Below are positions 1 to 64,000 of a stretch of 64,000 nt of DNA, piece by piece. The DNA lies in contig JAUXED010000001.1 of NCBI GenBank assembly GCA_030618105.1, forward strand, positions 16,120-80,119, written 5' to 3'. The position numbers were made by a program, and so were the translations under genes. The stretch comes from Bacteroidota bacterium. GTDB lineage: Bacteria > Bacteroidota > Bacteroidia > Bacteroidales > VadinHA17. Within the stretch, counting starts at the first letter, position 1. Each line of letters begins with the position of its first letter. Under the pieces are notes generated by a model. That model was not told the DNA's origin, did no database searches, and was given only the letters and a program-made list of their open reading frames with translations.

Positions 1-1100
1 CAGATATTGCTCTGATCATTCCTGTTCGTGACGGGATGAGTATGGTTGCCAAAGAGTTCATCGCATCAAAGTATAATGCCAGAGGGGTGCTGATCTTAAG
101 TGAAACTGCCGGTGCTATACACGAAATGAATGAGGCGTTGATTGTAAACCCTAATAATTTAGAAGAAATTGCAGAAGCTATTAAACAAGCAATATTAATG
201 CCTGTTGAAGAGCAGGAAAGAAGAAACAAAGTGCTTCAAAAACGATTGAAGCGTTATAATATTGACAGGTGGGCCAGGGATTTCATGAAAAGTCTGGTGG
301 ATGTAAAGAAGCTTCAACAAACACACCTTACTAAAAAGATCAATATTGAACGAAAGGAAAATATTATAAATGATTATCACAAAACAAAAAACAGGATCTT
401 TCTTCTCGATTACGACGGAACTCTTTCGGGTTTTAAGAAAAATCCGGCAGATGCAAAACCTGATCAGGAATTATACAGTATCCTTAAAAAATTAAGCACC
501 AACCCTCAAAACAGTGTTGTTATTATTAGCGGCCGAGATAAAGAAACTTTAGGTAAATGGTTCGTTGGAGACAGTAATATTTCATTTATTGCTGAACATG
601 GTGTATGGTTCAAAAACCCTGGAGAAGACTGGTCGATGTTGGAGCAAATTGATAATGAATGGAAAAAAATGGTTCACCCAATTCTGGAGTTTTATGTTGA
701 TCAGACTCCGGGGTCGTTCATTGAAAACAAGAACTTTTCCCTTGTCTGGCATTATAGAAAATCTGATCCTGATCTGGGTGTTCAAAGATCATGGGAGCTT
801 AAAGACCAGCTTATGGATTTGATTTCAAACCTTAATCTCCAGATCATGGACGGAGATAAGGTTATTGAAATAAAATATTCCGGCATAAACAAGGGTAGAG
901 CAGCAACTTATAAAATGGGAGATGAAAAATTCGATTTCATTCTCGCGATAGGTGATGACTGGACAGATGAATATACCTTTGAGGCACTGCCTGATTCAGC
1001 ATATACTATTAAAGTCGGAACTAAAAATACTAAAGCCAGATTTTATGTTGAATCAGTTAGTGATGTAAGAGAATTTCTACATCAGATTTCAGGTAAATAG
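1..1100 (+). CDS. Bifunctional trehalose-6-phosphate synthase/phosphatase, C-terminal part (5' end lies outside the window)
   Basis: The frame is open from nt 3 (DIALIIPVRDGMSMVAKEFIAS, GT20/OtsA-like). It continues into a HAD trehalose-phosphatase domain (LLDYDGTL, IISGRD, GDDWTDE). Stop at 1098-1100. Confidence 0.85.
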   Translation, partial: DIALIIPVRDGMSMVAKEFIASKYNARGVLILSETAGAIHEMNEALIVNPNNLEEIAEAIKQAILMPVEEQERRNKVLQKRLKRYNIDRWARDFMKSLVDVKKLQQTHLTKKINIERKENIINDYHKTKNRIFLLDYDGTLSGFKKNPADAKPDQELYSILKKLSTNPQNSVVIISGRDKETLGKWFVGDSNISFIAEHGVWFKNPGEDWSMLEQIDNEWKKMVHPILEFYVDQTPGSFIENKNFSLVWHYRKSDPDLGVQRSWELKDQLMDLISNLNLQIMDGDKVIEIKYSGINKGRAATYKMGDEKFDFILAIGDDWTDEYTFEALPDSAYTIKVGTKNTKARFYVESVSDVREFLHQISGK

Positions 1101-1168
1101 GTTTTTATGTGCTTCATTAAAAAAATGTCTATAATATCTTATTTCATTATACTTTGCATTTTTTAGTC

Positions 1169-1226
1169 TGCCCGCCCGTACCGAACGCCCGCCTGACCGG
1201 ACGGGCAGGGTACGTTCGGGCGGGCA
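1169..1226 (+). repeat. GC-rich extended hairpin containing the conserved 24-mer GCCCGCCTGACCGGACGGGCAGGG; probable bidirectional terminator between convergent genes
   Basis: TGCCCGCCC...GGGCGGGCA outer stem and CGAAC/GTTCG inner stem. The 24-mer at 1187-1210 is identical to 34980-35003 and to the reverse complement of 5373-5396. Confidence 0.7.
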
Positions 1227-1372
1227 ATCTTCAGTCCCCGAAAAACAGAGCTGCTTTTTGACTACCATTACAGTATTAATGATATTAATTTGAAGTTGGA
1301 TGAGCTTATTTTGAGATTTATTATTGATGGATTGACCAAAAACAAATCCAATGCATATCACCGGCACACATT

Positions 1373-2080
1373 TCAACTTTCAACTTTTCTCCTCTTGCGT
1401 TGCTTCAGCACCACTTCGGCATATTCGATATCAGCAAGGGTAGTTAATTTTATATTGAGTACATCACCCGCAACAATGTTAATTTTTTCACCACTTGCTT
1501 CAAACACGGTTGCATCATCAGTAAAATCCGGTTTATACTCCTGCATATATGCTTTCTTTATCAATGCAAGGGAAAACACCTGTGGGGTTTGCACCAGGTA
1601 AATATTTTTCCTGTCAAGAGGCTTGTTCCCTCCGGCAACAGTTATTCTTACTGATTCATTTGGGGAAATTGCCGGCAGAGCGTTTCCGTATTTCCTGGCA
1701 CTGTCAAAACATCTTGAAATAGTATCTACATTCACCAATGGCCTTACTGCATCGTGTATGGCAACCAGCCCGTCATTATTGTCAATTGCCTCCAGACCAT
1801 TTTTTACAGAATCAAATCTTGTTTCCCCGCCCTTAATAACTTTGTGAGGAACAGAACACGAGTATTCTTTACAAATAGAGTTCCACAGATCAAAATAATC
1901 TGCATGAAGAACAATTATGATTTTTAATTCCCTGTCAAATTCATGAAAAACATAAAGAGTGTGTAATAATACCGGCTGGTTTGCCAGTTTAATAAATTGC
2001 TTCGGCAAATCTGATTCCATCCGTTTGCCCGATCCTCCGGCAACGATAACAGTAAATCTGTTTGTTCTGCCTTGTTGCAT
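1373..2080 (-). CDS. ispD: 2-C-methyl-D-erythritol 4-phosphate cytidylyltransferase
   Basis: 235 aa. Has the N-terminal VIVAGGSGKRM...LPKQF nucleotide-binding motif and IspD-typical length and layout. Confidence 0.9.
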   Translation of the reverse strand: MQQGRTNRFTVIVAGGSGKRMESDLPKQFIKLANQPVLLHTLYVFHEFDRELKIIIVLHADYFDLWNSICKEYSCSVPHKVIKGGETRFDSVKNGLEAIDNNDGLVAIHDAVRPLVNVDTISRCFDSARKYGNALPAISPNESVRITVAGGNKPLDRKNIYLVQTPQVFSLALIKKAYMQEYKPDFTDDATVFEASGEKINIVAGDVLNIKLTTLADIEYAEVVLKQRKRRKVES

Positions 2081-2163
2081 GTTTAGATAATATTATTATG
2101 TTAAATTGAACGGGGATTTATATTATTATGTCAAAGTTTTGTTTTTAATTAGCGAAGGCTTAA

Positions 2164-2171
2164 TATTTTTG
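2164..2171 (+). promoter_or_regulatory. Candidate Bacteroidota -7 box TATTTTTG (orphan; no annotated + strand gene downstream)
   Basis: Matches TAnnTTTG. A TTTG lies ~23 bp upstream. Confidence 0.25.
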
Positions 2172-2514
2172 TTGTTTTTTATATTAATCGCAATAAAGAT
2201 AATTACAGGTATTAACTATTGATTGTTAATATTATTGTTACTATTAAGTGCCTTAAATTTAGAATGTCTTCTTATTTCCCTCTCTCTTCGTTTGTTGCGC
2301 CGGACACAATGCTTGTAGTTTTATTTAAACCCGATAGTTCCGGCGCTTTTGCTATACTTACCTGTACCTCTCTGGGATAATTGCTTTTTTATACAAATAT
2401 GGCCTTATAATATTAACCATCACGCTGTTATATTCTTTTGAAGACACCGGATAATAACCACTCTCAGAGTGGTTCTACAAGAATCGTTCTACATCGCCAC
2501 CGGTATAGTTCTTT

Positions 2515-2742
2515 ATTCTTTTCCCCTTACTCCATACTTTTTTTCTCCTCTTCTCACCTTCTCACTTTCTCATCTTCTCTTCCTTCTTCCCTTCCGCCTT
2601 CCTACTACCTACTATTTACTATTTACTTCTTACTTCATCTTCTCATCTTCTCATCTTCTCATCTTCTCCTATTCTCTTCTTCGCCCCCTCGTCCCCTCGT
2701 CCCCTCGTTCTTTCGTCCCCTCGTTTCTTCTCCCCTTCTCTT
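2515..2742 (-). repeat. ~230-bp strand-pure polypyrimidine (+) / polypurine (-) block made of at least 5 concatenated 7-8 bp word repeats
   Basis: Blocks include CTCACYTT, CTTCC runs, (TACTWYY)n, (ATCTTCTC)x4 and (CCCCTCGT)n. It starts 3 bp after the stop of the 131-aa ORF on the minus strand. Confidence 0.9.
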
Positions 2743-2744
2743 GT

Positions 2745-3140
2745 TTATATCACTAAATGGATCTGGTAAAATTTAGACAATAAAAATATTATTATTATAA
2801 GATTAATTCCGGAAAAGAAATAATTAAATATAACCCTGTTGTTTTTAAAATTTCGTCGCAATAGTATCCCTATATTGGGTGCGAAAAGAGATAAAATCGT
2901 AAATACATAATTAAACTCATCGATTTTTTCTTTAATTTCAATCTCTAAAAACACCAGATAATAAAAGAATGATAATGCAATTAACAGGTAAGCCAGGTAG
3001 CTGAATTTTAGCATATATGTCGAATTCCTGCGCTTTTTATTTACTCTGAAGGGGCGTAAAAATACTGCCGCCAGCATAAAAATCATAGAAAACCCCGTAA
3101 TAACAAGTATGCGGGAAAGAATTTGTCCAAATTGATTCAT
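2745..3140 (-). CDS. Hypothetical small multi-pass membrane protein
   Basis: 131-aa ORF with about 4 hydrophobic segments. It is co-directional with, and 31 bp downstream of, the ROK kinase gene. I recognise no family. Confidence 0.4.
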   Translation of the reverse strand: MNQFGQILSRILVITGFSMIFMLAAVFLRPFRVNKKRRNSTYMLKFSYLAYLLIALSFFYYLVFLEIEIKEKIDEFNYVFTILSLFAPNIGILLRRNFKNNRVIFNYFFSGINLIIIIFLLSKFYQIHLVI

Positions 3141-3171
3141 TTTTCAGATGATTCAAAGACGAAAAAACTTT

Positions 3172-4164
3172 TTAAATTGAAATTTTCTTTGCATCGCCGT
3201 TTTCAATATTATTCCAAACAAGAGCACTGGCACCAAGAACAGCGGCGTTTTGAGAGTTCAATTTTGAAAGAAGCAATTTTACCTTCCCTTTATAAACTGA
3301 TAACAAATTTTCTTCCATATACTTGCGGGTTGGTTCAAATATCAAATCTTTTGCCAGTGCAAGTCCGCCAAAAAGGAAAATGGCTTCAGGATTAGTGTGA
3401 GCAACCACATCAGCAAGTTTAAAGCCGAGCATTCTGCCCGTATGTTCAAATGCTCTTATTGCAATTTTATCTCCTTCTTTGGCTGCATCGCTTATCATTG
3501 ATGCGTTTAGATCATTAAAGCTGACCCCCTTAAGAGGGCTGTCGTCTATCATATCTCCCATCAGTTTAAACAGGGTCCTTTTAATACCAGTAGCAGAAAC
3601 ATATGTTTCCAGGCATCCTTTCCTCCCGCATCCACATTGCCGGTTACTTTCTCCGGGTCTTATCGTTGTATGTCCCAGCTCCCCAGCGAAACCATCATGT
3701 CCGTATACCAATTCACCATTTACAACAAACCCGCTTCCTAAACCGGTACCTAATGTAATTACCACAAAATTTTTCATCCCTTTGGCTCCGCCATATATCA
3801 TCTCACCAATAGCTGCTGCATTTGCATCATTGGTCACTATTACCGGCAGGTTAGTAAATTCTTTGAAGAGATCAGCAAGCGGGATTATCCCTTTCCAGGG
3901 CAAATCGGCTGAATATTCTATTGTGCCTTTATTTATATTGCCCATCGGAGCTCCTATACCAATTCCTTCAACTATTATTCTATTGTTAAGGTTCCGCAGG
4001 CTAAGTCTTATTTTTTCATTCAGGGCTGCAAGAAAAACTTCTATTTCCTGATGGTCTTTTGTTGGAATTTGTCCCTGAGCCAGAAAATTTCCCTCTCTGT
4101 CCAGGATACCATAAATAGTATTTGTCCCTCCTATGTCTATGCCAATAGATACTTTCTTTTTCAC
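3172..4164 (-). CDS. ROK-family sugar kinase (glucokinase / amino-sugar kinase type), copy 1
   Basis: DIGGTN ATP-binding start, TNDANAAAIGE, LGTGLGSG, and the ROK zinc motif CGCGRKGCLE. Confidence 0.85.
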   Translation of the reverse strand: MKKKVSIGIDIGGTNTIYGILDREGNFLAQGQIPTKDHQEIEVFLAALNEKIRLSLRNLNNRIIVEGIGIGAPMGNINKGTIEYSADLPWKGIIPLADLFKEFTNLPVIVTNDANAAAIGEMIYGGAKGMKNFVVITLGTGLGSGFVVNGELVYGHDGFAGELGHTTIRPGESNRQCGCGRKGCLETYVSATGIKRTLFKLMGDMIDDSPLKGVSFNDLNASMISDAAKEGDKIAIRAFEHTGRMLGFKLADVVAHTNPEAIFLFGGLALAKDLIFEPTRKYMEENLLSVYKGKVKLLLSKLNSQNAAVLGASALVWNNIENGDAKKISI

Positions 4165-4221
4165 TGGATATCAGATATTGTATCGGTTTAAAAAAAATAA
4201 ATCCAATACAAATCTACAAAA

Positions 4222-5238
4222 TTACCCGACAATGTACTCATTCCCTACTTTTCTAGCCCTTACCGGTTTGTCAAGATCAATCCCCAGTGCTATTCCAATT
4301 TCAACTAAAACATTCCATCCGGCTGCCAGCTCAATATAATTATGGTATTTTCCGCCATCCGGGATCTTTATAGTTGGAAATAATGTTTCCCTGGCAGAAA
4401 TTGAAATAACTTTCATTCCAACACCTTTTGCAAGGCATTCTTTAATTTTTTCTTCCTCACTTTCGAAAGGTTCGACCAAAATTACAACTTCGTTTTTATC
4501 CATAATTTCTTCAATCCCATGAAGCACATATGTTCCCTCAAGAAAATCTGATCTTTTTCTTGTTATCTCGTTGGTTTTTAATGTCAGCTCTTCAGCAACA
4601 CCTGTATTTCTGCCGGCAAAATATATAATGTCTGCATTCTTTAATTGTTCAATCATTCCGGATTCGATATTTTGCTTCATGGCTTTACCAACCTGTTCTG
4701 ATAGTTCATTTAACCCTTCCATTTTTTCATCAGCAAGATGATGTATAAGGCTATCGTAAAATAAAGCCTGTTCAACAACCGATTTCGTAGCAGCAACAGC
4801 TTTCTCCTTCCCGCAATTTAATACATGTGTATCCCTGCACATACTTTCGAGTGGTGTATCGCTATTTGCTGTTAGTCCAAACAGGGCATTATGCCCACTG
4901 TTTTTGAGTTTTTCGAACAATCTGACTATTTCTTTTGTCTTACCGGAATTAGAAGCTCCAAATACAGCATAATTAGTTAAAATATATTCAAGTGCCTGTG
5001 TTGCTCCCTCTGTTGAAACCGGTAACAGGTTTCCTTTTTTCAATGCCTCATAAATAGCTCTTTTTGCCGGGAATATTCTACTGCTTCCCTCGCCGGTAAA
5101 AAACAGCCTTCCTTTTTCACGAATCGGGAGAATAAACCTTTCTGTTACTGACGGATCAAAGTTTTTTATAACCTCTGTGATTTCAAGCATCTCTTCAACA
5201 AGAGCATATTTTGAATACTTCTTATTATTCTGTTCCAT
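4222..5238 (-). CDS. SIS-domain phosphosugar isomerase/deaminase-like protein (GlmS isomerase-domain-only type)
   Basis: 338 aa with two SIS-like segments (FFTGEGSSRIFPA; VFGASNSGKTKE). Size and layout resemble AgaS / NagB-II / archaeal GlmD proteins. Confidence 0.65.
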   Translation of the reverse strand: MEQNNKKYSKYALVEEMLEITEVIKNFDPSVTERFILPIREKGRLFFTGEGSSRIFPAKRAIYEALKKGNLLPVSTEGATQALEYILTNYAVFGASNSGKTKEIVRLFEKLKNSGHNALFGLTANSDTPLESMCRDTHVLNCGKEKAVAATKSVVEQALFYDSLIHHLADEKMEGLNELSEQVGKAMKQNIESGMIEQLKNADIIYFAGRNTGVAEELTLKTNEITRKRSDFLEGTYVLHGIEEIMDKNEVVILVEPFESEEEKIKECLAKGVGMKVISISARETLFPTIKIPDGGKYHNYIELAAGWNVLVEIGIALGIDLDKPVRARKVGNEYIVG

Positions 5239-5317
5239 AGTATTTTAAATTTTTGGGGATTTAACTTTGTTGAATAATATAATTCATATAAATAAGGTTC
5301 AAAGTTACTGGTTGTTT

Positions 5318-5396
5318 TTCCCCTTTATTCCCTCTATTCCCTCTATTCCCTTTATTCCACTATTCCACTATTCCCTGCCCGTCCGGTCAGGCGGGC
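5318..5396 (-). repeat. (ATTCCCTYT)/(ATTCCACT) tandem words plus the GC-rich 24-mer (reverse orientation)
   Basis: Direct reading. Overlaps the 3' end of the PIG-L ORF. Confidence 0.85.
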
Positions 5397-6161
5397 ATTC
5401 TTCACTATATATTCTTTTATATCGTCCTGTATTTGCGGTTCCTTTTGAAATCCCCCGCCAAGATGTTGCCAAAAAATTTCTGCATATTCAATTCCTACCA
5501 TCTTACCGTAATCCACGTTTGCCTTTTTCATCATGCCAAAAAAATTATCTATTTTATGCATATGCCTCATAAGTTCCATTTGAGATTTATGATAAGTAAG
5601 CATTTCCATTTTGGTGTCAATAACAGATGTAATATCCACAAAAAAATGAGGGGGGGGTATCTCAGAGCCCAATGGATCTGATAATGTTAAAGGGGCGGTA
5701 TGATATAGCAAGGGTGTTACTTCAAGCGGTGCTTCTTTACAAGGAACATTAGGCAATGATGATATCATTGCTGTTGTTTCAATAATATTGCAGGTGGTTC
5801 TATGGTCACTATGATAATCCATTGGCAGATGAGTAAATATAATTCCCGCCTTTACCTTCCTTATCAATTCAAGGGCTTTAATTCTTAATTCTTCAGTATC
5901 AAACAGGAAGCCATCTCTGCCATTAAAGCAATAATAGTCAGCATCAAGTACATCAGCCGCTTTACGGGCTTCGGTTTTTCTTGTTTCAATAGTTTTTTGC
6001 TCCGTTGAATTTATCCCTCCCATTCCACCTGCAGTCATAGTGGCAATAACAATCTTGTATCCTTTGTCCTTTAAAAGCTTCAGGGTTCCTGAGGCAAAGG
6101 CTTCCGTATCATCCGGATGTGCATGAAAAGCCAGCACAACTTTATTAAATTTTCGTTTCAT
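5352..6161 (-). CDS. PIG-L/LmbE-family N-acetylglucosaminyl deacetylase
   Basis: AFHAHPDDTE motif near the N-terminus and a later YHSDH motif. The last ~15 codons are read from intergenic-type repeat DNA. Confidence 0.8.
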   Translation of the reverse strand: MKRKFNKVVLAFHAHPDDTEAFASGTLKLLKDKGYKIVIATMTAGGMGGINSTEQKTIETRKTEARKAADVLDADYYCFNGRDGFLFDTEELRIKALELIRKVKAGIIFTHLPMDYHSDHRTTCNIIETTAMISSLPNVPCKEAPLEVTPLLYHTAPLTLSDPLGSEIPPPHFFVDITSVIDTKMEMLTYHKSQMELMRHMHKIDNFFGMMKKANVDYGKMVGIEYAEIFWQHLGGGFQKEPQIQDDIKEYIVKNARLTGRAGNSGIVE

Positions 6162-6198
6162 GTGTCTATAATTTAATTTTCAACGGTCACATAGCCAG

Positions 6199-6241
6199 TC
6201 CCGACATTGTCGGGATAGCTCACCCCGATTTTTTTCGGGGT
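6199..6241 (-). other. Two adjacent stem-loops (TCCCGACATTGTCGGGA; ACCCCGATTTTTTTCGGGGT) between the PFK and PIG-L genes
   Basis: Perfect 7-bp and 6-bp stems. The second belongs to a CCCCGAAAAAA(N)CGGGG family also seen at 26321-26336. Confidence 0.6.
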
Positions 6242-6251
6242 TCGGTTCATT

Positions 6252-7478
6252 CTATCCTTGTTTTATTGTTTTATTTTCCAGTTCAACAAACTCGGGCAGT
6301 TTTCCAATTAACGGTTTAATATACTCAATGAATTTTTTATTGACGAAATTGCCTTTTTTATTGAAATATTCCCGAGGCATTGGCTTTGCTTTAATAGCTA
6401 CATCACTGAGTAATACTTTGGTATATTTAATTTTATATGGATTATCCGATTTCCTTTCCAGGGCGATCATATATCCCGACCGGCCTTTTTCAGCCAGCTT
6501 AACCGCTTCAATACCACAAATAAAAGCTTCTCTACGGTCAAGATTCACAGTTCTGTCAGCATCACACATAATAAGCGATTCTGTAATTTGAAATTCTCCC
6601 CTGTATCCATATTCATCTGCTATCATTCTATGAAGGTTCATCCCAACGCTTGATCCACCCATTGCTCCAAATTCAACATTATTAAATTTGTCCTGTGTCT
6701 TTGATGCGCTTACCGGGGTACCATCTTCAAATTTCAATCCTTCTCCGCAAACAACTGAAACCCAACCATATTTATCAATGCATAACCCTGCATCTTTCAG
6801 GAATTCTTCCTTGTTGAAATAAAATTCGGGGGTATATATTAAATGCGGCGCATCTTCTTTTTTTCGTTTTGCCAATGCTGTTGCCGCAGCAAGCCATCCC
6901 GCATTCCTTCCTATTGTCTGATAAATTACAAATTTATCCACCTTTTGCATATCCCGTGCAAGAATTCCCGCATGCATAACATTCAGAATATTTGTTCGTG
7001 CAGCAGAGGGAAAGCCCGGTGTATGGTCTGTGCCATACAGATCGTTATCAACAGTTTTGGGTATTCCTGTTCCAACTATTTCATAACCATTATCATTACA
7101 GTATGATTCAATTCTGTTGATAGTATCCATTGTATCATTCCCGCCAATCATAAAAAAGTACCTGATATTATATTTTTTAAGCATTTTCATTATTTTGGGA
7201 AAATCCTGCTGCTGTAATTTATGTCTTGATGAACCAAGAGCAGAAGAGGGAGTAGTCCTTAGCCCTGAGATAATTCTATCAGTCTGATTTCCAAGATCAA
7301 TAATTTTCTCCTGCATAAAACCCTCAATTCCGAATTTCATGCCATATATATCCGCAATTTTTCCCGATTTCCGGGTTTTTTCTATCACACCTGCAAGACT
7401 GGCATTTATAACAGCTGTGGGTCCGCCCGATTGTCCTATAATAGCATTGCTTTTCATGTTGATTTTTATTTTAGTCAA
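6252..7478 (-). CDS. 6-phosphofructokinase, PPi-type signature (GGND / PKTVDND)
   Basis: PFK family motifs SGGPTAVINA, IGGNDTMDT, IPKTVDNDL. Lys in PKTxDND and Asp after GG(N) match PPi-dependent enzymes. Confidence 0.85.
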   Translation of the reverse strand: MTKIKINMKSNAIIGQSGGPTAVINASLAGVIEKTRKSGKIADIYGMKFGIEGFMQEKIIDLGNQTDRIISGLRTTPSSALGSSRHKLQQQDFPKIMKMLKKYNIRYFFMIGGNDTMDTINRIESYCNDNGYEIVGTGIPKTVDNDLYGTDHTPGFPSAARTNILNVMHAGILARDMQKVDKFVIYQTIGRNAGWLAAATALAKRKKEDAPHLIYTPEFYFNKEEFLKDAGLCIDKYGWVSVVCGEGLKFEDGTPVSASKTQDKFNNVEFGAMGGSSVGMNLHRMIADEYGYRGEFQITESLIMCDADRTVNLDRREAFICGIEAVKLAEKGRSGYMIALERKSDNPYKIKYTKVLLSDVAIKAKPMPREYFNKKGNFVNKKFIEYIKPLIGKLPEFVELENKTIKQG

Positions 7479-7553
7479 ATATTCATTAGCTATATATTTT
7501 TGTTTCTGCTACTAACTTTTAAAAATAATTTATTTTGTGGAGAAAAAAAAACA

Positions 7554-8207
7554 TCAACAAAATTTAATTTCTCCAAAAAAATCAGGCTGGTGAAAATCAG
7601 GGTTGTTGGTTTCAACCCTGTTCCATGTTAAATAATGCATTTCGGAAAGTTTGTCACCGCATTTATAAAAATTAGCCCTGAATTTTTTTCCTTTTAATTC
7701 GGATATTTGATGGTCAATAAAGGATTCCAAAGGAATTGCTATTGTCAGCTCCCAGTAAAACTTTCCTGATCTTTCTTCAAATGGCTGATTTCCGAGGGTG
7801 GAAATCCTTCGGATTCCTTCAATCACTCCCGGATCTAAAATTTTGCTGTCATTACGCGATCTGCCCTTACCAAGTAAACATGTACCAATACAATTAAATT
7901 CAAAATTGTAATAAACACCATCGTTTGAAGGAGAAACAAAAAACTCAACACAACTATCTTCACACATCATCTGATTTGATTTATCATGTTTTGCCCGTAT
8001 GTAATTTTCAGTTACATAGTACTTCAGATACAACTCCTTTTCTCTATAGGCAATATTAAATCTTACATCCGGTTGATATGAAAAATCCTTCCAGGGCAAC
8101 TGGTTAATTTCATAACCCTGTCCCAGTTCATCCAATAGTTTTGATATTTTTTCCAGGGCTGGTTTTTCATCGTCAATATCCAATCGCTTAACTTTTAAGC
8201 TTTTCAT
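7554..8207 (-). CDS. Carbohydrate-binding family 9-like (DOMON-like) domain protein
   Basis: 217 aa. The C-terminal pattern FRANFYKCGD...HYLTWN...PDFHQPDFFG resembles CBM9-like proteins. Family assignment is by recollection only. Confidence 0.45.
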   Translation of the reverse strand: MKSLKVKRLDIDDEKPALEKISKLLDELGQGYEINQLPWKDFSYQPDVRFNIAYREKELYLKYYVTENYIRAKHDKSNQMMCEDSCVEFFVSPSNDGVYYNFEFNCIGTCLLGKGRSRNDSKILDPGVIEGIRRISTLGNQPFEERSGKFYWELTIAIPLESFIDHQISELKGKKFRANFYKCGDKLSEMHYLTWNRVETNNPDFHQPDFFGEIKFC

Positions 8208-8218
8208 ACAGGTGCCAA

Positions 8219-9205
8219 CTATTTATTCAATATTTCATGCCATGCAAGTGCACTCGCCCCCATCACTGCACCTTTACTTTCGGGTATTTCGGATGGTAAT
8301 AATTTTACCGTTCCCTTAAACATAATCTGAAGTGTTTCTTCCATATATTTCCTGGTGGGTTTGAAAATCAGGTCTCCCGCATTTGCCAGTCCTCCAAAAA
8401 GAAAAACAGCTTCCGGGCTTGAAAAAGCTACTGCATTAGCAATTGACAGTGCCAGTATTTTGGCAGTATCATCAAAAGCTTCAAGTGCAATTTTGTCACC
8501 TTCATTTGCAGCTTCAGCAATTTGTTTTGAATCCAGGTCTTCGCAGGGTATTTTTCGCAATTTGCTTTCATCTCTTCTTTTACCAAGAAGTTCGTGCGTT
8601 GTTCTTACTAATCCGGTTGCTGACGCATAGTTTTCCAAACAGCCTTGTCGCCCGCATCCACAATCTCTTCCTCCGGGTTTCATAATAATATGTCCTATTT
8701 CCCCTGCAAATCCTGTATGTCCGTAGAGAATTTCACCATTAATTACAATTCCGCTTCCAAGACCTGTTCCAAGAGTATATTCTATAAAATGCTTCATGCC
8801 CCGGGCACCTCCAAAAATCATCTCACCCATAGCTGCCGCGTTTGCATCATTGGTGACTACAACCGGAACGTCAAAATATTTTTTGAACAAATCAGCCAGT
8901 GGTATAATCCCTTCCCAGACAAGATTGGGTGGATGTTCTATTGTTCCATTATAGTAATTCGTGTTTGGTGCTCCAATCCCAACTCCCATGATTTTTACTT
9001 CTTCACTTAAAGATTCTTTCAGCTTTTGCATGGTAAAATAGCATGCCTCAACAAAATCTTCAACAACCGGATATTTTCTGGTTGACACTGTGTTTTCAGC
9101 AAGTATTTGTCCTTCTCTGTCTACAATTCCAATAACACTATTGGTTCCACCAATATCGAGTCCGTATGTTACTTCTTTCATGTTTACAATAATTTTATTA
9201 TCCAT
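8219..9205 (-). CDS. ROK-family sugar kinase, copy 2 (paralogue of 3172-4164)
   Basis: DIGGTN, TNDANAAAMGE, LGTGLGSG, CGCGRQGCLE. Long stretches are shared with copy 1. Confidence 0.85.
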   Translation of the reverse strand: MDNKIIVNMKEVTYGLDIGGTNSVIGIVDREGQILAENTVSTRKYPVVEDFVEACYFTMQKLKESLSEEVKIMGVGIGAPNTNYYNGTIEHPPNLVWEGIIPLADLFKKYFDVPVVVTNDANAAAMGEMIFGGARGMKHFIEYTLGTGLGSGIVINGEILYGHTGFAGEIGHIIMKPGGRDCGCGRQGCLENYASATGLVRTTHELLGKRRDESKLRKIPCEDLDSKQIAEAANEGDKIALEAFDDTAKILALSIANAVAFSSPEAVFLFGGLANAGDLIFKPTRKYMEETLQIMFKGTVKLLPSEIPESKGAVMGASALAWHEILNK

Positions 9206-9280
9206 CTTAAATATTTTTAGTTCACTTATAACTTCTTCTCAACTTTAGTTCACTTTAAGTGCTTGTTAATTACCGATCCA

Positions 9281-9288
9281 CAAATTTA
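9281..9288 (-). promoter_or_regulatory. Candidate -7 box TAAATTTG upstream of the ROK copy 2 / sugar cluster
   Basis: CAAATTTA on the + strand, 76 bp from the ATG at 9205. Confidence 0.3.
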
Positions 9289-9358
9289 AAATATTTTCTC
9301 AATACACAGTAACCCTCTGTAATTGATCACAGGCATTGTTATTCGGGTTAAAAATCCG

Positions 9359-9391
9359 AAAAAAAACAGCTCCGATTCGGAACCGGAGCTG
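9359..9391 (-). terminator. Rho-independent terminator downstream of the M16 peptidase gene
   Basis: On the minus strand: CAGCTCCG-GTTCCGAAT-CGGAGCTG followed by T8. Confidence 0.75.
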
Positions 9392-9404
9392 CTTAAATTA
9401 TTTT

Positions 9405-12338
9405 CTAGTGCCCGAATATCTCTTCGAGTTTTATTTCTCTGATCGTACCCAGTTCTTTCAGCATGTTCATATCCACCGCATCTCTGTCGCCCAGTACCAG
9501 GAAAGTATAATTCTTCCCCGCGATATGTTCCATAAAGAATTTATCCAACTCATCCAGGGTCATCGTTTTCATAGCTTCATATACATCTTTCCTTGTATCA
9601 TAATTCACACCACGATCGAGATTTCTAATATATGTAGAATATATATTTGTCTTGGTAATCCGTTCCGATTCTATCTTTTTCATGATTGATTCTTTTGCCA
9701 GGTTAAATTGTTTTCCGGCTTTGGGCATATCATTCATCAGGTCGAGCAGTGCATGTATTGCCATTTGTAGCTTATCTGCCTGGGTTCCCACAAATCCGTA
9801 AGTAAAATGAGACCGTTCCTGTTTAGCTGGAATATTGAAAGCGGCAAACACCGAATAAGCCAGTGCTCTTGACTCTCTGATCTCCTGAAACACTATGGAT
9901 GACAATCCTCCACCAAAATATTCATTAAATAATGTTGCCTCGGGCAATAACGACATGTTCAGTTTTTCATCCTTAGACATCATAATTATGTTTACCTGAA
10001 CCATATCATAATCTACAAAATAGACTTTGTTTTCATTGGTTTCCAGTTCAACAAATTTCACAGGGTCAGGGTAAGTTTTTGGTTCTTCAGGAACTTTATG
10101 ATGCTTTTCAATAACCTGCATAATTTTTGTTAACGGCATGCTTCCATAATAAAAAACTTTGTGTTTATACGAATACAGGTCCTTTAGTAACTCTGTCAGT
10201 TCTTCCGGATCCTGGGCTTTCAGGTTATCTTCAGAAATAAGGTGTGTATAGGGTGATTTTTCTCCGTACATACCATAATTAAACAACCCACCCCACAGGA
10301 TGGAAGATTTACTCAGTTTCCTGTCCTTTCGCTTTTTCAAAATTCCTTTAACATACTCATCGTAGGCATTTTTATCGGGCTCTACATTTGCAATAACATG
10401 TTCAAGTAATTCCAATCCGGGATCAAGGGACTTTTGCAGTCCGGTAATATATACATAAGACCGGTCGTTCCCTGCATAAACACCCATACTTATACCCAGC
10501 TTGAAAAACTCCTGTTGCAGTTCGGCAGGCGTGTATTTTTCAGTCCCCAGAAAAGGAAGATAATTTACAGCAAGCGGAAGTTTCAGATCATGATTTTTTC
10601 CCATTTCCAGAATATACTGCAAAGTAAAAAGTTCATTTGTTTTATTCTCAATATATTCAATCTTTATCCCGTTATCCAGGTGATTTTGTACAATCGCTTT
10701 TTCAAAATCCACAAATACCGGTTTTATCGGCTCGGGTTGATCTTTAATAAACTCTTTATAGAATTCCGATTGCTTATCGCGGTTAATGGGGATGGGGGTA
10801 ATTTCAGGTTTTTCCACTTTTACCAGTTCATCGTTTGCTCCTGTCCGCTTATATACTACCACATAATTATCATTGTAATGTGTTTTCGCAAAATTCATCA
10901 GTTCTTCTTTGGAAATACTTTCGAGTTCATCCAGGAATTTTACTCTGTCAACGTAAGGAATATCCTTTATAAACGCATCGATATACCCCCAACTCCGGCT
11001 GAAATTATTCTCATTCCGGCGTATCCCGGATAGTTTCATATCATTAATCACCGCCTCGATCATCCACTCTTCAAACTCGCCATTTTTTATCTTTTCAACT
11101 TCATCAAGTAAAAGGTTTTTAACTTCCTCAAGTGTCTGCCCCTGTCTTGGTATTCCATAAAACCTGTGAATACTATGATCTCTCATGAAATTCGGACTAC
11201 ATCCTGCATTTATTACTTTTTGTTGCTGAACAAGGTTAAGGTCAATCAGTCCTGCCTGTCTATTGCTCAGTATCATATCTATCAGCGTTACATATCTGTA
11301 ATCTTCACTGTTATCGGCATCAAAGCGGTAAGCGAACATCAGATTGGCGGCTGATGGCCCGGTAATTTCACAAACAACCGGGCCTATAACCGGTTCTTCT
11401 TTGGGTTGGTTAATTTCAGGTAATTCGCCTGGTTCCAGTTTTCCAAAATATTTATCCAGCACTTTAATTGTCTTTTCATAATCCAGATCGCCGGATAATG
11501 CTATAGCTATATTATTGGGAACATAAAATGTTTCGGCGAATTCATAAATATTGACCATAGAAGGATTTTTAATATGTTCGGGCAACCCTATCACATCCCT
11601 GCCATACGGATGATTCGGAAACAAGTTTTTCATCAGCATCTTGTTAGCCCGGCTGTTATCACTATCCTGATACATGTTGAATTCTTCATATACGGTTTCC
11701 AGTTCGGTATGAAAGATCCGCAGAACCATATCAGCAAAACGTTCCGATTCAAGACGTGCCCATTTTTCCAATTCGTTAGATGGAATATTATTGATATATA
11801 CAGTAAAATCGTATGAGGTACCGGCGTTAGTCCCTTTCGCACCAATGCTTGAAGCCATTTTATCATATTCGTTTGTAGCTACATATTTCGCCGCTTCGTA
11901 TGATAAGCTGTCAATTTTGTAATACAACACCTCTTTCATTTTCGGATCTTCAGTCTCCCGCCTCTTTTCAAACATATCGGATATTTCCTGCAGGAGTATT
12001 TTCTCTTTTTCCCAGTCGAGTGAGGCAATTTCATCTGTTCCTTTGAACATCATGTGTTCAAAATAGTGGGCTAACCCCGTGGTTTCGACAGGATCATATG
12101 TTGAACCGGCATGGACCCCGGTAAGGGTTTGTATCCTGGGTTCGTCCTTATTAACAGAAAGATAAACCTTTAACCCGTTTTCAAGAGTGTAAATACGGGT
12201 TTTAAGAGGATCGTTTGTAATGGTTTCATACGAATACCCATTTTCATCAATGCTTTCTTTTACTTTATATTTTTCCCCTGCGCACCGGGAAAACAAAATA
12301 AAGACAAGCAACAGAATTAAAGATTGTAGTGTTTTCAT
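9405..12338 (-). CDS. M16 (insulinase/pitrilysin) family zinc peptidase, lipoprotein-type signal
   Basis: 977 aa. Has the inverted zinc motif HYFEHMMFKGT and an N-terminal signal ending FSRC. Confidence 0.85.
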   Translation of the reverse strand: MKTLQSLILLLVFILFSRCAGEKYKVKESIDENGYSYETITNDPLKTRIYTLENGLKVYLSVNKDEPRIQTLTGVHAGSTYDPVETTGLAHYFEHMMFKGTDEIASLDWEKEKILLQEISDMFEKRRETEDPKMKEVLYYKIDSLSYEAAKYVATNEYDKMASSIGAKGTNAGTSYDFTVYINNIPSNELEKWARLESERFADMVLRIFHTELETVYEEFNMYQDSDNSRANKMLMKNLFPNHPYGRDVIGLPEHIKNPSMVNIYEFAETFYVPNNIAIALSGDLDYEKTIKVLDKYFGKLEPGELPEINQPKEEPVIGPVVCEITGPSAANLMFAYRFDADNSEDYRYVTLIDMILSNRQAGLIDLNLVQQQKVINAGCSPNFMRDHSIHRFYGIPRQGQTLEEVKNLLLDEVEKIKNGEFEEWMIEAVINDMKLSGIRRNENNFSRSWGYIDAFIKDIPYVDRVKFLDELESISKEELMNFAKTHYNDNYVVVYKRTGANDELVKVEKPEITPIPINRDKQSEFYKEFIKDQPEPIKPVFVDFEKAIVQNHLDNGIKIEYIENKTNELFTLQYILEMGKNHDLKLPLAVNYLPFLGTEKYTPAELQQEFFKLGISMGVYAGNDRSYVYITGLQKSLDPGLELLEHVIANVEPDKNAYDEYVKGILKKRKDRKLSKSSILWGGLFNYGMYGEKSPYTHLISEDNLKAQDPEELTELLKDLYSYKHKVFYYGSMPLTKIMQVIEKHHKVPEEPKTYPDPVKFVELETNENKVYFVDYDMVQVNIIMMSKDEKLNMSLLPEATLFNEYFGGGLSSIVFQEIRESRALAYSVFAAFNIPAKQERSHFTYGFVGTQADKLQMAIHALLDLMNDMPKAGKQFNLAKESIMKKIESERITKTNIYSTYIRNLDRGVNYDTRKDVYEAMKTMTLDELDKFFMEHIAGKNYTFLVLGDRDAVDMNMLKELGTIREIKLEEIFGH

Positions 12339-12364
12339 TGTATAAAATTTAAAGGGTTAATTAA

Positions 12365-14209
12365 TTATTCGGTTTCCAAATCCCAGTTGATTTCCAAATC
12401 CCAGTTAGCTCTGACATCCAATTCTTTTTTGAAAAAAATCACTTTTTCAGGTTGTCTTTTCTCCTCATAGTTTCCTGTATCCCATTTCCCGTTTTTATTC
12501 CTGTCATAAATTGCTTTTAGCCTGTATTTTCCCGGGTGTAAAAAAGAAAATTCAACCCGGTTATTTTTCCAGCCGGTTTTTTCCTTACTTACTTCGCCCT
12601 TATTATCAAACAATTGAATAATCAGGCTATCCGGTATTTCTTTTAAAGTTACAATGATTTTACCATAGTAATCCAGTTTACGCATTCTGAAATCCAGCAG
12701 AAGGGTATCGTTACTGTAACCATATATGCCGGTAAAAGCCCCGGGTTCAAAAAACAATTGGTATTTGGCAGCTTCCTGCCATTTTGTACTAAATCTGAAC
12801 TTCCGGATTTGCAGGGAATCTTTTTCCAGGATATACCCGGTATTGATTTTTAATGAATCCTCAAAAAGAAACAGTTTGATTTTTGAGGTATCTATCATCT
12901 TTACCGGTGTTTCTGTCTCAATAACAATTTTCTGATTTAATTCAACTTGAGCGTTTTTTCTTATCGACGGAGTTAGTACAAGTGTTTTCTCTGTTTTGTC
13001 AGCAATCTCTCCGTTGCCTCTTTTTTTTCCGGTAGGAGCTATGTATCTTAATAAAGAGGTGTCGGTAAACGAAATATAGTTCCCTGTAGAATCTTCTTTC
13101 ATGTATTCCAACTTAAGGGTTACTAAATCAGAGCCGGACACAATAGTATCTGTAATCCAAATATTTACAGTGTCTCCAATAACGAATTTCTCCTTGATAA
13201 ACCATTCGCTTTTTGTATCAATATCTATCGGTGTTATCTCAAGTTTTCTCTCTTTTAATGGCATATTAAAAACCAGTTGTATATATTCCCTGGTTTCTCG
13301 TGTCGAATTTTTAAGGTATTGAATTGAATGGTCTTCCATAAAAAGAAATAACCGGGCATCCGGTTTTATTTCTTCTTTGTCAATTTCTGCTATATCGGCG
13401 CCTATTATATCAGCATTTGTTGTATCAGCATCTGTCGTGTCTGTATCTATTGTGTTTATATCTATTGTGTCAGCACCTATTGTATCTTTTCTCATAGTAT
13501 CCGCAAAAAATTCAGGGGGGGCGCTAACTAACAGGGTTGAATCCAGAAATGCAAATGCCTCGCCAGCCTGGTCAAAATAATGATTGCGATTGCCGTCTTT
13601 TATTGCAAATATCCTGAATGTATCTGCCTTAACATTATTTATCCTGAATTTTCCTTCTTTGTCCGGTTTTCCAATATACAAAGGAGGGGTTGTTTGTGGA
13701 ATGGTATCATCCAAAAGATCATATAATAACACCTCCACCCCTTCTTCTTCCGGCTCAAGATCAAACGCCCTTAGTACAATGCCATTTACTGATAATGAAT
13801 CCAGCCGGTTTCCTGTAGAAAAAACAAACTCGTAATCTTCAATCGGATTTCCCTCATTGTTATCTATTATGGCATCATAAAAAGAAAAAGTATAAGTTGT
13901 ATTTTTCTTTAGTTCCTGTTTACCCAGCTCAATAATAATACTCTTTCCCCTGACAAATATTTCAGGTTTTTCATCAAGCGGTGGTGAAATAACCAGTTTT
14001 TGTTGCAGATTATCAAAACGTACAAATTCATTAACCTCTATTTCTATTTTGTCTGATCCAAAATTCTTTGAATAATTATTCGGAGTGCTCTCAATTATTT
14101 CAGGTGGCAAAATATCTTTTTTGCCTCCGACCGGCGATCCGACTCGTGCACAATTTATTGTACTTAAAAGAATAATTGAGATTAATATCAGGAAAACCGG
14201 TTTGTTCAC
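12365..14209 (-). CDS. Ig-like (SbsA/Big_5-type) domain lipoprotein
   Basis: Signal plus lipobox (LLSTINC). The N-terminal PPEIIESTPNN...IEIEVNEFV resembles Big_5 domains. Lies 26 bp upstream of the M16 gene on the same strand. Confidence 0.6.
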   Translation of the reverse strand: MNKPVFLILISIILLSTINCARVGSPVGGKKDILPPEIIESTPNNYSKNFGSDKIEIEVNEFVRFDNLQQKLVISPPLDEKPEIFVRGKSIIIELGKQELKKNTTYTFSFYDAIIDNNEGNPIEDYEFVFSTGNRLDSLSVNGIVLRAFDLEPEEEGVEVLLYDLLDDTIPQTTPPLYIGKPDKEGKFRINNVKADTFRIFAIKDGNRNHYFDQAGEAFAFLDSTLLVSAPPEFFADTMRKDTIGADTIDINTIDTDTTDADTTNADIIGADIAEIDKEEIKPDARLFLFMEDHSIQYLKNSTRETREYIQLVFNMPLKERKLEITPIDIDTKSEWFIKEKFVIGDTVNIWITDTIVSGSDLVTLKLEYMKEDSTGNYISFTDTSLLRYIAPTGKKRGNGEIADKTEKTLVLTPSIRKNAQVELNQKIVIETETPVKMIDTSKIKLFLFEDSLKINTGYILEKDSLQIRKFRFSTKWQEAAKYQLFFEPGAFTGIYGYSNDTLLLDFRMRKLDYYGKIIVTLKEIPDSLIIQLFDNKGEVSKEKTGWKNNRVEFSFLHPGKYRLKAIYDRNKNGKWDTGNYEEKRQPEKVIFFKKELDVRANWDLEINWDLETE

Positions 14210-14237
14210 AGTAAATATAATGTTGTGGTGTAAACAG

Positions 14238-14245
14238 CAAACTTA
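14238..14245 (-). promoter_or_regulatory. Candidate -7 box TAAGTTTG for the Ig-like lipoprotein / M16 operon
   Basis: CAAACTTA on the + strand, 29 bp from the ATG at 14209. Confidence 0.35.
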
Positions 14246-14431
14246 CAAACTTTACAAATATTTTCACCAATAATACATGAGGAGATATTAATATTTTTTA
14301 GTTTTGCCGTTAATATTAGTGTTTGTCTATAATGTAAGAATAATAGAAATATTTTGAATATCGAATTATTCATCATAACAACTGTGTAATTAATGTATTG
14401 TCAAGTACGAAACATAAGTTAATAATTCATT

Positions 14432-15238
14432 ATGACACTTTTAGATATACCCTGGAATGTAAATCCTGAAATTTTTAACATTGGTAAATTTGCTATTCGC
14501 TGGTACGGACTCCTGTTTGCTTCCTCTTTTTTCTTTGGTTACCTTATTATGGCTAGGTTTTTCAAAAAAGAAAAAATACCGGAAGAAGTTCTTGACAGGC
14601 TAACTTTATATATGGCACTTGGTACTATAATCGGAGCCCGTTTTGGACATTGCCTGTTTTATGAACCTGGTTATTATCTCGCTCATCCTCTTGAAATACT
14701 TAAGATATGGCACGGTGGTCTTGCAAGTCACGGTGCCGGAATAGGCATTTTTATCGCGTTATATCTGTTTTCTAAAAAATCAAAAAAATCTTATCTGTGG
14801 ATTCTTGACAGGATAGCTGTTGTAGTGGCTCTTTCCGGTTTATTTATCAGAACAGGAAATCTGATGAATTCAGAAATATACGGTGTTGAAACCAGCCTCC
14901 CCTGGGGGTTTGTTTTCCTAAGGAACGGAGAAACATTGCCAAAACACCCAACACAGATATATGAGGCACTTGCTTACTTTTTAATCTTTATTCTCCTTTA
15001 CTTCATATATAAAAGAAACCAGGGGGTATTTAAATCCGGATTATTATTCAGCTTGTTCATGATATTTGTTTTCACTTTCAGGTTTTTTGTTGAATTTATA
15101 AAAACCGATCAGGTAGCCTTTGAGTCGGGAATGATGTTAAATATGGGTCAGTGGCTTAGTATTCCATTTGTTCTGTTTGGTATTATTCTGTTCATTTTTG
15201 TTCTGAAAAAACCAATGCCCGAAAAATTAGACATTTAG
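14432..15238 (+). CDS. lgt: Prolipoprotein diacylglyceryl transferase
   Basis: 268 aa polytopic protein with WYGLLFA, GGLASHG and NSEIYG-type Lgt motifs. Confidence 0.9.
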   Translation: MTLLDIPWNVNPEIFNIGKFAIRWYGLLFASSFFFGYLIMARFFKKEKIPEEVLDRLTLYMALGTIIGARFGHCLFYEPGYYLAHPLEILKIWHGGLASHGAGIGIFIALYLFSKKSKKSYLWILDRIAVVVALSGLFIRTGNLMNSEIYGVETSLPWGFVFLRNGETLPKHPTQIYEALAYFLIFILLYFIYKRNQGVFKSGLLFSLFMIFVFTFRFFVEFIKTDQVAFESGMMLNMGQWLSIPFVLFGIILFIFVLKKPMPEKLDI

Positions 15239-15462
15239 CTTAAACAAATAATTTAGCCGAATTGCTTCGTGCTTCTCGTCCGCATGCTGTCGCTGAATCT
15301 TTAGCATAGGCGCCCGAAGCGGAACGCAAAGGAGGATTAATTTTAATTACGTTATTAATAACGTTATTCTTTTATACAAAACCATCGTAAGTCAAAAAAT
15401 CTTAAATTACAGAGGATTTATTAACTTAAAAATTTCTATAAAACCAATAACCCGGATTTTAT

Positions 15463-15558
15463 ATGACAAAAACTACTGAAAAAAGATTGATTATCTTTCT
15501 AACCGGAGTACGTTTGCTTTTAGTATGCGGTATTAGTGTTTGGTTCATTGTTTTTTAG
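15463..15558 (+). CDS. Possible 31-aa single-TM micro-protein (MTKTTEKRLIIFLTGVRLLLVCGISVWFIVF)
   Basis: ATG-to-TAG ORF below the ORF-track cutoff in an otherwise empty 430-bp spacer. It has one hydrophobic helix. No other support. Confidence 0.2.
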   Translation: MTKTTEKRLIIFLTGVRLLLVCGISVWFIVF

Positions 15559-15633
15559 AAGCTTTATATTAGCAGCATAGCGCTATAAAATATTACCTTA
15601 TTCTATAGGTGTAGTTAATTAAGTTTAATTAAA

Positions 15634-15641
15634 TATATTTG
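15634..15641 (+). promoter_or_regulatory. Candidate -7 box TATATTTG
   Basis: 26 bp upstream of the ATG at 15667. Confidence 0.4.
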
Positions 15642-15666
15642 CATTAAACCGATTTGATATCAAGTA

Positions 15667-16581
15667 ATGAAAAAAGATAATATACAACCTGTTGTTGAAA
15701 AGGAACCTTTAAAACCCGGAATTACTATACTCATTATTTCTGTAGTAGTTCTTTTCCTGGCTTTTAGCGGACTTATTTACCTGTATTTTAACCAAAAAGC
15801 AGACATGGTTGAGATGGAGATTGTGCTAACTGCTGAAAAAGATTCGCTTACAAACGAATTACAAGAAATGATTATTGGTTATGATACACTGAAAACATCG
15901 AATGATACTCTTAACATAAAACTTCAGGAAGAACAAAATAAAATAAAAAGGCTTATCCAAATACAGGCTTCCAATGCCCGGAAAATACAGTTATACAAAA
16001 AAGAACTGGGTACTCTTCGTAGTGTTATGAAAAGTTATATTGTTCAAATCGACTCTCTTAATACAAAAAACAAACAGTTAATAGCCAGTAATGCTGAATT
16101 TCAAATAAAGCTTGAATCTGCCGAACGAACAAATAAACAATTGTCTGAGATAAAAGATGAACTCTCATCTAAAGTTGAAAAAGCTTCAGTTATTATGGCT
16201 AAAAACATTCACGCTGCGCCATTGAGTAACAGGGGAAAGGAAAAAGACAAAATTGATAAAATAGAAAAAATCCGTGTCTGTTTTACACTAAGGGAAAATC
16301 CTATAGTTGAACCGGGAAAAATGGACATTTATCTGCGAATAATGCGTCCCGATTCCCTTGTATTAGCTCTTTCTGCTGAAAATATTTTTACATTTCAGGA
16401 TAAACAAATGATTTATTCTGCAATGAGAACTGTTGAATACCTTAATAAAGATATTGATGTGTGCATTTATTTCAACGACAATGAACATTTTATAGTTGGA
16501 AAATATTCTGTTGATCTCTTTCTTAAAAATACCAAAATAGGCACAACCACTCTTACCCTCAGGGAGTCGGGTTGGTTTTAA
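15667..16581 (+). CDS. Hypothetical membrane-anchored coiled-coil protein with a C-terminal beta-rich domain
   Basis: 304 aa: N-terminal TM helix, ~130-aa heptad-rich segment, then a distinct C-terminal domain. A TATATTTG -7 box lies 26 bp upstream. Confidence 0.6.
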   Translation: MKKDNIQPVVEKEPLKPGITILIISVVVLFLAFSGLIYLYFNQKADMVEMEIVLTAEKDSLTNELQEMIIGYDTLKTSNDTLNIKLQEEQNKIKRLIQIQASNARKIQLYKKELGTLRSVMKSYIVQIDSLNTKNKQLIASNAEFQIKLESAERTNKQLSEIKDELSSKVEKASVIMAKNIHAAPLSNRGKEKDKIDKIEKIRVCFTLRENPIVEPGKMDIYLRIMRPDSLVLALSAENIFTFQDKQMIYSAMRTVEYLNKDIDVCIYFNDNEHFIVGKYSVDLFLKNTKIGTTTLTLRESGWF

Positions 16582-16621
16582 TTATAGGCAAATATATTGT
16601 TTAATCAATTAACTAATTCAC

Positions 16622-17911
16622 ATGAAAATAGGTGTTATTATTGGTAGAATTGGTGGGGTTGACGGGGTAGCACTTGAAGCAGAAAAATGGATCCAGGTAT
16701 TAAAAAAAATGGGGCATGAAATTTTTATTCTTTCCGGTCAGTTTCAGGATTGGAAAATTGATCGCACACACGACACCCTGGTTCCCGAAATGTCATTCTT
16801 TTCGCCTGAAAGTTTCTGGGGGCAAAAAAAGGCTTTTTTTCATCCCGACACCAATACTGCAGATTTGATTGAACATGTTTCACTTTACTCCAGAATTATC
16901 TCCGAAAAAATTATCAAGTGGGCAATCCATAATAAAATTGATGTTCTTATCTCCGAAAACGCTTCTGCACTTCCCTCCCATCTTGAAATGGGTATAGGAA
17001 TTAAACTGGCTGTTGAAACCCTGGGTCTTCCTACTATTACACATGATCATGATTTTGCATGGGAAAGAGGTGACAGATATATTTCTCCACATAAAGAAAT
17101 TAATAAGTTCGTTGAAAATGCATTTCCCTTGAGGCTTCCTAACACATACAATGCTGTTATTAATTTAAATGCGCAAAAAACCCTTAAAGAGAAATATAAC
17201 AGAAGTTCTATTGTTGTTCCTAATGTAATGAACTTTAATGTTCCGTTCGGAAAAATAACCTCAAAAAATAAAAATTTGCGAGCCGATCTGGGCCTTGAAG
17301 AAGATGATTTTTTGCTTTTTCAGATAACACGTATTGTTGAGAGAAAAGGAATTGAAGTTGCTATTAACCTTATTGACAAACTTGATAATAAAAAAATAAA
17401 GCTTGTTATTACCGGAAATTATAAAGATGATGAGGGTAGTATATACTATGATATGCTTGTCAACCTGATCCATGAATTGAAAATAAGCAGACAAATTATT
17501 TTTGCTTCTCATATTATACACAATAAGGGTCTTTCAGGAGACGGAAGTGATACACGCTATTCACTATCCGATGCTTACGCAAATGCATCTGCTTGTACAT
17601 ATTTCAGTACTTATGAGGGTTTTGGTAATGCTTTTATTGAAGCTGTTCTGGCAAAACGTCCTATTTTTGTTAATAATTACAAGCCCGTATACTGGCCTGA
17701 TATCGGCAGTAAGGGATTTAAAGCAGTAATGCTTGAAGATAATGTACTTACCGATGATGCTGTTGAACAAATGAGAGAGGTAATATTTAATAAAACACTA
17801 AACCGCGAAATTGCTGAATTTAATTATACTCTCGGAAAAAAGCACTTTTCTTACGAGACACTTGAACAAAAATTGGAGGAGTTGCTTGAAGAAGTAAGTA
17901 GTAAAAAGTAA
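16622..17911 (+). CDS. GT4-like retaining glycosyltransferase (GT-B fold)
   Basis: 429 aa with an E-x7-E motif (YEGFGNAFIEA). The N-terminal GGVDGVALEAEKW and HDHDFAWERG motifs are shared with the N-terminal half of the 1405-aa protein. Confidence 0.8.
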   Translation: MKIGVIIGRIGGVDGVALEAEKWIQVLKKMGHEIFILSGQFQDWKIDRTHDTLVPEMSFFSPESFWGQKKAFFHPDTNTADLIEHVSLYSRIISEKIIKWAIHNKIDVLISENASALPSHLEMGIGIKLAVETLGLPTITHDHDFAWERGDRYISPHKEINKFVENAFPLRLPNTYNAVINLNAQKTLKEKYNRSSIVVPNVMNFNVPFGKITSKNKNLRADLGLEEDDFLLFQITRIVERKGIEVAINLIDKLDNKKIKLVITGNYKDDEGSIYYDMLVNLIHELKISRQIIFASHIIHNKGLSGDGSDTRYSLSDAYANASACTYFSTYEGFGNAFIEAVLAKRPIFVNNYKPVYWPDIGSKGFKAVMLEDNVLTDDAVEQMREVIFNKTLNREIAEFNYTLGKKHFSYETLEQKLEELLEEVSSKK

Positions 17912-17973
17912 GTAGTAGGAAGGAAGAGGTGATGAGGTGATGAGGTGATGAGGTGATGAGGTGATGAGGTGAT
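17888..17973 (+). repeat. (GTARRNA)n heptamers followed by (GGTGATGA)x6 octamers, overlapping the GT gene stop
   Basis: Direct reading. Lies between the convergent GT and hemW genes. Confidence 0.9.
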
Positions 17974-17992
17974 TTGCCTTCGGCTTTCCGCT

Positions 17993-19117
17993 TTACATCA
18001 TTAATTCAGAGATGATATTATCCGCTATTAATTTTCCCTGGTCTGTAAGAATAAGGTTATCTTTTTTTTTCTTAATCATTCCATAATCAATAAATCTTTT
18101 CGAAAGTCCTGTGCAATAATCCATTGCTTCTTTACTGTAGTTTTCTTCAAGGAATTTAAGATCAATACCCCATATTGTCCTCAATGATGTTAATATATAT
18201 TCATTATATTTTTTCCTGTTATCCAGGTATTCTTTTTCAAATGGAACTTTGTTTTTGCTAATAGAATCCATATACATTTTATTGTCTGCTACATTCCACC
18301 GGCGTATTTTCCCGTTATATGAGTGAGCAGATGGTCCTAATCCAAGATATTTTACCTGTTTCCAGTAATTTGTGTTATGTTTTGAAAAAAAATTATCCAG
18401 GCAAAAATTTGAAATTTCATAATGAATAAATTCGTTTTCTCCTGCTTTTTTTATCAGAACCCTGAATTGTTCAATACTTATATCTTCTTCCGGTATTTTT
18501 ATACGTCCTTCTTTTATATACCGGAAAAAAACCGTATCAGGTTCTATTGTAAGATGGTAAGCCGAAATGTGGTTGATCTCCATTTGAAAAGCAATATCAA
18601 TATTGTTCTCCCATGTTTCCATGCTCATTCCCGGAATTCCGTATATCAGATCTACGTTTATATTTTCAAAGCCTGCATCTTTACTATCGTACACAGCTTT
18701 TATTCCTGTTTTACTTTGGTGCCTTCTGTTCAATAATCTAAGATCCCGGTCAGAGAATGATTGCAATCCTATACTTAACCTGTTTATTCCTGTTTTTACT
18801 AATTTATTCAAATACTGTTTTGTCAGGTCATCAGGATTTGCTTCGTAAGTAATTTCAGCATCTTTTGATATTTTGAAATACTTGTAAAGACCCTCAAATA
18901 TTATCATTATTTCCTCGTAATTAAGAACCGATGGGGTTCCTCCACCAAAATAGATTGTTTCAACCTGTTCCGACTCAAGAAATCCGTTTTCCAGCTCCAT
19001 CTCTTTCACCAGTGCTTTTATCATTCTACCTTTATCTTTCAGGTTTAATGACTTGTGAAAATCACAATAATGGCAAAGTTTCTTACAAAAGGGAATATGT
19101 ATGTAAATACCAGCCAT
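17993..19117 (-). CDS. hemW: Radical SAM HemN-like protein (heme chaperone HemW / coproporphyrinogen-III oxidase family)
   Basis: HIPFCKKLCHYCDF (CxxxCxxC), GGGTPS, 374 aa. Confidence 0.85.
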   Translation of the reverse strand: MAGIYIHIPFCKKLCHYCDFHKSLNLKDKGRMIKALVKEMELENGFLESEQVETIYFGGGTPSVLNYEEIMIIFEGLYKYFKISKDAEITYEANPDDLTKQYLNKLVKTGINRLSIGLQSFSDRDLRLLNRRHQSKTGIKAVYDSKDAGFENINVDLIYGIPGMSMETWENNIDIAFQMEINHISAYHLTIEPDTVFFRYIKEGRIKIPEEDISIEQFRVLIKKAGENEFIHYEISNFCLDNFFSKHNTNYWKQVKYLGLGPSAHSYNGKIRRWNVADNKMYMDSISKNKVPFEKEYLDNRKKYNEYILTSLRTIWGIDLKFLEENYSKEAMDYCTGLSKRFIDYGMIKKKKDNLILTDQGKLIADNIISELMM

Positions 19118-19140
19118 GTGTTTTAATGCTATTTATGTTC

Positions 19141-19188
19141 TATTATTCCATTATTCCCCTTTATCCCCTTTATCCCCTTTATCCCCTC
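19141..19188 (-). repeat. (CCCCTTTAT)x3 9-bp repeat encoding the GDKGDKGDKGE tail of the 1405-aa ORF
   Basis: Direct reading. Confidence 0.85.
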
Positions 19189-22100
19189 TACTCCGTTCTT
19201 CCAGTACAGCCAACACTGCATTCGATACAGCTCTTGGTTCCGGCGACATTGAATAAACATTTTTTTCATACTGACTATTATACGGAGAAATATTCAGCGG
19301 TATTCCATCAACTACAATTGTACTACTTCCCCCGGGGTCAAACCCCATTGCTTTTTCTATTCCCTGGTTAATTAAGATTTCAGCCATATCAAGGTGTGTA
19401 GCCCCAACTGATTCCCTTATTCTTCCGTTAACCGCAAGAATATACATATTTCCATTCTTATCCAATCCGGCAGCAATTTTTGGTCCTCTCATATCTGTAT
19501 AGTCTATTCTTGCTGCTTGTGTCTTTATTGAGTTTTCCGTTTTCCATCCTTCTTTTTGCATATCTAAACATGGCTTGTTTCTTTCTACCAACATAGGTCC
19601 GGCTTCGATACCATGTATATATTTTTCCAGTCCTTTTATTTTTATGCTTAATTTTCCTTCTTTTTCTTTCATTACTTCGGGAACTGATCCTGCCGGAAAC
19701 GAAAGCGTAATTCCCACCGGTATTATTTCAACCCTTTCTCCTTTTTTAGTGCTGATAATCTCTTTAATTGTATTTCCGGCAATTCTTATAATAGTACGAC
19801 CATTTCCTATAATATGTTTTTTAACAAAATTCAGATCATAATAACATGCTTTATCACCAGGTACGGATAAATTATATTGCTTTTCTGTAAAGTCGATTTT
19901 CTCTTCACCTTTAATAATTTCTATTCCCTTTGAACAGTTTACTCTTTGCATATAAAGTGTTCCGTCTTGTTTAACCAGAAATGCGGCTTTATTGAATAGT
20001 GGAAGACTTTTCACTTTCCCTTTTTCAATTAAAAGACCCATTGGCGAGCCAATGTAGGATTCCGGCAAACCAAGTTTTCCAACTAGTTCAGGATTTAAAA
20101 TATATCCTCCATTCCATCCTGCCTGCACTTTTTTCTTTTCTCTTTTTTCAAATTCTTTAATAAAATCTGTCACTTTTTTCGGTTGACTTTTAGTAAGAAC
20201 CGTAATAAACGACCATTTCTTTCCCTGTAAATTTGTTGCGATTCTTACCATCACACCATTCCATGGATGTCCGTCATTATAAACACCTGTTAGATATGAA
20301 TAATTAACCGGCTGTAAGACATCCTGTTTTTTACTTTTTAATTTATTCAAAACAAACTTCACCGGCGATCCGTTTTGTTCTGCATCATTTTTCAGTTCCT
20401 TAAGCACTTTTTCCTTTCCTTTTTCCTTGCATAAATTCTTAAACAAGTTTCCTTTTAGCTCTTCGCTAAAATCTTTTGCTGTTTGAATTGGTGTTGGATA
20501 TGCAAGAGTGGGGCGCATTCCCGCAGGCACAAATTGTATATACCCTGTTCCTTTTGGTATACCCATAATGTTTGCAGTTGTATCCTCTCTAACTCTTCCT
20601 ATATGAAATCGGTCAATATCAAGAATATCAGTCATTACTATCGCGTTCTTACGATTAGAAATTAAAAACCCCTTACCATTTTTTATTTGCCCAAGAATTT
20701 TTAATGCCTTTTCTCCCAACTGGGAGAAATGAATACCCACACATAATTGTTTTGTTCTTACAATCTGTAAAATTTTCTTTTCGTAAAGCAGTTTTAGTTC
20801 TCTGTCACCACTATTTTTAATATATTTTATTATCTCGTTAGCGTCAGCCCATTGTCTTATTGATTTTTCCTGTGCAAAAAGAAAAACCGGCTCAATTTCT
20901 GCTTCACGTCCATTGAGTTTTTCTTTTGTAAGTTCTTCTTCAATTTTTAAGTTAAGCCTTGATCTTACAGATTGGAGCGCAAAGAATTCCAGTTCATACA
21001 TGATATGTTTTCCGGAAAAAATTCCAATAGGTACATTTGCATGCATTCTATCCAGAAGCTCTTCCCTGTCGTCTATTGCAAGATGTTTGCTTGATGTAAG
21101 CTGTGAAAGAGCCAGGTTCCAGTCGGTAAAAAAATGAGAGCCTGTATCAACGCGGTAGGTTGTTGTTGGCCGTATAATTTCATGGTAAATAAGATTTATC
21201 AGTCCTGTTATTTCCTGAATTGTAAAATCCCTGTATGGATAATGGTATTTGTTCCTGTGCCGGTATGACATTGAGTGGTCATGTCTTATTTTTATTTCAC
21301 CTTCGCGATAGCGAAAAATATTATCAACCGTGTTATAAAATTTTACTATTTTTTCTTCTGCAATAAATACGTGGTCCGGATCATCATTAACCAGGTCTTT
21401 TGCAAACATAAAGGCCATACCCCTAACTTCCTGTTCCTCAACTCTGAAATAGCTGGGATCAATAAGTGATTTCAGTTTAAGCATAAATAACAATCTTCCA
21501 TATCCCGGTAAATAATGCCTTTTTTCTGTTTTAATAATTTCTTCTAATCCTTCATTATTATTATTTATCAAATCCCGGTATTTATTGAAGCTGTCTTTTG
21601 CCTTTTCCATGCACAGGACATTTGTTTCCAACTGATTATATAACCTGAAGTTAATCTCTCTAATATTTTGGTAAAGAGTTTCCAGACTGTATCTTTTATC
21701 AACCGCATTTATGTTCTGTTCGTATTCATCACTAAAATTGTGTGGAAAAAAGACTCTTTCAAAAATGTTATTAACATGTTCCTTATTAATATTCTTCCCG
21801 TCAAATTCGATTACTTTTAGTCTGTCTTCCTCGGGCAGATTCTCTCCTATTACATCTGAATAAACATTTTCGGGATAATACCTGCTGCAAAATATTGGAA
21901 CACCACATGCTGCTGCCTCAATAATAGGTAAACCCCTCCCCTCGGTTTCGCTTGGGAGAAGCACAAGTGATGCAACATTATATAATTCCGGTATCCCCAC
22001 GGGGTTTTTAAACCGTTTCAGAAATTTTTCTTTATCCAGTTCACTAAATAAAAATGCCAGGTAAATTTTCTCCTTCAGGTCTTTATCAATTGATCTTAGT

Positions 22101-23368
22101 AATTCTGAAAATTTCTTTAATATTTTGTTAAAATAGCTAAACTGACCATTTGCTATAGGTCCGGTTACCAGCAAAGTAATTTTAAGATGTTCGGTTTCTC
22201 TGAATTTCTCAATTATTTCTTTATTCAAAAGCATTTTATTGATCAGGCGAAACCCGGTTTCAATCCTTTTCCTGGCTATAATCCGTGTGGGCTGCAGAAA
22301 AATAATGTTCTCGGCCAGGAAATTTGCTTTCGCATTTGTTTTGTTTCCAATAAGTATTGGTCTGGGATTACTTTTAATAACCAGCCTGTTTTCAATAACA
22401 TCTTTTACCGAATAACCTATCAGTGTATTTTCATACCTGCTTAATATTTTTTCAAACTGGTAATAAGTATTGATCTTTATTCTCTTGCTGGGATTTTTAT
22501 ATTCTTCCGTATCAATTGCTGTTCCTATCAAATCTATATTTGCCGGATTATGCCCGTTTTTTTCAATAAGGTGATCGCTTTGTCTTTGGTTAATATTGAC
22601 GGAAAGCCATGATCTTGATTCCCAAGGGAATAATATTTCAATAATGCTAAAAAACTCACCAATATGTGAATTAGTGAAGAAAAAATCTCTTGGTCCTTTT
22701 TCCAGACCCTTTTCTCTGATATCTATTTCTCTATTACCTCCCTCCCAATAAAAATCATGATTATTGCAGATTACCGGTATCCCCATAATTTCCGATACCA
22801 GTACGTTTGCCAATGCAAATGATACATTTCCCGGGTTTGAACATATATTAACAATGAATAGTAATTTAATGTTCCTTCTTTCTATGTATTTTCCCAGTTT
22901 TTCGGAAATTACAAGTACTTCATTCCAAAATTTCAGGATAAGGTTGTTATACACCCTGCTTCCTCTTTCCAATTTAGTATGGAAAAAATCATTGTACAAT
23001 GGCCAGCTATCAAAGCTTTTCGCTTCCTTTATTACAAATATTCTGGTTTCAGGATCTATAATTTTTTTTGCTTCCGGCTTAAACCCACCACCAATATAAT
23101 GTATTGGTATACCAGCCATATTTTTCCTGTATAGTTTTGCATATTTTTCAATTTCAATAGTCACACCATCAATTGAATAACCAAATGTCACAAACCCAAT
23201 TCCTTCTTCTTTTAATTCATTCCTGAAATCCTTAAAACTATTGTTGTATTCAATTGTTGGAACTGGATTATTTTCTTTCAATTCATCTAGAAACAAACCC
23301 AGGTCAAACCAGGTTTTTATTTTTTCCCGGTTTAAGAACTTCATCATTTCTGTAGCTGTCTTTTTCAT
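19151..23368 (-). CDS. 1405-aa multidomain protein: GT4-like glycosyltransferase + unassigned central region + C-terminal phosphodiester glycosidase (NAGPA/DUF2233-like) domain
   Basis: The N-terminal half has IDGVTIEIEKY, NNHDFYWEGG and ETEGRGLPIIEAAACG (E-x7-E). The C-terminal ~300 aa has NGGY...SPMGLLIEKG...AAGLDKNGNMYILAVNGR...GFDPGGSSTIVVDG. The tail GDKGDKGDKGE is encoded by a 9-bp repeat. Confidence 0.8.
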   Translation of the reverse strand: MKKTATEMMKFLNREKIKTWFDLGLFLDELKENNPVPTIEYNNSFKDFRNELKEEGIGFVTFGYSIDGVTIEIEKYAKLYRKNMAGIPIHYIGGGFKPEAKKIIDPETRIFVIKEAKSFDSWPLYNDFFHTKLERGSRVYNNLILKFWNEVLVISEKLGKYIERRNIKLLFIVNICSNPGNVSFALANVLVSEIMGIPVICNNHDFYWEGGNREIDIREKGLEKGPRDFFFTNSHIGEFFSIIEILFPWESRSWLSVNINQRQSDHLIEKNGHNPANIDLIGTAIDTEEYKNPSKRIKINTYYQFEKILSRYENTLIGYSVKDVIENRLVIKSNPRPILIGNKTNAKANFLAENIIFLQPTRIIARKRIETGFRLINKMLLNKEIIEKFRETEHLKITLLVTGPIANGQFSYFNKILKKFSELLRSIDKDLKEKIYLAFLFSELDKEKFLKRFKNPVGIPELYNVASLVLLPSETEGRGLPIIEAAACGVPIFCSRYYPENVYSDVIGENLPEEDRLKVIEFDGKNINKEHVNNIFERVFFPHNFSDEYEQNINAVDKRYSLETLYQNIREINFRLYNQLETNVLCMEKAKDSFNKYRDLINNNNEGLEEIIKTEKRHYLPGYGRLLFMLKLKSLIDPSYFRVEEQEVRGMAFMFAKDLVNDDPDHVFIAEEKIVKFYNTVDNIFRYREGEIKIRHDHSMSYRHRNKYHYPYRDFTIQEITGLINLIYHEIIRPTTTYRVDTGSHFFTDWNLALSQLTSSKHLAIDDREELLDRMHANVPIGIFSGKHIMYELEFFALQSVRSRLNLKIEEELTKEKLNGREAEIEPVFLFAQEKSIRQWADANEIIKYIKNSGDRELKLLYEKKILQIVRTKQLCVGIHFSQLGEKALKILGQIKNGKGFLISNRKNAIVMTDILDIDRFHIGRVREDTTANIMGIPKGTGYIQFVPAGMRPTLAYPTPIQTAKDFSEELKGNLFKNLCKEKGKEKVLKELKNDAEQNGSPVKFVLNKLKSKKQDVLQPVNYSYLTGVYNDGHPWNGVMVRIATNLQGKKWSFITVLTKSQPKKVTDFIKEFEKREKKKVQAGWNGGYILNPELVGKLGLPESYIGSPMGLLIEKGKVKSLPLFNKAAFLVKQDGTLYMQRVNCSKGIEIIKGEEKIDFTEKQYNLSVPGDKACYYDLNFVKKHIIGNGRTIIRIAGNTIKEIISTKKGERVEIIPVGITLSFPAGSVPEVMKEKEGKLSIKIKGLEKYIHGIEAGPMLVERNKPCLDMQKEGWKTENSIKTQAARIDYTDMRGPKIAAGLDKNGNMYILAVNGRIRESVGATHLDMAEILINQGIEKAMGFDPGGSSTIVVDGIPLNISPYNSQYEKNVYSMSPEPRAVSNAVLAVLEERSRGDKGDKGDKGE

Positions 23369-23430
23369 AAAGCTATATCTCCATTTTATAACAGTGAAAT
23401 ATGGCAGGCATTTTACATTCTTCTAAAAAG

Positions 23431-23527
23431 TTACTGGGTGCTGGGTGCTGGTTACTGGTTACTGGCCTGATCTTTAACCTTGAATTCTTAATTCTTCCTT
23501 ACTCAACTACTCACCCTACTTAACTAC
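23431..23527. repeat. (CTGGGTG/CTGGTTA)n heptamers (23431-23465) and the YACTCAAC-type word block (23494-23527) in a divergent intergenic region
   Basis: Same words as 48600-48643 (reverse complement) and 30879-30923 / 50261-50349. Confidence 0.85.
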
Positions 23528-23676
23528 AAATTCTGATTAGTTACTAAATATAAGAATTTATCATCTAATTATTTGTTTTGTTTGTTTTTTTAGCTTTGTA
23601 TTGTTTAATCATTCTTAGAAATCCACCTTTTTTGATGGTGGTCGTGTTTTTTTTGTTCTGTTAATTTTTTTATTTA

Positions 23677-24045
23677 ATGTTCATAAAATCCTTCTGGCCG
23701 GCTATTATCTGGGGAATTTTTATTTTCATTATATGTTCCTTTCCTGGTGATGACATTCCAAAATCGTTTATTATCAACATTCCTTTCGTAGATAAAATTA
23801 TTCACTTTTTTTTGTATTTCCTGCTGGCGATACTAATTATGTTTGGTACTTTAAAAAAAGCTAAAACCACTTTAACCATCCGGCATTTTCTTTTTACTTT
23901 TTTTATTTCTCTCTTCTATGGAGTTTTACTGGAGGCTTTGCAGGATTTTCTATTTATAATGCGAAGTGGTGATTTTATGGATATTGCAGCTAATGCAACC
24001 GGTTCTTTTGTTGGATTAGTAGTTTTCTATTTTTTTAGGAATTAA
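23677..24045 (+). CDS. VanZ-like family membrane protein
   Basis: 122 aa with 4 TM segments and a DKxxHFxxY-type motif (VDKIIHFFLYFLL). Confidence 0.6.
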   Translation: MFIKSFWPAIIWGIFIFIICSFPGDDIPKSFIINIPFVDKIIHFFLYFLLAILIMFGTLKKAKTTLTIRHFLFTFFISLFYGVLLEALQDFLFIMRSGDFMDIAANATGSFVGLVVFYFFRN

Positions 24046-24061
24046 TGATATTCTTTTTTAA

Positions 24062-24508
24062 TTATACGCTTTTTACAGGAATTTTTTTTATCCTTCTTTC
24101 GTGTCTTCCTCCGTCAAACTGAGTATTCAGAAATACTTTAATTATTGCAATTGCTTGTGCCTGATTAATAAATCTTCCCGGAAGAGCGCAAATATTTGCA
24201 TTATTGTGTGATCTTGCCAATTCCGCTATTTCAATATTCCAGCACAGAGCTGATCTTATTCCAGGATATTTATTAGCAACCATATTTATTCCGTTTCCAC
24301 TACCACAAACAGTTATTCCATAATCATATTCTTTATTTTCAACAGATCTTACCATAGGATGACCATAATCAGGATAATCTACACTTTCTTCCGAATCAGT
24401 TCCATAATCTCTTATTTTATATCCCTCCTTTATCAGGTATTCAATCAGTATTTCTTTTATATAAAATCCTGCATGATCACAAGTAATAGCAATATTTATT
24501 TTTTTCAT
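24062..24508 (-). CDS. rpiB: Ribose-5-phosphate isomerase B
   Basis: 148 aa. CDHAG, CGSGNGI and the RpiB/LacAB fold pattern. Confidence 0.9.
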   Translation of the reverse strand: MKKINIAITCDHAGFYIKEILIEYLIKEGYKIRDYGTDSEESVDYPDYGHPMVRSVENKEYDYGITVCGSGNGINMVANKYPGIRSALCWNIEIAELARSHNNANICALPGRFINQAQAIAIIKVFLNTQFDGGRHERRIKKIPVKSV

Positions 24509-24551
24509 TTTAAATAATTATTAATTTTTAAAATTTATTTTTCCTGCTTTA

Positions 24552-24733
24552 TTTACAATTTATGTATACCCATAAAGCATAATAAGTATACCGGTTTTGC
24601 GATCCGCCAGCTGGCGGAGAAGCAATCTTCCCTGGCTTTTCGTAAAGCTTATAATAGTCTATTTATTTGACATTCTGGTTGTTTTTGGTAGTTTACTTCG
24701 TCGTTTCACTCCTCGCAAAATCTTTTTTCAACC
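24552..24733 (-). mobile_element. ~182-bp MITE-like palindromic element, full copy 1 (inverted relative to copy 2)
   Basis: Its reverse complement aligns by eye end-to-end with 36897-37078. Shared features are the GATTTTGCGA / TCGCAAAAYC arms, GAAGCAATCT / AGATTGCTTC inner arms and the TCCGCCAGCTGGCGGA palindrome. Confidence 0.75.
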
Positions 24734-25119
24734 AATAAAATCCATTATTAATAATATGTTCATTATTTGTTAAATTAGATAAATAAAAATTTATTAAATA
24801 TTTTTCTTTATCATTTATTAATAAAAAAAATGTTTTATCAAAAAAAAGTTATTTACTAAATAACGCCATAAAATGAACAAAAATTTTAAATTTTTTATAA
24901 AATATTTATTAAATTATAACTTATTATTTTCCTTTCAACAGTTGTTAATTTTTATAATAATACATTGAATCACAACCTGTTTTTTTTGTAATATTGTTGA
25001 AATTTTGTTCCTAACTTTTTAAAAACATAATATACAACAATTATGTATATTATTTTTTAACACAATTAACAATACATTATTAATAACATAAATAATAATT
25101 AAATATATAATATATTAAT

Positions 25120-26118
25120 ATGAATGTTAATAAATACAATATAAAAGAAAAGGGATTTGTTGATATAAAAATAGATAATGAATTGAATATAAACGATGAA
25201 ATTGATAAGTTAAGAAAAAGAAAAAATGCTATTATACTAGCTCATTTTTATCAAAATAGTGAAATACAAGATATTGCAGATTTTGTAGGAGACAGTCTTG
25301 CTTTATCACAACAAGCAACAAAAACAAATTGTGATATAATTGTTTTTGCCGGTGTTCATTTTATGGCTGAAACTGCAAAAATATTGTCACCAGAAAAAAA
25401 AGTATTATTACCGGATTTAAATGCTGGTTGTTCATTAGCAGAATCTTGTCCGGCTAATGAATTTGCTAAATTTTTAAAAAAATTTCCTGATCATACTGTT
25501 ATATCATATATTAATACAACTAAAGAAATAAAGGCTTTAACAGATATTACATGTACTTCATCAAATGTTTTAAAGATAATAGAATCATTGCCATCCGATG
25601 AAAAAATATTATTTGCACCAGATAAAAATCTTGGTAATTATGTAAAAAGTAAAACAGGGAGAGAAATGGTTATTTGGGATGGAGCCTGTCATGTACATGA
25701 ACAATTTTCATTAGAAAAAACACTTAAAATAAAAGAGGAACACCCACAAGCAAAGATAATTGCACATCCTGAATGTGAAAAACAGGTGTTACTGGTAGCT
25801 GATCATATAGGATCAACATCATCTTTACTAAAATATACAATTGAAGATAATTCAAAAGAATATATTGTTGCAACAGAATCAGGAATTATTCATCAAATGA
25901 AAAAAAATAATCCGGGAAAGATATTTTTTATTGCTCCGCCAAAAGATTCAACCTATGGATGTAATGATTGTAATTTTATGAAACTCATAACAATAGAGAA
26001 GATTTATAATACTCTGAAATATGAAATACCTGAAATAAAAATTGATGAAAAATTAAGAAAGAGAGCCGAAAGAAGTATTATAAAAATGTTAAAAATAAGT
26101 GAAGAATTGGGATTATAA
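25120..26118 (+). CDS. nadA: Quinolinate synthase
   Basis: 332 aa. ILAHFYQ, VHFMAETAKIL, INTT..IKA, HPEC motifs. Confidence 0.9.
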   Translation: MNVNKYNIKEKGFVDIKIDNELNINDEIDKLRKRKNAIILAHFYQNSEIQDIADFVGDSLALSQQATKTNCDIIVFAGVHFMAETAKILSPEKKVLLPDLNAGCSLAESCPANEFAKFLKKFPDHTVISYINTTKEIKALTDITCTSSNVLKIIESLPSDEKILFAPDKNLGNYVKSKTGREMVIWDGACHVHEQFSLEKTLKIKEEHPQAKIIAHPECEKQVLLVADHIGSTSSLLKYTIEDNSKEYIVATESGIIHQMKKNNPGKIFFIAPPKDSTYGCNDCNFMKLITIEKIYNTLKYEIPEIKIDEKLRKRAERSIIKMLKISEELGL

Positions 26119-26122
26119 GAAA

Positions 26123-26444
26123 GTTGGCAGTCGGCAATCAACAGTCAGCAAGAAAATAAAAACTCAAATAACAAGCACCAAATAACAAATAAAAAACAAG
26201 ATTCAAAAAAAGAAAATTGGAAGAAAAAAAAATAAAATATTGGTAAATTCTATATTGAATTTTTATTTTTTTGTTAATTGGATATTATTTACTCACAAAA
26301 TAATTAATTTTAAAGGTGTTCCCCGAAAAAACGGGGCAAGCTGTGAGATCACTTCGTTAAGTTGTTTTTTGAGATTTGTTATTTATTTATAAATTGACAC
26401 TAAGTAGTTCAGTCTTCAGATTGCTGACTGAAGGCTGCCGACTT
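26123..26444. repeat. Long imperfect inverted repeat with AGTCGGC/AGTCAGC words at both ends in opposite orientation, and an internal CCCCGAAAAAACGGGG hairpin
   Basis: 26123-26150 compared with the reverse complement of 26410-26444. The A-rich inner arms (AAATAACAAAT...) are also mirrored. Hairpin at 26321-26336. Confidence 0.45.
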
Positions 26445-26534
26445 ATAAACGCAAAGCATAATGAGATTAGTAATTTTAGCAATAAAAAAATTAAGACACT
26501 GCATAGTTACAGAGTTTTATTAAGGTTATAAATA

Positions 26535-28109
26535 ATGAGAAGAAATATAGTTTATTCTATTTTATTTATTTTTCTGATAACTGGAAATTTATCTTTAAAA
26601 GGACAGGAAAACATATTAAATCAAAATGGATTTAACAGGTTTTTTTATCCAAATGGTCAGGTATCAAGTGAAGGAAATATGGTAGATGGAAAACCGGATG
26701 GATACTGGCAAACGTATTATGTTTCCGGAGTAATAAAATCAGAAGGTAACAGAAAAAATCATTTATTAGATAGTGTATGGGTATTTTATAGCCTGTCTGC
26801 AGATACTTTAAAAAAGATAAACTATCTATATGGGAAGAAAAATGGGTTTTATTATACATATAACTATGAAAATATTAATAAACCCGAGGGTTATATATAT
26901 TCTAAGGAATTGTTTGTAAATGATAAAAGAGAAGGGAAAGCATATTATTACTATGATAATAATAAAGTAAAAATGGAGGTAAATTATTTAATGGGAAAAA
27001 AGAATGGAAGGGCATTTGAATATAATAAAGAGGATATAATAATTACAATATTTGAATATAATAAAGACAGGCTTATTAATAGGGAGCGGATAAACAGAAT
27101 AGATGAAAAAGGAGACAAACAAGGTATTTGGAAAGAATTTTATGAAGATGGTAAAGTAAACATTGAGAAAGGTTACAAGAATAATAAACTGGAGGGATAC
27201 TATAAAAAATATGACAGAAAAGGAAACCTTATACTTACTTTACGTTACGAAAAGGGTATAATTGTTGAAGATAATGCTGTTGATGATCAGGAAGAGATTG
27301 AAATAAGAAAAGAATATGATAATGATGGGAATCTTAAGTTTAGCGGACCATACAAAAGAAATACCCCTATTGGCATTCACAGGGAATATTCAAAGGATAG
27401 AGAGGTTATTAATTCAAAAATATATGATAATAACGGTAACATAGTTTCAGTTGGAATTGTTAATGAAAAAGGAGAAAAACAAGGGAAATGGAAAAATTAT
27501 TATACTAAAGACAAATTACTTTCAGAAGGACAATACGTGGATAATGAAAAAACCGGAACATGGAAATACTGTTTCAAAAATGGAAGAATTGAGCAAACTG
27601 GGAAATACAGAAACGGAAAGCCTAATGAAATATGGAAGTGGTATTATAATAACGGAAAATTAATAAAAGAAGAAGAATATTTTAATGGTAAAAGAGATGG
27701 TGTTTATACTGAATATTCTGAAAATGGAGATGTTATTTCTGAAGGTCATTTTCTTGATGGTGAAATGGATGGATCATGGAGAACAAAAATTGGGGATCAC
27801 AGTGAAGTAGGCAAGTATATTGTGGGATTAAAAAGCGATATATGGAAACATTTTTATGAAGATGGATCGCTGAAATACAAAGGAAAATTTATAAATGGCA
27901 ACCCTGAAGGAAAACACCAGATTTTCTGGCAAAACGGAAATACGAAAGAGGAGAGATATTATGATAACGGGCGTAGAGAAAAAACGTGGAAAAAATATAA
28001 TGAAGATGGAAACCTTATATTAACAATAACATACAAAGATGATAAGGAATACAGAGTAAATGGTGTGAAACTTGACCTGCCCGAAAGCGATGTAAAACTC
28101 ATAAAATAA
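26535..28109 (+). CDS. Secreted MORN-variant repeat protein (YwqK-like)
   Basis: Signal peptide followed by many ~23-aa repeats of the G.W..YY.NGk....g.y..gk..G type. Confidence 0.75.
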
Positions 28110-28119
28110 CCACCCACGG

Positions 28120-29145
28120 ATGGATGAAAAAATTAATATTAGAAAAGAAAAGCTTTCAAAGGGAGAAAATGAATATGAACAAAAACTTCGCCCCCTGGAA
28201 TTTAGAGATTTCAAAGGGCAGAATAAGATAATTGACAATCTTAAAGTATTTGTAGAAGCTGCCAGGCAAAGATCAGAAGCATTGGATCATGTTTTGTTGC
28301 ACGGTCCGCCAGGACTTGGTAAAACAACTCTTGCTTACATAATTTCAAACGAGATGGATGTAAATATGAAAATCACCTCAGGCCCTGTTCTTGATAAACC
28401 CGGTGATCTTGCGGGTTTACTTACCAATCTTGAAAAATCAGATGTGCTTTTTATTGATGAAATACATCGTTTAAGTCCTGTTGTGGAAGAATACCTGTAT
28501 TCTGCAATGGAGGATTACTTTATTGATATAATGATAGATAAAGGCCCGGGAGCCAGATCGGTTCAATTAGAACTTAATCCGTTTACCCTAATAGGCGCCA
28601 CAACAAGATCCGGATTGCTTACAAGTCCGTTAAGATCAAGATTTGGAATTAGCTTTCACCTGGAATATTATGATAAAAATGTTCTAACAACAATTGTAAA
28701 AAGATCAGCCGGAATACTTAAAATAAATATTTGTGAGGATGCTGCAGTAGAAATTGCTTCAAGAAGCAGGGGGACTCCCAGAATAGCAAATATCTTGCTT
28801 AAAAGAGTAAGAGATTTTGCACAGGTAAAAGGAAGTGGCGAGATAGATCTGGAAATTTCTAAATATTCTCTTAAAGCGCTGAATATTGACAGGCATGGGC
28901 TGGATGAGATGGATAATAAAATTTTATTTACCATTATTGAAAAATTTGAAGGTGGTCCTGTAGGAATATCTACTATTGCAACAGCTGTTGGTGAAGATGG
29001 CGGGACCATTGAAGAGGTATATGAACCATTCTTAATAAAAGAAGGATATATTAAAAGAACACAAAGAGGACGTGAGGTAACAGAGAAGGCCTATCTGCAT
29101 ATTGGTAAAAAAAATACAGGAAGAACAGGATTGTTATTTAGATGA
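28120..29145 (+). CDS. ruvB: Holliday junction branch migration DNA helicase
   Basis: LRP..F.DF.GQ, Walker [28 protein letters not shown]. Confidence 0.95.
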
Positions 29146-29311
29146 TGTTGTTTTGGCTGGCAAATTTGTATATATTTGAAGCTTTAAATATTGATGCGAT
29201 AACAACTATATTGCATTGATTATTAACACCATAGAACAAAAAAAGCAATAAATTTAAAAAAATCAGATAAACCAAACATGAAGAAATTTATAAATAAAAA
29301 ATTTTAAACAC

Positions 29312-29482
29312 ATGAAAGAATATTTTAAACGTTCTGGTCTTATTTTTATTATTGCAGGGGTAGTTACACTTGCAATATCCGAATTTGGAAAGGTTGAAAG
29401 TAATAAAATGTTGATTATCAGTGGTGGACTAATAGTATTTGGTTTAATTGTGTATGTAATTTTAAATAACATACTTGATTAA
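29312..29482 (+). CDS. Possible 56-aa two-TM micro-protein
   Basis: ATG...TAA ORF (MKEYFKRSGLIFIIAGVVTLAISEF...LIVFGLIVYVILNNILD) with two clean hydrophobic helices. It is more plausible than the antisense 69-aa track ORF. Confidence 0.3.
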   Translation: MKEYFKRSGLIFIIAGVVTLAISEFGKVESNKMLIISGGLIVFGLIVYVILNNILD

Positions 29483-29546
29483 CCGGAAGAAAGAGCGTAA
29501 AAGAAACAGACAATTAATAAAAGGGCAAGACAAAATTTATGTTTAA

Positions 29547-30251
29547 CTAAAACAGGTTAACAATTCTTGTAAGTTCCTGTTCCTCAAGAATTTTAATTTG
29601 TCTGCCGTTTAATTCAATTAACGAATCAGTTTTAAATTCAGACAATAATCTGATAACAGATTCTGTAGCTGTTCCTACAATATTGGCAAGTTCTTCACGG
29701 GTAAGATAGATTTTCAAAACACCATCGTCATTAACACCAAATTCATTTTTAAGATGGATAAGAATTTCGGCAAGTCGCGCCCTGACGGTTTTTTGTGCAA
29801 TATCAGTGATATAAGAGTTTGCTTCGCCCAGTTCAAGGCATATTAGTTTAATCAATTCTAACGAAAAATCACCATTATTTTTTATAAGGGAAACCAGGGT
29901 CTTACCAGAGATAAAACAGAATACTGCATCTTCAATTACCTTTGCCGAAGTACATGCAACCTCGTTGCTTAATACTGAACGATAAGCAATTATTTCACCC
30001 TTTTTAGCAAAACGGATAATTTGTCCCTTACCATCTACACCTGTTTTGTAAATTTTAATAATACCTTTATTAATACAATAAAAACCGTTAATACGATCTC
30101 CCTCATTATATATTATTTTTCCTCTTTTGTATGAAAAACATTCTTTTTCATAATTAACCCGGTCAAGCTCCTCTTTTTTCAGATATTTAAATAATGAATT
30201 ATACAACAAAGAACAATCATTACAATCTGGTATATATGAACTATTATTCAT
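29547..30251 (-). CDS. Crp/Fnr-family transcriptional regulator
   Basis: cNMP-binding beta-barrel plus a C-terminal HTH (TREELANIVGTATESVIRLLSEF). Confidence 0.85.
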   Translation of the reverse strand: MNNSSYIPDCNDCSLLYNSLFKYLKKEELDRVNYEKECFSYKRGKIIYNEGDRINGFYCINKGIIKIYKTGVDGKGQIIRFAKKGEIIAYRSVLSNEVACTSAKVIEDAVFCFISGKTLVSLIKNNGDFSLELIKLICLELGEANSYITDIAQKTVRARLAEILIHLKNEFGVNDDGVLKIYLTREELANIVGTATESVIRLLSEFKTDSLIELNGRQIKILEEQELTRIVNLF

Positions 30252-30315
30252 TTATAGATAGTTGGGATAATTACAAAGATGGAAATAAATATGAAATAAT
30301 TTGTTACTAAAATAT

Positions 30316-30323
30316 TAATTTTG
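30316..30323 (+). promoter_or_regulatory. Candidate -7 box TAATTTTG for the OsmC-family gene
   Basis: 32 bp upstream of the ATG at 30355. Confidence 0.35.
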
Positions 30324-30354
30324 TCGATATACGATAATAATAAAAATCTAATCA

Positions 30355-30801
30355 ATGAAAGAAACTGTAAATGTATTACTTAAGAAAAAAATGGTTTTTG
30401 AAGTTGAAGTAAACGGGCATAAAATTATTATAGATGCAGACAAGAAGGCTGGAGGAGGGAATAAAGGACCCAGGCCAAAACCATTAATGCTTGCTGCCCT
30501 TGGCGGATGTACAGCCATGGATGTAGTTTCTATTTTAAGGAAAATGAGAGTAAATTTCGTAGCAGTTAATGTAAAAGTTGATGGTGAATTGACGGAGGAA
30601 CACCCAAGGCATTTCTATAAAATGCATGTAACATACGAATTTACAGGGAAGGACCTGCCTTTGGAGAAGCTGGAAAAAGCCGTAAATCTTTCACAAGACA
30701 GATATTGTGGCGTAAGTTATAGTTACGCGAAAGCAATGGAAATAACACACGAAATAAAAATAAAAGAGTCGGCAGTCGGCAATCGGCAGTCGGCAATTTA
30801 A
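30355..30801 (+). CDS. OsmC/Ohr-family peroxiredoxin-like protein
   Basis: 148 aa. GPRPKPLMLAALGGCT and DRYCGV motifs. The last ~11 codons are read from the AGTCGGC heptamer repeat. Confidence 0.85.
   Translation: MKETVNVLLKKKMVFEVEVNGHKIIIDADKKAGGGNKGPRPKPLMLAALGGCTAMDVVSILRKMRVNFVAVNVKVDGELTEEHPRHFYKMHVTYEFTGKDLPLEKLEKAVNLSQDRYCGVSYSYAKAMEITHEIKIKESAVGNRQSAI
30767..30797 (+). repeat. (AGTCGGC)x4 heptamer repeat forming the 3' end of the OsmC ORF
   Basis: Direct reading. Confidence 0.9.
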
Positions 30802-30821
30802 AGACAAACTTTTTCTTATTT

Positions 30822-30923
30822 CCTCATCACCTCATCACCTCATCACCTCATCACCTCATTGGTCTTTTATTCTGCATCTTCCTTACTCAACTACTTAACT
30901 ACTCAACTATTAAACCACTCAAC
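30822..30923 (-). repeat. (TCATCACC)x4-5 and the YACTCAAC word block downstream of pheS (purine/G+T-rich on the pheS sense strand)
   Basis: Direct reading. Confidence 0.9.
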
Positions 30924-30927
30924 TTTT

Positions 30928-31968
30928 TTATATAGAGGATTGAAACTGACTTAGAAAACGAACATCATTTTCAAAATATAAACGTAGATCGTTTACTTTA
31001 TACTTAAGCTGGGCAATTCTTTCAACACCCATACCAAAAGCAAAACCGGTATATTTTTTGTTGTCTATGTTGCAATTTTCTAAAACATTAGGGTCAACCA
31101 TTCCACAACCCAGAATTTCAACCCATCCGGTATGTTTACAGACAGCACAGCCTTTGCCGCCACATATTAAGCATGAAACATCCATTTCTGCAGAGGGTTC
31201 CGTAAAGGGGAAGTAAGACGGTCTTAAACGGATTTTAATGCCTTGACCGAACATTTCCTTTGCGAAATATAATAATGTCTGTTTAAGATCAGCAAAAGAG
31301 ACATTGGTGTCAATATATAAGCCTTCAACCTGGTGAAAAATACAATGCGCCCTTGCACTTATTGCTTCATTGCGAAAGACCCTGCCCGGAGAAATAGTCC
31401 TGATCGGAGGTTTTGAATTTTCCATATCCCTGACCTGAACAGATGAGGTGTGAGTTCGAAGTAATATATCAAGATTATTACTGTTTTCAGATTCTTCTTT
31501 TTCTATAAAAAAAGTATCCTGCATATCACGGGCAGGATGTTCGGGAGGGAAATTTAATTTTGAAAAAACATGATTATCATCTTCAATTTCAGGACCTTCC
31601 GAAATTATAAAACCAATACGTGTAAAAATATCTATTATATTATTTCTTACAATAGATATGGGATGACGGGAACCAACAGAAAATGAATCTCCGGGAAGAG
31701 TTAAATCGATATTTGATACAGAATAAGATTTTTCTTCAAGGATAGTTTTTAAGCAGGTGAACTTTTCAATAGTTAAATTTTTAAGATCATTTATAAGTTT
31801 TCCATATTGACGTTTTTGATCAGGAGAAACAGACGCAAAATCAGAAAAGAGAAGAGAAATAAAACCTTTCTTCCCAAGAAAACGAACCCTGAAATTTTCC
31901 AGATCATTAATATTATCAGTAGTAAAACTATCAACCTCTGATTTTAATTTTTTTATTCTTTCCAGCAT
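30928..31968 (-). CDS. pheS: Phenylalanine--tRNA ligase alpha subunit
   Basis: HPARDMQDTF, FRNEA, GFAFGMGVERIA class II motifs. Confidence 0.95.
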   Translation of the reverse strand: MLERIKKLKSEVDSFTTDNINDLENFRVRFLGKKGFISLLFSDFASVSPDQKRQYGKLINDLKNLTIEKFTCLKTILEEKSYSVSNIDLTLPGDSFSVGSRHPISIVRNNIIDIFTRIGFIISEGPEIEDDNHVFSKLNFPPEHPARDMQDTFFIEKEESENSNNLDILLRTHTSSVQVRDMENSKPPIRTISPGRVFRNEAISARAHCIFHQVEGLYIDTNVSFADLKQTLLYFAKEMFGQGIKIRLRPSYFPFTEPSAEMDVSCLICGGKGCAVCKHTGWVEILGCGMVDPNVLENCNIDNKKYTGFAFGMGVERIAQLKYKVNDLRLYFENDVRFLSQFQSSI

Positions 31969-32005
31969 GATTTATGGATATAATTAGAAAAAGTGTTAAA
32001 GAAAG

Positions 32006-32836
32006 CTAAAACCAGGAACGAGACAACTTCATCTTATTAATAAAAACATCTACCAAAGGCTTGTCGCTGTCAGAAGTTTTTACACCGGCAATTTTGTCAA
32101 TAATTTCAATACCTTCCAAAACCTCACCGAAAACAGTATAAGAATCATCAAGATGTGGTGTTCCGCCAAGAGATTTATAAACATCCCTTTGTTCGAAAGG
32201 GATAGAGAAAACCGGTAAATTTTTAATATCTTTTTGAAGACGAAGGGTCGCCACCTGTTGAATTTTAGCGTAATCAATTACCTCCTCATTAGCAAAAGCC
32301 TTTTCTTTTTCTTCATTGATATATTTAAAGAATAAAGTTTGTTTATTTTGATCGTTAATGCGCTTCTCAATTTGATCAAGTTCAACACCGGTAAAAATTT
32401 TGCCTTGAACTATATAAAATTGTGAACCGGAAGATTTTTTCTCAGGATTAACATTATCGCCTTCGCGGGCTGCAGCAATAACACCTTTTTTATGAAATAA
32501 TGAAGGATTGAATTCAGCAGGAATAGTATATCCGGGACCATGATTCTCCTTTTCTTCCGGGGAAGAATTGGTTCTGGTAGCAGGATCGCCTGCCTGTATC
32601 ATGAAATCGTTAATAACCCTGTGGAACAATTGTCCGTTATAATAACCTTCTTTAACAAGCTTAATAAAATTATCACGGTGTAAAGGAGTTTCGTTATAAA
32701 GCTTTATCCTGATAGTGCCCAGGGTTGTTTCAATAATAATAATTTTTTCTTTTGATCCGTTATGGGAAAAAGAACAGGAAGAAGAGAAAAAAAGGATAGT
32801 TAAAAATATTAAAAAAGCGAATACAAATCTTTTCAT
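32006..32836 (-). CDS. Cyclophilin-type peptidyl-prolyl cis-trans isomerase, lipoprotein
   Basis: FHRVI..FMIQAGDP, SQFYIV, plus an insertion. Signal ends FSSSC. Confidence 0.9.
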   Translation of the reverse strand: MKRFVFAFLIFLTILFFSSSCSFSHNGSKEKIIIIETTLGTIRIKLYNETPLHRDNFIKLVKEGYYNGQLFHRVINDFMIQAGDPATRTNSSPEEKENHGPGYTIPAEFNPSLFHKKGVIAAAREGDNVNPEKKSSGSQFYIVQGKIFTGVELDQIEKRINDQNKQTLFFKYINEEKEKAFANEEVIDYAKIQQVATLRLQKDIKNLPVFSIPFEQRDVYKSLGGTPHLDDSYTVFGEVLEGIEIIDKIAGVKTSDSDKPLVDVFINKMKLSRSWF

Positions 32837-32862
32837 TATTTTTAAAGTTTCTATTTACAGTG

Positions 32863-32870
32863 CAAAATTA
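32863..32870 (-). promoter_or_regulatory. Candidate -7 box TAATTTTG for the cyclophilin-pheS operon
   Basis: CAAAATTA on the + strand, 27 bp from the ATG at 32836. Confidence 0.4.
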
Positions 32871-32900
32871 AGATATATTATTAATAATTAAGTTTTTATT

Positions 32901-34376
32901 TTGGAGCAAATACGCAAACTAGCCGGGCAAACTGCTATTTATGGTTTAGGAACAATTGTACCCAGGTTTCTGAACTATGCTCTTCTAACGCCTTTTTATA
33001 CAAGGATATTTGAAACAGGAGAATATGGCATAGTAACAGAGCTATATGCATATATGGTAGTTTTGCTGGTTATTCTGACCTATGGAATGGAGACAGGATA
33101 TTTCAGATTTGCTTCAAGGGAAAATCAGCCCGAAAAAGTTTATAGTACAGCCCTGGGCTCCATATTGATAACATCTTCATTATTCATTTTAGCAATTATC
33201 CTGTTTAACCAGCAGATTGCTGATGTAATGAAATATTATGATAACAAAGAATATATTTTGTTCTTTTCATTGATAATATCAATAGATGCCTGTACCGCAA
33301 TCCCCTTTGCAAAACTAAGACGAGAAGAAAGGGGTTTAAGATTTGCCTTGATAAAAATTATTAATGTTGTTGTAATTATTGGATTGGCGTTGTTTTTCTA
33401 TGTCTTGGCCCCAAAAATATATTCTAAAGACCCAAATGGTATAATAAATTTGATCTATTCACCGGAGGTGGGTGTTGGATATGTATTTATAGCAAATCTC
33501 ATGGGTAGTATAGTAACAATTATACTCTTGTTACCTGAAATAATAGGTATTAGAATAAAAATAGATAAGGCACTATGGAAAAAAATGATAAAATACAGTT
33601 ATCCATTGCTAATTGCCGGATTGGCAGGAACAATAAATGATGTTGTAGATAAAATAGCATTGAAACACCTGCTAACAGACCAAAATACAGCAATGAATCA
33701 ACTTGGGATATACGGCGCAAGTTATAAAATAGGAGTAATAATGGCATTGTTTATACAAATGTTCCGGTATGCTTTTGAACCATTTGTTTTTGCAAATTCT
33801 AATGACAAAAATGCAAGAGAAATATATGCTGTAGTGATGAAGTATTTCGTATTTTTTGGATTGTTTATCTTTCTTGGAGTTATGTTTTATCTGGATATTA
33901 TTGTAAAATTATTACTGGGAAATAATTTTATAGTAAGCCGGGCACTGGAAGTGGTACCAATAATTTTAATAGGGTATTTACTTTATGGAATTTTCGTAAA
34001 TCTTTCTGTATGGTATAAGATAAATGAACTTACAAAATTTGGTGCGATTATTACAGGAGTAGGTGCATTAATTACGGTGGTTATAAATGTGAGCCTGGTA
34101 CCTGTTTTTGGATATCATGCTTCTGCGTGGGCACATATTGCATGTTACCTCACAATGGTTATAATGTCTTATTTTATTGGCAAGAGATATTATAAAATAC
34201 CTTATGAAACAGTAAAAATTATAATATATTTTGTGTTTGGACTGGCACTGTATTGGATTTCTAAAATAATAAGAACGGATAATGAAATGATTAATATAGT
34301 TATGAATACCGGGTTTTTGATACTGTTTGTTGTTGTTATTTCATGGAAAGAAAAAATAAAATGGAAAACAAAATAA
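32901..34376 (+). CDS. Polysaccharide/oligosaccharide flippase (MOP/Wzx-like)
   Basis: 491 aa with about 12-14 TM segments. TTG start as in the ORF track; the true start is uncertain. Confidence 0.7.
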   Translation: MEQIRKLAGQTAIYGLGTIVPRFLNYALLTPFYTRIFETGEYGIVTELYAYMVVLLVILTYGMETGYFRFASRENQPEKVYSTALGSILITSSLFILAIILFNQQIADVMKYYDNKEYILFFSLIISIDACTAIPFAKLRREERGLRFALIKIINVVVIIGLALFFYVLAPKIYSKDPNGIINLIYSPEVGVGYVFIANLMGSIVTIILLLPEIIGIRIKIDKALWKKMIKYSYPLLIAGLAGTINDVVDKIALKHLLTDQNTAMNQLGIYGASYKIGVIMALFIQMFRYAFEPFVFANSNDKNAREIYAVVMKYFVFFGLFIFLGVMFYLDIIVKLLLGNNFIVSRALEVVPIILIGYLLYGIFVNLSVWYKINELTKFGAIITGVGALITVVINVSLVPVFGYHASAWAHIACYLTMVIMSYFIGKRYYKIPYETVKIIIYFVFGLALYWISKIIRTDNEMINIVMNTGFLILFVVVISWKEKIKWKTK

Positions 34377-34422
34377 GTGAGGAAATGAGGAGAAGAAAAA
34401 CACGCTTTTATATAATGAAATG

Positions 34423-34480
34423 GGATTTTGCGAGGAACGAAGTGACGAAGCAATCTACCAAAACAACAAGAATAATAAAT
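34423..34480 (+). mobile_element. Partial (left-arm) copy of the 182-bp element
   Basis: GGATTTTGCGAGGAACGAAGTGACGAAGCAATCTACCAAAACAACAAGAAT matches the left half of the copies at 36897 and 24733 (reverse complement). Confidence 0.65.
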
Positions 34481-34514
34481 AAAAAATATTAGTCTTTAAT
34501 AATAAAAGAAACGA

Positions 34515-34949
34515 ATGATAATAAAAATAGTAAACAAATCAAATAATGAACTACCGGAGTATAGTACGGAACAATCTGCAGGAGTAGATCTAAGAGCAAG
34601 TATTTTAAAAAAGATTAATCTTAAACCGTTAGAAAGGACCCTGGTACCAACGGGATTATTTATTGAACTACCGGATAGATATGAGGCACAAATTCGACCG
34701 AGAAGCGGATTGGCAATAAAGAAAGGGATTACTGTATTGAATACACCCGGAACAATAGACGCTGATTACAGGGGAGAAATAATGGTAATTCTTATTAACC
34801 TGTCAAATGAAAATGTGGAAATAAATAATGGAGACAGAATATGTCAAATGGTTATTAACAGGCATGAGAAAGCAAGTTTTAAGGAGGTAAAAGTGCTAAA
34901 TAAAACTAAAAGAGGAAAAGGCGGATTCGGACATACAGGAAGTAAATAA
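34515..34949 (+). CDS. dut: dUTP diphosphatase
   Basis: [32 protein letters not shown]. Confidence 0.95.
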
Positions 34950-34975
34950 AGTATAAACAACCCGTTCTTCAGTTT

Positions 34976-35021
34976 GCCCGCCCGCCTGACCGGACGGGCA
35001 GGGACGGGCCGACTGCCGACT
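34976..35021 (+). repeat. GC-rich 24-mer copy 3 followed by a GCCGACT word, downstream of dut
   Basis: 34980-35003 is identical to 1187-1210. Confidence 0.85.
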
Positions 35022-35067
35022 TAAAAACGAAATAATAATGAAGTTTATCATTTTAATGTTACAATAT

Positions 35068-36855
35068 ATGAAGAGAGAAAGGAAAATAGCATTTGGATTA
35101 TTGATTTTAACTGTTTTGCTTACAGGATGCTTAGGAAAAGAGTATCCTAAAAAGACAAAGGGAGATGAAAAAGCAGTAAAGATTGAAGAAAGGGATACAG
35201 AATATAGATATTTTTTCGCTGAAGGGATAAAGCAAAAAATGCTTGGAAATTTAGGACAAGCAGTAAGATATTTTGAAAAGGCGATGGAGCTTAATAAAAA
35301 AAGTTCAGCTGGTTGTTATGAGTTATCAAGTATTTATACAATAACAAGAAATTATAACGAAGCAATTAAATATGCCGGAAGAGCGGAAAAACTGGACGAG
35401 AAGAATATTTGGTATAAATTACATCTTGGTAATTTATATCATATTACAAAAAAAGTTGATAGTACAATAGTAATATATGAAAAAATATGTGAAAATTACC
35501 CTGATAGAAATGATTTAGCTTTTAATCTAAGTGAATTATATAAAGAAAAGGGAGAAAAAGAAAAGGCATTAAGAATATATGAAAAATTAGAAGAGAGGGT
35601 TGGGATAAACAAACACGTGGGACTGGCGAAGGAAGATATTTATGAAAAAGAAGGAAAATTCGAATTGGCGAAAAATGAATTGGATAAATTGTTGAGAATA
35701 TATAAAAATGATGTGAATATTATGGGTGTACTGGCAGAATTATATCATAATAACGGATATGATGATAAAGCAAAAGAGACATATGAAAAAATGTTAATGA
35801 TTGAACCAGATAAATACAACACAAAGGTTTCATTATTAGGGTATTATAGAAAAAAGAATGAATACACAAAAGTTTTTGAAATTGTAAGAGAAATTATAGA
35901 AAATAGTGAGATAAAGGTTAATGAGAAAGTACAAATGATGTTGTCGTTCATATCAAACCAAGAGGAAATGAGAAACTATATAACAAATATTGAACTATTT
36001 ATTAGAAAACTTGAAGAACAATACCCGGATGACCATAAAGTAAAAGCAATAGCTGCAGATTTGTGCATAAGGACAGGTAAATTGGAGGAAGCAAGAAACA
36101 AGTTAAAATATATAATAGAAAAGGGTAAAGGGAATATTGTTTTATGGGAGCAGTTTCTGCTAATTGAAAATAGCATGGGAAATTATTCAGAGCTTTATAT
36201 GGAGAGTGAGAGAGCTATAAAAATTTACCCGGAAAGACCAACATTTTTTCTGTTAAAAGGAATTTCGGCAAGTGAGTTGAAGAAATATGAAATATCAATT
36301 AAAGCACTGGAAGAAGGGTTGAAATTCGTGAAAAATGACAATCAATTAATAATACAGTTTTATTTACTAATAGGAGATGGTTACAGAAGTATGGGTTTGC
36401 ACAAGAAATCGGATGAAGCAATGGAAAAGGCTCTGGAAATTGATTCAGAAAACCAAATTGTATTAAATAATTATGCATACTATTTATCCGAGAGAGGGTG
36501 CCGGTTGAGGAAAGCCCTTAAAATGAGTGGTATATGTATAAAAACGGAGCCAATAAATGCAATATATTTAGATACATATGGTTGGATACTTTTTAAAATG
36601 GGCAAAACGAATGAGGCAAAAGTATATTTGGAAAAAGCAATGAATAATTCCGGGGTAAACGATCCGGAAATAACAGAACATTATGGAGATATACTTTATG
36701 AGATGAAAGAATATACAAGAGCTGCTGAAACCTGGAAAGATGCAATTATTTTGGGTGGAGAAAAGATAAAAATTGAAAAGAAAATTAATGAAGCGAAAGA
36801 AAAGAAAAAAGGTCAAAAGTCGAAGGGCCAAAGAGTAGAAGGAGTAAGAGATTAG
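35068..36855 (+). CDS. TPR-repeat lipoprotein
   Basis: I prefer the ATG at 35068 (MKRERKIAFGLLILTVLLTGC lipobox) over the track start at 35038. Multiple TPR units. The C-terminal KKGQKSKGQRVEGVRD is read from purine-rich repeat DNA. Confidence 0.75.
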   Translation: MKRERKIAFGLLILTVLLTGCLGKEYPKKTKGDEKAVKIEERDTEYRYFFAEGIKQKMLGNLGQAVRYFEKAMELNKKSSAGCYELSSIYTITRNYNEAIKYAGRAEKLDEKNIWYKLHLGNLYHITKKVDSTIVIYEKICENYPDRNDLAFNLSELYKEKGEKEKALRIYEKLEERVGINKHVGLAKEDIYEKEGKFELAKNELDKLLRIYKNDVNIMGVLAELYHNNGYDDKAKETYEKMLMIEPDKYNTKVSLLGYYRKKNEYTKVFEIVREIIENSEIKVNEKVQMMLSFISNQEEMRNYITNIELFIRKLEEQYPDDHKVKAIAADLCIRTGKLEEARNKLKYIIEKGKGNIVLWEQFLLIENSMGNYSELYMESERAIKIYPERPTFFLLKGISASELKKYEISIKALEEGLKFVKNDNQLIIQFYLLIGDGYRSMGLHKKSDEAMEKALEIDSENQIVLNNYAYYLSERGCRLRKALKMSGICIKTEPINAIYLDTYGWILFKMGKTNEAKVYLEKAMNNSGVNDPEITEHYGDILYEMKEYTRAAETWKDAIILGGEKIKIEKKINEAKEKKKGQKSKGQRVEGVRD

Positions 36856-36896
36856 AGGTGAGAATAGGGAGGGAACAGTTTTAACCAGAGTTTAAA

Positions 36897-37078
36897 GTTT
36901 GAAAAAGGATTTTGCGAGGAGCGAAGCGACGAAGCAATCTCACAAGAACAACTGGGATGCCAAAGCAATAGACTGTCTTGAACTTTACGAAAAGTCTTGA
37001 AAGATTGCTTCTCCGCCAGCTGGCGGATCGCAAAATCCGTATACTTTTTATGGTTTAAAGATATACATAAATTGTAAA
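36897..37078 (+). mobile_element. ~182-bp MITE-like palindromic element, full copy 2, ending 7 bp before the DUF4292 gene ATG
   Basis: See 24552-24733. It sits inside the conserved TPR-DUF4292 gene pair. Confidence 0.75.
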
Positions 37079-37084
37079 CGAAAC

Positions 37085-37903
37085 ATGAAATATAGGAAGA
37101 TAAAAGCATTAATTATTTGTATATGTTTAATATATACAGGATTGCCGGGATGTAAAACTACAAAAAGCAGTGTTGGTTTATTTATTGAAAGCAATGAAGA
37201 AAGTGTAGAAAGGGTTAGGGAAAGTCTTATTGAAAACAAGATAGAGGTTAAAAATATTTGGGTAAAAAAATATAATTGTGAGATAAGAGAAAATTGGAAA
37301 AGAAAAGATTTTTATGGGGATATAAAAATTGTAAAAGGCGAAAAAATATTGATAACTGTTAAAAGCGGATTAGGAATAGAAACTGCAAGAGTATTGCTAA
37401 CAAAAGATTCTGTGAAAATTGTTGATAGAATGAATAAGGAGGTTTTTTGTGGAGGGTATGAGGAAATGAAAAGATATTTTGGTTTGATAGATTGTTATAA
37501 AAAGGCAGAAGATTTAATGATAAGCAATAATTCGATTGTTATAGAAGAGATGGGAAATAAATACGGAAATAAATATGAAATAAAAAAGGGAGAGAAGAAG
37601 GATGAAATAATTATTAGTGAAAAAGGGGTCAAAACGACTGGAAATAAGCAATTTACTATAAGAGTGGATAATTACAATATAGTTGAATACAGCGAAGAAA
37701 ATGGAAAAAATGAAATGCTGAAAGTTAATTATTTGAATTGGATTGATTTTGGAAAAATAAAATTTCCGGAAGAGTTAAAAATTGAAATACATAAAGGCGG
37801 TGAGAAAAGGATATCAATATTAAAGTATGAGAGAATTGAAATTGATGGAAAGATGAATACTAAATTCAGAATACCTGATGGATATAAAGTAATAAAATTA
37901 TGA
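37085..37903 (+). CDS. DUF4292-like (LolB-fold) lipoprotein
   Basis: Lipobox LPGC. Sits in the conserved Bacteroidota position between the TPR protein and the M23 peptidase. Overlaps the next gene by 4 nt (ATGA). Confidence 0.6.
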   Translation: MKYRKIKALIICICLIYTGLPGCKTTKSSVGLFIESNEESVERVRESLIENKIEVKNIWVKKYNCEIRENWKRKDFYGDIKIVKGEKILITVKSGLGIETARVLLTKDSVKIVDRMNKEVFCGGYEEMKRYFGLIDCYKKAEDLMISNNSIVIEEMGNKYGNKYEIKKGEKKDEIIISEKGVKTTGNKQFTIRVDNYNIVEYSEENGKNEMLKVNYLNWIDFGKIKFPEELKIEIHKGGEKRISILKYERIEIDGKMNTKFRIPDGYKVIKL

Positions 37904-39108
37904 TTTGGAAAAAGGATAGTAGATATTGGGGTATGTTATTGATATTGTGGGTCATAATGTTTGGGGGGGAATGTTTGTGCCAGGCAAGAAAAGAACTTGA
38001 AGAAGAAAGAGCGAAAACAATGAGGGAGATAGAATTAACAAATTTAATACTCAAAAAAACTGAAAAATCAAGAAAACAATCATTAAATCAGTTAATTATA
38101 CTAAGACGAAAAATTGAAAACAGGAACAAATATGTAAATACGCTGGAAAAGGAAATAATTTTGGTTGATAAAAAGATTGAGGAAAATAGCTGGGTAATGA
38201 ATTCACTGGAAAATGATTTAAAGAAAATAAAAAAGGAATATGAAAAAATAATTATTAGCAGCAATAAGAAATCTAAAAATCAGGATAATATTATATATTT
38301 TTTGGCATCAAAGAATTATGGACAGGCATACAGAAGAATAAAGTATTATCAGCAATATGCGGCATATAGAAAAAGGCAGGCAAAGAAAATTATAGCAATA
38401 AATAAAGTTCTGGAAATAAAGGAAGCCGAATTGGAAATGGAAAGAGATAAAAAGCAAGATCTATTAAGAATTAGGAAAACAGAAAAGGAAAAACTGAATG
38501 CAGAAAAAGATAAAAAAAACAGAATGGTTTTAAGCCTTAGGAAAAAGGAAAAAAAACTTAGGAATGAGATAAAGACAAGGGAAAGAATTTCAAGAGAGCT
38601 GGAGAAAGAAATAGTAAGAATAATTGAAGAAGAAAGAGAAAGGGAAAGAGGAAAAGGGATGTTGAAATTAACACCGGAGGAAGAAATTATTGCAATAAAT
38701 TTTTCAAGTAATAAAGGAAAACTTCCATGGCCGGCGGAAAGAGGTGTTGTAATTGAAAAATTTGGAGAACATATGCATCCGGTATTAAAAAACGTAAGAA
38801 TAAAAAATAACGGTATTGACATTGCAACAATTGATAAAGCGGAAATTAGAGCAATATTTGATGGAGAAGTAAGAAAAATTGTGGCAATAAAAGGAGCAAA
38901 TAATACTGTATTGATAAAACATGGTAATTTCTTTTCGGTATATCAGAATTTGGTTGAAGTAAGTGTAAAAAAAGGAGATAAAGTAAAAACAAAACAAAAA
39001 ATTGGAATAGTGTATTCTGATAAAGAATCAGAGAGAGGCAATGTGATTCATTTAGAAATATGGGAAAATAATGTTAAGATGAATCCTGAAACATGGATTG
39101 CAAAATAA
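37900..39108 (+). CDS. M23-family peptidase with a long coiled-coil (EnvC-like murein hydrolase activator)
   Basis: K/E-rich coiled coil followed by a LytM domain (NNGIDIAT...GNVIHLEIW). Confidence 0.8.
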   Translation: MIWKKDSRYWGMLLILWVIMFGGECLCQARKELEEERAKTMREIELTNLILKKTEKSRKQSLNQLIILRRKIENRNKYVNTLEKEIILVDKKIEENSWVMNSLENDLKKIKKEYEKIIISSNKKSKNQDNIIYFLASKNYGQAYRRIKYYQQYAAYRKRQAKKIIAINKVLEIKEAELEMERDKKQDLLRIRKTEKEKLNAEKDKKNRMVLSLRKKEKKLRNEIKTRERISRELEKEIVRIIEEERERERGKGMLKLTPEEEIIAINFSSNKGKLPWPAERGVVIEKFGEHMHPVLKNVRIKNNGIDIATIDKAEIRAIFDGEVRKIVAIKGANNTVLIKHGNFFSVYQNLVEVSVKKGDKVKTKQKIGIVYSDKESERGNVIHLEIWENNVKMNPETWIAK

Positions 39109-39174
39109 AATGGTAAATTGTAACCCGAAGAGGAAAAAGAAAGTATAAAGAAAAGAGAGAAAACATTATGTAAA

Positions 39175-39570
39175 ATGAGAAACGTGGTTAAAATAGCGTC
39201 AATAAAAGAAAACCTGAGAGAAATTGAGAAATTAATAGATGAATTTAATGAAATAGAGGAATTAAATGAAGGCCTGTATGGGAAAGTAATGCTTGCAACA
39301 ATAGAAGCAGCAAATAATGCAATAGTACATGGAAACAAGCTTGATCCGGAGAAAGAAGTTAAAGTAGAAATAATAAAAAGAAAAGAAAGAATTGAAGTTT
39401 ATATTGAAGACCAGGGAAATGGATTTGATTATATGAGAATTCCGGATCCGACAGCACCGGAAAACATTGAAAATATTCACGGAAGAGGTGTTTTTTTAAT
39501 GAAGCAGTTGTCAGATGAAGTAAATTTTTATAAAAATGGAACTAAAGTGCAGATACTGTTTAAAATATAG
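39175..39570 (+). CDS. HATPase_c-type anti-sigma regulatory factor (RsbW/SpoIIAB-like Ser kinase)
   Basis: 131 aa. EAANNAIVHGN (N-box), DQGNGFD (G1), GRGVFLM (G2). Confidence 0.7.
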   Translation: MRNVVKIASIKENLREIEKLIDEFNEIEELNEGLYGKVMLATIEAANNAIVHGNKLDPEKEVKVEIIKRKERIEVYIEDQGNGFDYMRIPDPTAPENIENIHGRGVFLMKQLSDEVNFYKNGTKVQILFKI

Positions 39571-39571
39571 T

Positions 39572-39593
39572 AACTCACGACTCACGACTCAAG
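39572..39593 (+). repeat. (ACTCACG)x3 heptamer repeat after the anti-sigma kinase gene
   Basis: Direct reading. Confidence 0.8.
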
Positions 39594-39652
39594 ATTCTAC
39601 AATTTTAGTCACTTCTTTTATTAGTCACTGAATAGTTGCAAAATATAAATTG

Positions 39653-40066
39653 ATGGAAATTTTTTTTCATAACGAAGATGTTAAAATTGAAGTAAAAGAA
39701 AAAGAGAGAATTAGGAAATGGATAGAGGATACAGTAAAAAGTGAAGGAAAAAAAGGAGAAACAATAAATATAATTCTTACAAGCAATAGTAATATACTGT
39801 CTTTAAATAAAAAGTATCTGAACAGAAACTATATGACGGATATTATTGCTTTCAATTATAACAGGGAGAACATTATATCAGGAGACCTGTTTCTGAACCC
39901 GGATACAATTAAGAAAAATGCGAAAAAATATAAAACAATATTTGCAGAAGAAATTAACAGGGTTATTATTCATGGAGTTCTGCACCTGATTGGTTATGAT
40001 GATAAGAAAGAGGAGGAGAAAAAAGTGATGAGAGAAAAGGAGAATTTTTACCTGGATAGATTTTAG
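39653..40066 (+). CDS. ybeY: rRNA maturation endoribonuclease YbeY
   Basis: The HGVLHLIGYDD zinc motif. ATG at 39653 (the track starts one codon earlier at a TTG). Confidence 0.9.
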   Translation: MEIFFHNEDVKIEVKEKERIRKWIEDTVKSEGKKGETINIILTSNSNILSLNKKYLNRNYMTDIIAFNYNRENIISGDLFLNPDTIKKNAKKYKTIFAEEINRVIIHGVLHLIGYDDKKEEEKKVMREKENFYLDRF

Positions 40067-40321
40067 ACACTTCCTGAGCTTACCTATAGAAGAAAAGAAT
40101 AAATTTGTAAATGTTTTATTCAATCTTAGAAATCAAACTTCTTTGTTGTTGGTCATTATTTTTTGTTAAAAATGATATATATTGTTGGAATACTGGAATA
40201 TTGGAATGTTTGTAATAGTAATCCATTTTCTTATCATCATTAAACTATTCAATTTTTCCATATTTCCTTTAATTGATTTTAGCTGGTTGTTATTAGGCGG
40301 CAAGAATAATAATATAGGATA

Positions 40322-42193
40322 ATGAAAGAATATGATGTAATTGTTATTGGAGGGGGACATGCGGGTTGTGAAGCAGCAGCATCAGCAGCAAATATGGGTT
40401 CTGAGGTGTTGCTGATTACAATGGATATGACAAAAATTGCAGAAATGTCATGCAATCCGGCTATGGGAGGGATTGCAAAAGGACAAATAATTAGGGAGAT
40501 AGATGCTTTGGGAGGGTATAGTGGAATAGTTACTGATGAAAGCATGATACAGTTCCGAATGCTTAACAGGTCGAAAGGTCCGGCAATGTGGAGCCCAAGG
40601 GCACAAAACGACAGAATGAAATTTACGAAAATTTGGAGGGAGAAACTTGAAGGAATTGAAAACCTGGATTTTTGGCAGGATACTGTAGAAATAATTATGA
40701 TAAAAAATAACAAGGTTGTTGGTGTAAAGACAAATATGGGAAGGGCAATAAAAGGGCAAAGTGTTATTATTACAAGCGGGACGTTTATGAATGGAATTAT
40801 GTATGTTGGAAAAGTGAGAAATAAGGGAGGAAGAGCCTCAGAACCTGCATCATATGGATTGTCAAAGCAATTAATGAATATTGGTTTTGAGGTTGGAAGA
40901 ATGAAAACAGGAACACCGGCAAGAATTGATGGAAGAACGATAAATTTTAAAAAATTAAAGGAGCAAAAAGGAGATGGAGAAGGGAAATGTTTTTCATTTA
41001 TGAATGATAAAGTTGTTATAGGAAATGAAAAAAGCTGCTTTATTACATATACAAACAAGGAAGTTCATAATATTCTTAATAGAGGTCTTATGGATTCGCC
41101 TTTATATGATGGTTCGATAAAAAGTATTGGACCAAGGTATTGTCCGAGTATAGAAGGAAAAATAGTAACATTTGCGGGGAAAGATATGCATCAGTTATTC
41201 CTTGAACCGGAAGGAGAAAATACTGTAGAATATTATATTAACGGGTTTTCGTCCAGTTTATCAGTGGAAATACAATATGAAGCAATGAAAAAAATCGAAG
41301 GACTGGAAAAAGTAAAAATATTCAGACCGGGCTATGCAATAGAATATGATTACTTTCCACCAACACAAATAAAACATACACTGGAGACGAAAAGAATAGA
41401 GAACCTCTATTTTGCCGGACAGGTAAATGGAACAACGGGATATGAAGAGGCTGGTGCACAGGGTTTAATGGCAGGAATAAATGCTCATTTAAAGTTAAAT
41501 AACAAAGAAGAAATAATTCTTAAACGTAACGAAGCTTATATAGGAGTACTTATTGACGACCTTATTACAAAGGGAGTTGATGAACCATACAGAATGTTTA
41601 CATCAAGAGCAGAGTACAGAATTTTGTTAAGACAAGATAATGCTGATAAAAGACTTACAGGTATAGGATATAAAATTGGGTTGGCATCTGAAGAAAGAAT
41701 GGAAAAAGTAAGGAAAAAGTATAAAGAAAGAGATGAAGTAATTAAATGGATTAAAAAGGAATCAATAAGACCGGAAGAAATAAACAAGATATTAGAAAAG
41801 CACGGAACAAGAAAAATTAAGCAAAGCAGAAAACTGGATCAAATATTATTAAGACCGGAAATTAAAATTAATGACCTGGAAAAGGGATTAGAAAAAGTTA
41901 AAAAGAGATTTGGTGAAATAGGTGTAATGAAAGAGGAGATATTAGAATCAGCAGAAATTGAGATTAAATATGAAGGTTACATTGAAAGAGAAGACAAAAT
42001 TGCAAAAAAGATACAACGGCTGGAAAATATAAAATTGAAAGGAGAAATTAATTATAATGAAATGTTATCAATATCGACAGAGGGCAGGCAAAAACTTTCA
42101 AAAATCAGACCGGAGACAATTGGACAAGCATCAAGAATAAGTGGTGTATCTCCTTCGGATATTAATGTATTGCTCGTATTTATGGGAAGGTGA
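40322..42193 (+). CDS. mnmG: tRNA uridine-5-carboxymethylaminomethyl synthesis enzyme MnmG (GidA)
   Basis: YDVIVIGGGHAGCEAA FAD motif, 623 aa, GidA-associated C-terminal domain. Confidence 0.95.
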   Translation: MKEYDVIVIGGGHAGCEAAASAANMGSEVLLITMDMTKIAEMSCNPAMGGIAKGQIIREIDALGGYSGIVTDESMIQFRMLNRSKGPAMWSPRAQNDRMKFTKIWREKLEGIENLDFWQDTVEIIMIKNNKVVGVKTNMGRAIKGQSVIITSGTFMNGIMYVGKVRNKGGRASEPASYGLSKQLMNIGFEVGRMKTGTPARIDGRTINFKKLKEQKGDGEGKCFSFMNDKVVIGNEKSCFITYTNKEVHNILNRGLMDSPLYDGSIKSIGPRYCPSIEGKIVTFAGKDMHQLFLEPEGENTVEYYINGFSSSLSVEIQYEAMKKIEGLEKVKIFRPGYAIEYDYFPPTQIKHTLETKRIENLYFAGQVNGTTGYEEAGAQGLMAGINAHLKLNNKEEIILKRNEAYIGVLIDDLITKGVDEPYRMFTSRAEYRILLRQDNADKRLTGIGYKIGLASEERMEKVRKKYKERDEVIKWIKKESIRPEEINKILEKHGTRKIKQSRKLDQILLRPEIKINDLEKGLEKVKKRFGEIGVMKEEILESAEIEIKYEGYIEREDKIAKKIQRLENIKLKGEINYNEMLSISTEGRQKLSKIRPETIGQASRISGVSPSDINVLLVFMGR

Positions 42194-42230
42194 AGAAGTA
42201 AGAAGTAAGAAGTAAGTAGTATGTAGTAAG
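42191..42230 (+). repeat. (GTAAGAA/GTAAGTA)n heptamers starting at the mnmG stop codon
   Basis: Direct reading. Confidence 0.9.
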
Positions 42231-42269
42231 ATGTCACGTGAGAAGGCGATAAGGCAAAGGCTTTCTATT

Positions 42270-42285
42270 TGTTCCACGTGGAACA
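42270..42285. promoter_or_regulatory. Perfect 16-bp palindrome TGTTCCACGTGGAACA, copy 1
   Basis: Identical 17-mer (…ACAT) at 42354-42370. A third CACGTG-core palindrome, TCACGTGA, lies at 42234-42241. Confidence 0.5.
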
Positions 42286-42310
42286 TGTTTTGGTTTTAGT
42301 AAATATGTAT

Positions 42311-42349
42311 TTTAACTTTTAACTTTATAACTTTATAACTTTTAACTTC
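42311..42349. repeat. (TTTAACTT/TATAACTT) A/T-rich tandem words between the two palindromes
   Basis: Direct reading. Confidence 0.7.
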
Positions 42350-42353
42350 ATTG

Positions 42354-42369
42354 TGTTCCACGTGGAACA
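42354..42369. promoter_or_regulatory. Perfect 16-bp palindrome TGTTCCACGTGGAACA, copy 2, 14 bp upstream of the ade ATG
   Basis: Direct reading. Centre-to-centre spacing to copy 1 is 84 bp. Confidence 0.5.
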
Positions 42370-42382
42370 TTATTAATATAGC

Positions 42383-44020
42383 ATGAAAGAAAAAAAATAT
42401 TTATTATTTGGGAAATTAGTTGATCCGGTAAACAGAACGATACTGAATGCTGGTATTTCTGTGGAAAACGGGAAAATAGCAAAAATAGAGTCTGTTAAAG
42501 AGCAAAGCGGAAAATATATTCTGCCTGGTTTTGTTGATGCTCATGTGCATATTGAAAGCTCAATGCTTACTCCGGGTGAGTTTGCCCGACTGGCGGTCAG
42601 ACACGGAACAGTTGCAACAGTGTCAGATCCACACGAAATAGCAAATGTGTGCGGGAAAGAGGGATTGAGATTCATGATTGAGGATGGAAAAACGGTGCCG
42701 TTGAAATTTCATTTTGGGGTACCGTCATGTGTTCCGGCTACAGATTTTGAAACATCAGGTGCAACTCTGAATGCTGAAATTGTTGGTGAGCTGTTAAAAA
42801 GCGATGATTATTTTTTCCTGGCCGAGATGATGAACTTCCCGGGGGTAATAGATAATGATACGGAGGTTTGGGGAAAGATAAGAACTGCAATAAAGTTAAA
42901 CAAACCCATTGATGGGCATGCGCCGGGAGTTACAGGTGAAAGATTAAAAAAATATGCTGGTGCAAACATCTCTACTGATCACGAATGTTCAACTATTGAT
43001 GAAGCTATTGAAAAAATTGAGAATGGAATTAAAATACAGATAAGGGAAGGTAGTGCAGCAAAAAACTTTAATGCTCTCTGTTCTTTAATAAAAAAGTATC
43101 CTGAAAAGGTTATGTTATGTACTGATGATTGCCATCCTGACGATCTGGTAAAAGGACATATTAACCTGCTTATTAAAAGAGGTCTTGAAAAGGGGATTGA
43201 CCTGTTTGACCTGCTGACAGCTGCTTGTGTTAACCCGGTTAAACATTACAATCTGAATATAGGATTACTGCAGACTGGAGATCCTGCTGACTTTATCATT
43301 GTAGATAATCTGAATGATTTCAATATCCTTGAAACATATATTAACGGAAAAAAAGTATATGATAACGCAAAAATTTTATTTGAATATAAAACAGATAAGC
43401 AGGTTAATAATTTCAAAAGGAAGGAAATATTGAAAAATGATCTGCTGGTAAAAGATAAAGGAAAGAATATAAGGGTTATTAAGTGTTTTGACGGACAATT
43501 ATTTACTAACTCAATAGTGGTAAAACCAAATACCAGGAGCGGGCATGTAATTCCGGATGTTGAAAATGATATATTGAAACTTGTTGTTGTAAACCGTTAC
43601 AATAATTCCGAACTTGCAATTGGATTTATTCATGGCATTGGATTTAAAGATGGTGCTGTGGCTCAAAGCATTGCTCACGACAGTCATAATATTATTGCTG
43701 TAGGAGCAAATGATAAAGATTTGCTAAAAGCGATAAATACAGTAATTTCTTTAAAAGGTGGTATTGCAATTAGTGAAAATGGAAATATTCATCAATTACC
43801 TCTGGAAATTGCCGGATTAATGTCTTCTGAAAGCGGAGAAAAAACAGCTTTAAGGTATGCTGAACTAAACGAATTAGCAAAATCCCTGGGATCTTCATTC
43901 AAATCACCCTTAATGACACTCTCGTTTATGGCTCTTTTAGTTATTCCTGAACTAAAACTGAGCGATAAAGGTCTTTTTGATGTTAACGCTTTTTCACCGG
44001 TATCATTGTTTGTTGAATAA
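42383..44020 (+). CDS. ade: Adenine deaminase
   Basis: PGFVDAHVHIESSM metal-binding motif, 545 aa, amidohydrolase plus Adenine_deam_C layout. Confidence 0.9.
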   Translation: MKEKKYLLFGKLVDPVNRTILNAGISVENGKIAKIESVKEQSGKYILPGFVDAHVHIESSMLTPGEFARLAVRHGTVATVSDPHEIANVCGKEGLRFMIEDGKTVPLKFHFGVPSCVPATDFETSGATLNAEIVGELLKSDDYFFLAEMMNFPGVIDNDTEVWGKIRTAIKLNKPIDGHAPGVTGERLKKYAGANISTDHECSTIDEAIEKIENGIKIQIREGSAAKNFNALCSLIKKYPEKVMLCTDDCHPDDLVKGHINLLIKRGLEKGIDLFDLLTAACVNPVKHYNLNIGLLQTGDPADFIIVDNLNDFNILETYINGKKVYDNAKILFEYKTDKQVNNFKRKEILKNDLLVKDKGKNIRVIKCFDGQLFTNSIVVKPNTRSGHVIPDVENDILKLVVVNRYNNSELAIGFIHGIGFKDGAVAQSIAHDSHNIIAVGANDKDLLKAINTVISLKGGIAISENGNIHQLPLEIAGLMSSESGEKTALRYAELNELAKSLGSSFKSPLMTLSFMALLVIPELKLSDKGLFDVNAFSPVSLFVE

Positions 44021-44094
44021 TGAGCAGAAAGTAAGGAATAGAAATATAGATTTTTCCTCTTGCAAGGCTATTTAAAAAATGAGTAATGAATACA

Positions 44095-44235
44095 GTTCTT
44101 TTCTTTGTGGAACTCTGTATTTTCTTTGTGGTCCTTTGTGTAATAACTATTTAAGAGCTAGCCACAGAGAAACACAAACCTGCCCGCCGCTTTGCTTTGG
44201 CAGGCGGGGAAGTCACAAAGAGCCACAAAGACTTT
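44095..44235. repeat. Composite palindromic element: CTTTGTGG words (left), GC hairpin CCCGCC...GGCGGG (centre), CCACAAAG words (right)
   Basis: 44103-44140 compared with the reverse complement of 44162-44231. Central stem at 44183-44208. Confidence 0.6.
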
Positions 44236-44361
44236 TCAAACTGAGTTCAAAGTTCAAAGTTAACCCGCAACTCGTAACCCGAAACTCTTTTACACTGCAA
44301 CACAATTACTAAACTCTTTTATTCTTAAACTTATAAACCTCTCAACTTATAAACTATTCAA

Positions 44362-44382
44362 CACCTCATCACCTCATCACCC
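44362..44382. repeat. (TCATCACC) word pair upstream of uvrC
   Basis: CACCTCATCACCTCATCACCC. Confidence 0.8.
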
Positions 44383-44411
44383 ATATTACATAAATTTACT
44401 ACATTTCGGGA

Positions 44412-46238
44412 ATGATACGGTCAGAAAATAAATCTGCACATATTGAATCTCTGCTATCGGTAATGCCTGGTAAGCCCGGTGTATACCAGTATTTTGATAA
44501 TAATGGTATTTTGATATATGTTGGGAAGGCAAAAAATCTGAAAAAGCGGGTTTCTTCATATTTTACCGGGAGAAACTATGGTAAAACGAAGATCCTGGTC
44601 AGTAAAATTGCTGAAATAAAACATATTGTTGTTGATTGTGAAGCAGATGCATTATTGCTTGAAAACAACCTGATTAAGAAATACCAGCCCAGGTATAATA
44701 TAATGCTTAAGGACGATAAAACTTTCCCATGGATATGTATTAAAAATGAACCTTTTCCAAGGGTTTTTTCTACAAGGAATATTATTCATGACGGATCAGA
44801 TTATTTCGGTCCGTATACTACCGGAGGAATGGTAAAAACTTTATTGGAACTAATAAAAAAGCTATATCCGCTCAGAACATGTTCCTATAAACTTACTCCG
44901 GAAAACATTAAAAAAAGAAAAATAAAAGTTTGTCTTGAATATCACCTTGGGAATTGTAAAGGTCCTTGCGAGGGCTTACAAAGTGAAGAAAAATATGAAA
45001 AATTGATTAAACAAGTGAAAAATATCCTGAAGGGAAATATTCAGGAAGTTATCGGATACCTGAAGAAGTTAATGGATGAATATGCAACCGGATTAAAATA
45101 TGAAAGGGCGGCTATTATAAAAGAAAAAATTAAAACGCTTGAGAAATACCGGAGCCGTTCAACTATTGTTAGTTTACGCATCAAAGATGTGGATGTTTTT
45201 TCAATAATTGATGATAAAAAGCGTGCATATGTTAATTATTTAAAAGTGATAAAAGGAGCAGTAATTCAGTCACATACGGTAGAAATCAAGAAAAAACTTG
45301 AAGAGACAAAAGAGGAAATATTGCCGATAGTTATTATTGATATAAGAAAGCGTTTTTCGAGTAAAGCAAAAGAAATAATTCTGCCATTTATCCCGGAGAT
45401 TGAACTTAAAGAGGCAAATGTTATTGTTCCTCAAAGAGGTGATAAGAAGAAATTGCTGGATCTTTCAAAAAGAAATGCATGGTATTATCGAAGAGGGATT
45501 CAAAAACTTTTGGAAGGAAGCAAAAAGTCAGTACGCCAGGAAAAGAAACTGGAACAATTACAAAAAGACCTGAGAATAAAAAAATTACCAATACATATAG
45601 AGTGTTTTGATAATTCAAATATTCAGGGAACAAGTCCTGTAGCAGCTTGTGTAGTGTTCAAAAACGGGATGCCTTTAAAACGGGAATACAGGCATTATAA
45701 TATTAAGACTGTGCAGGGGGCAAATGATTATGCTTCAATGGGCGAGGTGGTATATCGAAGGTACAGCAGGTTATTAAACGAAAATAAATCACTGCCTCAA
45801 TTGGTTATAATTGATGGCGGGAAAGGTCAGTTAAATGCAGCAGTTGAAAGTCTGGATAAACTAAATATTAAAAAACAACTTACAATAATTGGAATAGCAA
45901 AACGACTGGAAGAAATATTTTTTCCATCTGATCCGGTTCCTCTCTATCTTGACAAAAATTCATATTCGTTAAAAATTATCCAGAATCTGAGAAATGAAGC
46001 ACACCGGTTCGGAATCTCATTTCACCGGCAAAAACGATCAAATAAATTTTTGGGATCAGAAATTGATCAGATAAAAGGAATTGGTCCGGAGACTTTAAAA
46101 AAACTATTTGAAAAATTTAAAAGTGTTGACCGGATAAAAAAAGCCGGTAGTGAAGAATTGAAAAAACTTGTTGGTAAGGCAAAAACAAAGATTTTAATGG
46201 AATATTTAAAAAACTATCCTGGATCAGGGAAAAGTTAA
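44412..46238 (+). CDS. uvrC: Excinuclease ABC subunit C
   Basis: GIY-YIG (PGVYQY...IYVGKAKNLKKR), UVR domain, C-terminal (HhH)2. Confidence 0.95.
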   Translation: MIRSENKSAHIESLLSVMPGKPGVYQYFDNNGILIYVGKAKNLKKRVSSYFTGRNYGKTKILVSKIAEIKHIVVDCEADALLLENNLIKKYQPRYNIMLKDDKTFPWICIKNEPFPRVFSTRNIIHDGSDYFGPYTTGGMVKTLLELIKKLYPLRTCSYKLTPENIKKRKIKVCLEYHLGNCKGPCEGLQSEEKYEKLIKQVKNILKGNIQEVIGYLKKLMDEYATGLKYERAAIIKEKIKTLEKYRSRSTIVSLRIKDVDVFSIIDDKKRAYVNYLKVIKGAVIQSHTVEIKKKLEETKEEILPIVIIDIRKRFSSKAKEIILPFIPEIELKEANVIVPQRGDKKKLLDLSKRNAWYYRRGIQKLLEGSKKSVRQEKKLEQLQKDLRIKKLPIHIECFDNSNIQGTSPVAACVVFKNGMPLKREYRHYNIKTVQGANDYASMGEVVYRRYSRLLNENKSLPQLVIIDGGKGQLNAAVESLDKLNIKKQLTIIGIAKRLEEIFFPSDPVPLYLDKNSYSLKIIQNLRNEAHRFGISFHRQKRSNKFLGSEIDQIKGIGPETLKKLFEKFKSVDRIKKAGSEELKKLVGKAKTKILMEYLKNYPGSGKS

Positions 46239-46358
46239 GCAAAACAACATGCCCTGTAATATATTAATAATCAGCCAGCAATACTGTATTTCATGTGTTT
46301 TTGAGCTTGTTTCCTTGTAATATATATTTTTTCTATTCTAATACCCTGTGTAAATGCT

Positions 46359-46470
46359 AAGGAGGAAAGGAAGTGAAGAGAATTAAAAATTAGAAATTTG
46401 AAATTAAAAAGTGAAGAGGAGGAAATGTGGAGATGGGGAAATGAGGAAATGAGGAGATGAGGAAATAGGA
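46359..46470 (+). repeat. Purine-rich degenerate word block (GGAAATGAGG / GTGAAGAG) downstream of uvrC
   Basis: Almost C-free on the + strand for ~110 bp. Confidence 0.75.
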
Positions 46471-46591
46471 TAAAGAAGTTTCATCCCTTGGTAAATAAAA
46501 TGTTTTAAGATCGCAAATTGCTGCCTTAAAGGAATAAAATATTTTTAATACCGGAATCAGGAGAGTATATAATTAAATAGCGTAATTTTAT

Positions 46592-46927
46592 TTATACTTG
46601 TATTGAAATATTCACTTTCCCACCTAATCCCTTCTCAACAATGTCAAAGAGAGTTTTTAGTGTAATGTTGCTTCCATCATTTTCTACACGTGATATATAA
46701 CTTCTCTTTTTTGAAATGATTTCAGCAAGATCCTCTTGTGTCAGGTTCTTTTTCTGTCGAGCTTTCCGCAACAATATTCCTATTTTAAATGCATCAAATT
46801 CTCTGTCAAGTTCATCTCTAAGAGCAGTCCCTTTCTTCCCGAATTGTTCGTCTTTAATTTGTGACCAGGTTTTAATATTTCCATTTTTCTTTTTCATTGC
46901 TTTTTCTCCTTGTAAATATTCGTTCAT
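46592..46927 (-). CDS. XRE-family HTH antitoxin (HigA-like partner of Gp49/RelE-type toxins)
   Basis: 111 aa. FKIGILLRKARQKKNLTQEDLAEIISKKRSYISRVENDGSNITLKTL is the HTH_3 pattern. Confidence 0.8.
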   Translation of the reverse strand: MNEYLQGEKAMKKKNGNIKTWSQIKDEQFGKKGTALRDELDREFDAFKIGILLRKARQKKNLTQEDLAEIISKKRSYISRVENDGSNITLKTLFDIVEKGLGGKVNISIQV

Positions 46928-47067
46928 TAATTTAACTGCTTTATTAATTTCCTTCTGAGGAGCTTTTGAAGAATTTTATAAATTTTCGCTTTTACTTTGG
47001 CCGGTTGAGCTTTAAGAAAGTTCTCAAAATAATGTTTGTACGCAACAATCTGTCGTATCTTATTCAA
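46927..47067 (-). pseudogene. Truncated RelE/ParE (HigB, Gp49-like) toxin remnant, 46 codons
   Basis: A TTG-started ORF (M)NKIRQIVAYKHYFENFLKAQPAKVKAKIYKILQKLLRRKLIKQLN* matches only the N-terminal ~35 aa of ~105-aa toxins of this family. Its TAA overlaps the antitoxin ATG (TAATG). Confidence 0.55.
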
Positions 47068-47088
47068 TTCAATAAGTTTAATACAAAT

Positions 47089-47104
47089 GTAACTTAAAAG
47101 TTAC
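47089..47104. promoter_or_regulatory. 16-bp palindrome GTAACTTAAAAGTTAC, candidate toxin-antitoxin operator
   Basis: Perfect 7-2-7 inverted repeat 22 bp upstream of the toxin-remnant start. Confidence 0.45.
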
Positions 47105-47355
47105 GATTCAACAAGGATTATTTTAACTTTTTTAATTTCTCAAATTTTCCAAAACCCCGTCAGCGGTTATAAACCCTGACGGTGGTTAGGTATAAAAAAC
47201 ACGGGTTTGATTTAAAATAACAGGAATTATATATTATTTGGGTTTATTGGTAAGTGATTGAAAATAAAATTGAAAATCAAGCCGTATTTCTAATATGTAG
47301 TTTAAATACATTAAAAAATAATATAGAATGTTGTTTTGAAACAACAAAATATTAA

Positions 47356-47363
47356 TATATTTG
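47356..47363 (+). promoter_or_regulatory. Candidate -7 box TATATTTG for the AAA ATPase gene
   Basis: 22 bp upstream of the ATG at 47385. Confidence 0.4.
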
Positions 47364-47384
47364 CATTATGTAAAATGCAATATT

Positions 47385-48578
47385 ATGGAAAAGCTTTTTG
47401 AAAAAGCATTAAAAAAAACAAAATCTGTTTCTCTTAAATTCAAAAGATATCTTTTTGATGAAATAGATTGGAACAGCAGGCTTATAGGAATTAAAGGGGC
47501 TCGTGGCACAGGTAAAACAACTATTTTAATCCAGAAATTAAAGAGTGTTTTTAGTGATAATTATGTTGCTCTTTATATAAGCATGGATGATATTTATTTC
47601 TCAGCGAATAAACTGATTGATTTAACGGACACATTTGTAAAAAATGGTGGAAAGTTCCTGTTTATTGACGAGGTTCATAAATATAAAAACTGGTCACAGG
47701 AATTGAAAAATATATATGATGACCATCCTGAACTTTCAGTTGTTTTTACCAGTTCATCTGCCCTTGAAATTCATAAAGGAGAATATGATTTAAGCAGGCG
47801 TGCAATTATTTATAATTTGCACGAATTATCGCTGAGAGAGTATATAAACTTGAGCCTTGGTATGCAGTTGCCTGTTTTTTCTTTGAATGATATCTTAGAA
47901 AAACATATAGGGTTAAGCGGCGAAATAAATCAGTTGGTAAAACCTATTGTATTATTTAATGAATTTATTCAATATGGAGCGTATCCATTTATTAATGAGG
48001 GGAAAATGAAATATTATGAACGACTTGAAACCATAATTAATCTGATTATTGAGATCGATCTACAATCAATAACAGATATTGAATACCAGACGATCCTTAA
48101 AATTAAAAAACTTTTATTTATAATATCCGGGATTGTTCCATTTAAACCTAATATTGCTGAACTTAGCCGAAAAGTAGGAACTACACGCGATGTATTATTA
48201 AAATACCTGAATTATCTGAATCGTGCTAATTTAATTCTATCATTACATTCCGATACAAAAGGTATAAGTTACATGGCTAAACCTGAAAAGATTTTCTTAA
48301 ACAATACAACACTTATGTATGCATTGAACCAGAATAATATAAATTTAGGAAGCATTAGGGAAACATTTTTTGCAAATCAACTGGTTTGCAAACACACGCT
48401 TACTTATCCTAAAAAAGGAGATTTTATAATTGATGGTAAATATATAGTTGAGATTGGGGGTAAAAACAAGTCAAACGAACAAATTAAAGGAATACCAAAT
48501 TCTTTTATTGCTGCCGATGGGATTGAATATGGATTTAACAATAAAATTCCGCTCTGGTTATTTGGGTTTTTATATTAA
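47385..48578 (+). CDS. AAA-family ATPase with DUF4143-type C-terminal domain
   Basis: Walker A GARGTGKTT and Walker B FLFIDEVH. I prefer the ATG at 47385 because the track TTG (47361) overlaps a TATATTTG -7 box. Confidence 0.8.
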   Translation: MEKLFEKALKKTKSVSLKFKRYLFDEIDWNSRLIGIKGARGTGKTTILIQKLKSVFSDNYVALYISMDDIYFSANKLIDLTDTFVKNGGKFLFIDEVHKYKNWSQELKNIYDDHPELSVVFTSSSALEIHKGEYDLSRRAIIYNLHELSLREYINLSLGMQLPVFSLNDILEKHIGLSGEINQLVKPIVLFNEFIQYGAYPFINEGKMKYYERLETIINLIIEIDLQSITDIEYQTILKIKKLLFIISGIVPFKPNIAELSRKVGTTRDVLLKYLNYLNRANLILSLHSDTKGISYMAKPEKIFLNNTTLMYALNQNNINLGSIRETFFANQLVCKHTLTYPKKGDFIIDGKYIVEIGGKNKSNEQIKGIPNSFIAADGIEYGFNNKIPLWLFGFLY

Positions 48579-48599
48579 ACCCGCATAAGTGAAAACCTA

Positions 48600-48643
48600 C
48601 CCAGCACCCAGCACCCAGTACCCAGTACCCAGTACCCAGTACC
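48600..48643 (-). repeat. (CCAGCAC)x2(CCAGTAC)x4 heptamers between the convergent ATPase and polyprenyl synthase genes
   Basis: Direct reading. Reverse complement of the words at 23431-23465. Confidence 0.9.
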
Positions 48644-48647
48644 TAAA

Positions 48648-49622
48648 TTACTTAACTCTGCAGGTAGTGTACAAGGCAAGTTTTTGCAAAGAAGACCTTG
48701 ACTCGCTTTCAGGAAATTCATTTAAAATATCAAGCGCTTTGTTTTTATATTCATGCATTTTTTCTTTTGAATACTCCATACCTCTATTATCCCTGACGAA
48801 ACGAATTACTTCATTAACCTTGACAGACTTCTTGTTATGATGTCTTACAAGTCTGAGCATCTTTCTCCTTTGGGCCGGATTAGTGTTTTTCAGAGCATGG
48901 ATCAAAGGAAGTGTAAGTTTTTTCTCTTTGATATCATTCCCGGTTGGCTTACCCAAAAGTCCATTTTTCTCATAATCAAACAGATCGTCCCTGATCTGAA
49001 ACGCAATTCCTATATATTCTCCAAATTGCTTCATTTTACTGATGGCTTCAGGATCATCTGTTACCGATTTGGTCCCGGAAGCACAACAGGCAGCAATAAG
49101 AGCAGCAGTTTTTTTACGGATTATTTCAAAATACTCATCTTCGGTAATATTTAACTTTCGGGATTTTTGTATCTGTAATAATTCACCTTCACTCATCTCC
49201 TTTACCGCGAAAGAAACAATCTCAAGAATTTCATAATCCTTGTTTTTTACTGATAAAAGTAATCCTTTTGCTAACAGGTAATCTCCAAGCAAAACAGCTA
49301 CTTTTGATTTCCATAGGGCATTTATTGAAAAAAACCCTCTCCTTTCAAATGATTCATCCACCACATCATCATGCACGAGTGTTGCAGTATGAAGAAGTTC
49401 AATAAGAGCTGCCGCAGTAAAACTGGATTCATTTATATCGCCTGATAATTTAGCTGAAAGAAAAACAAACATTGGTCTCATTTGTTTTCCCTTCCTTCTT
49501 AGGATATAGTTTGTGATAATACTAAGAAGCGGCACCTTGCTTTTCATAATTGTGTTGAAATAACCGGAGAACCGCTTCATTTCTGTTTCTATGGGCGCTC
49601 TTATTTCCTTAACTGCAGACAT
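48648..49622 (-). CDS. Long-chain polyprenyl diphosphate synthase (octaprenyl/IspB-like)
   Basis: FARM LVHDDVVDES and SARM QIRDDLFD motifs, 324 aa. Confidence 0.9.
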   Translation of the reverse strand: MSAVKEIRAPIETEMKRFSGYFNTIMKSKVPLLSIITNYILRRKGKQMRPMFVFLSAKLSGDINESSFTAAALIELLHTATLVHDDVVDESFERRGFFSINALWKSKVAVLLGDYLLAKGLLLSVKNKDYEILEIVSFAVKEMSEGELLQIQKSRKLNITEDEYFEIIRKKTAALIAACCASGTKSVTDDPEAISKMKQFGEYIGIAFQIRDDLFDYEKNGLLGKPTGNDIKEKKLTLPLIHALKNTNPAQRRKMLRLVRHHNKKSVKVNEVIRFVRDNRGMEYSKEKMHEYKNKALDILNEFPESESRSSLQKLALYTTCRVK

Positions 49623-49806
49623 ACAAATGTTTATGATATCATACCTGCCGGCATAAACCTATTTATAGATAAAACAAAAGGCAAAAATAACAGGTGTCAA
49701 AAGGTGAATTAATTTTATTTGCTCAAAGATAGGAAAATATATATTAGTCGGTTTTAGGTCAGTAATTTATTGTAACGGAAGTTTAAAAATGCATAATAAA
49801 TATACT

Positions 49807-49860
49807 GATTTTGCGATCCGCCGGTTAGCGGAGAAGCAATCTTTCATGACTTTTCGTAAA
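49807..49860 (-). mobile_element. Partial (right-arm) copy of the 182-bp element, with variant palindrome TCCGCCGGTTAGCGGA
   Basis: GATTTTGCGATCCGCC..GCGGAGAAGCAATCTTTCATGACTTTTCGTAAA matches 24595-24647. The left flank GCATAATAAATATAC is also shared. Confidence 0.65.
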
Positions 49861-49923
49861 CCAGGGATTCTCCCGGAAACCATAAATATGATAACTCTCG
49901 TTGTTTTAGAATTAACATATGTA

Positions 49924-49931
49924 TATATTTG
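49924..49931 (+). promoter_or_regulatory. Candidate -7 box TATATTTG for the ArsR-family gene, flanked by ACATATGT / CATATG palindromes
   Basis: 32 bp upstream of the ATG at 49963. Palindromes at ~49915-49922 and ~49940-49947. Confidence 0.35.
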
Positions 49932-49962
49932 TTAATCCTGCATATGTAAATATATAGAAAGT

Positions 49963-50259
49963 ATGAAAATAAAAGATTTATCCTCTGAACAGCTTGAAAG
50001 AGCAGCTAATATGTTGAAAGCAATTGCCCATCCGATGAGAATAGCAATTCTAAATTATCTGGATGACGGAAAGAAACTTAATGTTACAGAGATTCATGAA
50101 CTGCTTAATATTGAACAATCTACAACTTCTCATCATCTGGGTATTTTGAAAGATAAAGGAGTTTTATCATCCCGGCGACAAGGCAAATACACCTATTATT
50201 ACCTGAAGTACGATAATATTGCGAATATTATAGAATGCGTAAATAAATGTTCCGGGTGA
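49963..50259 (+). CDS. ArsR/SmtB-family metalloregulatory transcription factor
   Basis: 98 aa. LKAIAHPMRIAILNYL...SHHL winged-helix pattern. Confidence 0.85.
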   Translation: MKIKDLSSEQLERAANMLKAIAHPMRIAILNYLDDGKKLNVTEIHELLNIEQSTTSHHLGILKDKGVLSSRRQGKYTYYYLKYDNIANIIECVNKCSG

Positions 50260-50350
50260 AGAAAAAGTTGAGTAGTTGAGTGGTTGAGTAAGGTGAGTAA
50301 GGAAGAAAGAAAAAGTTGAGTAGTTGAGTGGTTGAGTAAGGAAGAAAGAA
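50259..50350 (+). repeat. 48-bp tandem duplication built from GTTGAGTR octamers, starting at the arsR-family stop codon
   Basis: Unit 1 is 50261-50308. Unit 2 is 50309-50349 and lacks a 9-bp GTGAGTAAG. Confidence 0.9.
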
Positions 50351-50406
50351 TAAAAGAAGTTATATATTGGAAAGAGTAAATATTTCAGGAATATAGGGAA
50401 AAAATT

Positions 50407-50856
50407 ATGGCTATAGTACGTGTTACAAAGGAATTCCGTTTTGAAATGGCTCATGCCTTGTGGAATTATGACGGACCATGCAGAAATATTCACGGGCATT
50501 CATACAAATTGCTGGTAACCGTAAAGGGCGAGCCGTTAAATGACCCTGGTAAACCCAAGCATGGAATGATAATTGACTTTGGTGACCTGAAAAAGATTGT
50601 AAAAAGCATAATTATAAACAGGTTTGATCATACAGTTGTTGTTAATAAACAAGCACCATATGAAATGTTACAGAAAATGGGGCAAATGTTTGAAAAATAT
50701 GAGGTAATGGATTTCCAGCCAACCTGTGAGAAACTTGTTATATATTTTGCTGATAAAATTAAAGAGAAATTACCTGAAAGCGCACAACTTCAGCGACTTA
50801 GATTGTATGAAACGACAACATCATTTGCAGAATGGTACGAGGAGGATAATAAATAA
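50407..50856 (+). CDS. queD: 6-carboxy-5,6,7,8-tetrahydropterin synthase
   Basis: 149 aa. F.F.MAH, NIHGHSY, DH..VV motifs of the PTPS/QueD family. Confidence 0.9.
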   Translation: MAIVRVTKEFRFEMAHALWNYDGPCRNIHGHSYKLLVTVKGEPLNDPGKPKHGMIIDFGDLKKIVKSIIINRFDHTVVVNKQAPYEMLQKMGQMFEKYEVMDFQPTCEKLVIYFADKIKEKLPESAQLQRLRLYETTTSFAEWYEEDNK

Positions 50857-50857
50857 A

Positions 50858-50955
50858 GGCAGAAGGCAGAAGGCAAAAGAGAAGAAAGAAGAAGTAAGAA
50901 GTAGGGAGTAAGGAGACAGCCTCATCACCTCATTTCCCCATTACCTCATCACCTT
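50858..50955 (+). repeat. (GGCAGAA)n + (GTARGRA)n heptamers followed by inverted-orientation TCATCACC words, between queD and polA
   Basis: Direct reading. Confidence 0.85.
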
Positions 50956-50995
50956 ATTACTTCACTGCAACACAATTTATATTAAAACACAAACA

Positions 50996-53776
50996 ATGAC
51001 TGGTAATAAAAAGCTTTTTCTTCTTGATGCTTATGCATTGATATACAGAGCATATTATGCATTTATCCATAATCCTGTAATAACATCAAAAGGATTAAAT
51101 ACTTCTGCAATTTATGGATTTGTTAATACATTAAATGATATAATTAAAAACCAGACACCATCACATATCGCAGTGGTTTTTGATCCTCCTTCTCCTACAT
51201 TCAGACACAAAATGTATAATGAATACAAAGCCAACAGGGAAGCGACTCCTGAAGATATTAAGAAATCGGTTCCGTATATAAAAAAAGTAATTTCAGCTTA
51301 TAATATACCGATTCTGGAAGTGGAAGGATATGAAGCAGATGACACTATCGGAACGATTGCAAAAAAAGCAGAAAGTAAGGGTTTTAAGGTTTATATGATG
51401 ACTCCGGATAAGGATTTTGCACAGCTTGTGTCTGAAAATATTTTTATTTATAAACCTGGAAGAGGCGGAGATAAAGCTGTTATTTGGGATAAGGAAAAAG
51501 TCAGAGAGAAATTTATGGTAGAGAGCCCGGAACAGGTAATTGAAGTGCTTGCTCTTTGGGGTGATGCTTCAGATAATATACCCGGAGCCCCGGGGATAGG
51601 AGAAAAAACGTCAAAAAAGCTTATATCAAAATATGGCTCAATAGATGAGATATTCAAAAATATTGAACACTTTAAAGGAAAGCAAAAAGAGAACCTGATT
51701 GAATACAGGGAACAGATTGAATTATCCAGGAAGTTGGTTGAAATCCCATTGGATGTTCCGGTTGATTTCGATGAGGAAGCAATGAAATCCAAAGATCCGG
51801 ACAAGGAAAAACTCCAGGAAATATTTCAGGAACTGGAATTCAAAAGTTTCCTTTTCCGGTTGAATAATGGGATTGAAATACCGGCAAAAAAAGAAGAAAT
51901 AGCAGCACAGGGATCATTGTTTTCCGGACCTGATACAGGAATAGAGAAAACAGGTAATCTCAGGAAAAACATTAAGTCAACCCCGCATAATTATATTTTG
52001 GTTGATACATCCGAAAAACAAGATGCGCTTATAAGCAAACTAAATAAACAAAACCGGTTTTGTTTTGATACTGAAACAACAGGATTGGATACTGTTAAAG
52101 ATGAACTGGTTGGTATTTCTTTTTGTTGTGAAAGTCATGAAGCATATTGGCTCCCTGTGGAAAGCGATAAAAAGATATCTGAAAAAGTACTTGAGAAATT
52201 CAAACCGGTATTTGAAAACGAAAAGATTGAAAAAATAGGTCAGAACCTGAAATTTGATATAAAGGTTTTACGGAAAAGGGGAATTGTTGTGAAGGGTGTT
52301 TTATTTGATACAATGATTGCACATTATCTTATTAAACCCGAAGGAAGACACGGACTGAACGATCTGGCAGAGGACTATCTGAATTATACTCCTGTTAAAA
52401 TTGAAGAATTGATAGGGGTAAAAGGGAAAAATCAGGCGAATATGCGATTAGTACCACAGGAAAAAATTAAGGAATATGCAGCGGAAGATGCAGATCTGAC
52501 ATGGCAGATAAAAGAAATTCTTGAAAAGGAACTTAAAGAAAAAAACCTTGAAACACTTGCCGGAAAAATTGAAATGCCACTGATATATGTATTATGTGAC
52601 ATGGAAATGGAAGGATTTAAAGTAAATGTTGATGTGTTGAAAAAATACTCAGTAATATTAAAAACTGAATTGCTGGATATTCAGACCAGGATCTATAAAC
52701 TTGCTGATACGGAATTCAATATTTCCTCTCCGAAACAACTGGGCGAAATATTGTTTAATAAAATGAAAATTGATTCCAAAGCAAAAAGAACAAAAACAGG
52801 ACAATATTCTACAAGCGAGGATGTACTTCAAAGACTAACCGATAAACATGAAATAGTTTCCAAAGTATTAGAATTCAGGTCAGTTAGCAAATTGCTTTCC
52901 ACTTATGTTGAAAAACTTCCGGAGTTAAAAAATAGTGAAACCGGGAAAATTCATTCTTCTTTCAACCAAACAATTACAGCTACGGGACGCTTGAGTTCCA
53001 ATAACCCGAATTTACAGAATATCCCGATAAGGGAAGACAGAGGCAGGGAGATAAGGAAAGCATTTATCCCCTCGGATGTACAACATATTCTGATCTCGGC
53101 TGATTATTCACAGATAGAGTTAAGATTAATGGCACATATGAGTGGCGATAAAAATATGATTGAGGCTTTTAATGCAGGTGAAGATATTCATGTCTCTACA
53201 GCAGCAAAAATATATAGAATTTCACAAGGGGATGTTACAAAAGAAATACGCGGAAGAGCAAAAACCGCTAATTTTGGTATCATATATGGAATTTCTGCTT
53301 TTGGACTAAGCCGGAGGATGAATTTGTCTCTGTCTGATGCTAAGGAATTTATAGAGGAGTATTTTAAAACTTATCCGGGGGTTAAAAAATATATGGACGA
53401 GAGCATAAAAGGAGCAAGGGAAAAGGGATATGTGCAAACCATTATGGGCAGAAAAAGATATCTTCCTGATATACTATCACGTAATTCTGTTGTAAGGGGA
53501 TTTGCAGAGAGAAATGCAATAAATGCACCTATTCAGGGATCTGCAGCTGATATTATCAAAATAGCAATGATCAATATTCACAACAGGATAGAGGAAAAAC
53601 AATTGAAATCCGGAATGATATTACAGGTTCATGACGAACTGGTTTTTGATGTCCCGGAAAAAGAAATTGATGTACTTAGTGATATTGTGGTTAATGAAAT
53701 GCAGAATGCTGTAAAGCTGGATGTGCCTCTTACAGTTGAATGGGGTACAGGAAGAAACTGGCTTGAAGCACACTGA
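50996..53776 (+). CDS. polA: DNA polymerase I
   Basis: 926 aa: 5'-nuclease, 3'-5' exo-like and family A polymerase domains (DYSQIELR, RRxAKxxNFGxxYG, QVHDELVF). Confidence 0.95.
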   Translation: MTGNKKLFLLDAYALIYRAYYAFIHNPVITSKGLNTSAIYGFVNTLNDIIKNQTPSHIAVVFDPPSPTFRHKMYNEYKANREATPEDIKKSVPYIKKVISAYNIPILEVEGYEADDTIGTIAKKAESKGFKVYMMTPDKDFAQLVSENIFIYKPGRGGDKAVIWDKEKVREKFMVESPEQVIEVLALWGDASDNIPGAPGIGEKTSKKLISKYGSIDEIFKNIEHFKGKQKENLIEYREQIELSRKLVEIPLDVPVDFDEEAMKSKDPDKEKLQEIFQELEFKSFLFRLNNGIEIPAKKEEIAAQGSLFSGPDTGIEKTGNLRKNIKSTPHNYILVDTSEKQDALISKLNKQNRFCFDTETTGLDTVKDELVGISFCCESHEAYWLPVESDKKISEKVLEKFKPVFENEKIEKIGQNLKFDIKVLRKRGIVVKGVLFDTMIAHYLIKPEGRHGLNDLAEDYLNYTPVKIEELIGVKGKNQANMRLVPQEKIKEYAAEDADLTWQIKEILEKELKEKNLETLAGKIEMPLIYVLCDMEMEGFKVNVDVLKKYSVILKTELLDIQTRIYKLADTEFNISSPKQLGEILFNKMKIDSKAKRTKTGQYSTSEDVLQRLTDKHEIVSKVLEFRSVSKLLSTYVEKLPELKNSETGKIHSSFNQTITATGRLSSNNPNLQNIPIREDRGREIRKAFIPSDVQHILISADYSQIELRLMAHMSGDKNMIEAFNAGEDIHVSTAAKIYRISQGDVTKEIRGRAKTANFGIIYGISAFGLSRRMNLSLSDAKEFIEEYFKTYPGVKKYMDESIKGAREKGYVQTIMGRKRYLPDILSRNSVVRGFAERNAINAPIQGSAADIIKIAMINIHNRIEEKQLKSGMILQVHDELVFDVPEKEIDVLSDIVVNEMQNAVKLDVPLTVEWGTGRNWLEAH

Positions 53777-53900
53777 TGAAGAAGTAGGAAGTAAGAAGTA
53801 AGTAGTAAATAGGAAGAAAGAGGTGATGAGGTGATGAAGAGAAGAGGTGATGAGGTGATGAAGAGAAGAGGTGATGAGGTGATGAGGTGATGTGGTGTGA
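53774..53900 (+). repeat. (GTARRNA)n heptamers + (GGTGATGA)n/AAGAGAAGA 24-bp superrepeat starting at the polA stop
   Basis: Direct reading. Confidence 0.9.
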
Positions 53901-53954
53901 AGATCAAAATAACTAAAATTTTAGGCCAATCTCATTATACTTTGCATTTTTGAT

Positions 53955-53993
53955 GACTGTCGACTGCCGACTGTGGACTGCCGATTGCCGACT
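53955..53993 (-). repeat. (GACTGYC)x5 heptamers; reads AGTCGGC on the sense strand of the S41 peptidase gene, which ends at 53999
   Basis: Direct reading. Confidence 0.9.
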
Positions 53994-53998
53994 TATTT

Positions 53999-55672
53999 TT
54001 ATTGATCAGAAGGATTGAGAATGGCAGTGTATATGTTTTTATCTTCAAGTAGTTCACATGCTTTTTCTATTTGTTTATCATAAGCCAGTGAAGACTGTAT
54101 CATACCGGAACGGTAATAATAGCGGTCAACAATAAATTCTTCAAGAAGAATTTTAATCTCCTTGCTAAAGGTATTCATGTCCTGTTCAAGATTGTGCGAA
54201 AGTTTTTTTGAAAGCGCTGTGAATTCATTCTCGGAAAGCTGGTAATATTTTTCTTTTTTTGCAGTTTCTTCCAGCGTACGTAATACCTGTTCGGTTTTAG
54301 TTTTATAATTAAAGTTTTGATCTTTAACAAAAGCGATAAAATCAAGATAAATATCGTCAGTAAGCTCAAAATCACCAGGAGGAAGTAGTGAATCGTGTGT
54401 TAAATAATAGCGGGTTGAAAAGTCGAAAAACAAAAAACCGGTAAAAAGTTCAATAGTAAGCTGGCTATAATTATCCTTTTTAATTTCAATATCAGGAGAA
54501 ATACCACCGCCGTCATAAACCAATCGACCATTTTTGGTTTTATATTCTGAAATCAGGGAATCCGGTATATGACCAACGCTTCCGTCCTCATTACGATTGG
54601 AGTAATCCAGCGCCTGGATACAACGCCCGCTGGGGATATAATACTTTGCTGTTGTCACCTTAAGTCTTGAATTATAGCTTAAAGGACGGGTGGTTTGAAC
54701 AAGACCCTTTCCAAAGGTACGGGTACCGACAATTACTGCCCTGTCAATATCCTGAAGAGCGCCGGCAACGATTTCTGATGCTGATGCAGAACCCCGGTCT
54801 ACAAGAACAACAAGGGGTGTTTGAGTATCAACCGGAAGATTCCTTGCCCTGTATGTTTCATCGAATTGTTTTACCTTGCCTCTGGTACTGACTATTTCCT
54901 GTCCTTTGTCAACAAAAAGATTTGAAACGTTAACTGCCTCGATAAGTAAACCACCCGGATTTCCTCGCAAATCAAGAATTAACGATTTTAAAGAATATGT
55001 TTTTTTAAGATCAGAAAGAGCGTTTTTAACATCTTTAAAGCAGTCCTGTGTGAAGTTTGAAAGACGGATATAGCCAATATTCTCATTCAGCATACCATAA
55101 TAAGGAACACCGGTGATATGGATTTTTTTGCGGATAAGAGTAAATGTAAAGGGTTCATCAATTCCATATCGTTTAATGGTTACTCCAACTTCGGTGTCAG
55201 GCAGGCCTTTTAACAGGTCACTTACTTTGTGAAGAGCCAATCCCTCAATAGATTTACTATCTATCTCCCGGATAATATCTCCGGCTTTCAGTCCTGCTAA
55301 ATCTGCCGGGAAATCTTTATATATCTCAGAAATAACAGCAAAATCACCACTTTTCCTGATTAACGAACCAATACCTCCGTATTTACCTGTTGTTGCAAAA
55401 TTAAAATCGTCAATACCTGATTCTGGAATATAAACAGTGTAAGGATCAAGTGATTGGAGCATTTCATTAATACTTATTTCAATCAGTTTTTCCGGTTCAA
55501 TATCATCGACATAAAAGACATTAAGCTCACGGAAGAGGGAATAATAAATATCAAGATTTTTTAAAAGCTTAAAATCCCTGTCTTCATTAAATGAAACAAG
55601 ACCGGCAGTAAACGCGATGACAATAAGTGTAATAATCCCTGCTTTCTTAAATCCAATCCGTGTTAGTTTCAT
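53999..55672 (-). CDS. S41-family C-terminal processing peptidase with PDZ domain
   Basis: ILDLRGNPGG, GSASASEI, TFGKG motifs. I prefer the ATG at 55672 (MKLTRIGFKKAGIITLIVIAF signal/anchor) over the track start at 55747. Confidence 0.85.
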   Translation of the reverse strand: MKLTRIGFKKAGIITLIVIAFTAGLVSFNEDRDFKLLKNLDIYYSLFRELNVFYVDDIEPEKLIEISINEMLQSLDPYTVYIPESGIDDFNFATTGKYGGIGSLIRKSGDFAVISEIYKDFPADLAGLKAGDIIREIDSKSIEGLALHKVSDLLKGLPDTEVGVTIKRYGIDEPFTFTLIRKKIHITGVPYYGMLNENIGYIRLSNFTQDCFKDVKNALSDLKKTYSLKSLILDLRGNPGGLLIEAVNVSNLFVDKGQEIVSTRGKVKQFDETYRARNLPVDTQTPLVVLVDRGSASASEIVAGALQDIDRAVIVGTRTFGKGLVQTTRPLSYNSRLKVTTAKYYIPSGRCIQALDYSNRNEDGSVGHIPDSLISEYKTKNGRLVYDGGGISPDIEIKKDNYSQLTIELFTGFLFFDFSTRYYLTHDSLLPPGDFELTDDIYLDFIAFVKDQNFNYKTKTEQVLRTLEETAKKEKYYQLSENEFTALSKKLSHNLEQDMNTFSKEIKILLEEFIVDRYYYRSGMIQSSLAYDKQIEKACELLEDKNIYTAILNPSDQ

Positions 55673-55763
55673 ATGTTTATTATTTAGCAATATTTTTATT
55701 TTCAATAGTAAGTATTTTTGGAATACTGGAATGCTCGATAAAGTCATCTATTTCTTCCCATTT

Positions 55764-55782
55764 TTCCACTATTCCATTATTC
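55764..55782 (-). repeat. TTCCACTATTCCATTATTC word pair (same family as 5318-5372)
   Basis: Direct reading. Confidence 0.6.
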
Positions 55783-55892
55783 TAATTAATACTTAATTAT
55801 TCTCCTGTGGATCAAAATTTTTATTATCGATGTTTCATCTGTCTGAAATTTGTTTTATATCTGTTTATATAAAAACGGAGCAAAGATAAAAA

Positions 55893-56138
55893 TCATTTCT
55901 TTATGAAAGAGAATTGATCAGGAACCGGGTCATAACCATGACCACCCCATGGATTACAACTAATTATTCTTCTAATTGCAAGCCAGCTTCCTTTAAGTGG
56001 GCCATGCTTTTTAAGTGCATCGATGCTATATGCTGAGCAAGAAGGTGTATACCGGCATGAGGAAGGAAATAACGGTGAAATTAACCGCTGGTAGATTTTT
56101 ACTGATCCAATGAGTATATTAATTATTAATGTTCTCAT
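55893..56138 (-). CDS. yidD: Membrane protein insertion efficiency factor YidD
   Basis: YQ..ISP....CR..P.CS.Y...A....G...G.....RI.RC.P pattern, 81 aa. Confidence 0.9.
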
Positions 56139-56512
56139 AGGGTTTTAATGAAATATTGAAATGAGGATATAATACCTTTTTCAATTGAATGATAATCAGC
56201 AATTTGTTTTTCACGGTATACGATAATAAAAATAAGTCCAATATTTTTACTCTCCAGAAAGTCATAAAGTTCATATTTGTTAAGACGATATGCCTCAAGG
56301 GTTCTTCTTTTGATAATATTCCTGTCAATAGCACGCTTAAATAACTTTTTCGATACACTGACAGCTACTTGAGCGGGATACTTTTCTTCCGGATTTGTTT
56401 TTTTCCAGATAATAAGAAAGGGATGAGAATAGAAAGACCTGCCAAGTTTAATTAATTCGTTGAAAGCTTTTTTGCTTCTGAGTTTCTCCCTTTTTTTAAA
56501 AGTAGTTTTCAT
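56135..56512 (-). CDS. rnpA: Ribonuclease P protein component
   Basis: 125 aa basic protein with the RNR-like motif ([10 protein letters not shown]). Overlaps yidD by 4 nt, the classic rnpA-yidD order. Confidence 0.9.
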
Positions 56513-56517
56513 AAACT

Positions 56518-56543
56518 AAAAGTCAAAAGTCAAAAGTCAAAAG
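56518..56543. repeat. (AAAGTCA)x3.5 heptamer repeat between hemD and rnpA
   Basis: Direct reading. Confidence 0.85.
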
Positions 56544-56582
56544 ACCCCCGGATTTATAAGTTATCTTTCTGATTAAAACTAA

Positions 56583-57332
56583 TTAATTATTTTTATTATA
56601 ATTTTCAATATATTGTTCAAGGGCCATAGTCATAGATGGGGCTTCGGGACTTGGGGCTTCAATATCCAACCTCAATCCGGCATCCTTAGCGGCTTTTGCA
56701 GTAGTTGATCCAAAAGAAGCAATTTTTGTATTATTTTGTTTAAAATCAGGGAAGTTTTCGAATAAAGATTTAATTCCGGAAGGACTGTAAAAAACAAGCA
56801 CATCGTAATTTACATTATTTAAATCTGACAAATCACTGCAAACAGTCCGATAGAGTACGGCTTTGGTATATTTGATCTTGTTAATATCAAGAACTTTTGA
56901 AATATCTTTTTTGTGATGATCAGATACAGGGAAAAAATATTTTTCATCCTTGTGTTTATTAATTACATCCATTAAATCAATCAGGCGGCGTTTCCCGAAA
57001 AATATTTTTCTTTTCCTGTAAACAATATATTTCTGAAGGTAATAAGCCGTTGATTCTGAGGTGCAGAAGTATTTCATCGAATCAGATATTGTAACTCTCA
57101 TTTCCTCACAAATTCTGAAAAAATGGACAATAGCGGTTCTGCTGGTAAAAATTACAGCCGTAAAATCGGATATATCAATACGGGTTTTTCGAAACTCTTT
57201 TGCATGAACTGATTTTACATGAATGAAAGAACGAAAATCAATTTTAAGGTTGTTTTTCTTTGCCAGATCATAAAAGGGTGATTTCCCATTCTCAGGCTCA
57301 GGCTGCGATACTAAAATCCTTTTTATTTTCAA
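56583..57332 (-). CDS. hemD: Uroporphyrinogen-III synthase
   Basis: 249 aa two-lobed HEM4-like pattern (ILVSQP...FTS...SIG.TTA). Typical Bacteroidota neighbour of DUF4271. Confidence 0.75.
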   Translation of the reverse strand: MKIKRILVSQPEPENGKSPFYDLAKKNNLKIDFRSFIHVKSVHAKEFRKTRIDISDFTAVIFTSRTAIVHFFRICEEMRVTISDSMKYFCTSESTAYYLQKYIVYRKRKIFFGKRRLIDLMDVINKHKDEKYFFPVSDHHKKDISKVLDINKIKYTKAVLYRTVCSDLSDLNNVNYDVLVFYSPSGIKSLFENFPDFKQNNTKIASFGSTTAKAAKDAGLRLDIEAPSPEAPSMTMALEQYIENYNKNN

Positions 57333-57380
57333 AATGCTAAGTTTTTAATATTTTCGTTACTATATTACAAATCAAGCTTT

Positions 57381-58538
57381 TTAAAAAATTCTGAGGTATT
57401 TAAAGAAAACCAGAATCGGTATGAATTCGAGCACACAAAGGTATAAAAACAAATATAATAGAGAAAATTTTCTTAAAGTAAATATTTTTATTCCCCTGAT
57501 AATACGAAGTATGTAACTTAAAATTATTACACCGGCACCTGCAAAAATAGCAACAGGCGTTATCCGGTAGTCAGTATAAGGAATAGCTATCAATAATGGC
57601 AATAAAACAAGTCCTGTTACTCTGGTATGAATAAAAATATTATGAAGATATTCTGCAAAGGTTTTTTGGGTGAGAGAGACATATCCGGCTATTTTACTGG
57701 TAATATATCGAAGCAGATAAACAGCAAATACAAAACCGGTAAATAAAAGGAATGCTTTAATCCCCTTTGGATGGATAAGTGTTAAGTTAAAATGGTTGGC
57801 TGACAGGTAAATAAAAAGACCGACATTTAAATAAAAAACAAAATCCATAATCAGGAAAGCCTTTTGTGTCAGGCTGCTTTTATCGAGAAAGAGATTATGA
57901 GAAACCTGGTAGTTGAAAATGGAATTAGTAGTAGCAGATATCACTTTATTGTAAAATAATTTGATCCATACAAGGAGTATAAAAGAGAAAATAATTATCC
58001 CAAGAACCCAATCACTCCAAAGGGCAGGAGTTTCTTCCATGGAATGGTAATTGTCCGGTTTTTTATCGGGAACCTCAGTTCCGATACGGGTTGACTTATT
58101 ATCAATTGTTTTTTCCGATGTAATAAACAGATGATCTTTCCGGGAACCCATTTTATAACTGTGTTCCCACATGTTTTTAAAGAACAGGGGTTTAATGCCT
58201 TGGTTTTCACCTATTGTAATAATAATATCTGATGAATCGGGCTGAAACACAGGGGTAATTTTTTCAGGGATGATACTTTTTGGCTCAGATTTTATTAAGG
58301 AGATTTTGTGTATAGAATCTACTTTTTCCCGGTGTTGTTGTTCTCTCTCGAAAATTTGCAGAGCCTCCCGAATGGAGTATTGAATAATATCAGATCCGGA
58401 GATAGTATCTTCAGAAATCACAGTGTCCTGAATGAGAACTGCTGTTGTATCCTGATTTATAATTATTGGGATAGTATCAACAAGTGGGCGGATTTGTGTA
58501 GTATCCTGATGCTGTTTATTGTCTGTGTTGTTTCCCAT
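57381..58538 (-). CDS. DUF4271-like polytopic membrane protein
   Basis: 385 aa: soluble N-terminal half plus ~6 TM in the C-terminal half. Synteny with hemD. Confidence 0.55.
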   Translation of the reverse strand: MGNNTDNKQHQDTTQIRPLVDTIPIIINQDTTAVLIQDTVISEDTISGSDIIQYSIREALQIFEREQQHREKVDSIHKISLIKSEPKSIIPEKITPVFQPDSSDIIITIGENQGIKPLFFKNMWEHSYKMGSRKDHLFITSEKTIDNKSTRIGTEVPDKKPDNYHSMEETPALWSDWVLGIIIFSFILLVWIKLFYNKVISATTNSIFNYQVSHNLFLDKSSLTQKAFLIMDFVFYLNVGLFIYLSANHFNLTLIHPKGIKAFLLFTGFVFAVYLLRYITSKIAGYVSLTQKTFAEYLHNIFIHTRVTGLVLLPLLIAIPYTDYRITPVAIFAGAGVIILSYILRIIRGIKIFTLRKFSLLYLFLYLCVLEFIPILVFFKYLRIF

Positions 58539-58609
58539 TTACCACCCGTATTATAAAAACACGATGCAAAGATAAAGAAATTAGGGATCATTTTTTTAAG
58601 CTTTTAAAA

Positions 58610-59416
58610 TCAAAAATAAGGAACAACCTCTTTTCCCGGATTTTCCAATAGTGATATTTCCTTAAGAATGTTGTTTGCCAGCCTGCTTGCCCCGATACGA
58701 AAAAGATCCGGTGTTATCCAGTTTTCACCCAGAACCTCTTTTACAATTTCAAGGTATTTAACAGCTTGTTTTTCTGTGGAGATTCCACCGGCGGGTTTGA
58801 TCCCTGTCTTCCTTCCGGTTTTTGTTGCAAAGTCGCGGATTGATTCTGCCATGATCCTGAATGCTTCTGTGGTTGCAGCCGGTTGAAGTTTGCCTGTAGA
58901 AGTTTTAATGAAGTCGGCTCCCGATTCCATGGCAAGGATAGACGCTTTACTTATTTGATGGGGGTTAAGGGCGCCTGTTTCAAGTATAACTTTCAGGGGA
59001 TGATTCCCCATTATTTTTTTGATCTGATAAATTTCAGAAGAGACTTCTTTTTCTTTACCGGACAAAAACTTACCAAGAGAGATAACGATATCTATCTCAT
59101 CAGCTCCTGCTTCCAGTGCCATTATTGTTTCTCTTTTTTTAATTTCGGTAAAAGTTTGTGATGATGGAAAACCTGCCGAAACGGATACAATTTTTACCCC
59201 GGGGGATTTAAGGGTTTTTCGAACAATATTAACCAATGAAGGATAAATACAAATTGCCGCCACATTGGGAATGTCGGGATACTGTTTGTTGAAGCCATTC
59301 ACTTTCAGACACATATTCATTATATTTTCTTCTGTATCTGTTGAATTAAGACTTGTAAGATCAATAAGCCCAAACAGGGTTTTTAAATTACCAATGGAGT
59401 ATAATTCTTTTTTCAT
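58610..59416 (-). CDS. deoC: Deoxyribose-phosphate aldolase
   Basis: DLT.L, EIDIVI, Schiff-base FIKTSTGK, KPAGGI motifs. Confidence 0.9.
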   Translation of the reverse strand: MKKELYSIGNLKTLFGLIDLTSLNSTDTEENIMNMCLKVNGFNKQYPDIPNVAAICIYPSLVNIVRKTLKSPGVKIVSVSAGFPSSQTFTEIKKRETIMALEAGADEIDIVISLGKFLSGKEKEVSSEIYQIKKIMGNHPLKVILETGALNPHQISKASILAMESGADFIKTSTGKLQPAATTEAFRIMAESIRDFATKTGRKTGIKPAGGISTEKQAVKYLEIVKEVLGENWITPDLFRIGASRLANNILKEISLLENPGKEVVPYF

Positions 59417-59448
59417 AGGGAAATTTATTTATTGTATAATATAAAGGA

Positions 59449-59520
59449 GTGCCTAAAATGTCTAAAGTGCCTAAAATGCCTAAAGTTATAACTTCTTCTC
59501 TTACCAACTTTAAGCACTTT
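59449..59520. repeat. (GCCTAAAAT/GTCTAAAGT) words + a TTATAACTTCTTCTC...AACTTTAAG module (also at 9228-9262)
   Basis: The 15-mer TTATAACTTCTTCTC is shared between the two loci. Confidence 0.7.
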
Positions 59521-59975
59521 TAGTAATCTTTATTTTTAGTGTCGATGATTATGGTAACAGGACCATCGTTGACCAGCGAGACCTGCATCAATGCCCCGAA
59601 TTCACCTGTTTTTATTTCCTTCACCAGGTAAAAGCCAAGTTTTTCTAAAAATTTCTCATATAAAGGAATAGCAACATCAGGTATGGCAGCTTTAATATAA
59701 GATGGCCTGTTTCCTTTTTTTGTTTTTGCATGAAGCGTAAACTGACTGATGACCAGTATCTCGCCATTAATATCAGCAACAGACAAATTCATTACACCAT
59801 CTTTATCATCGAATATCCTTAACTGGATAATTTTTTTACAAAGCCAGTTAATATCCTCTTCGCCATCATCATTTTCAATACCAAGAAAAACAAGCAATCC
59901 TTGTCCGACAGAAGAATGAAGTTTATTCCGGATTTCAACGGTAGCACTTTTAACTCTTTGTATTACAACACGCAT
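59520..59975 (-). CDS. dtd: D-aminoacyl-tRNA deacylase
   Basis: MRVVIQRV..., SQFTL, GPVT motifs, 151 aa. Confidence 0.95.
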   Translation of the reverse strand: MRVVIQRVKSATVEIRNKLHSSVGQGLLVFLGIENDDGEEDINWLCKKIIQLRIFDDKDGVMNLSVADINGEILVISQFTLHAKTKKGNRPSYIKAAIPDVAIPLYEKFLEKLGFYLVKEIKTGEFGALMQVSLVNDGPVTIIIDTKNKDY

Positions 59976-60225
59976 AATAGAAATATTTGATTCCAGAAAG
60001 ATTTAATACATGCCTAAAACATGGGAGAAGAGTTTCGTGAATTCCATAATTTTGGTTAGTATCAAAAATAGTGAAAAAGAGCAAATGAAAAAAAAGAACA
60101 GAAGGCATATGAGTAGATTGCTATTTTTATTATCTTGAAAATAATTTAAACGGGAACAAAATGTGCTTAAAATTATTAATTTAGCTTTATAATACCATTA
60201 TTAATCAAAACAAAAAATTTTAACC

Positions 60226-61329
60226 ATGAGCAACAAAAAATTTAGTTTTCAGAAATTTATTGAGGATTCAAAAAACGCTATTTTGAATCCCAAAGAGCAT
60301 TTTGCTACACTAAGTACTACCGGTGGCTTTGGCGAACCGGTAATTAAAGCGGTTATTTATGGGTTTATCGCAGGTGTTTTTGTTTTATTGTGGAGTCTAC
60401 TCAATATCTCCGGCGGGACAGGGCTTGGGAGTTTATTTGGCGGAGCTGTTGGTATAATGGCTTTTATAGGTTCAATTATAGGTGCCCTTATTGGGCTGTT
60501 TATAGGCGGAGTTATTGTATTAATTATTTCTTCTATTTGCAGTGGATCAAATGATTATGAAGCAAACGTAAGGGTGGTAGCAGCGATGATGGTACTTACC
60601 CCTATTAATGCTTTTTTGAATGTATTCAATGGTGTTAGCCCGGTGCTTGGGATATTATTTGGATTAGTAGTAAACCTTTATGGGTTATGGATGCTGTACC
60701 ACGCACTTAACCAGACACTGAAGGCAAAAGAGGAAACGTCAAAAATAATTGCAATAGTTTTAGGGGCTTTGGTTTTGTTATTTGCAATTATTGGTTTTGG
60801 TACACGAAAGAAATTGCGTAGTTTGGAGACAAGGTTTGGAGATTATGAAAAGATATCAAAAGATTATGAAAAAGCTGCATTAAAAATGGCTGAGAACTAT
60901 GAGGAAGTAGCAAAAGAATTAGTAGAAGGAATAGCAGAAGGAATAGCAGAAACAACTGAAGAAATGACAGAAGAAATATCAGAAATGTATGGGGGTACCG
61001 AAGAGGGTTATGAATTTGAAATGGCAAACGGTGAAACAGTGAAAAAAATTAACCCTGTTTCAGTAACCATGGCATTAAAAAGTCTTGATGAAGACAACAA
61101 CTTTGCTGTATTAAGTAAAGGTGATTTCTTTATACAAACTGCTCTGGAGGAGAATGGTTATGTTGTTGAATACAACGATGATTCAGGATACTACAGAAGT
61201 GTTGAATCAGATATACCCTATAAAAAAGTTGTTGCTATATTCATGGGATTTATTAATGAAGAAACTTCGTGGAAGGAGATAGTAGAATGGGAAGCAGCAA
61301 CATGGACTGTAGCAAAATGGGGGGAATAG
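60226..61329 (+). CDS. Yip1-like polytopic membrane protein with acidic linker and C-terminal soluble domain
   Basis: 367 aa: ~5 TM (G/I/L-rich), an E-rich repeat EGIAEGIAETTEEMTEEISE, then a ~110-aa C-terminal domain. Family assignment is tentative. Confidence 0.5.
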   Translation: MSNKKFSFQKFIEDSKNAILNPKEHFATLSTTGGFGEPVIKAVIYGFIAGVFVLLWSLLNISGGTGLGSLFGGAVGIMAFIGSIIGALIGLFIGGVIVLIISSICSGSNDYEANVRVVAAMMVLTPINAFLNVFNGVSPVLGILFGLVVNLYGLWMLYHALNQTLKAKEETSKIIAIVLGALVLLFAIIGFGTRKKLRSLETRFGDYEKISKDYEKAALKMAENYEEVAKELVEGIAEGIAETTEEMTEEISEMYGGTEEGYEFEMANGETVKKINPVSVTMALKSLDEDNNFAVLSKGDFFIQTALEENGYVVEYNDDSGYYRSVESDIPYKKVVAIFMGFINEETSWKEIVEWEAATWTVAKWGE

Positions 61330-61343
61330 TTATAATTTATTTA

Positions 61344-61378
61344 GAAAAAACCTGAAGTTTAGGCTTCAGGTTTTTTTG
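61344..61378. terminator. Bidirectional rho-independent terminator between the convergent Yip1-like and PFK genes
   Basis: A6-CCTGAAG-TTTAGG-CTTCAGG-T7. Confidence 0.85.
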
Positions 61379-61396
61379 TTATTAATTATTGCCCGG

Positions 61397-62602
61397 TTAC
61401 GTATCAGAAGTCATTATAAATAACGGCTTCATTTCAAAGCTGTGATAATATGGGCGAAGCCTTTTTTTATTGTAAAAGGCATCAACATTCACAACCTTTT
61501 TTGTGCTTGTAACGAGATCAATAGGAACATTGTCATATCTTCCGTTATTGAGGACTACAAGACGACCGTGAATGTTTTTCAAGATCAGATCGAATGCCAG
61601 ATTGCCGTAAGCCATTGGGACAATAGAATCGGTAGCATCAGGATCACCGCCACGCACCATATAACCGAGTTTCTGGGTAATAGTGCTGATGGTCTTTCCT
61701 TTGTTGTATTTTGCAGAAAGATTTTTAAGCTCTAATGAAACAAGATCGCCGATACCACCAAGTTTAGCATGCCCGAAAGCATCTTTTTCAGCATTTTTGA
61801 AAGTCATTTCCCCACCTTTAAACATTGCTCCTTCTGAAACCAGAACAACAGCATATTTACTGGGATTTTGATTACGGTCTTCAACAAGAAGTCTGGTGAG
61901 GTTATCGATATCAAATTTATATTCCGGAATTACACAACGGTTGGCAGCGCCTGCCATGGTAGGAAGCATGGCGGTAAAACCTGCATATCTGCCAAACACT
62001 TCCAATACTAAAAACCGTTCATGAGACCCGGCAGTGGTCCGCAGGCTGTTAGTCATCTGAATGGTCCTGGTCACACAAGTGCTAAACCCTATGCAATAAT
62101 CGGTTCCGGGGACGTCATTATCCATGGTTTTCGGCATGGCGACAATCTTAACGCCTTCCTTGTATAGCCGCACTGCATAACTTAAAGTATCATCTCCGCC
62201 AATGGGTATCAGGTAATCAATTCCCAGCCACTCAAGGTTTTTTATTACTTCAGGAGTAAGATCATTTATCTCCTTGTTATATGTGTCTTTTAAGTGATCA
62301 GGCACCTCCTCCTTTTTCATATGACTTGGCCGGGTACGGGATGTATGAAGAAACGTACCACCGGTTCGGCCTGCTTTATTAACAATATCATCGGTAAGGA
62401 TCATGTAGGAATCTTTATTGTTTGCTTTTTTGTCGCGGACCAGATCAATTATTCCCCTCCATCCTCTTCGTAAACCGATCACTTTGTATCCTTCGCGGTT
62501 AGCACGGATTGTAATTGCACGAATTGCCGGGTTCAGCCCGGGAACATCACCACCACCGGTAAGAATACCAATTGTTCCATTTGATTTATTTATGTTTATC
62601 AT
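61397..62602 (-). CDS. 6-phosphofructokinase, PPi-type signature (GGDD / PKTMDND)
   Basis: TGGGDVPGLNPAIR, IGGDDTLSYA, MPKTMDNDV, GYMVRGG. Confidence 0.9.
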   Translation of the reverse strand: MININKSNGTIGILTGGGDVPGLNPAIRAITIRANREGYKVIGLRRGWRGIIDLVRDKKANNKDSYMILTDDIVNKAGRTGGTFLHTSRTRPSHMKKEEVPDHLKDTYNKEINDLTPEVIKNLEWLGIDYLIPIGGDDTLSYAVRLYKEGVKIVAMPKTMDNDVPGTDYCIGFSTCVTRTIQMTNSLRTTAGSHERFLVLEVFGRYAGFTAMLPTMAGAANRCVIPEYKFDIDNLTRLLVEDRNQNPSKYAVVLVSEGAMFKGGEMTFKNAEKDAFGHAKLGGIGDLVSLELKNLSAKYNKGKTISTITQKLGYMVRGGDPDATDSIVPMAYGNLAFDLILKNIHGRLVVLNNGRYDNVPIDLVTSTKKVVNVDAFYNKKRLRPYYHSFEMKPLFIMTSDT

Positions 62603-62818
62603 ACTTAGTATTTTAATGTTTCGACAAATCTGTTTTAATACGCAAAACGGGTAAAAATATAAAAAGTAGTTTTATTTTAAACAAATATTCAAACAAATAA
62701 ATAAAAAATAATGCTGAGAGTAATTAATACCTGGAGTCCATTTTAAATTCAATGTTATATAATACAGATTGTATTTGATTGAAAGTGTAGAAAACCGGAG
62801 AATTCTTTTTATAAAAAC

Positions 62819-63460
62819 CTAATCATCTTGTGAAATTTGTATAAATTCCTCTTTATAATTGTTATTAGCGTTCTTTAATTGCTTTAATCCATTGTAAAAT
62901 AAAACAACACCATTTATAATACAAAACAAAAAAAACAGGAGATATAGAATAAGCAGTATTATTTGCGAAAGTATAAACGTGTTTTGATATTTACTATCTG
63001 ATTGTATAAGTCTAAGGTCCAGGTCGGTTTTATTAAAAGTTTTCATCATACCGATAAGCAAATTTGAACTCTCACGAAACAACAAATTAAGAGAATCAAC
63101 CATTTTTTCATGAACAATTATTTCATTATCATACATCATCCTGACAGAATCCAATAATTGTGTTTGACCCTGGGCTTTAACAAGCAAATTACTCATTGCC
63201 TCATTGGTTTCATTCGATTTTACTATAGCATTGTTCAATTGCCGGTTAAATGCATCCACATTAAAACTAAGATCTTCCACTTCCCTGTTGATAAGATCGT
63301 GGTTAATGGATTGAAATTTTTCTTTTGCTGTGATTTTGCTTTTTATAGTCATTTGATCGAAATATGACGCTGATATCTTTTCGAGTTTATATGGCAAATA
63401 GGTCATGCTGAAAATCATAAGCAAAAGTCCTGATACAATAGCATAATTGAATTTTCTCAT
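62819..63460 (-). CDS. Hypothetical bitopic membrane protein with a central helical region
   Basis: 213-aa ORF with an N-terminal TM and a C-terminal TM pair. I recognise no family. Confidence 0.4.
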   Translation of the reverse strand: MRKFNYAIVSGLLLMIFSMTYLPYKLEKISASYFDQMTIKSKITAKEKFQSINHDLINREVEDLSFNVDAFNRQLNNAIVKSNETNEAMSNLLVKAQGQTQLLDSVRMMYDNEIIVHEKMVDSLNLLFRESSNLLIGMMKTFNKTDLDLRLIQSDSKYQNTFILSQIILLILYLLFFLFCIINGVVLFYNGLKQLKNANNNYKEEFIQISQDD

Positions 63461-63502
63461 TTTATTTTGCGATTAATTAATTATTATTTATGATCGTGTC
63501 TG

Positions 63503-64000
63503 TTACCGTCCCTCAACATTAAATAGGTTTGTTTTTTTCTCAATAGTTCTGACTATAAGCCATATAATTAACCCGGTGAGGAAAATAATAATCCATCTTA
63601 ATTCGGGATAACAGTTTCCGGTAATGCGATAATTTCTAAAAATGGCAAGAATGGTAAAAGCAAAAATTATATTCCCAAAACCATTATATTCCCTTTTAAA
63701 GATGTTTTTCCAGGAGAATGGTAAATTACCGGGGGACCATTTGGAAAAATCCGGGAAAAAAGGAGTGGTTTTTATAGCCCATTCTTCATATTCCTTTCCA
63801 AACTTTCTTCTTAGGAATTGTTCTTCGGCAAACATAATCCGTTCATAATACAGCCAGAATGCAAGGATAAAAATTACAATAAAAAACAGAGATTCGGTAA
63901 AAAGAGCCAAACCAAGCCAGATAACAAAATTGCCTAAATAAAGCGGATGTCTGACAATTGAATAAATACCGGAAGTATTAACAACCTCGGCTTTTTGACC
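63503..64000 (-). CDS. Isoprenylcysteine carboxyl / phospholipid methyltransferase-family membrane protein (5' end outside the window)
   Basis: The frame stays open upstream of the track Met to the window edge and encodes VRHPLYLGNFVIWLG followed by EE..L...FG..Y..W, the ICMT/PEMT-type motif. Confidence 0.65.
   Translation of the reverse strand, partial: GQKAEVVNTSGIYSIVRHPLYLGNFVIWLGLALFTESLFFIVIFILAFWLYYERIMFAEEQFLRRKFGKEYEEWAIKTTPFFPDFSKWSPGNLPFSWKNIFKREYNGFGNIIFAFTILAIFRNYRITGNCYPELRWIIIFLTGLIIWLIVRTIEKKTNLFNVEGR

Follow-up and report, generated by a model that had tools for sequence, protein, structure and literature searches.

A palindromic element in a Bacteroidota genome is probably an internally deleted, non-autonomous descendant of an ssn nuclease cassette

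The 64-kb stretch of DNA analyzed here (the window) harbors, in the spacer between a TPR gene and a DUF4292 gene, a palindromic element that we designate copy 2, with three further copies in other spacers of the window (Table 1). A preliminary description of this DNA had aligned 36897-37078 (+) along its whole length with the reverse complement of 24552-24733, and we found the same, with copy 2 and the reverse complement of copy 1 yielding an ungapped full-length alignment at 85% column identity (flanks shown included); the small indels also mentioned there are not needed by the alignment. The statement that there are two full copies holds for full copies, but two partial copies are present in the window as well, and a fifth copy (L254) was recovered from a different metagenome. 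Comparison with L254 revealed that homology reaches about 20-25 nt beyond the left boundary drawn earlier (TTTTAACCAGAGTTTAAAGTTTGAAAAAGG). The five sites occupy differing gene contexts, and copy 3 was also found in contig L130, at 2546-2586. The gene identities and the distances to start codons given earlier were confirmed, with 6 nt separating copy 2 from the DUF4292 ATG and 43 nt separating copy 1 from the rpiB ATG, as was the view that the element is non-coding, palindromic and multi-copy, with the gene of any enzyme absent from the window. An 85-aa ORF overlapping copy 2 is spurious. A search for tRNA and tmRNA genes returned none, and the skew switch near copy 1 was considered as a replication origin and rejected, as DnaA boxes are not enriched there.

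All of the motifs reported earlier, namely GATTTTGCGA/TCGCAAAATC, GAAGCAATCT/AGATTGCTTC, the palindrome TCCGCCAGCTGGCGGA, the shared tail and CTTTACGAAAAG, were found. The perfect 16-bp palindrome, designated P4, recurs in copy 1 at 24603-24618, and the first ~20-27 nt of the tail also occur in copy 4 and L254. Weak complementarity exists between the left extension and the right tail, and these outer pairs appear in the minimum-energy DNA fold. In keeping with the long hairpin proposed in the preliminary description, the element folds far better than shuffled sequences as RNA (z = -4.8 and -3.0), as does the extended copy 2 as DNA (z = -4.6), and the two arms, separated by a 61-nt spacer, pair with each other in both the minimum-energy and centroid folds. 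The mini-hairpin of the left arm covaries across copies (GCGAAGC, GTGAAAC, ACGAAGT). As for specificity, the right-arm 24-mer had 0 chance matches in 100 shuffles.

Table 1. Copies of the palindromic element in the window and the parts of copy 2 (R1, covariance model built from elements of other organisms).
Feature	Coordinates	Strand	Remarks
Copy 2, full element	36878..37078	+	R1 32.3 bits, E=3.3e-6 over 36913-37025; between TPR gene (stop 36855) and DUF4292 gene (ATG 37085)
Copy 2, left extension TTTTAACCAGAGTTTAAAGTTTGAAAAAG	36878..36906	+	conserved in L254, partly in copy 1
Copy 2, left arm (hairpin-repeat unit)	36907..36940	+	
Left arm, P1 5' strand GGATTTTGCGA	36907-36917		
Left arm, mini-hairpin GCGAAGC	36921-36927		
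Left arm, P3 5' strand GAAGCAATCT	36931-36940		
Copy 2, core	36941..37001	+	read as ssn-type GIY-YIG gene remnant
Copy 2, right arm	37002..37038	+	
Right arm, P3 3' strand AGATTGCTTC	37002-37011		
Right arm, P4 TCCGCCAGCTGGCGGA	37012-37027		16-bp palindrome
Right arm, P1 3' strand TCGCAAAATCC	37028-37038		
Copy 2, tail GTATACTTTTTATGGTTTAAAGATATACATAAATTGTAAA	37039..37078	+	common to copy 1
Copy 1, full element	24552..24752	-	R1 19.3 bits, E=0.0087; divergent spacer, rpiB (start 24508, -) / nadA (25120, +)
Copy 3, left arm and first part of core only	34422..34480	+	R1 15 bits, E=0.12; upstream of dut (ATG 34515)
Copy 4, core, right arm and tail start, left arm absent	49785..49910	-	P4 variant TCCGCTAACCGGCGGA in right arm; spacer, polyprenyl synthase gene (start 49622, -) / ArsR-type HTH gene (49963, +)

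The element occupies the TPR-DUF4292 site in a 97% relative but is missing there in the 86%, 76% and 65% relatives, which provide empty orthologous sites with the gene pair retained. No target-site duplication was evident at the sites compared with relatives, the empty sites being too diverged for one to be defined. Among strains with identical flanking proteins, the structure of the element itself differs, with half, rearranged or interrupted versions, and in the ortholog on L130 P4 has been cleanly swapped for ACTTCGT within 231 otherwise identical nt. Taken together, the pattern of presence and absence and the structural differences between strains exclude an ancient conserved leader, the scenario named in the preliminary description as one that would speak against mobility, and they support the conclusion that the element behaves as lineage-specific, unstable DNA.

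The arm core of the element (TTGCGAGGAGCGAAGCGACGAAGCAATC / GATTGCTTC...TCGCAA) is not confined to this genome. The 23-mer core of the left arm (TTGCGAGGARYGAARYGACGAAG) occurs on >120 metagenome contigs, with a matching right arm about 30-120 nt downstream in roughly 100 of 125 occurrences. A covariance model (R1), built solely from 68 foreign elements of other organisms, ranked copies 2, 1 and 3 at the top when run on the window, with nothing else significant (Table 1). As judged by this match to a foreign-built model, the window copies belong to a pan-bacterial class of TTGCGAGG...GCAATC palindromic dimers. Within this class they are set apart by their ends: canonical relatives (CGTCATTGCGAGG arms) carry the NTS head CGTCAT and end in AATCCAG, whereas the window head on both arms reads GGAT-TTTGC in place of CGTC-ATTGC, with the C after GCAAT retained. 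The outer head has been altered in concert on both arms (GTCATTGCGA to GGATTTTGCGA), and additional outer inverted sequence is carried by the window copies. Exact scans yielded 0 matches for the right arm with P4 in genome and metagenome contig collections, and 0 matches in viral contigs both for the 3' core plus right arm and for the left arm with its ATTTT head, indicating that the window subfamily is rare or absent in these collections; the sole return of a blastn search of the element against plasmids was a 28-nt left-arm match in Methylosinus.

What lies between such arms elsewhere is informative with respect to the origin of the element. Locus L103 has a left arm, a GIY-YIG ORF (Pfam PF01541, E=1e-13) and a right arm, and a scan of 185,579 GTDB species genomes with the pattern GACGAAGCAATC-N{295,325}-GATTGCTTC recovered at least 120 loci in very many phyla. 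Among the 120 matches listed, with arms ~310 nt apart, 59 carry a GIY-YIG ORF of ~95 aa between the arms in constant geometry, while the remainder are mostly tandem arrays of short dimers; none of these 120 has a transposase, RAYT or IS200-like ORF between its arms. The full cassette runs in the order GTCAT head, TTGCGAG, variable mini-hairpin, GACGAAGCAATC, gene, GATTGCTTC, variable mini-hairpin and CTCGCAATGAC, with the 50 full-length cargo ORFs spanning 93-102 aa. The cargo protein shares 48% identity (E=8e-22) with the SsnA homologue of N. gonorrhoeae, and no solved relative was found in a PDB sequence search with it. GTCAT...ATGAC hairpin repeats also enclose or flank GIY-YIG genes on annotated plasmids (Rhizobium, Shinella, Azospirillum, Neisseria, Photobacterium). 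Across the family, then, these arms physically bracket single-domain GIY-YIG (ssn) genes, which is the arrangement of an ssn cassette. Ssn proteins are GIY-YIG site-specific ssDNA nucleases associated with SRM repeats, among them the Neisseria NTS/dRS3 repeat, in an NTS-ssnA-NTS architecture (Chenal et al., Nat Commun 2025, PMC11893778); those of Neisseria, Wolbachia and relatives bind their cognate hairpin repeat on single-stranded DNA only and nick a few nucleotides 5' of the repeat head, with the GTC triplet as the chief cleavage determinant of N. meningitidis SsnA (PMC11893778). The repeats are not mentioned in the 2006 phylogenomics paper on GIY-YIG proteins.

Recognizing that full-length relatives enclose a gene, we compared the ~60-nt spacer of copy 2 with the ends of that gene, and we read it as an ssn gene remnant consisting of a leader, the first four codons and the last six codons plus stop. 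Past the left arm, a 16-nt leader is followed by ATG CCA AAG CAA TAG (36957-36971), i.e. M-P-K-Q-stop vs. the modal cassette N-terminus MNKQY, and the core ends with GAA CTT TAC GAA AAG TCT TGA (36980-37000), i.e. ELYEKS-stop vs. the modal C-termini DLYEKI/DLYEEL, 2 nt before the right arm. Both termini and their distances from the arms match those of the 49 full-length cassettes, which have a start codon 4-31 nt past GAAGCAATC, a stop codon at -1 to 14 nt before GATTGCTTC (48 of 49) and [DNE]LY within the last 8 residues (30 of 49). A six-frame search of the window for [LV]Y[ED][EKDQ]x-stop gave just two instances, each right before a right arm, the other being VYEKS-stop at 49861 in copy 4; the L254 counterpart reads GAG CTT TAT GAA AAA CCA TGA, with three synonymous differences from the window. 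Based on these termini and distances, what had been described as a variable core is probably in large part the leftover of a GIY-YIG nuclease gene, a reading based on ~10 codons. A whole-protein HMM of the cargo failed to detect the remnant in the six-frame translation of the window, its best match (9.8 bits, E=0.15) pairing the right arm plus tail with the middle of the protein and being judged spurious. Neither tblastn nor the HMM found an intact ssn gene in the 64-kb window, the matches being uvrC and noise. The collections searched yielded no full-length cassette whose head is of the window type (GGATTTTGCGA), and a consensus Ssn query furnished with the window termini gave no MPKQ.../...LYEKS ends among its best 120 matches in this huge family.

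These data suggest that the element is most likely non-autonomous and derived from an ssn cassette by internal deletion. The designation as a non-autonomous mobile element in the preliminary description is retained insofar as the element is multi-copy and unstable, but the transposase with matching terminal repeats that was expected as its partner is replaced by a GIY-YIG nuclease gene. The same description had suggested that the element carries an outward promoter, 5'-UTR or regulatory hairpin, and a cis-regulatory module of this kind (a mobile promoter, 5'-UTR or structured RNA leader for the gene facing the tail) does have points in its favor: the tail side faces the nearest downstream start codon in all four window copies, the element folds strongly as RNA, a terminator-like hairpin with a T-rich run after it lies at 37023-37049, P4 of copy 4 retains pairing only via a G-T/G-U pair, and copy 2, ending 6 nt before the DUF4292 ATG, must belong to the transcript or promoter region of that gene. 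However, the shared orientation is weak evidence (p ~0.1), with two of the sites lying between divergent genes, and the downstream genes (rpiB, DUF4292, dut, polyprenyl synthase) are functionally unrelated. In relatives, the orthologous DUF4292, dut and polyprenyl-synthase genes have the element absent or broken, and both P4 and the left arm are dispensable among near-identical strains. A promoter scan disclosed no sigma-70-like site, and the Bacteroidota-type TAnnTTTG -7 motif is absent from copies 1-3. Rfam gave 0 matches at gathering thresholds over the whole window, only chance-level hits to GA-cis and MIR8675 at relaxed thresholds (36800-37150, E<=10), and nothing besides one tRNA at gathering thresholds in 12 loci with canonical elements. 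Neither a promoter consensus nor an Rfam family was found, and we regard a cis-regulatory module as unlikely.

A classical MITE or REPIN moved in trans by a transposase (DDE, IS200/IS605 or RAYT), with the link to GIY-YIG genes being coincidental, is somewhat less probable still. Long imperfect terminal inverted repeats, a size of ~200 bp, an intergenic location and multiple copies are all features of such elements, and REP/RAYT systems provide the precedent of hairpin repeats mobilized on single-stranded DNA (PMC3116915, PMC2817692). Yet the window encodes no transposase, and it is the GIY-YIG gene, never a transposase, that recurs between the arms of the listed loci; the GTAG head of RAYT-associated REPs is absent from the window arms, no RAYT or IS200 gene was reported to be flanked by CGTC units (Di Nocera et al., PMC3733652), and the lack of an evident target-site duplication argues in the same direction. 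REPIN/RAYT and IS200/IS605 systems resemble the present family in outline, in that inverted hairpin pairs far outnumber a single small bracketed gene and single-stranded DNA is the presumed substrate of recognition, but they depend on an HUH tyrosine transposase instead of a GIY-YIG nuclease and have no sequence relationship to the present family. With IS-derived MITEs the element shares its logic of origin, namely an internal deletion that spares the ends and leaves just a few codons at either terminus of the gene; inverted repeats are present here too, but the gene resident in parent-type elements is that of a GIY-YIG protein, which is not a known transposase. As to similarity by chance or low complexity, or a simple duplication of an intergenic segment, the genome has a low GC content (27-38%) and low-complexity repeats abound in its spacers, but the arms are GC-rich and specific, the copies sit in different gene contexts, and a model from unrelated organisms finds them at E=3e-6; the shuffles, the >120 metagenome contigs and the R1 model refute this reading, to which we attach a negligible likelihood.

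Elements of this kind have already been published, as CGTC-tagged REPs in 2013 and as Ssn/SRM cassettes in 2025, and the window element is a divergent member of them, not a new class. CGTC-tagged REPs pair as inverted dimers across spacers of 20-100 bp, have no dedicated transposase and were reported from Bacteroidetes, Chlorobi, Spirochaetes and Proteobacteria, with the repeats not linked to GIY-YIG genes in that paper (Di Nocera, De Gregorio and Rocco, BMC Genomics 2013, PMC3733652). Canonical relatives of the window element share with them a CGTC/TGTC start, a stem starting with AT, a CCA end and inverted dimers whose fold can be either a single large stem-loop or two separate hairpins, but they differ in stem and loop sizes from the four published families (stems of 8-9 bp, loops of 4-5 nt). 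The window copy is likewise a dimer, with its 61-nt spacer and large stem-loop fold, but its arms (GGATTTTGCGAGG...GCAATCTCA) carry no tag, combine a 4-5-bp outer stem with an internal loop and mini-hairpin, and continue into a CTC/CTA tail instead of CCA. With Ssn/SRM systems, the window family has in common: 1) inverted hairpin-forming units; 2) a ~95-aa GIY-YIG gene bracketed by them in full-length relatives; and 3) numerous copies, most of them gene-less. There are also differences: the published repeats have a single 8-9-bp stem, while the inner part of the TTGCGAGG...GCAATC arms combines a stem of 5 bp with an internal loop and a mini-hairpin that varies; the window subfamily has GGATTTTGCGA in place of a GTC head and lacks the CCAG end; and its copies add outer inverted sequence and hold only the termini of ssn, the gene itself being absent. 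Searching with the published SRM sequence HGTCWYN(0-2)YYVSBRHN(0-5)WNVSBRGN(0-2)RNCYNB (PMC11893778), we obtained no match in the window, and neither L130 nor canonical TTGCGAGG arms gave one, while the positive controls L124, L125, L127, L128 and L129 all matched.

How the copies arose and are maintained can be sketched in conditional terms. On single-stranded DNA, each arm might fold on itself, or both arms might pair into a four-way junction, and copies may then have been spread, homogenized or rearranged via repair and recombination triggered by the nuclease or by the palindrome itself. In this genome, the copies may be passive relics by now, or an ssn gene located beyond the window may act on them in trans; as the window arms lack the GTC triplet, any action of an Ssn on them would be hypothetical. 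The failure of these arms to fit the published SRM motif is a further point against the proposed descent. Any effects on neighboring genes, such as an intercistronic hairpin in a TPR-DUF4292 transcript, would probably be incidental.

More broadly, ssn cassettes might represent, now or until recently, genuine autonomous/non-autonomous mobile pairs in which the "transposase" is a 95-aa GIY-YIG single-strand nuclease, an idea that we consider tentative and rather doubtful. If this were true, the window copies would be MITE-like deletion derivatives of a Bacteroidota subfamily with a new head specificity (GGATTT, not CGTCAT), and gene conversion or nuclease-triggered repair at the repeat would have left the clean P4 swaps as traces. 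The pan-bacterial TTGCGAGG...GCAATC repeat would then be a large, previously unlisted class of Ssn targets missed by the SRM motif, as well as the source of countless spurious ORFs of the 'VIARSEATKQS / RLLRRFAPRND' type. For annotation, the ~200-bp blocks and their short relatives, which are far more numerous, are best masked as dimers of Ssn-type hairpin repeats rather than being called promoters, riboswitches or small ORFs.

The Ssn/SRM system was characterized only in 2025, and a very widespread arm type that escapes its published motif nevertheless brackets ssn genes in fixed geometry across dozens of phyla. Internal deletion can give rise to gene-less copies that keep the first and last codons of the gene, the classic signature of an autonomous/non-autonomous pair, and copies at a fixed site differ between near-identical strains by clean replacement of an inner mini-hairpin. 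With this arm type, the internal-deletion copies and the mini-hairpin swaps in hand, the proposed mobility of ssn cassettes and the route it would take become testable, with population metagenomes and simple oligonucleotide cleavage assays.

Alignment of 36897-37078(+) with the reverse complement of 24552-24733 was gap-free over the full length, with 85% column identity including the flanks; the preliminary description was right that the two stretches match end to end, but the small indels it reported were not found. All the motifs it quoted were recovered, namely two complementary decamer pairs, the 16-bp palindrome TCCGCCAGCTGGCGGA, CTTTACGAAAAG and the 40-nt tail. The right-arm 24-mer did not occur in 100 shuffles of the window, and copies 1 and 2 folded far above shuffled controls, with a four-way junction as the predicted shape and covariation in its P2 stem across copies (GCGAAGC, GTGAAAC, ACGAAGT). 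The palindromic element is genuine and well above chance. Both full copies described earlier are real, but the window holds two additional partial ones. The flanking genes had been correctly named as DUF4292 and rpiB; the others are nadA, a polyprenyl synthase gene and an ArsR-type HTH gene. A fifth copy, in a different metagenome (L254), was reached via a spurious ORF and adjoins a collagen-repeat gene. This copy shows that homology reaches ~20-25 nt to the left of position 36897 and takes in ~27 nt at the start of the tail. Spurious ORFs also span the window copies (85 aa at 36852-37109(-) and 58 aa at 24597-24773(+)), and a 52-aa counterpart (P0032) bears the annotation 'hypothetical protein' in a JGI metagenome.

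Scans of genome and metagenome contigs with the exact pattern of the window's right arm returned no match, and a check against Rfam, as had been proposed, matched the element to no known structured RNA family. The left-arm core TTGCGAGGARYGAARYGACGAAG was found in at least 120 metagenome contigs (soils, sediments, guts, springs), and in about 100 of the 125 occurrences among the matches listed it makes up the left arm in a short palindromic dimer (GTCA-TTGCGAGGAGCGAAGCGACGAAGCAATCCAG, a 10-30-nt loop, CTGGATTGCTTC, a variable hairpin, CTCGCAATGAC). A covariance model trained on 68 foreign dimers only, with no window sequence, gave copies 2, 1 and 3, in that order, as its best three matches in the 64 kb, which places the window element in this family as a divergent member. 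It differs from the foreign dimers in its spacer (~61 nt vs. ~20 nt), has a P4 of 16 nt, and carries the outer head GGATTTTGCGA in place of GTCATTGCGA, a concordant change of the two arms seen in every copy. Across the family at large, both arms have inner hairpins that are hypervariable in sequence as well as length, with 294 distinct left inserts of 5-45 nt that tend to fold. Where short TTGCGAGG-type dimers stand in long tandem arrays (L103 2190-2700, L160, L182, L235, L253), long spurious ORFs arise whose translations repeat peptides such as DEAIQ...SLRHCEERS. A short palindrome at 60745-60791 (ATAATTGCAA-N27-TTGCAATTAT), scored weakly by the model on either strand (10.7 bits, E=1.5), is probably unrelated to the element.

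Copies of the palindromic element in the window and its predicted stems
Feature	Position	Strand	Composition	Covariance model
Copy 1	24552-24752	-	full	19.3 bits, E=0.0087
Copy 2	36878-37078	+	full	32.3 bits, E=3.3e-6
Copy 3	34422-34480	+	partial: left arm and early core; upstream of dut	15 bits, E=0.12
Copy 4	49785-49910	-	partial: everything except left arm	
P1			predicted strands GGATTTTGCGA / TCGCAAAATCC	
P2			predicted mini-hairpin GCGAAGC	
P3			predicted strands GAAGCAATCT / AGATTGCTTC	
P4			predicted 16-mer palindrome TCCGCCAGCTGGCGGA	

Bracketed by the same arms, the foreign locus L103 contains an ORF of 95 aa encoding a GIY-YIG domain (Pfam PF01541, E=1.3e-13), and L009 and L113 have a GIY-YIG ORF in a like arrangement with related arms. 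For the pattern GACGAAGCAATC-N{295,325}-GATTGCTTC, a search of GTDB with a single genome for each species gave at least 120 loci, which among the matches listed come from Planctomycetota, Bacillota, Patescibacteria, Omnitrophota, Spirochaetota, Chloroflexota, Acidobacteriota, Bacteroidota (Chryseobacterium, Pedobacter), Campylobacterota and all proteobacterial classes. A GIY-YIG ORF of ~95 aa lies between the arms in 59 of the 120 loci among these matches (93-102 aa in the 50 full-length ORFs), the remaining 61 being mostly short dimers in tandem arrays. The geometry is constant, with the start codon 4-31 nt past GAAGCAATC and the stop codon -1 to 14 nt ahead of GATTGCTTC in 48 of 49 cases. 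The cargo is 48% identical to the N. gonorrhoeae homologue of SsnA (E=8e-22), and annotated plasmids (Rhizobium, Shinella, Azospirillum, Neisseria, Photobacterium) have 'GIY-YIG nuclease family protein' genes within or beside GTCAT...ATGAC hairpin repeats. On Azospirillum lipoferum 4B plasmid AZO_p3 (L125, 255106-256190), an ssn-like GIY-YIG gene flanked on either side by complete hairpin-repeat dimers sits between sufB and sufC, which are normally inside one operon.

An intact GIY-YIG cargo gene is absent from the 64-kb window, and the whole-protein HMM of the cargo did not detect the putative remnant in the core. Sixteen nt past the left arm, the core of copy 2 reads ATG CCA AAG CAA TAG (M-P-K-Q-stop); as the modal N-terminus of the cargo family is M-[NDSE]-K-Q-Y, a single substitution would turn the TAG into a codon for Tyr. 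The core ends, 2 nt ahead of the right arm, in GAA CTT TAC GAA AAG TCT TGA (ELYEKS-stop), and cargo C-termini read ...DLYEEL, ...DLYEKI and ...NLYEKI. In the six frames of the 64 kb there are just two matches to [LV]Y[ED][EKDQ]x-stop, at 36983(+) and 49861(-), each time directly preceding a right arm, and L254 has GAG CTT TAT GAA AAA CCA TGA at the same place, with three synonymous differences and one replacement. We surmise from these few codons that the core is probably the leftover of a GIY-YIG gene, which fits an internal deletion of roughly codons 6-89.

Elements of this kind have already been published, the window variant being decayed and altered in its head. The CGTC-tagged REPs of Di Nocera et al. 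(2013), with a CGTC head, a stem beginning AT and a CCA tail, are arranged as inverted dimers spaced by 20-100 bp, include Neisseria dRS3, occur in Bacteroidetes, Chlorobi and Spirochaetes and 'apparently lack a dedicated transposase' (PMC3733652). Chenal et al. (2025) described Ssn, ~94-aa single-domain GIY-YIG proteins (cd10448), as site-specific nucleases that bind a hairpin repeat (NTS, CGTCATTCCCGCGMAVGCGGGAATCYRG) solely in single-stranded DNA, cutting a few nt upstream, with a GTC triplet governing cleavage by N. meningitidis SsnA; the Ssn-related motif (SRM) lies near 71% of ssn homologues and on both sides in 42%, the NTS-ssnA-NTS layout is insertion-sequence-like, and the Neisseria system modulates transformation (PMC11893778). 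The NTS has its head CGTCAT and end AATCCAG in common with the canonical arms of the dimer family. The published SRM search sequence, which matches positive controls, misses TTGCGAGG arms of both canonical and window type, and the GTC triplet of the N. meningitidis SsnA target is missing from the window copies. Given these mismatches and the likeness of the canonical arms and cargo, we file the element as a divergent rather than canonical variant of the ssn cassette or CGTC-REP dimer, from which it would descend and like which it would work.

Syntenic contigs, reached through DUF4292 homologues, bear on the alternative of an ancient conserved leader. The element sits at the same TPR-DUF4292 site in a 97% relative (L130), and relatives at 86% (L132), 76% (L131, NCBI MAG 'Bacteroidetes bacterium') and 65% (L133) keep the gene pair with spacers of 103-474 nt and lack the element, so that such a leader was not borne out. 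Between window and L130, 231 nt are identical bar one SNP and a clean exchange of P4 (TCCGCCAGCTGGCGGA vs. ACTTCGT). Further variants come from contigs whose RpiB or HTH protein is identical. At the rpiB site, L256 (60-358) has the right half only, with ACTTCAT as P4 and a left arm that can no longer be recognised; at the copy-4 site, the core of L261 is longer and its P4 differs, and in L259/L260 the inner part is exchanged for ~125 nt of unrelated purine-rich sequence. The element is thus mobile or unstable, not a conserved leader. Variants at fixed sites with identical flanking proteins (including L130 5270-5442) include a 16-mer versus a 7-mer P4 (ACTTCGT, ACTTCAT), and all three right arms of the window strain have the 16-mer. 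Many spacers of this Bacteroidota lineage have, after a stop codon, purine-rich stretches of low complexity (GAGGTGAG, AAGTAAGAAG, GGGAGGGAA) (window 36856-36876; L131 6726-6860 and 9530-9640; L132 1-70), and the ~125-nt block in the L259/L260 polyprenyl-synthase/HTH spacer is of the same kind. The dut-TPR spacer has 88 nt with a GC-rich block gcccgcccgcctgaccggacgggcagggacgggcc in the window (34950-35037) vs. 368 nt with tandem CAGTCCA/CAGTC repeats in L130 (3073-3440; 97% identical proteins).

The suggestion of an outward promoter or leader also went unsupported, as no sigma-70-like motif was found in the element and no TAnnTTTG motif in copies 1-3. Since, in addition, just 6 nt separate the end of copy 2 from the DUF4292 start, transcription of the TPR gene probably runs on across the element into DUF4292; the element would then be a predicted intercistronic hairpin. 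At ~24000-25100, GC and AT skew both flip sign where the genes switch direction (rpiB leftward, nadA rightward), and the rpiB-nadA spacer is very AT-rich (GC 27% in 24-28 kb); a replication origin there was not supported, as DnaA boxes were not enriched.

The MITE-like reading was broadly right, except that the partner is a cassette of a GIY-YIG single-strand DNA nuclease, the gene for which is the cargo of full-length relatives. We postulate that the window copies are relics, or non-autonomous copies depending on supply in trans, that they may multiply or rearrange by nuclease-triggered or palindrome-triggered repair, and that effects on neighbouring genes would be incidental. Side results that may be of use for research on Ssn are an arm class escaping the SRM motif, deletion derivatives keeping the gene termini, and the mini-hairpin swaps among near-identical strains.

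Follow-up and report, generated by a model that had tools for sequence, protein, structure and literature searches.

Fast-changing tandem repeats of 7–8 bp from a small common word set make up about one tenth of the intergenic DNA in a 64-kb Bacteroidota window

The REP/BIME elements of enterobacteria are intergenic mosaics of a few short motifs, often found at gene 3' ends, and their REP units, which fold into hairpins as imperfect palindromes, owe their mobility to RAYT transposases. The STRR family of heterocystous cyanobacteria reportedly comprises the units CCCCAGT, TTGGTCA and CAACAGT, said to have been described by Mazel et al. in 1990. As summarised in PMC4692102, three tandem heptanucleotides of this family are present in Calothrix PCC 7601. 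LSSRs with units of 5-11 nt were described by Mrazek, Guo & Shah (2007; as reported in PMC4679880 and PMC4692102). Rehm et al. (2015) described G-rich heptamers, GGGAATC in Xanthomonas and GGGGA(C/T)T in Nostoc PCC 7120 (PMC4692102), and MacGregor (2015) found TAACTGA direct repeats in marine Beggiatoaceae, cyanobacteria and five Bacteroidetes, and noted that several Bacteroidetes carry "other heptamer direct repeats" (PMC4679880).

We analyzed a 64-kb stretch of DNA from a Bacteroidota bacterium (the window) together with about 58 kb of relatives, using TRF to call repeats. Arrays of period 7-9 occupy 10.2% of the intergenic DNA of the window (891/8712 bp) and 0.2% of its coding DNA (112/55288 bp). 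TRF recovered essentially every array listed in an earlier sequence-only reading, and the arrays nearly vanished in dinucleotide-shuffled controls: 22 arrays (854 bp) were observed in the spacers vs. a mean of 0.07 arrays (2 bp) across 100 shuffles. This confirms that the enrichment of arrays in the window is real and well above chance. The most common periods were 7 and 8 (22 rows each; TRF score of at least 30). Among the 42 spacers that measure 40 bp or more, 22 carry arrays at a TRF score of at least 30 and 14 at a score of at least 40; occupancy is highest in convergent spacers (6/8) and lowest in divergent ones (3/8). The convergent spacer between polA (50996-53776, plus strand) and an S41/PDZ protease gene (53999-55747, minus strand), both identified with Pfam, is organized as follows.

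53779 to 53818, plus strand: AAGAAGT-type heptamers (TRF period 7, 4.3 copies at 53779-53808), starting 2 nt past the polA stop codon, the purine-rich strand being the polA sense strand
53813 to 53897, plus strand: GAGGTGAT octamers (53820-53897, 9.8 copies) nested in the 24-bp superrepeat GAAGAGAAGAGGTGATGAGGTGAT (53813-53885, 3.1 copies, 98% match), both TRF calls
53898 to 53954, no strand: unique, non-repeated spacer core of 57 bp
53955 to 53993, minus strand: GACTGYC heptamers (GACTGCC, 5.6 copies, TRF), reading GGCAGTC/AGTCGGC on the protease sense strand from 5 nt past its stop codon

The three arrays had been thought to fill this spacer entirely; TRF bears out the arrays, but the core at 53898-53954 is unique. 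It contains a 20-nt motif, TCATTATACTTTGCATTTTT (53932-53951), found again at 1144-1163 and in the relative L010. The other arrays of the window are listed below; all rows except those starting at 26123, 26410 and 35008 rest on TRF calls.

2550 to 2736, minus strand: mosaic of GTGAGAAG, AGTAGTA/AAGAAGT, GAAGATGA and GGGGACGA, 3' of the minus-strand gene 2745-3140, beyond its stop codon
5321 to 5376, minus strand: AATAGAGGG nonamers, 6.4 copies, over the 3' end of the PIG-L gene
17889 to 17973, plus strand: AAGAAGT-type array, then six copies of GAGGTGAT, the first units lying within the last codons of a glycosyltransferase gene
19138 to 19187, minus strand: TAAAGGGGA nonamers over the 3' end of the ORF 19151-23368
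23430 to 23527, no strand: two arrays in a divergent spacer, GTRCTGG heptamers and YACTCAAC octamers; G-poor CCAGYAC faces the minus-strand gene start and G-poor YACTCAAC the plus-strand gene start
26123 to 26150, plus strand: AGTCGGC-type heptamers immediately 3' of the nadA stop codon
26410 to 26444, minus strand: degenerate GCCGACT-type words upstream of the gene starting at 26535
30767 to 30797, plus strand: AGTCGGC heptamers forming the last codons of an OsmC-like ORF
30822 to 30924, minus strand: CCTCATCA (4.8 copies) and TACTCAAC (5.1 copies), reading on the pheS sense strand, past the stop codon, as purine-rich GTTGAGTA and then TGATGAGG
35008 to 35021, minus strand: GCCGACT, 2 copies, beside a GC-rich hairpin, upstream of the gene starting at 35038
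39573 to 39591, plus strand: ACTCACG, 2.7 copies
42193 to 42231, plus strand: AAGAAGT, 5.6 copies, from the mnmG stop codon onward
42310 to 42348, plus strand: TTTTAAC, 5.3 copies, flanked by two GTTCCACGTGGAAC palindromes; the next start codon follows 34 nt downstream
44244 to 44381, plus strand: G-poor mosaic of AGTTCAA, TAACCCGAAACTCG, TAAACTTA and TCATCACC, ending 30 nt short of the start codon at 44412
46381 to 46470, plus strand: arrays of AATTAAA and of GAGGAAAT, with the GAGGAAAT units set in a 24-bp superrepeat
48598 to 48643, minus strand: TACCCAG, 6.6 copies, equivalent to GTACTGG past the stop codon of a polyprenyl synthetase gene
50266 to 50350, plus strand: AGTTGAGT arrays in a 39-bp superrepeat, 3' of an ArsR-family gene
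50856 to 50912, plus strand: AAGGCAG then AAGAAGT arrays, from the PTPS stop codon onward
50920 to 50954, minus strand: CCTCATCA-type octamers, G-poor on the polA sense strand, ending 41 nt short of the polA start codon
55758 to 55782, minus strand: CCATTATT, 3.1 copies, 10 nt upstream of the S41 protease start codon; breaks the polarity rule given below
56518 to 56543, plus strand: AAAAGTC, 3.7 copies (sense strand GACTTTT), 5 nt upstream of the rnpA start codon
59448 to 59486, plus strand: AGTGCCTAA, 4.3 copies, in an 18-bp superrepeat between two minus-strand genes

Two details of the catalogue differ from the sequence-only reading. The words ATTCCCTYT and CCCCTTTAT were placed in one group, whose loci are recovered but hold three words (two of period 9 and one of period 8). 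The arrays are mostly intergenic, as proposed, but they extend into the last codons of ORFs at 17889, 19155, 5321 and 30767, and the statement that they lack coding capacity is therefore not strictly true.

These arrays belong to a known class of intergenic heptamer/octamer repeats (LSSR, STRR-like). They had been considered to match no described repeat class, but intergenic tandem heptamers and 5-11 nt LSSRs had already been described, in cyanobacteria, Xanthomonas, Beggiatoaceae and a few Bacteroidetes (PMC4679880, PMC4692102). As far as LSSRs are characterized in these two accounts, the likeness lies in tandem units of 7-8 nt longer than expected by chance (heptamers being the most common LSSR class), in the restriction to non-coding DNA of units that are not a multiple of 3, in the sporadic phylogeny and in the slippage proposed as their origin. 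The ten richest genomes of the LSSR survey, as relayed in PMC4679880, are Burkholderia, cyanobacteria, actinobacteria and Xanthomonas, whereas the window comes from an uncultured Bacteroidales-like lineage where octamers match heptamers in frequency and many different words adjoin each other. The STRR families share with our arrays the presence of several heptamer families per genome, tandem arrays at many non-coding loci, a lineage-specific vocabulary and unlike arrays side by side; they differ in their host, heterocystous cyanobacteria rather than Bacteroidota, and in that octamers and 24/39-bp superrepeats are prominent here. No tandems of the STRR1-3 words were found in the window, where CCCAGTA is one base off STRR1.

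The repeats of Xanthomonas and Nostoc are likewise about 90% intergenic, have housekeeping neighbours, showed no link to mobile elements and vary highly in length among close relatives (PMC4692102). These genomes have one dominant word with G-quadruplex potential, whereas we observed at least 15 words, a G4 pattern in only 3 of 30 arrays and no GGGAATC tandems in the window. In addition, two Xanthomonas species have 90% of the repeats in spacers flanked by the same genes (PMC4692102), whereas whole blocks are present or absent among the relatives of the window. The TAACTGA repeats are also intergenic heptamer direct repeats present in some Bacteroidetes; Gramella forsetii and Aequorivita sublithincola carry other heptamers in the same spacers, and their close relatives have shorter, repeat-free spacers (PMC4679880), a pattern also seen among the relatives of the window. 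However, TAACTGA was not found in the window, and the Beggiatoaceae repeats lie mainly just before start codons with a single dominant word (PMC4679880). Relative to REP/BIME, the arrays are direct repeats without excess folding or inverted repeats: their RNA folds no more strongly than shuffled sequences (z = -0.41 and -0.51), a search for terminal inverted repeats found none, and no Rfam family was matched. CRISPR, REP/BIME and terminal-inverted-repeat elements are excluded on these grounds, in agreement with the sequence-only reading.

The same words are reused in varying combinations, as previously suggested: we counted 20 identical unit pairs across spacers, relative to a mean of 0.79 and a maximum of 5 in 500 letter-shuffles. 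The most widely reused words are GAGGTGAT, which also forms the longest array, and AAGAAGT (five loci each). The segment 42191-42221, after mnmG, is 97% identical to 53777-53807; 17916-17967 is 92% identical to 53810-53861, with the common junction AGGAAG-AAGAGGTGATGAGG; and eight AGTTGAGT-type arrays carry an invariant TGAGTAAGG where they end on the 3' side. Blocks of 30–50 nt with variant units in the same order are thus found at unrelated loci, which indicates that blocks are copied from spacer to spacer and that more than local slippage is required. This sustains one part of the proposal of a dedicated mechanism or selection, namely a process beyond slippage; no pointer to a dedicated machine was seen in the window, where the annotated genes flanking the arrays are all housekeeping.

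We then compared the arrays across relatives. Their density is 15.7 bp/kb in the window vs. 7.6-22.5 bp/kb in the close relatives L007-L010. Most of the other Bacteroidota polA loci (n = 76) are devoid of period 7-9 arrays, and a few unrelated lineages (L065, L073 and L054) present a high array load with different words. The spacer from ArsR to PTPS, with arrays, measures 147 bp in the window, 222 bp in L001 and 244 bp in L007; in L008, L009 and L010 it measures 10, 7 and 34 bp, and the entire AGTTGAGT block (50266-50350) is missing. The number of AGGCAGA copies 3' of PTPS ranges from 1 to about 3.5 among relatives. The polA-S41 spacer, with its three arrays in the window, contains ten copies of AAGAAGT and lacks GAGGTGAT in L007, has a hairpin but no arrays in L008, presents 18.7 copies of GACTGTG/GACTGCC reaching the contig end in L009 (the ortholog of the GACTGYC array), and retains only a single-copy GATGAGGTG seed in L010. 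Behind an identical 131-aa protein, one strain allele presents ACTCACG in 2.7 copies (the 39573 locus) and the other presents 3-4 copies of AGTTGAGT with two, three or at least four copies of GGATACA. The arrays therefore change rapidly, copy number varying between strains with identical flanking proteins.

A vocabulary of about 15 words is kept across genomes of 88-95% PolA identity while individual arrays are gained and lost. That the vocabulary outlives the arrays weighs against a neutral load, and selection for protein- or ribosome-binding words would fit equally well. A purine-rich tract starts from the polA stop codon in 5/5 related genomes, and four array-bearing Bacteroidota lineages unrelated to them share this feature; such a pattern looks over-constrained for pure tolerance.

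Many short-read contigs break off within arrays, as an assembly artefact or chimeric repeat collapse would predict. We regard this explanation as extremely improbable, since identical arrays are present in independently assembled JGI and Logan contigs (L002, L003, L207-L209, L211 and L213), arrays occupy orthologous sites in four related MAGs from other studies, and the conserved genes on either side are contiguous across arrays. The arrays are thus not confined to one contig, a possibility left standing by the sequence-only reading.

The presence or absence of whole 140-240 bp blocks in spacers otherwise 7-34 bp long could also reflect a dedicated enzyme acting in trans (RAYT-like transposase, recombinase or templated polymerase) and making or inserting word blocks at gene ends. 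The ordered blocks common to several loci, the lineage-specific vocabulary and the sporadic phylogenetic distribution would be consistent with it, as would the direct repeat AGAAAAA...AGAAAAA bordering the L001 block and present as a single copy in L008, but this 7-bp repeat is equally explained by microhomology-mediated deletion. We find such an enzyme very unlikely: the arrays have no terminal inverted repeats, REP-like hairpin units or conserved element ends, none of the 30 annotated window proteins is a transposase or recombinase, and heptamer repeats showed no mobile-element association in Rehm et al. (PMC4692102).

The arrays present a marked strand polarity. The G/purine-rich strand is directed away from the nearest ORF in 29 cases vs. 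9 in the window, 22 vs. 5 in unrelated Bacteroidota and 26 vs. 13 for GAGGTGAT arrays in metagenomes, whichever way the ORF points; this strand is found after stop codons and its complement before start codons. The GC skew reaches +1 or -1 in most arrays. Stops in all three frames occur on the purine-rich strand of 19/30 arrays and on the pyrimidine-rich strand of 1/30, and start codons are wholly missing from most pyrimidine-rich strands of these 30 arrays. Rehm et al. (2015) reported an identical polarity rule for Xanthomonas and Nostoc: the ORF closest to a repeat lies 5' of its G-rich strand regardless of ORF orientation, repeats past stops (within 0-50 bp, some overlapping the stop) are on the coding strand and those ahead of start codons on the non-coding strand, and divergent spacers are under-represented (PMC4692102).

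This polarity, independent of ORF orientation in the window, in unrelated Bacteroidota and in PMC4692102, would be expected if the arrays were directional transcription insulators acting as putative Rho loading (rut) sites. Read toward an ORF from either side, they would give C-rich, G-free, unstructured RNA resembling a rut site, such that antisense transcripts of a convergent neighbour and upstream read-through might be halted before the gene; read away from the ORF, they would give G-rich RNA that Rho would ignore. The extreme GC skew, the unstructured array RNA and the occupancy of convergent over divergent spacers are compatible with this scenario. Canonical hairpin terminators are also scarce in the 44-64 kb region, with one clear case at 61344-61377, and the spacer of this terminator is occupied in L008 by 207 bp of arrays instead. 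However, GC-rich hairpins co-occur with arrays in several spacers (26119-26534, 34950-35037 and 44021-44411), the C-rich arrays 30-41 nt before start codons would terminate their own mRNA if located in the 5' UTR, and the quick gain and loss at orthologous spacers speaks against an essential role, which makes insulation unlikely.

The word GAGGTGAT exactly complements the 16S rRNA 3' tail, 5'-GAUCACCUCCUUA-3'. Its arrays recur at stop codons on contigs of 30-72% GC and open exactly at the TGA stop in 13/26 metagenome cases that follow a stop (35-70% GC). Such complementarity at stops is not predicted by a neutral model unless stop/Shine-Dalgarno junctions act as seeds. The arrays as a whole could be RNA-level platforms in 3' UTRs, where purine-rich words past stop codons would hold ribosomes, 30S subunits or a protein that binds single-stranded RNA (CSD, S1, KH or RRM type, roughly 6-8 nt per domain), with 3' end protection or tuning of re-initiation as the effect. 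The words GAGGUGAU and UAAGGAGG are parts of the 16S tail complement, and (GAGGUGAU)n can also be read as repeated AUG-AGG-UGA mini-ORFs with UGAUG overlaps. In favor of a platform, the arrays of the window's lineage lie at stop codons or a few nt away, and the conserved array-end junction GAGTAAGGAGGA includes the full Shine-Dalgarno consensus. Yet Shine-Dalgarno pairing is largely unused by Bacteroidota, anti-Shine-Dalgarno complementarity is lacking in most words (AAGAAGT, AGTTGAGT, AGTCGGC, GTACTGG, ACTCACG), and a chance match to the 16S tail is expected for about 1 word in 53 at its base composition, with about 20 words examined. A viral collection scanned for octamer arrays yielded 0 matches. 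The same double-stranded words are also found in reverse orientation upstream of genes, and close relatives do without arrays. Binding of S1, Csp or CsrA was suggested by MacGregor (2015) for TAACTGA repeats (PMC4679880); for the present arrays we judge a platform quite unlikely.

Fast-changing tandem repeats of 7–8 bp from a small common word set thus constitute about one tenth of the intergenic DNA of the window. We consider that they are probably hypermutable long simple-sequence repeats, a satellite-like load on untranslated DNA that is filtered by selection on expression signals, most plausibly of one kind with the STRR heptamers of cyanobacteria and the heptamers found in Xanthomonas, Nostoc and Beggiatoaceae. 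Units of 7-8 nt would grow and shrink through strand slippage or unequal exchange, as the copy-number differences between strains with identical flanks suggest. Multi-word blocks would pass between spacers, in either orientation, by ectopic recombination or gene conversion, a step suggested by the ordered 30-50 nt blocks and conserved array-end junctions at unrelated loci and by the 140-240 bp blocks in spacers only 7-34 bp long in relatives. Selection on expression signals may then determine where arrays survive and in which orientation, consistent with their polarity and codon content: past a stop codon, the sense strand is G/purine-rich and closed by stops in three frames, and before a start codon it is the G-poor complement, with almost no ATG/GTG/TTG, no stops and no purine-rich Shine-Dalgarno-like runs. 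A dedicated enzyme would be unnecessary, and rather than sequence-specific functional devices, the arrays would mostly represent tolerated spacer DNA that is read as unstructured RNA.

Arrays of short tandem words are concentrated in the non-coding DNA of the window. On a gene map built from ORFs with Pfam checks, the arrays detected by Tandem Repeats Finder (TRF) with a period of 7–9 and a score of at least 40 covered 891 of the 8712 intergenic bp (102 bp/kb) vs 112 of the 55288 coding bp (2 bp/kb). The shuffled-intergenic control bore out this excess: the spacers contained 22 arrays spanning 854 bp, against means of 0.07 arrays and 2 bp in 100 dinucleotide-preserving shuffles. At a score of at least 30, the commonest periods were 7 and 8 (22 rows each) and at least one array was found in 22 of the 42 spacers of at least 40 bp (14 of 42 at a score of at least 40). 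Array occupancy was highest in convergent spacers and lowest in divergent ones. TRF also recovered practically all the arrays that the sequence-only reading had listed in other spacers, and the units are contiguous and 7–9 nt long.

The spacer between the convergent polA and S41/PDZ protease genes is 222 bp long (53777–53998; flanks assigned by Pfam). It is organized as follows:

50996–53776, + strand, polA (Pfam)
53779–53808, AAGAAGT-type heptamer array (TRF)
53813–53885, 24-bp superrepeat enclosing the GAGGTGAT octamers, 3.1 copies, 98% matches (TRF)
53820–53897, GAGGTGAT octamer array, 9.8 copies (TRF)
53898–53954, unique core of 57 bp
53955–53993, GACTGCC heptamer array, 5.6 copies (TRF)
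53999–55747, − strand, S41/PDZ protease gene (Pfam)

The whole spacer had been described as three arrays; all three are present, but the description is slightly overstated because the unique core parts the second array from the third.

The recurrence of the same words across spacers was also confirmed. Scoring unit identity with rotation and strand allowed, we found 20 identical-unit pairs among 40 non-redundant arrays, whereas 500 letter-shuffles averaged 0.79 such pairs and never exceeded 5. The main recurrent families are AAGAAGT and GAGGTGAT (5 loci each), AGTTGAGT (3 loci), GTACTGG (2 loci) and AGTCGGC (2 loci, plus weaker copies). An all-against-all comparison of spacers revealed matches that extend over several variant units and word-to-word junctions, among them these block pairs:

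42191–42221 and 53777–53807, 97% identical, stop codon included, with a common AAGAAGT to AAGTAGT progression
17916–17967 and 53810–53861, 92% identical, crossing the junction AGGAAG-AAGAGGTGATGAGG
2612–2636 and 53788–53812
30877–30908 and 50314–50345

The AAGAAGT blocks located 3′ of polA, mnmG, a glycosyltransferase gene and PTPS (a gene upstream of polA) can be aligned over about 40 columns, and eight arrays of the AGTTGAGT type, drawn from this genome and its relatives, share in alignment the invariant end TGAGTAAGG ahead of a purine-rich tail. Copying between loci is the economical reading because independent slippage would not give the same order of variants, and slippage alone is therefore insufficient to explain these multi-word blocks. 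The copying may have occurred by ectopic conversion or by another route. A dedicated enzyme mobilizing the arrays appears very unlikely: the 30 annotated proteins of the window include no mobile-element gene, and the arrays have no terminal inverted repeats.

We further analyzed the spacers of related genomes. A PolA protein search returned four close relatives at 88–95% identity (the next-best match reaching 63%), all of them uncultured Bacteroidota/Bacteroidales MAGs from different studies (L007–L010). Orthologous spacers were radically different despite flanking genes that are 85–97% identical:

ArsR to PTPS: 147 bp in the window, 222 bp in the ~95% strain L001, 244 bp in L007, 10 bp in L008, 7 bp in L009, 34 bp in L010
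PTPS to polA: AGGCAGA in ~2.5 copies in the window and 1 to ~3.5 in relatives; the CCTCATCA block also variable among relatives
polA to S41: three arrays in the window; AAGAAGT ×10 without GAGGTGAT in L007; a small hairpin without arrays in L008; GACTGTG/GACTGCC ×18.7, reaching the contig end, in L009; only a single-copy GATGAGGTG in L010
61330–61396: a plain hairpin terminator in the window; 207 bp of arrays in L008

In the outgroup L011, the ArsR to PTPS spacer is an unrelated 200-bp sequence. Unit number is polymorphic at the strain level, since differing alleles are found behind an identical 131-aa protein: one carries ACTCACG ×2.7 and the other AGTTGAGT ×3–4 followed by GGATACA ×2, ×3 or at least ×4. 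Slippage or unequal exchange probably caused this polymorphism. We also observed that a segment of ~2.2 kb (46361–48649), which contains an AAA_14/DUF4143 ATPase gene (47361–48578) and a small minus-strand ORF, is missing from all four relatives; both of its junctions carry arrays (GAGGAAAT at 46419–46470 and TACCCAG at 48598–48643).

Short-read assemblers typically break at dispersed repeats. Exact-protein look-ups led to JGI and Logan contigs from several samples, several of which match the window identically right through the arrays, and many others terminate within an array. The many short-read contigs ending inside arrays could suggest an assembly artefact, but independent contigs from several samples are identical through the same arrays, and we consider this explanation hardly credible. 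Arrays in these contigs and in the relatives also dispel the concern that the words might be confined to one contig. In this lineage, the arrays systematically fragment MAGs. Contigs ending inside or at arrays (L003–L006, L207–L208 and L214–L218) come from at least eight short-read sequencing runs. Array density was 15.7 bp/kb in the window and 7.6–22.5 bp/kb in the four relatives. Among 76 other Bacteroidota polA loci, most had no arrays; three loci from unrelated lineages (L065, L073 and L054) presented a high array load with quite different words. Arrays thus occur sporadically in the phylum, with a vocabulary specific to each lineage.

The arrays are polarized relative to genes. When each skewed array was read 5′ to 3′ along its G-rich strand, the nearest ORF was found on the 5′ side of that strand, whether ending or starting there, in 29 cases vs 9 on the 3′ side for the window and L007–L010 (P = 0.0017). 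The unrelated Bacteroidota polA loci gave 22 (12 after stops, 10 before starts) vs 5 (P = 0.0015), and, among the matches listed, the metagenome (GAGGTGAT)n arrays that lie between two ORFs gave 26 vs 13 (P = 0.053). Sense strands are G/purine-rich after stop codons (AAGAAGT, GAGGTGAT, AGTTGAGT, AGGCAGA, GGCAGTC) and carry the G-poor complement before start codons (CCTCATCA, ACTCAAC, GCCGACT, CCAGCAC), such that one double-stranded word serves both contexts with its orientation flipped. Array orientation tracks gene orientation rather than position in one or the other half of the window. The same positional rule was reported for the GGGAATC repeats of Xanthomonas and the GGGGAYT repeats of Nostoc, which are under-represented in divergent spacers, have housekeeping neighbours, differ in length among close relatives and are not linked to mobile elements (PMC4692102). 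Since it holds with quite different words, also in unrelated Bacteroidota, polarity is a property of the repeat class rather than of G-quadruplexes; the G-quadruplex pattern (G3+ N1–7 ×4) was found in only 3 of 30 arrays. The polarity is compatible with arrays acting as orientation-dependent Rho-type insulators, a reading that we regard as unlikely, and also with arrays serving as 3′-UTR platforms that bind ribosomes or proteins, which seems quite unlikely.

Codon content differs between the two strands: stop codons in all three frames were found on the purine-rich strand of 19 of 30 arrays and on the pyrimidine-rich strand of 1 of 30, and ATG, GTG and TTG are wholly absent from most pyrimidine-rich strands. 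Four ORFs end inside arrays: an OsmC-like protein (30355–30801), a glycosyltransferase (16622–17911), PIG-L (5352–6161) and a 1405-aa protein (19151–23368). Their last residues and stop codons therefore come from repeat units and will vary with copy number.

The GAGGTGAT octamer extends well beyond this lineage. The 3′ tail of 16S rRNA reads 5′-GAUCACCUCCUUA-3′, and GAGGTGAT complements the AUCACCUC stretch of it exactly. A metagenome scan for (GAGGTGAT)3 matched at least 120 stretches of DNA, and the 80 loci examined were on contigs of 30–72% GC, the array thus being present in many lineages. The viral collection, with 0 matches, gives no measure of how common the array is. Among the matches listed, (GAGGTGAT)n lay at most 60 nt after a same-sense ORF at 26 of the 80 loci, and in 13 of these 26 the TGA stop of the ORF was directly followed by TGAGGTGATGAGG, indicating that the array starts exactly at the stop. 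The conserved array-end junction GAGTAAGGAGGA includes the classic Shine-Dalgarno core. Two readings fit these observations: natural stop/Shine-Dalgarno/start junctions such as TGAGGTGATGA would be slippage-prone seeds, or (GAGGTGAT)n arrays may bind ribosomes. The array can also be read as repeated AUG-AGG-UGA mini-ORFs, and among the matches listed it lay within a long opposite-strand ORF at 18 of the 80 metagenome loci (L087–L166).

We then compared the arrays with known repeat classes. RNA folds of 50857–50995 and 53777–53998 were no more stable than those of shuffled sequences (z = −0.41 and −0.51), against a hairpin or terminator reading, against pairing of purine arrays with downstream pyrimidine arrays in these two spacers and, together with the lack of significant inverted repeats around arrays, against REP/BIME, whose palindromic units fold into stable hairpins. 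CRISPR was rejected as well (repeats of 21–48 nt with unique spacers, vs contiguous units of 7–9 nt), as were MITEs, which are marked by terminal inverted repeats and target-site duplication, given that terminal inverted repeats were not found and the one 7-bp direct repeat, at a single indel, is ambiguous. The earlier exclusion of REP/BIME, CRISPR and terminal inverted repeats thus stands. Contingency-locus SSRs are promoter or 5′ coding repeats of surface or host-interaction genes whose copy number switches expression; the present arrays do not fit this placement, as most adjoin the 3′ end of a housekeeping gene (polA, mnmG, pheS, nadA and rnpA among them). Rfam gave 0 hits at the gathering threshold over the whole window, and no tRNA genes were found. 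One clear hairpin was identified in a terminator scan of 44–64 kb. Arrays as substitutes for intrinsic terminators were rejected because both are present in some spacers, such that the two are not cleanly exclusive.

The claim that the arrays match no described class did not survive: they belong to a known kind. Long simple-sequence repeats (LSSR; Mrazek 2007, as cited in PMC4679880 and PMC4692102) are defined as head-to-tail units of 5–11 nt that run longer than composition predicts. Here, the tandem excess over dinucleotide shuffles (22 vs 0.07 arrays), the confinement of units that are not multiples of three to non-coding DNA (102 vs 2 bp/kb) and the copy-number differences between close strains (GGATACA ×2, ×3 or at least ×4; AGGCAGA ×1 to ~×3.5) all agree with this class, and the polarity is that of the G-rich Xanthomonas/Nostoc heptamers (29 vs 9; 22 vs 5 in other Bacteroidota). 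The presence of several dispersed non-coding heptamer families resembles cyanobacterial STRR. The units of STRR1–3 are CCCCAGT, TTGGTCA and CAACAGT, in a heterocystous cyanobacterial host; these words gave 0 tandem matches here, and the closest relatives are Bacteroidota/Bacteroidales MAGs. Likewise, we found no GGGAATC tandems, which sets the arrays apart from the GGGAATC/GGGGAYT consensus with at least four G-tracts, and 0 matches to TAACTGATAACTGA on both strands for the TAACTGA repeats (PMC4679880). The published words are therefore absent as tandems, and most arrays lack G-quadruplex potential. Exact array strings, (GAGGTGAT)3 included, had no match in the literature searched. Gramella and Aequorivita have heptamer arrays, several per spacer, and the spacers of their close relatives are shorter and repeat-free (PMC4679880).

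Other features were noted. An element of ~180 bp, unrelated to the word arrays but located in spacers of the same kind, is present at 24552–24731 and, inverted, at 36899–37078 (copies 83–90% identical), with partial copies at 49791–49860, 34423–34463 and 36907–36940 and another copy in L008 (8544–8708). It is MITE-like in look because of its internal palindrome TCCGCCAGCTGGCGGA and inverted ends TTTTGCGA...TCGCAAAA. Long GC-rich hairpins (GCCCGCC...GGCGGGC) are located at 1166–1232, 34970–35007 and 44170–44200 in a genome otherwise of 34% GC; the 25-nt CGCCCGCCTGACCGGACGGGCAGGG is identical in two of them (1186–1210 and 34979–35003), and within 34970–35021 the hairpin adjoins GCCGACT words. 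The 20-nt motif TCATTATACTTTGCATTTTT is identical at 1144–1163, 53932–53951 and ~8975–8995 of L010, and each copy precedes either a GC-rich hairpin, a GACTGCC array or another palindrome. Read on the minus strand, it yields at 53963–53934 a near-perfect match to a sigma-70-type TCGACA-18-TATAAT directed into the polA 3′ end, a consensus that may not apply in Bacteroidota. The palindrome GTTCCACGTGGAAC (42270–42283 and 42357–42370) flanks a TTTTAAC array upstream of the gene at 42383; its conservation in L007 and L008 around differing sequence makes the pair candidate regulator binding sites. The motif CACTGCAACACAATT (44283–44300, 50962–50978 and ~9925–9945 of L008) is preceded by GTTCAAAG and TAAC(C/T)CG(N)AAC words in the 44244–44287 spacer and upstream of L008 polA. 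Its position upstream of two genes (polA and the gene at 44412) points to a leader or promoter cassette common to both. Finally, GC/AT skew sign and gene orientation switch within 24000–26000, at the 611-bp spacer 24509–25119 (26% GC, between rpiB and nadA). A replication origin was rejected there because DnaA boxes are not enriched and none matched in the spacer; the skew tracks gene orientation, the coding strand being strongly purine-rich.

The best-supported reading, which we consider somewhat probable, is that the arrays are hypermutable long simple-sequence repeats shaped by slippage, block recombination and a survival filter. Arrays would lengthen and shorten by slippage, would travel between spacers as blocks through recombination and would persist only at sites and in orientations that create neither new start signals in leaders nor open reading frames beyond stop codons. 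It is quite doubtful that they are functional, orientation-dependent RNA-level gene-boundary devices, general in bacteria, combining a purine 3′-UTR platform and a Rho-entry insulator. If true, purine-rich words after stops would close all frames and retain ribosomes, 30S subunits or another RNA-binding protein on the 3′ UTR. The clearest case would be (GAGGUGAU)n, which is exactly complementary to the 16S 3′ tail and starts at TGA stops on contigs of 30–72% GC. The C-rich strand reading toward ORFs would be a Rho entry site shielding genes from incoming transcription. To our knowledge, intergenic repeats of heptamers and octamers go back to ~1990 in the literature, with surveys in 2007 and 2015. 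The question of what such repeats do is sharpened by the polarity common to quite different words, by the copying of multi-word blocks between loci and by the arrays that an octamer complementary to the 16S 3′ tail forms, in many lineages, at stop codons. For Bacteroidota, the present lineage is a further and heavily loaded example: arrays make up ~10% of its spacer DNA and use at least 15 words, and four related MAGs, together with several contigs at the strain level, provide material for comparison. Because its arrays interrupt short-read assemblies and lengthen or shorten the C-termini of predicted proteins, they affect both MAG quality and gene calling.
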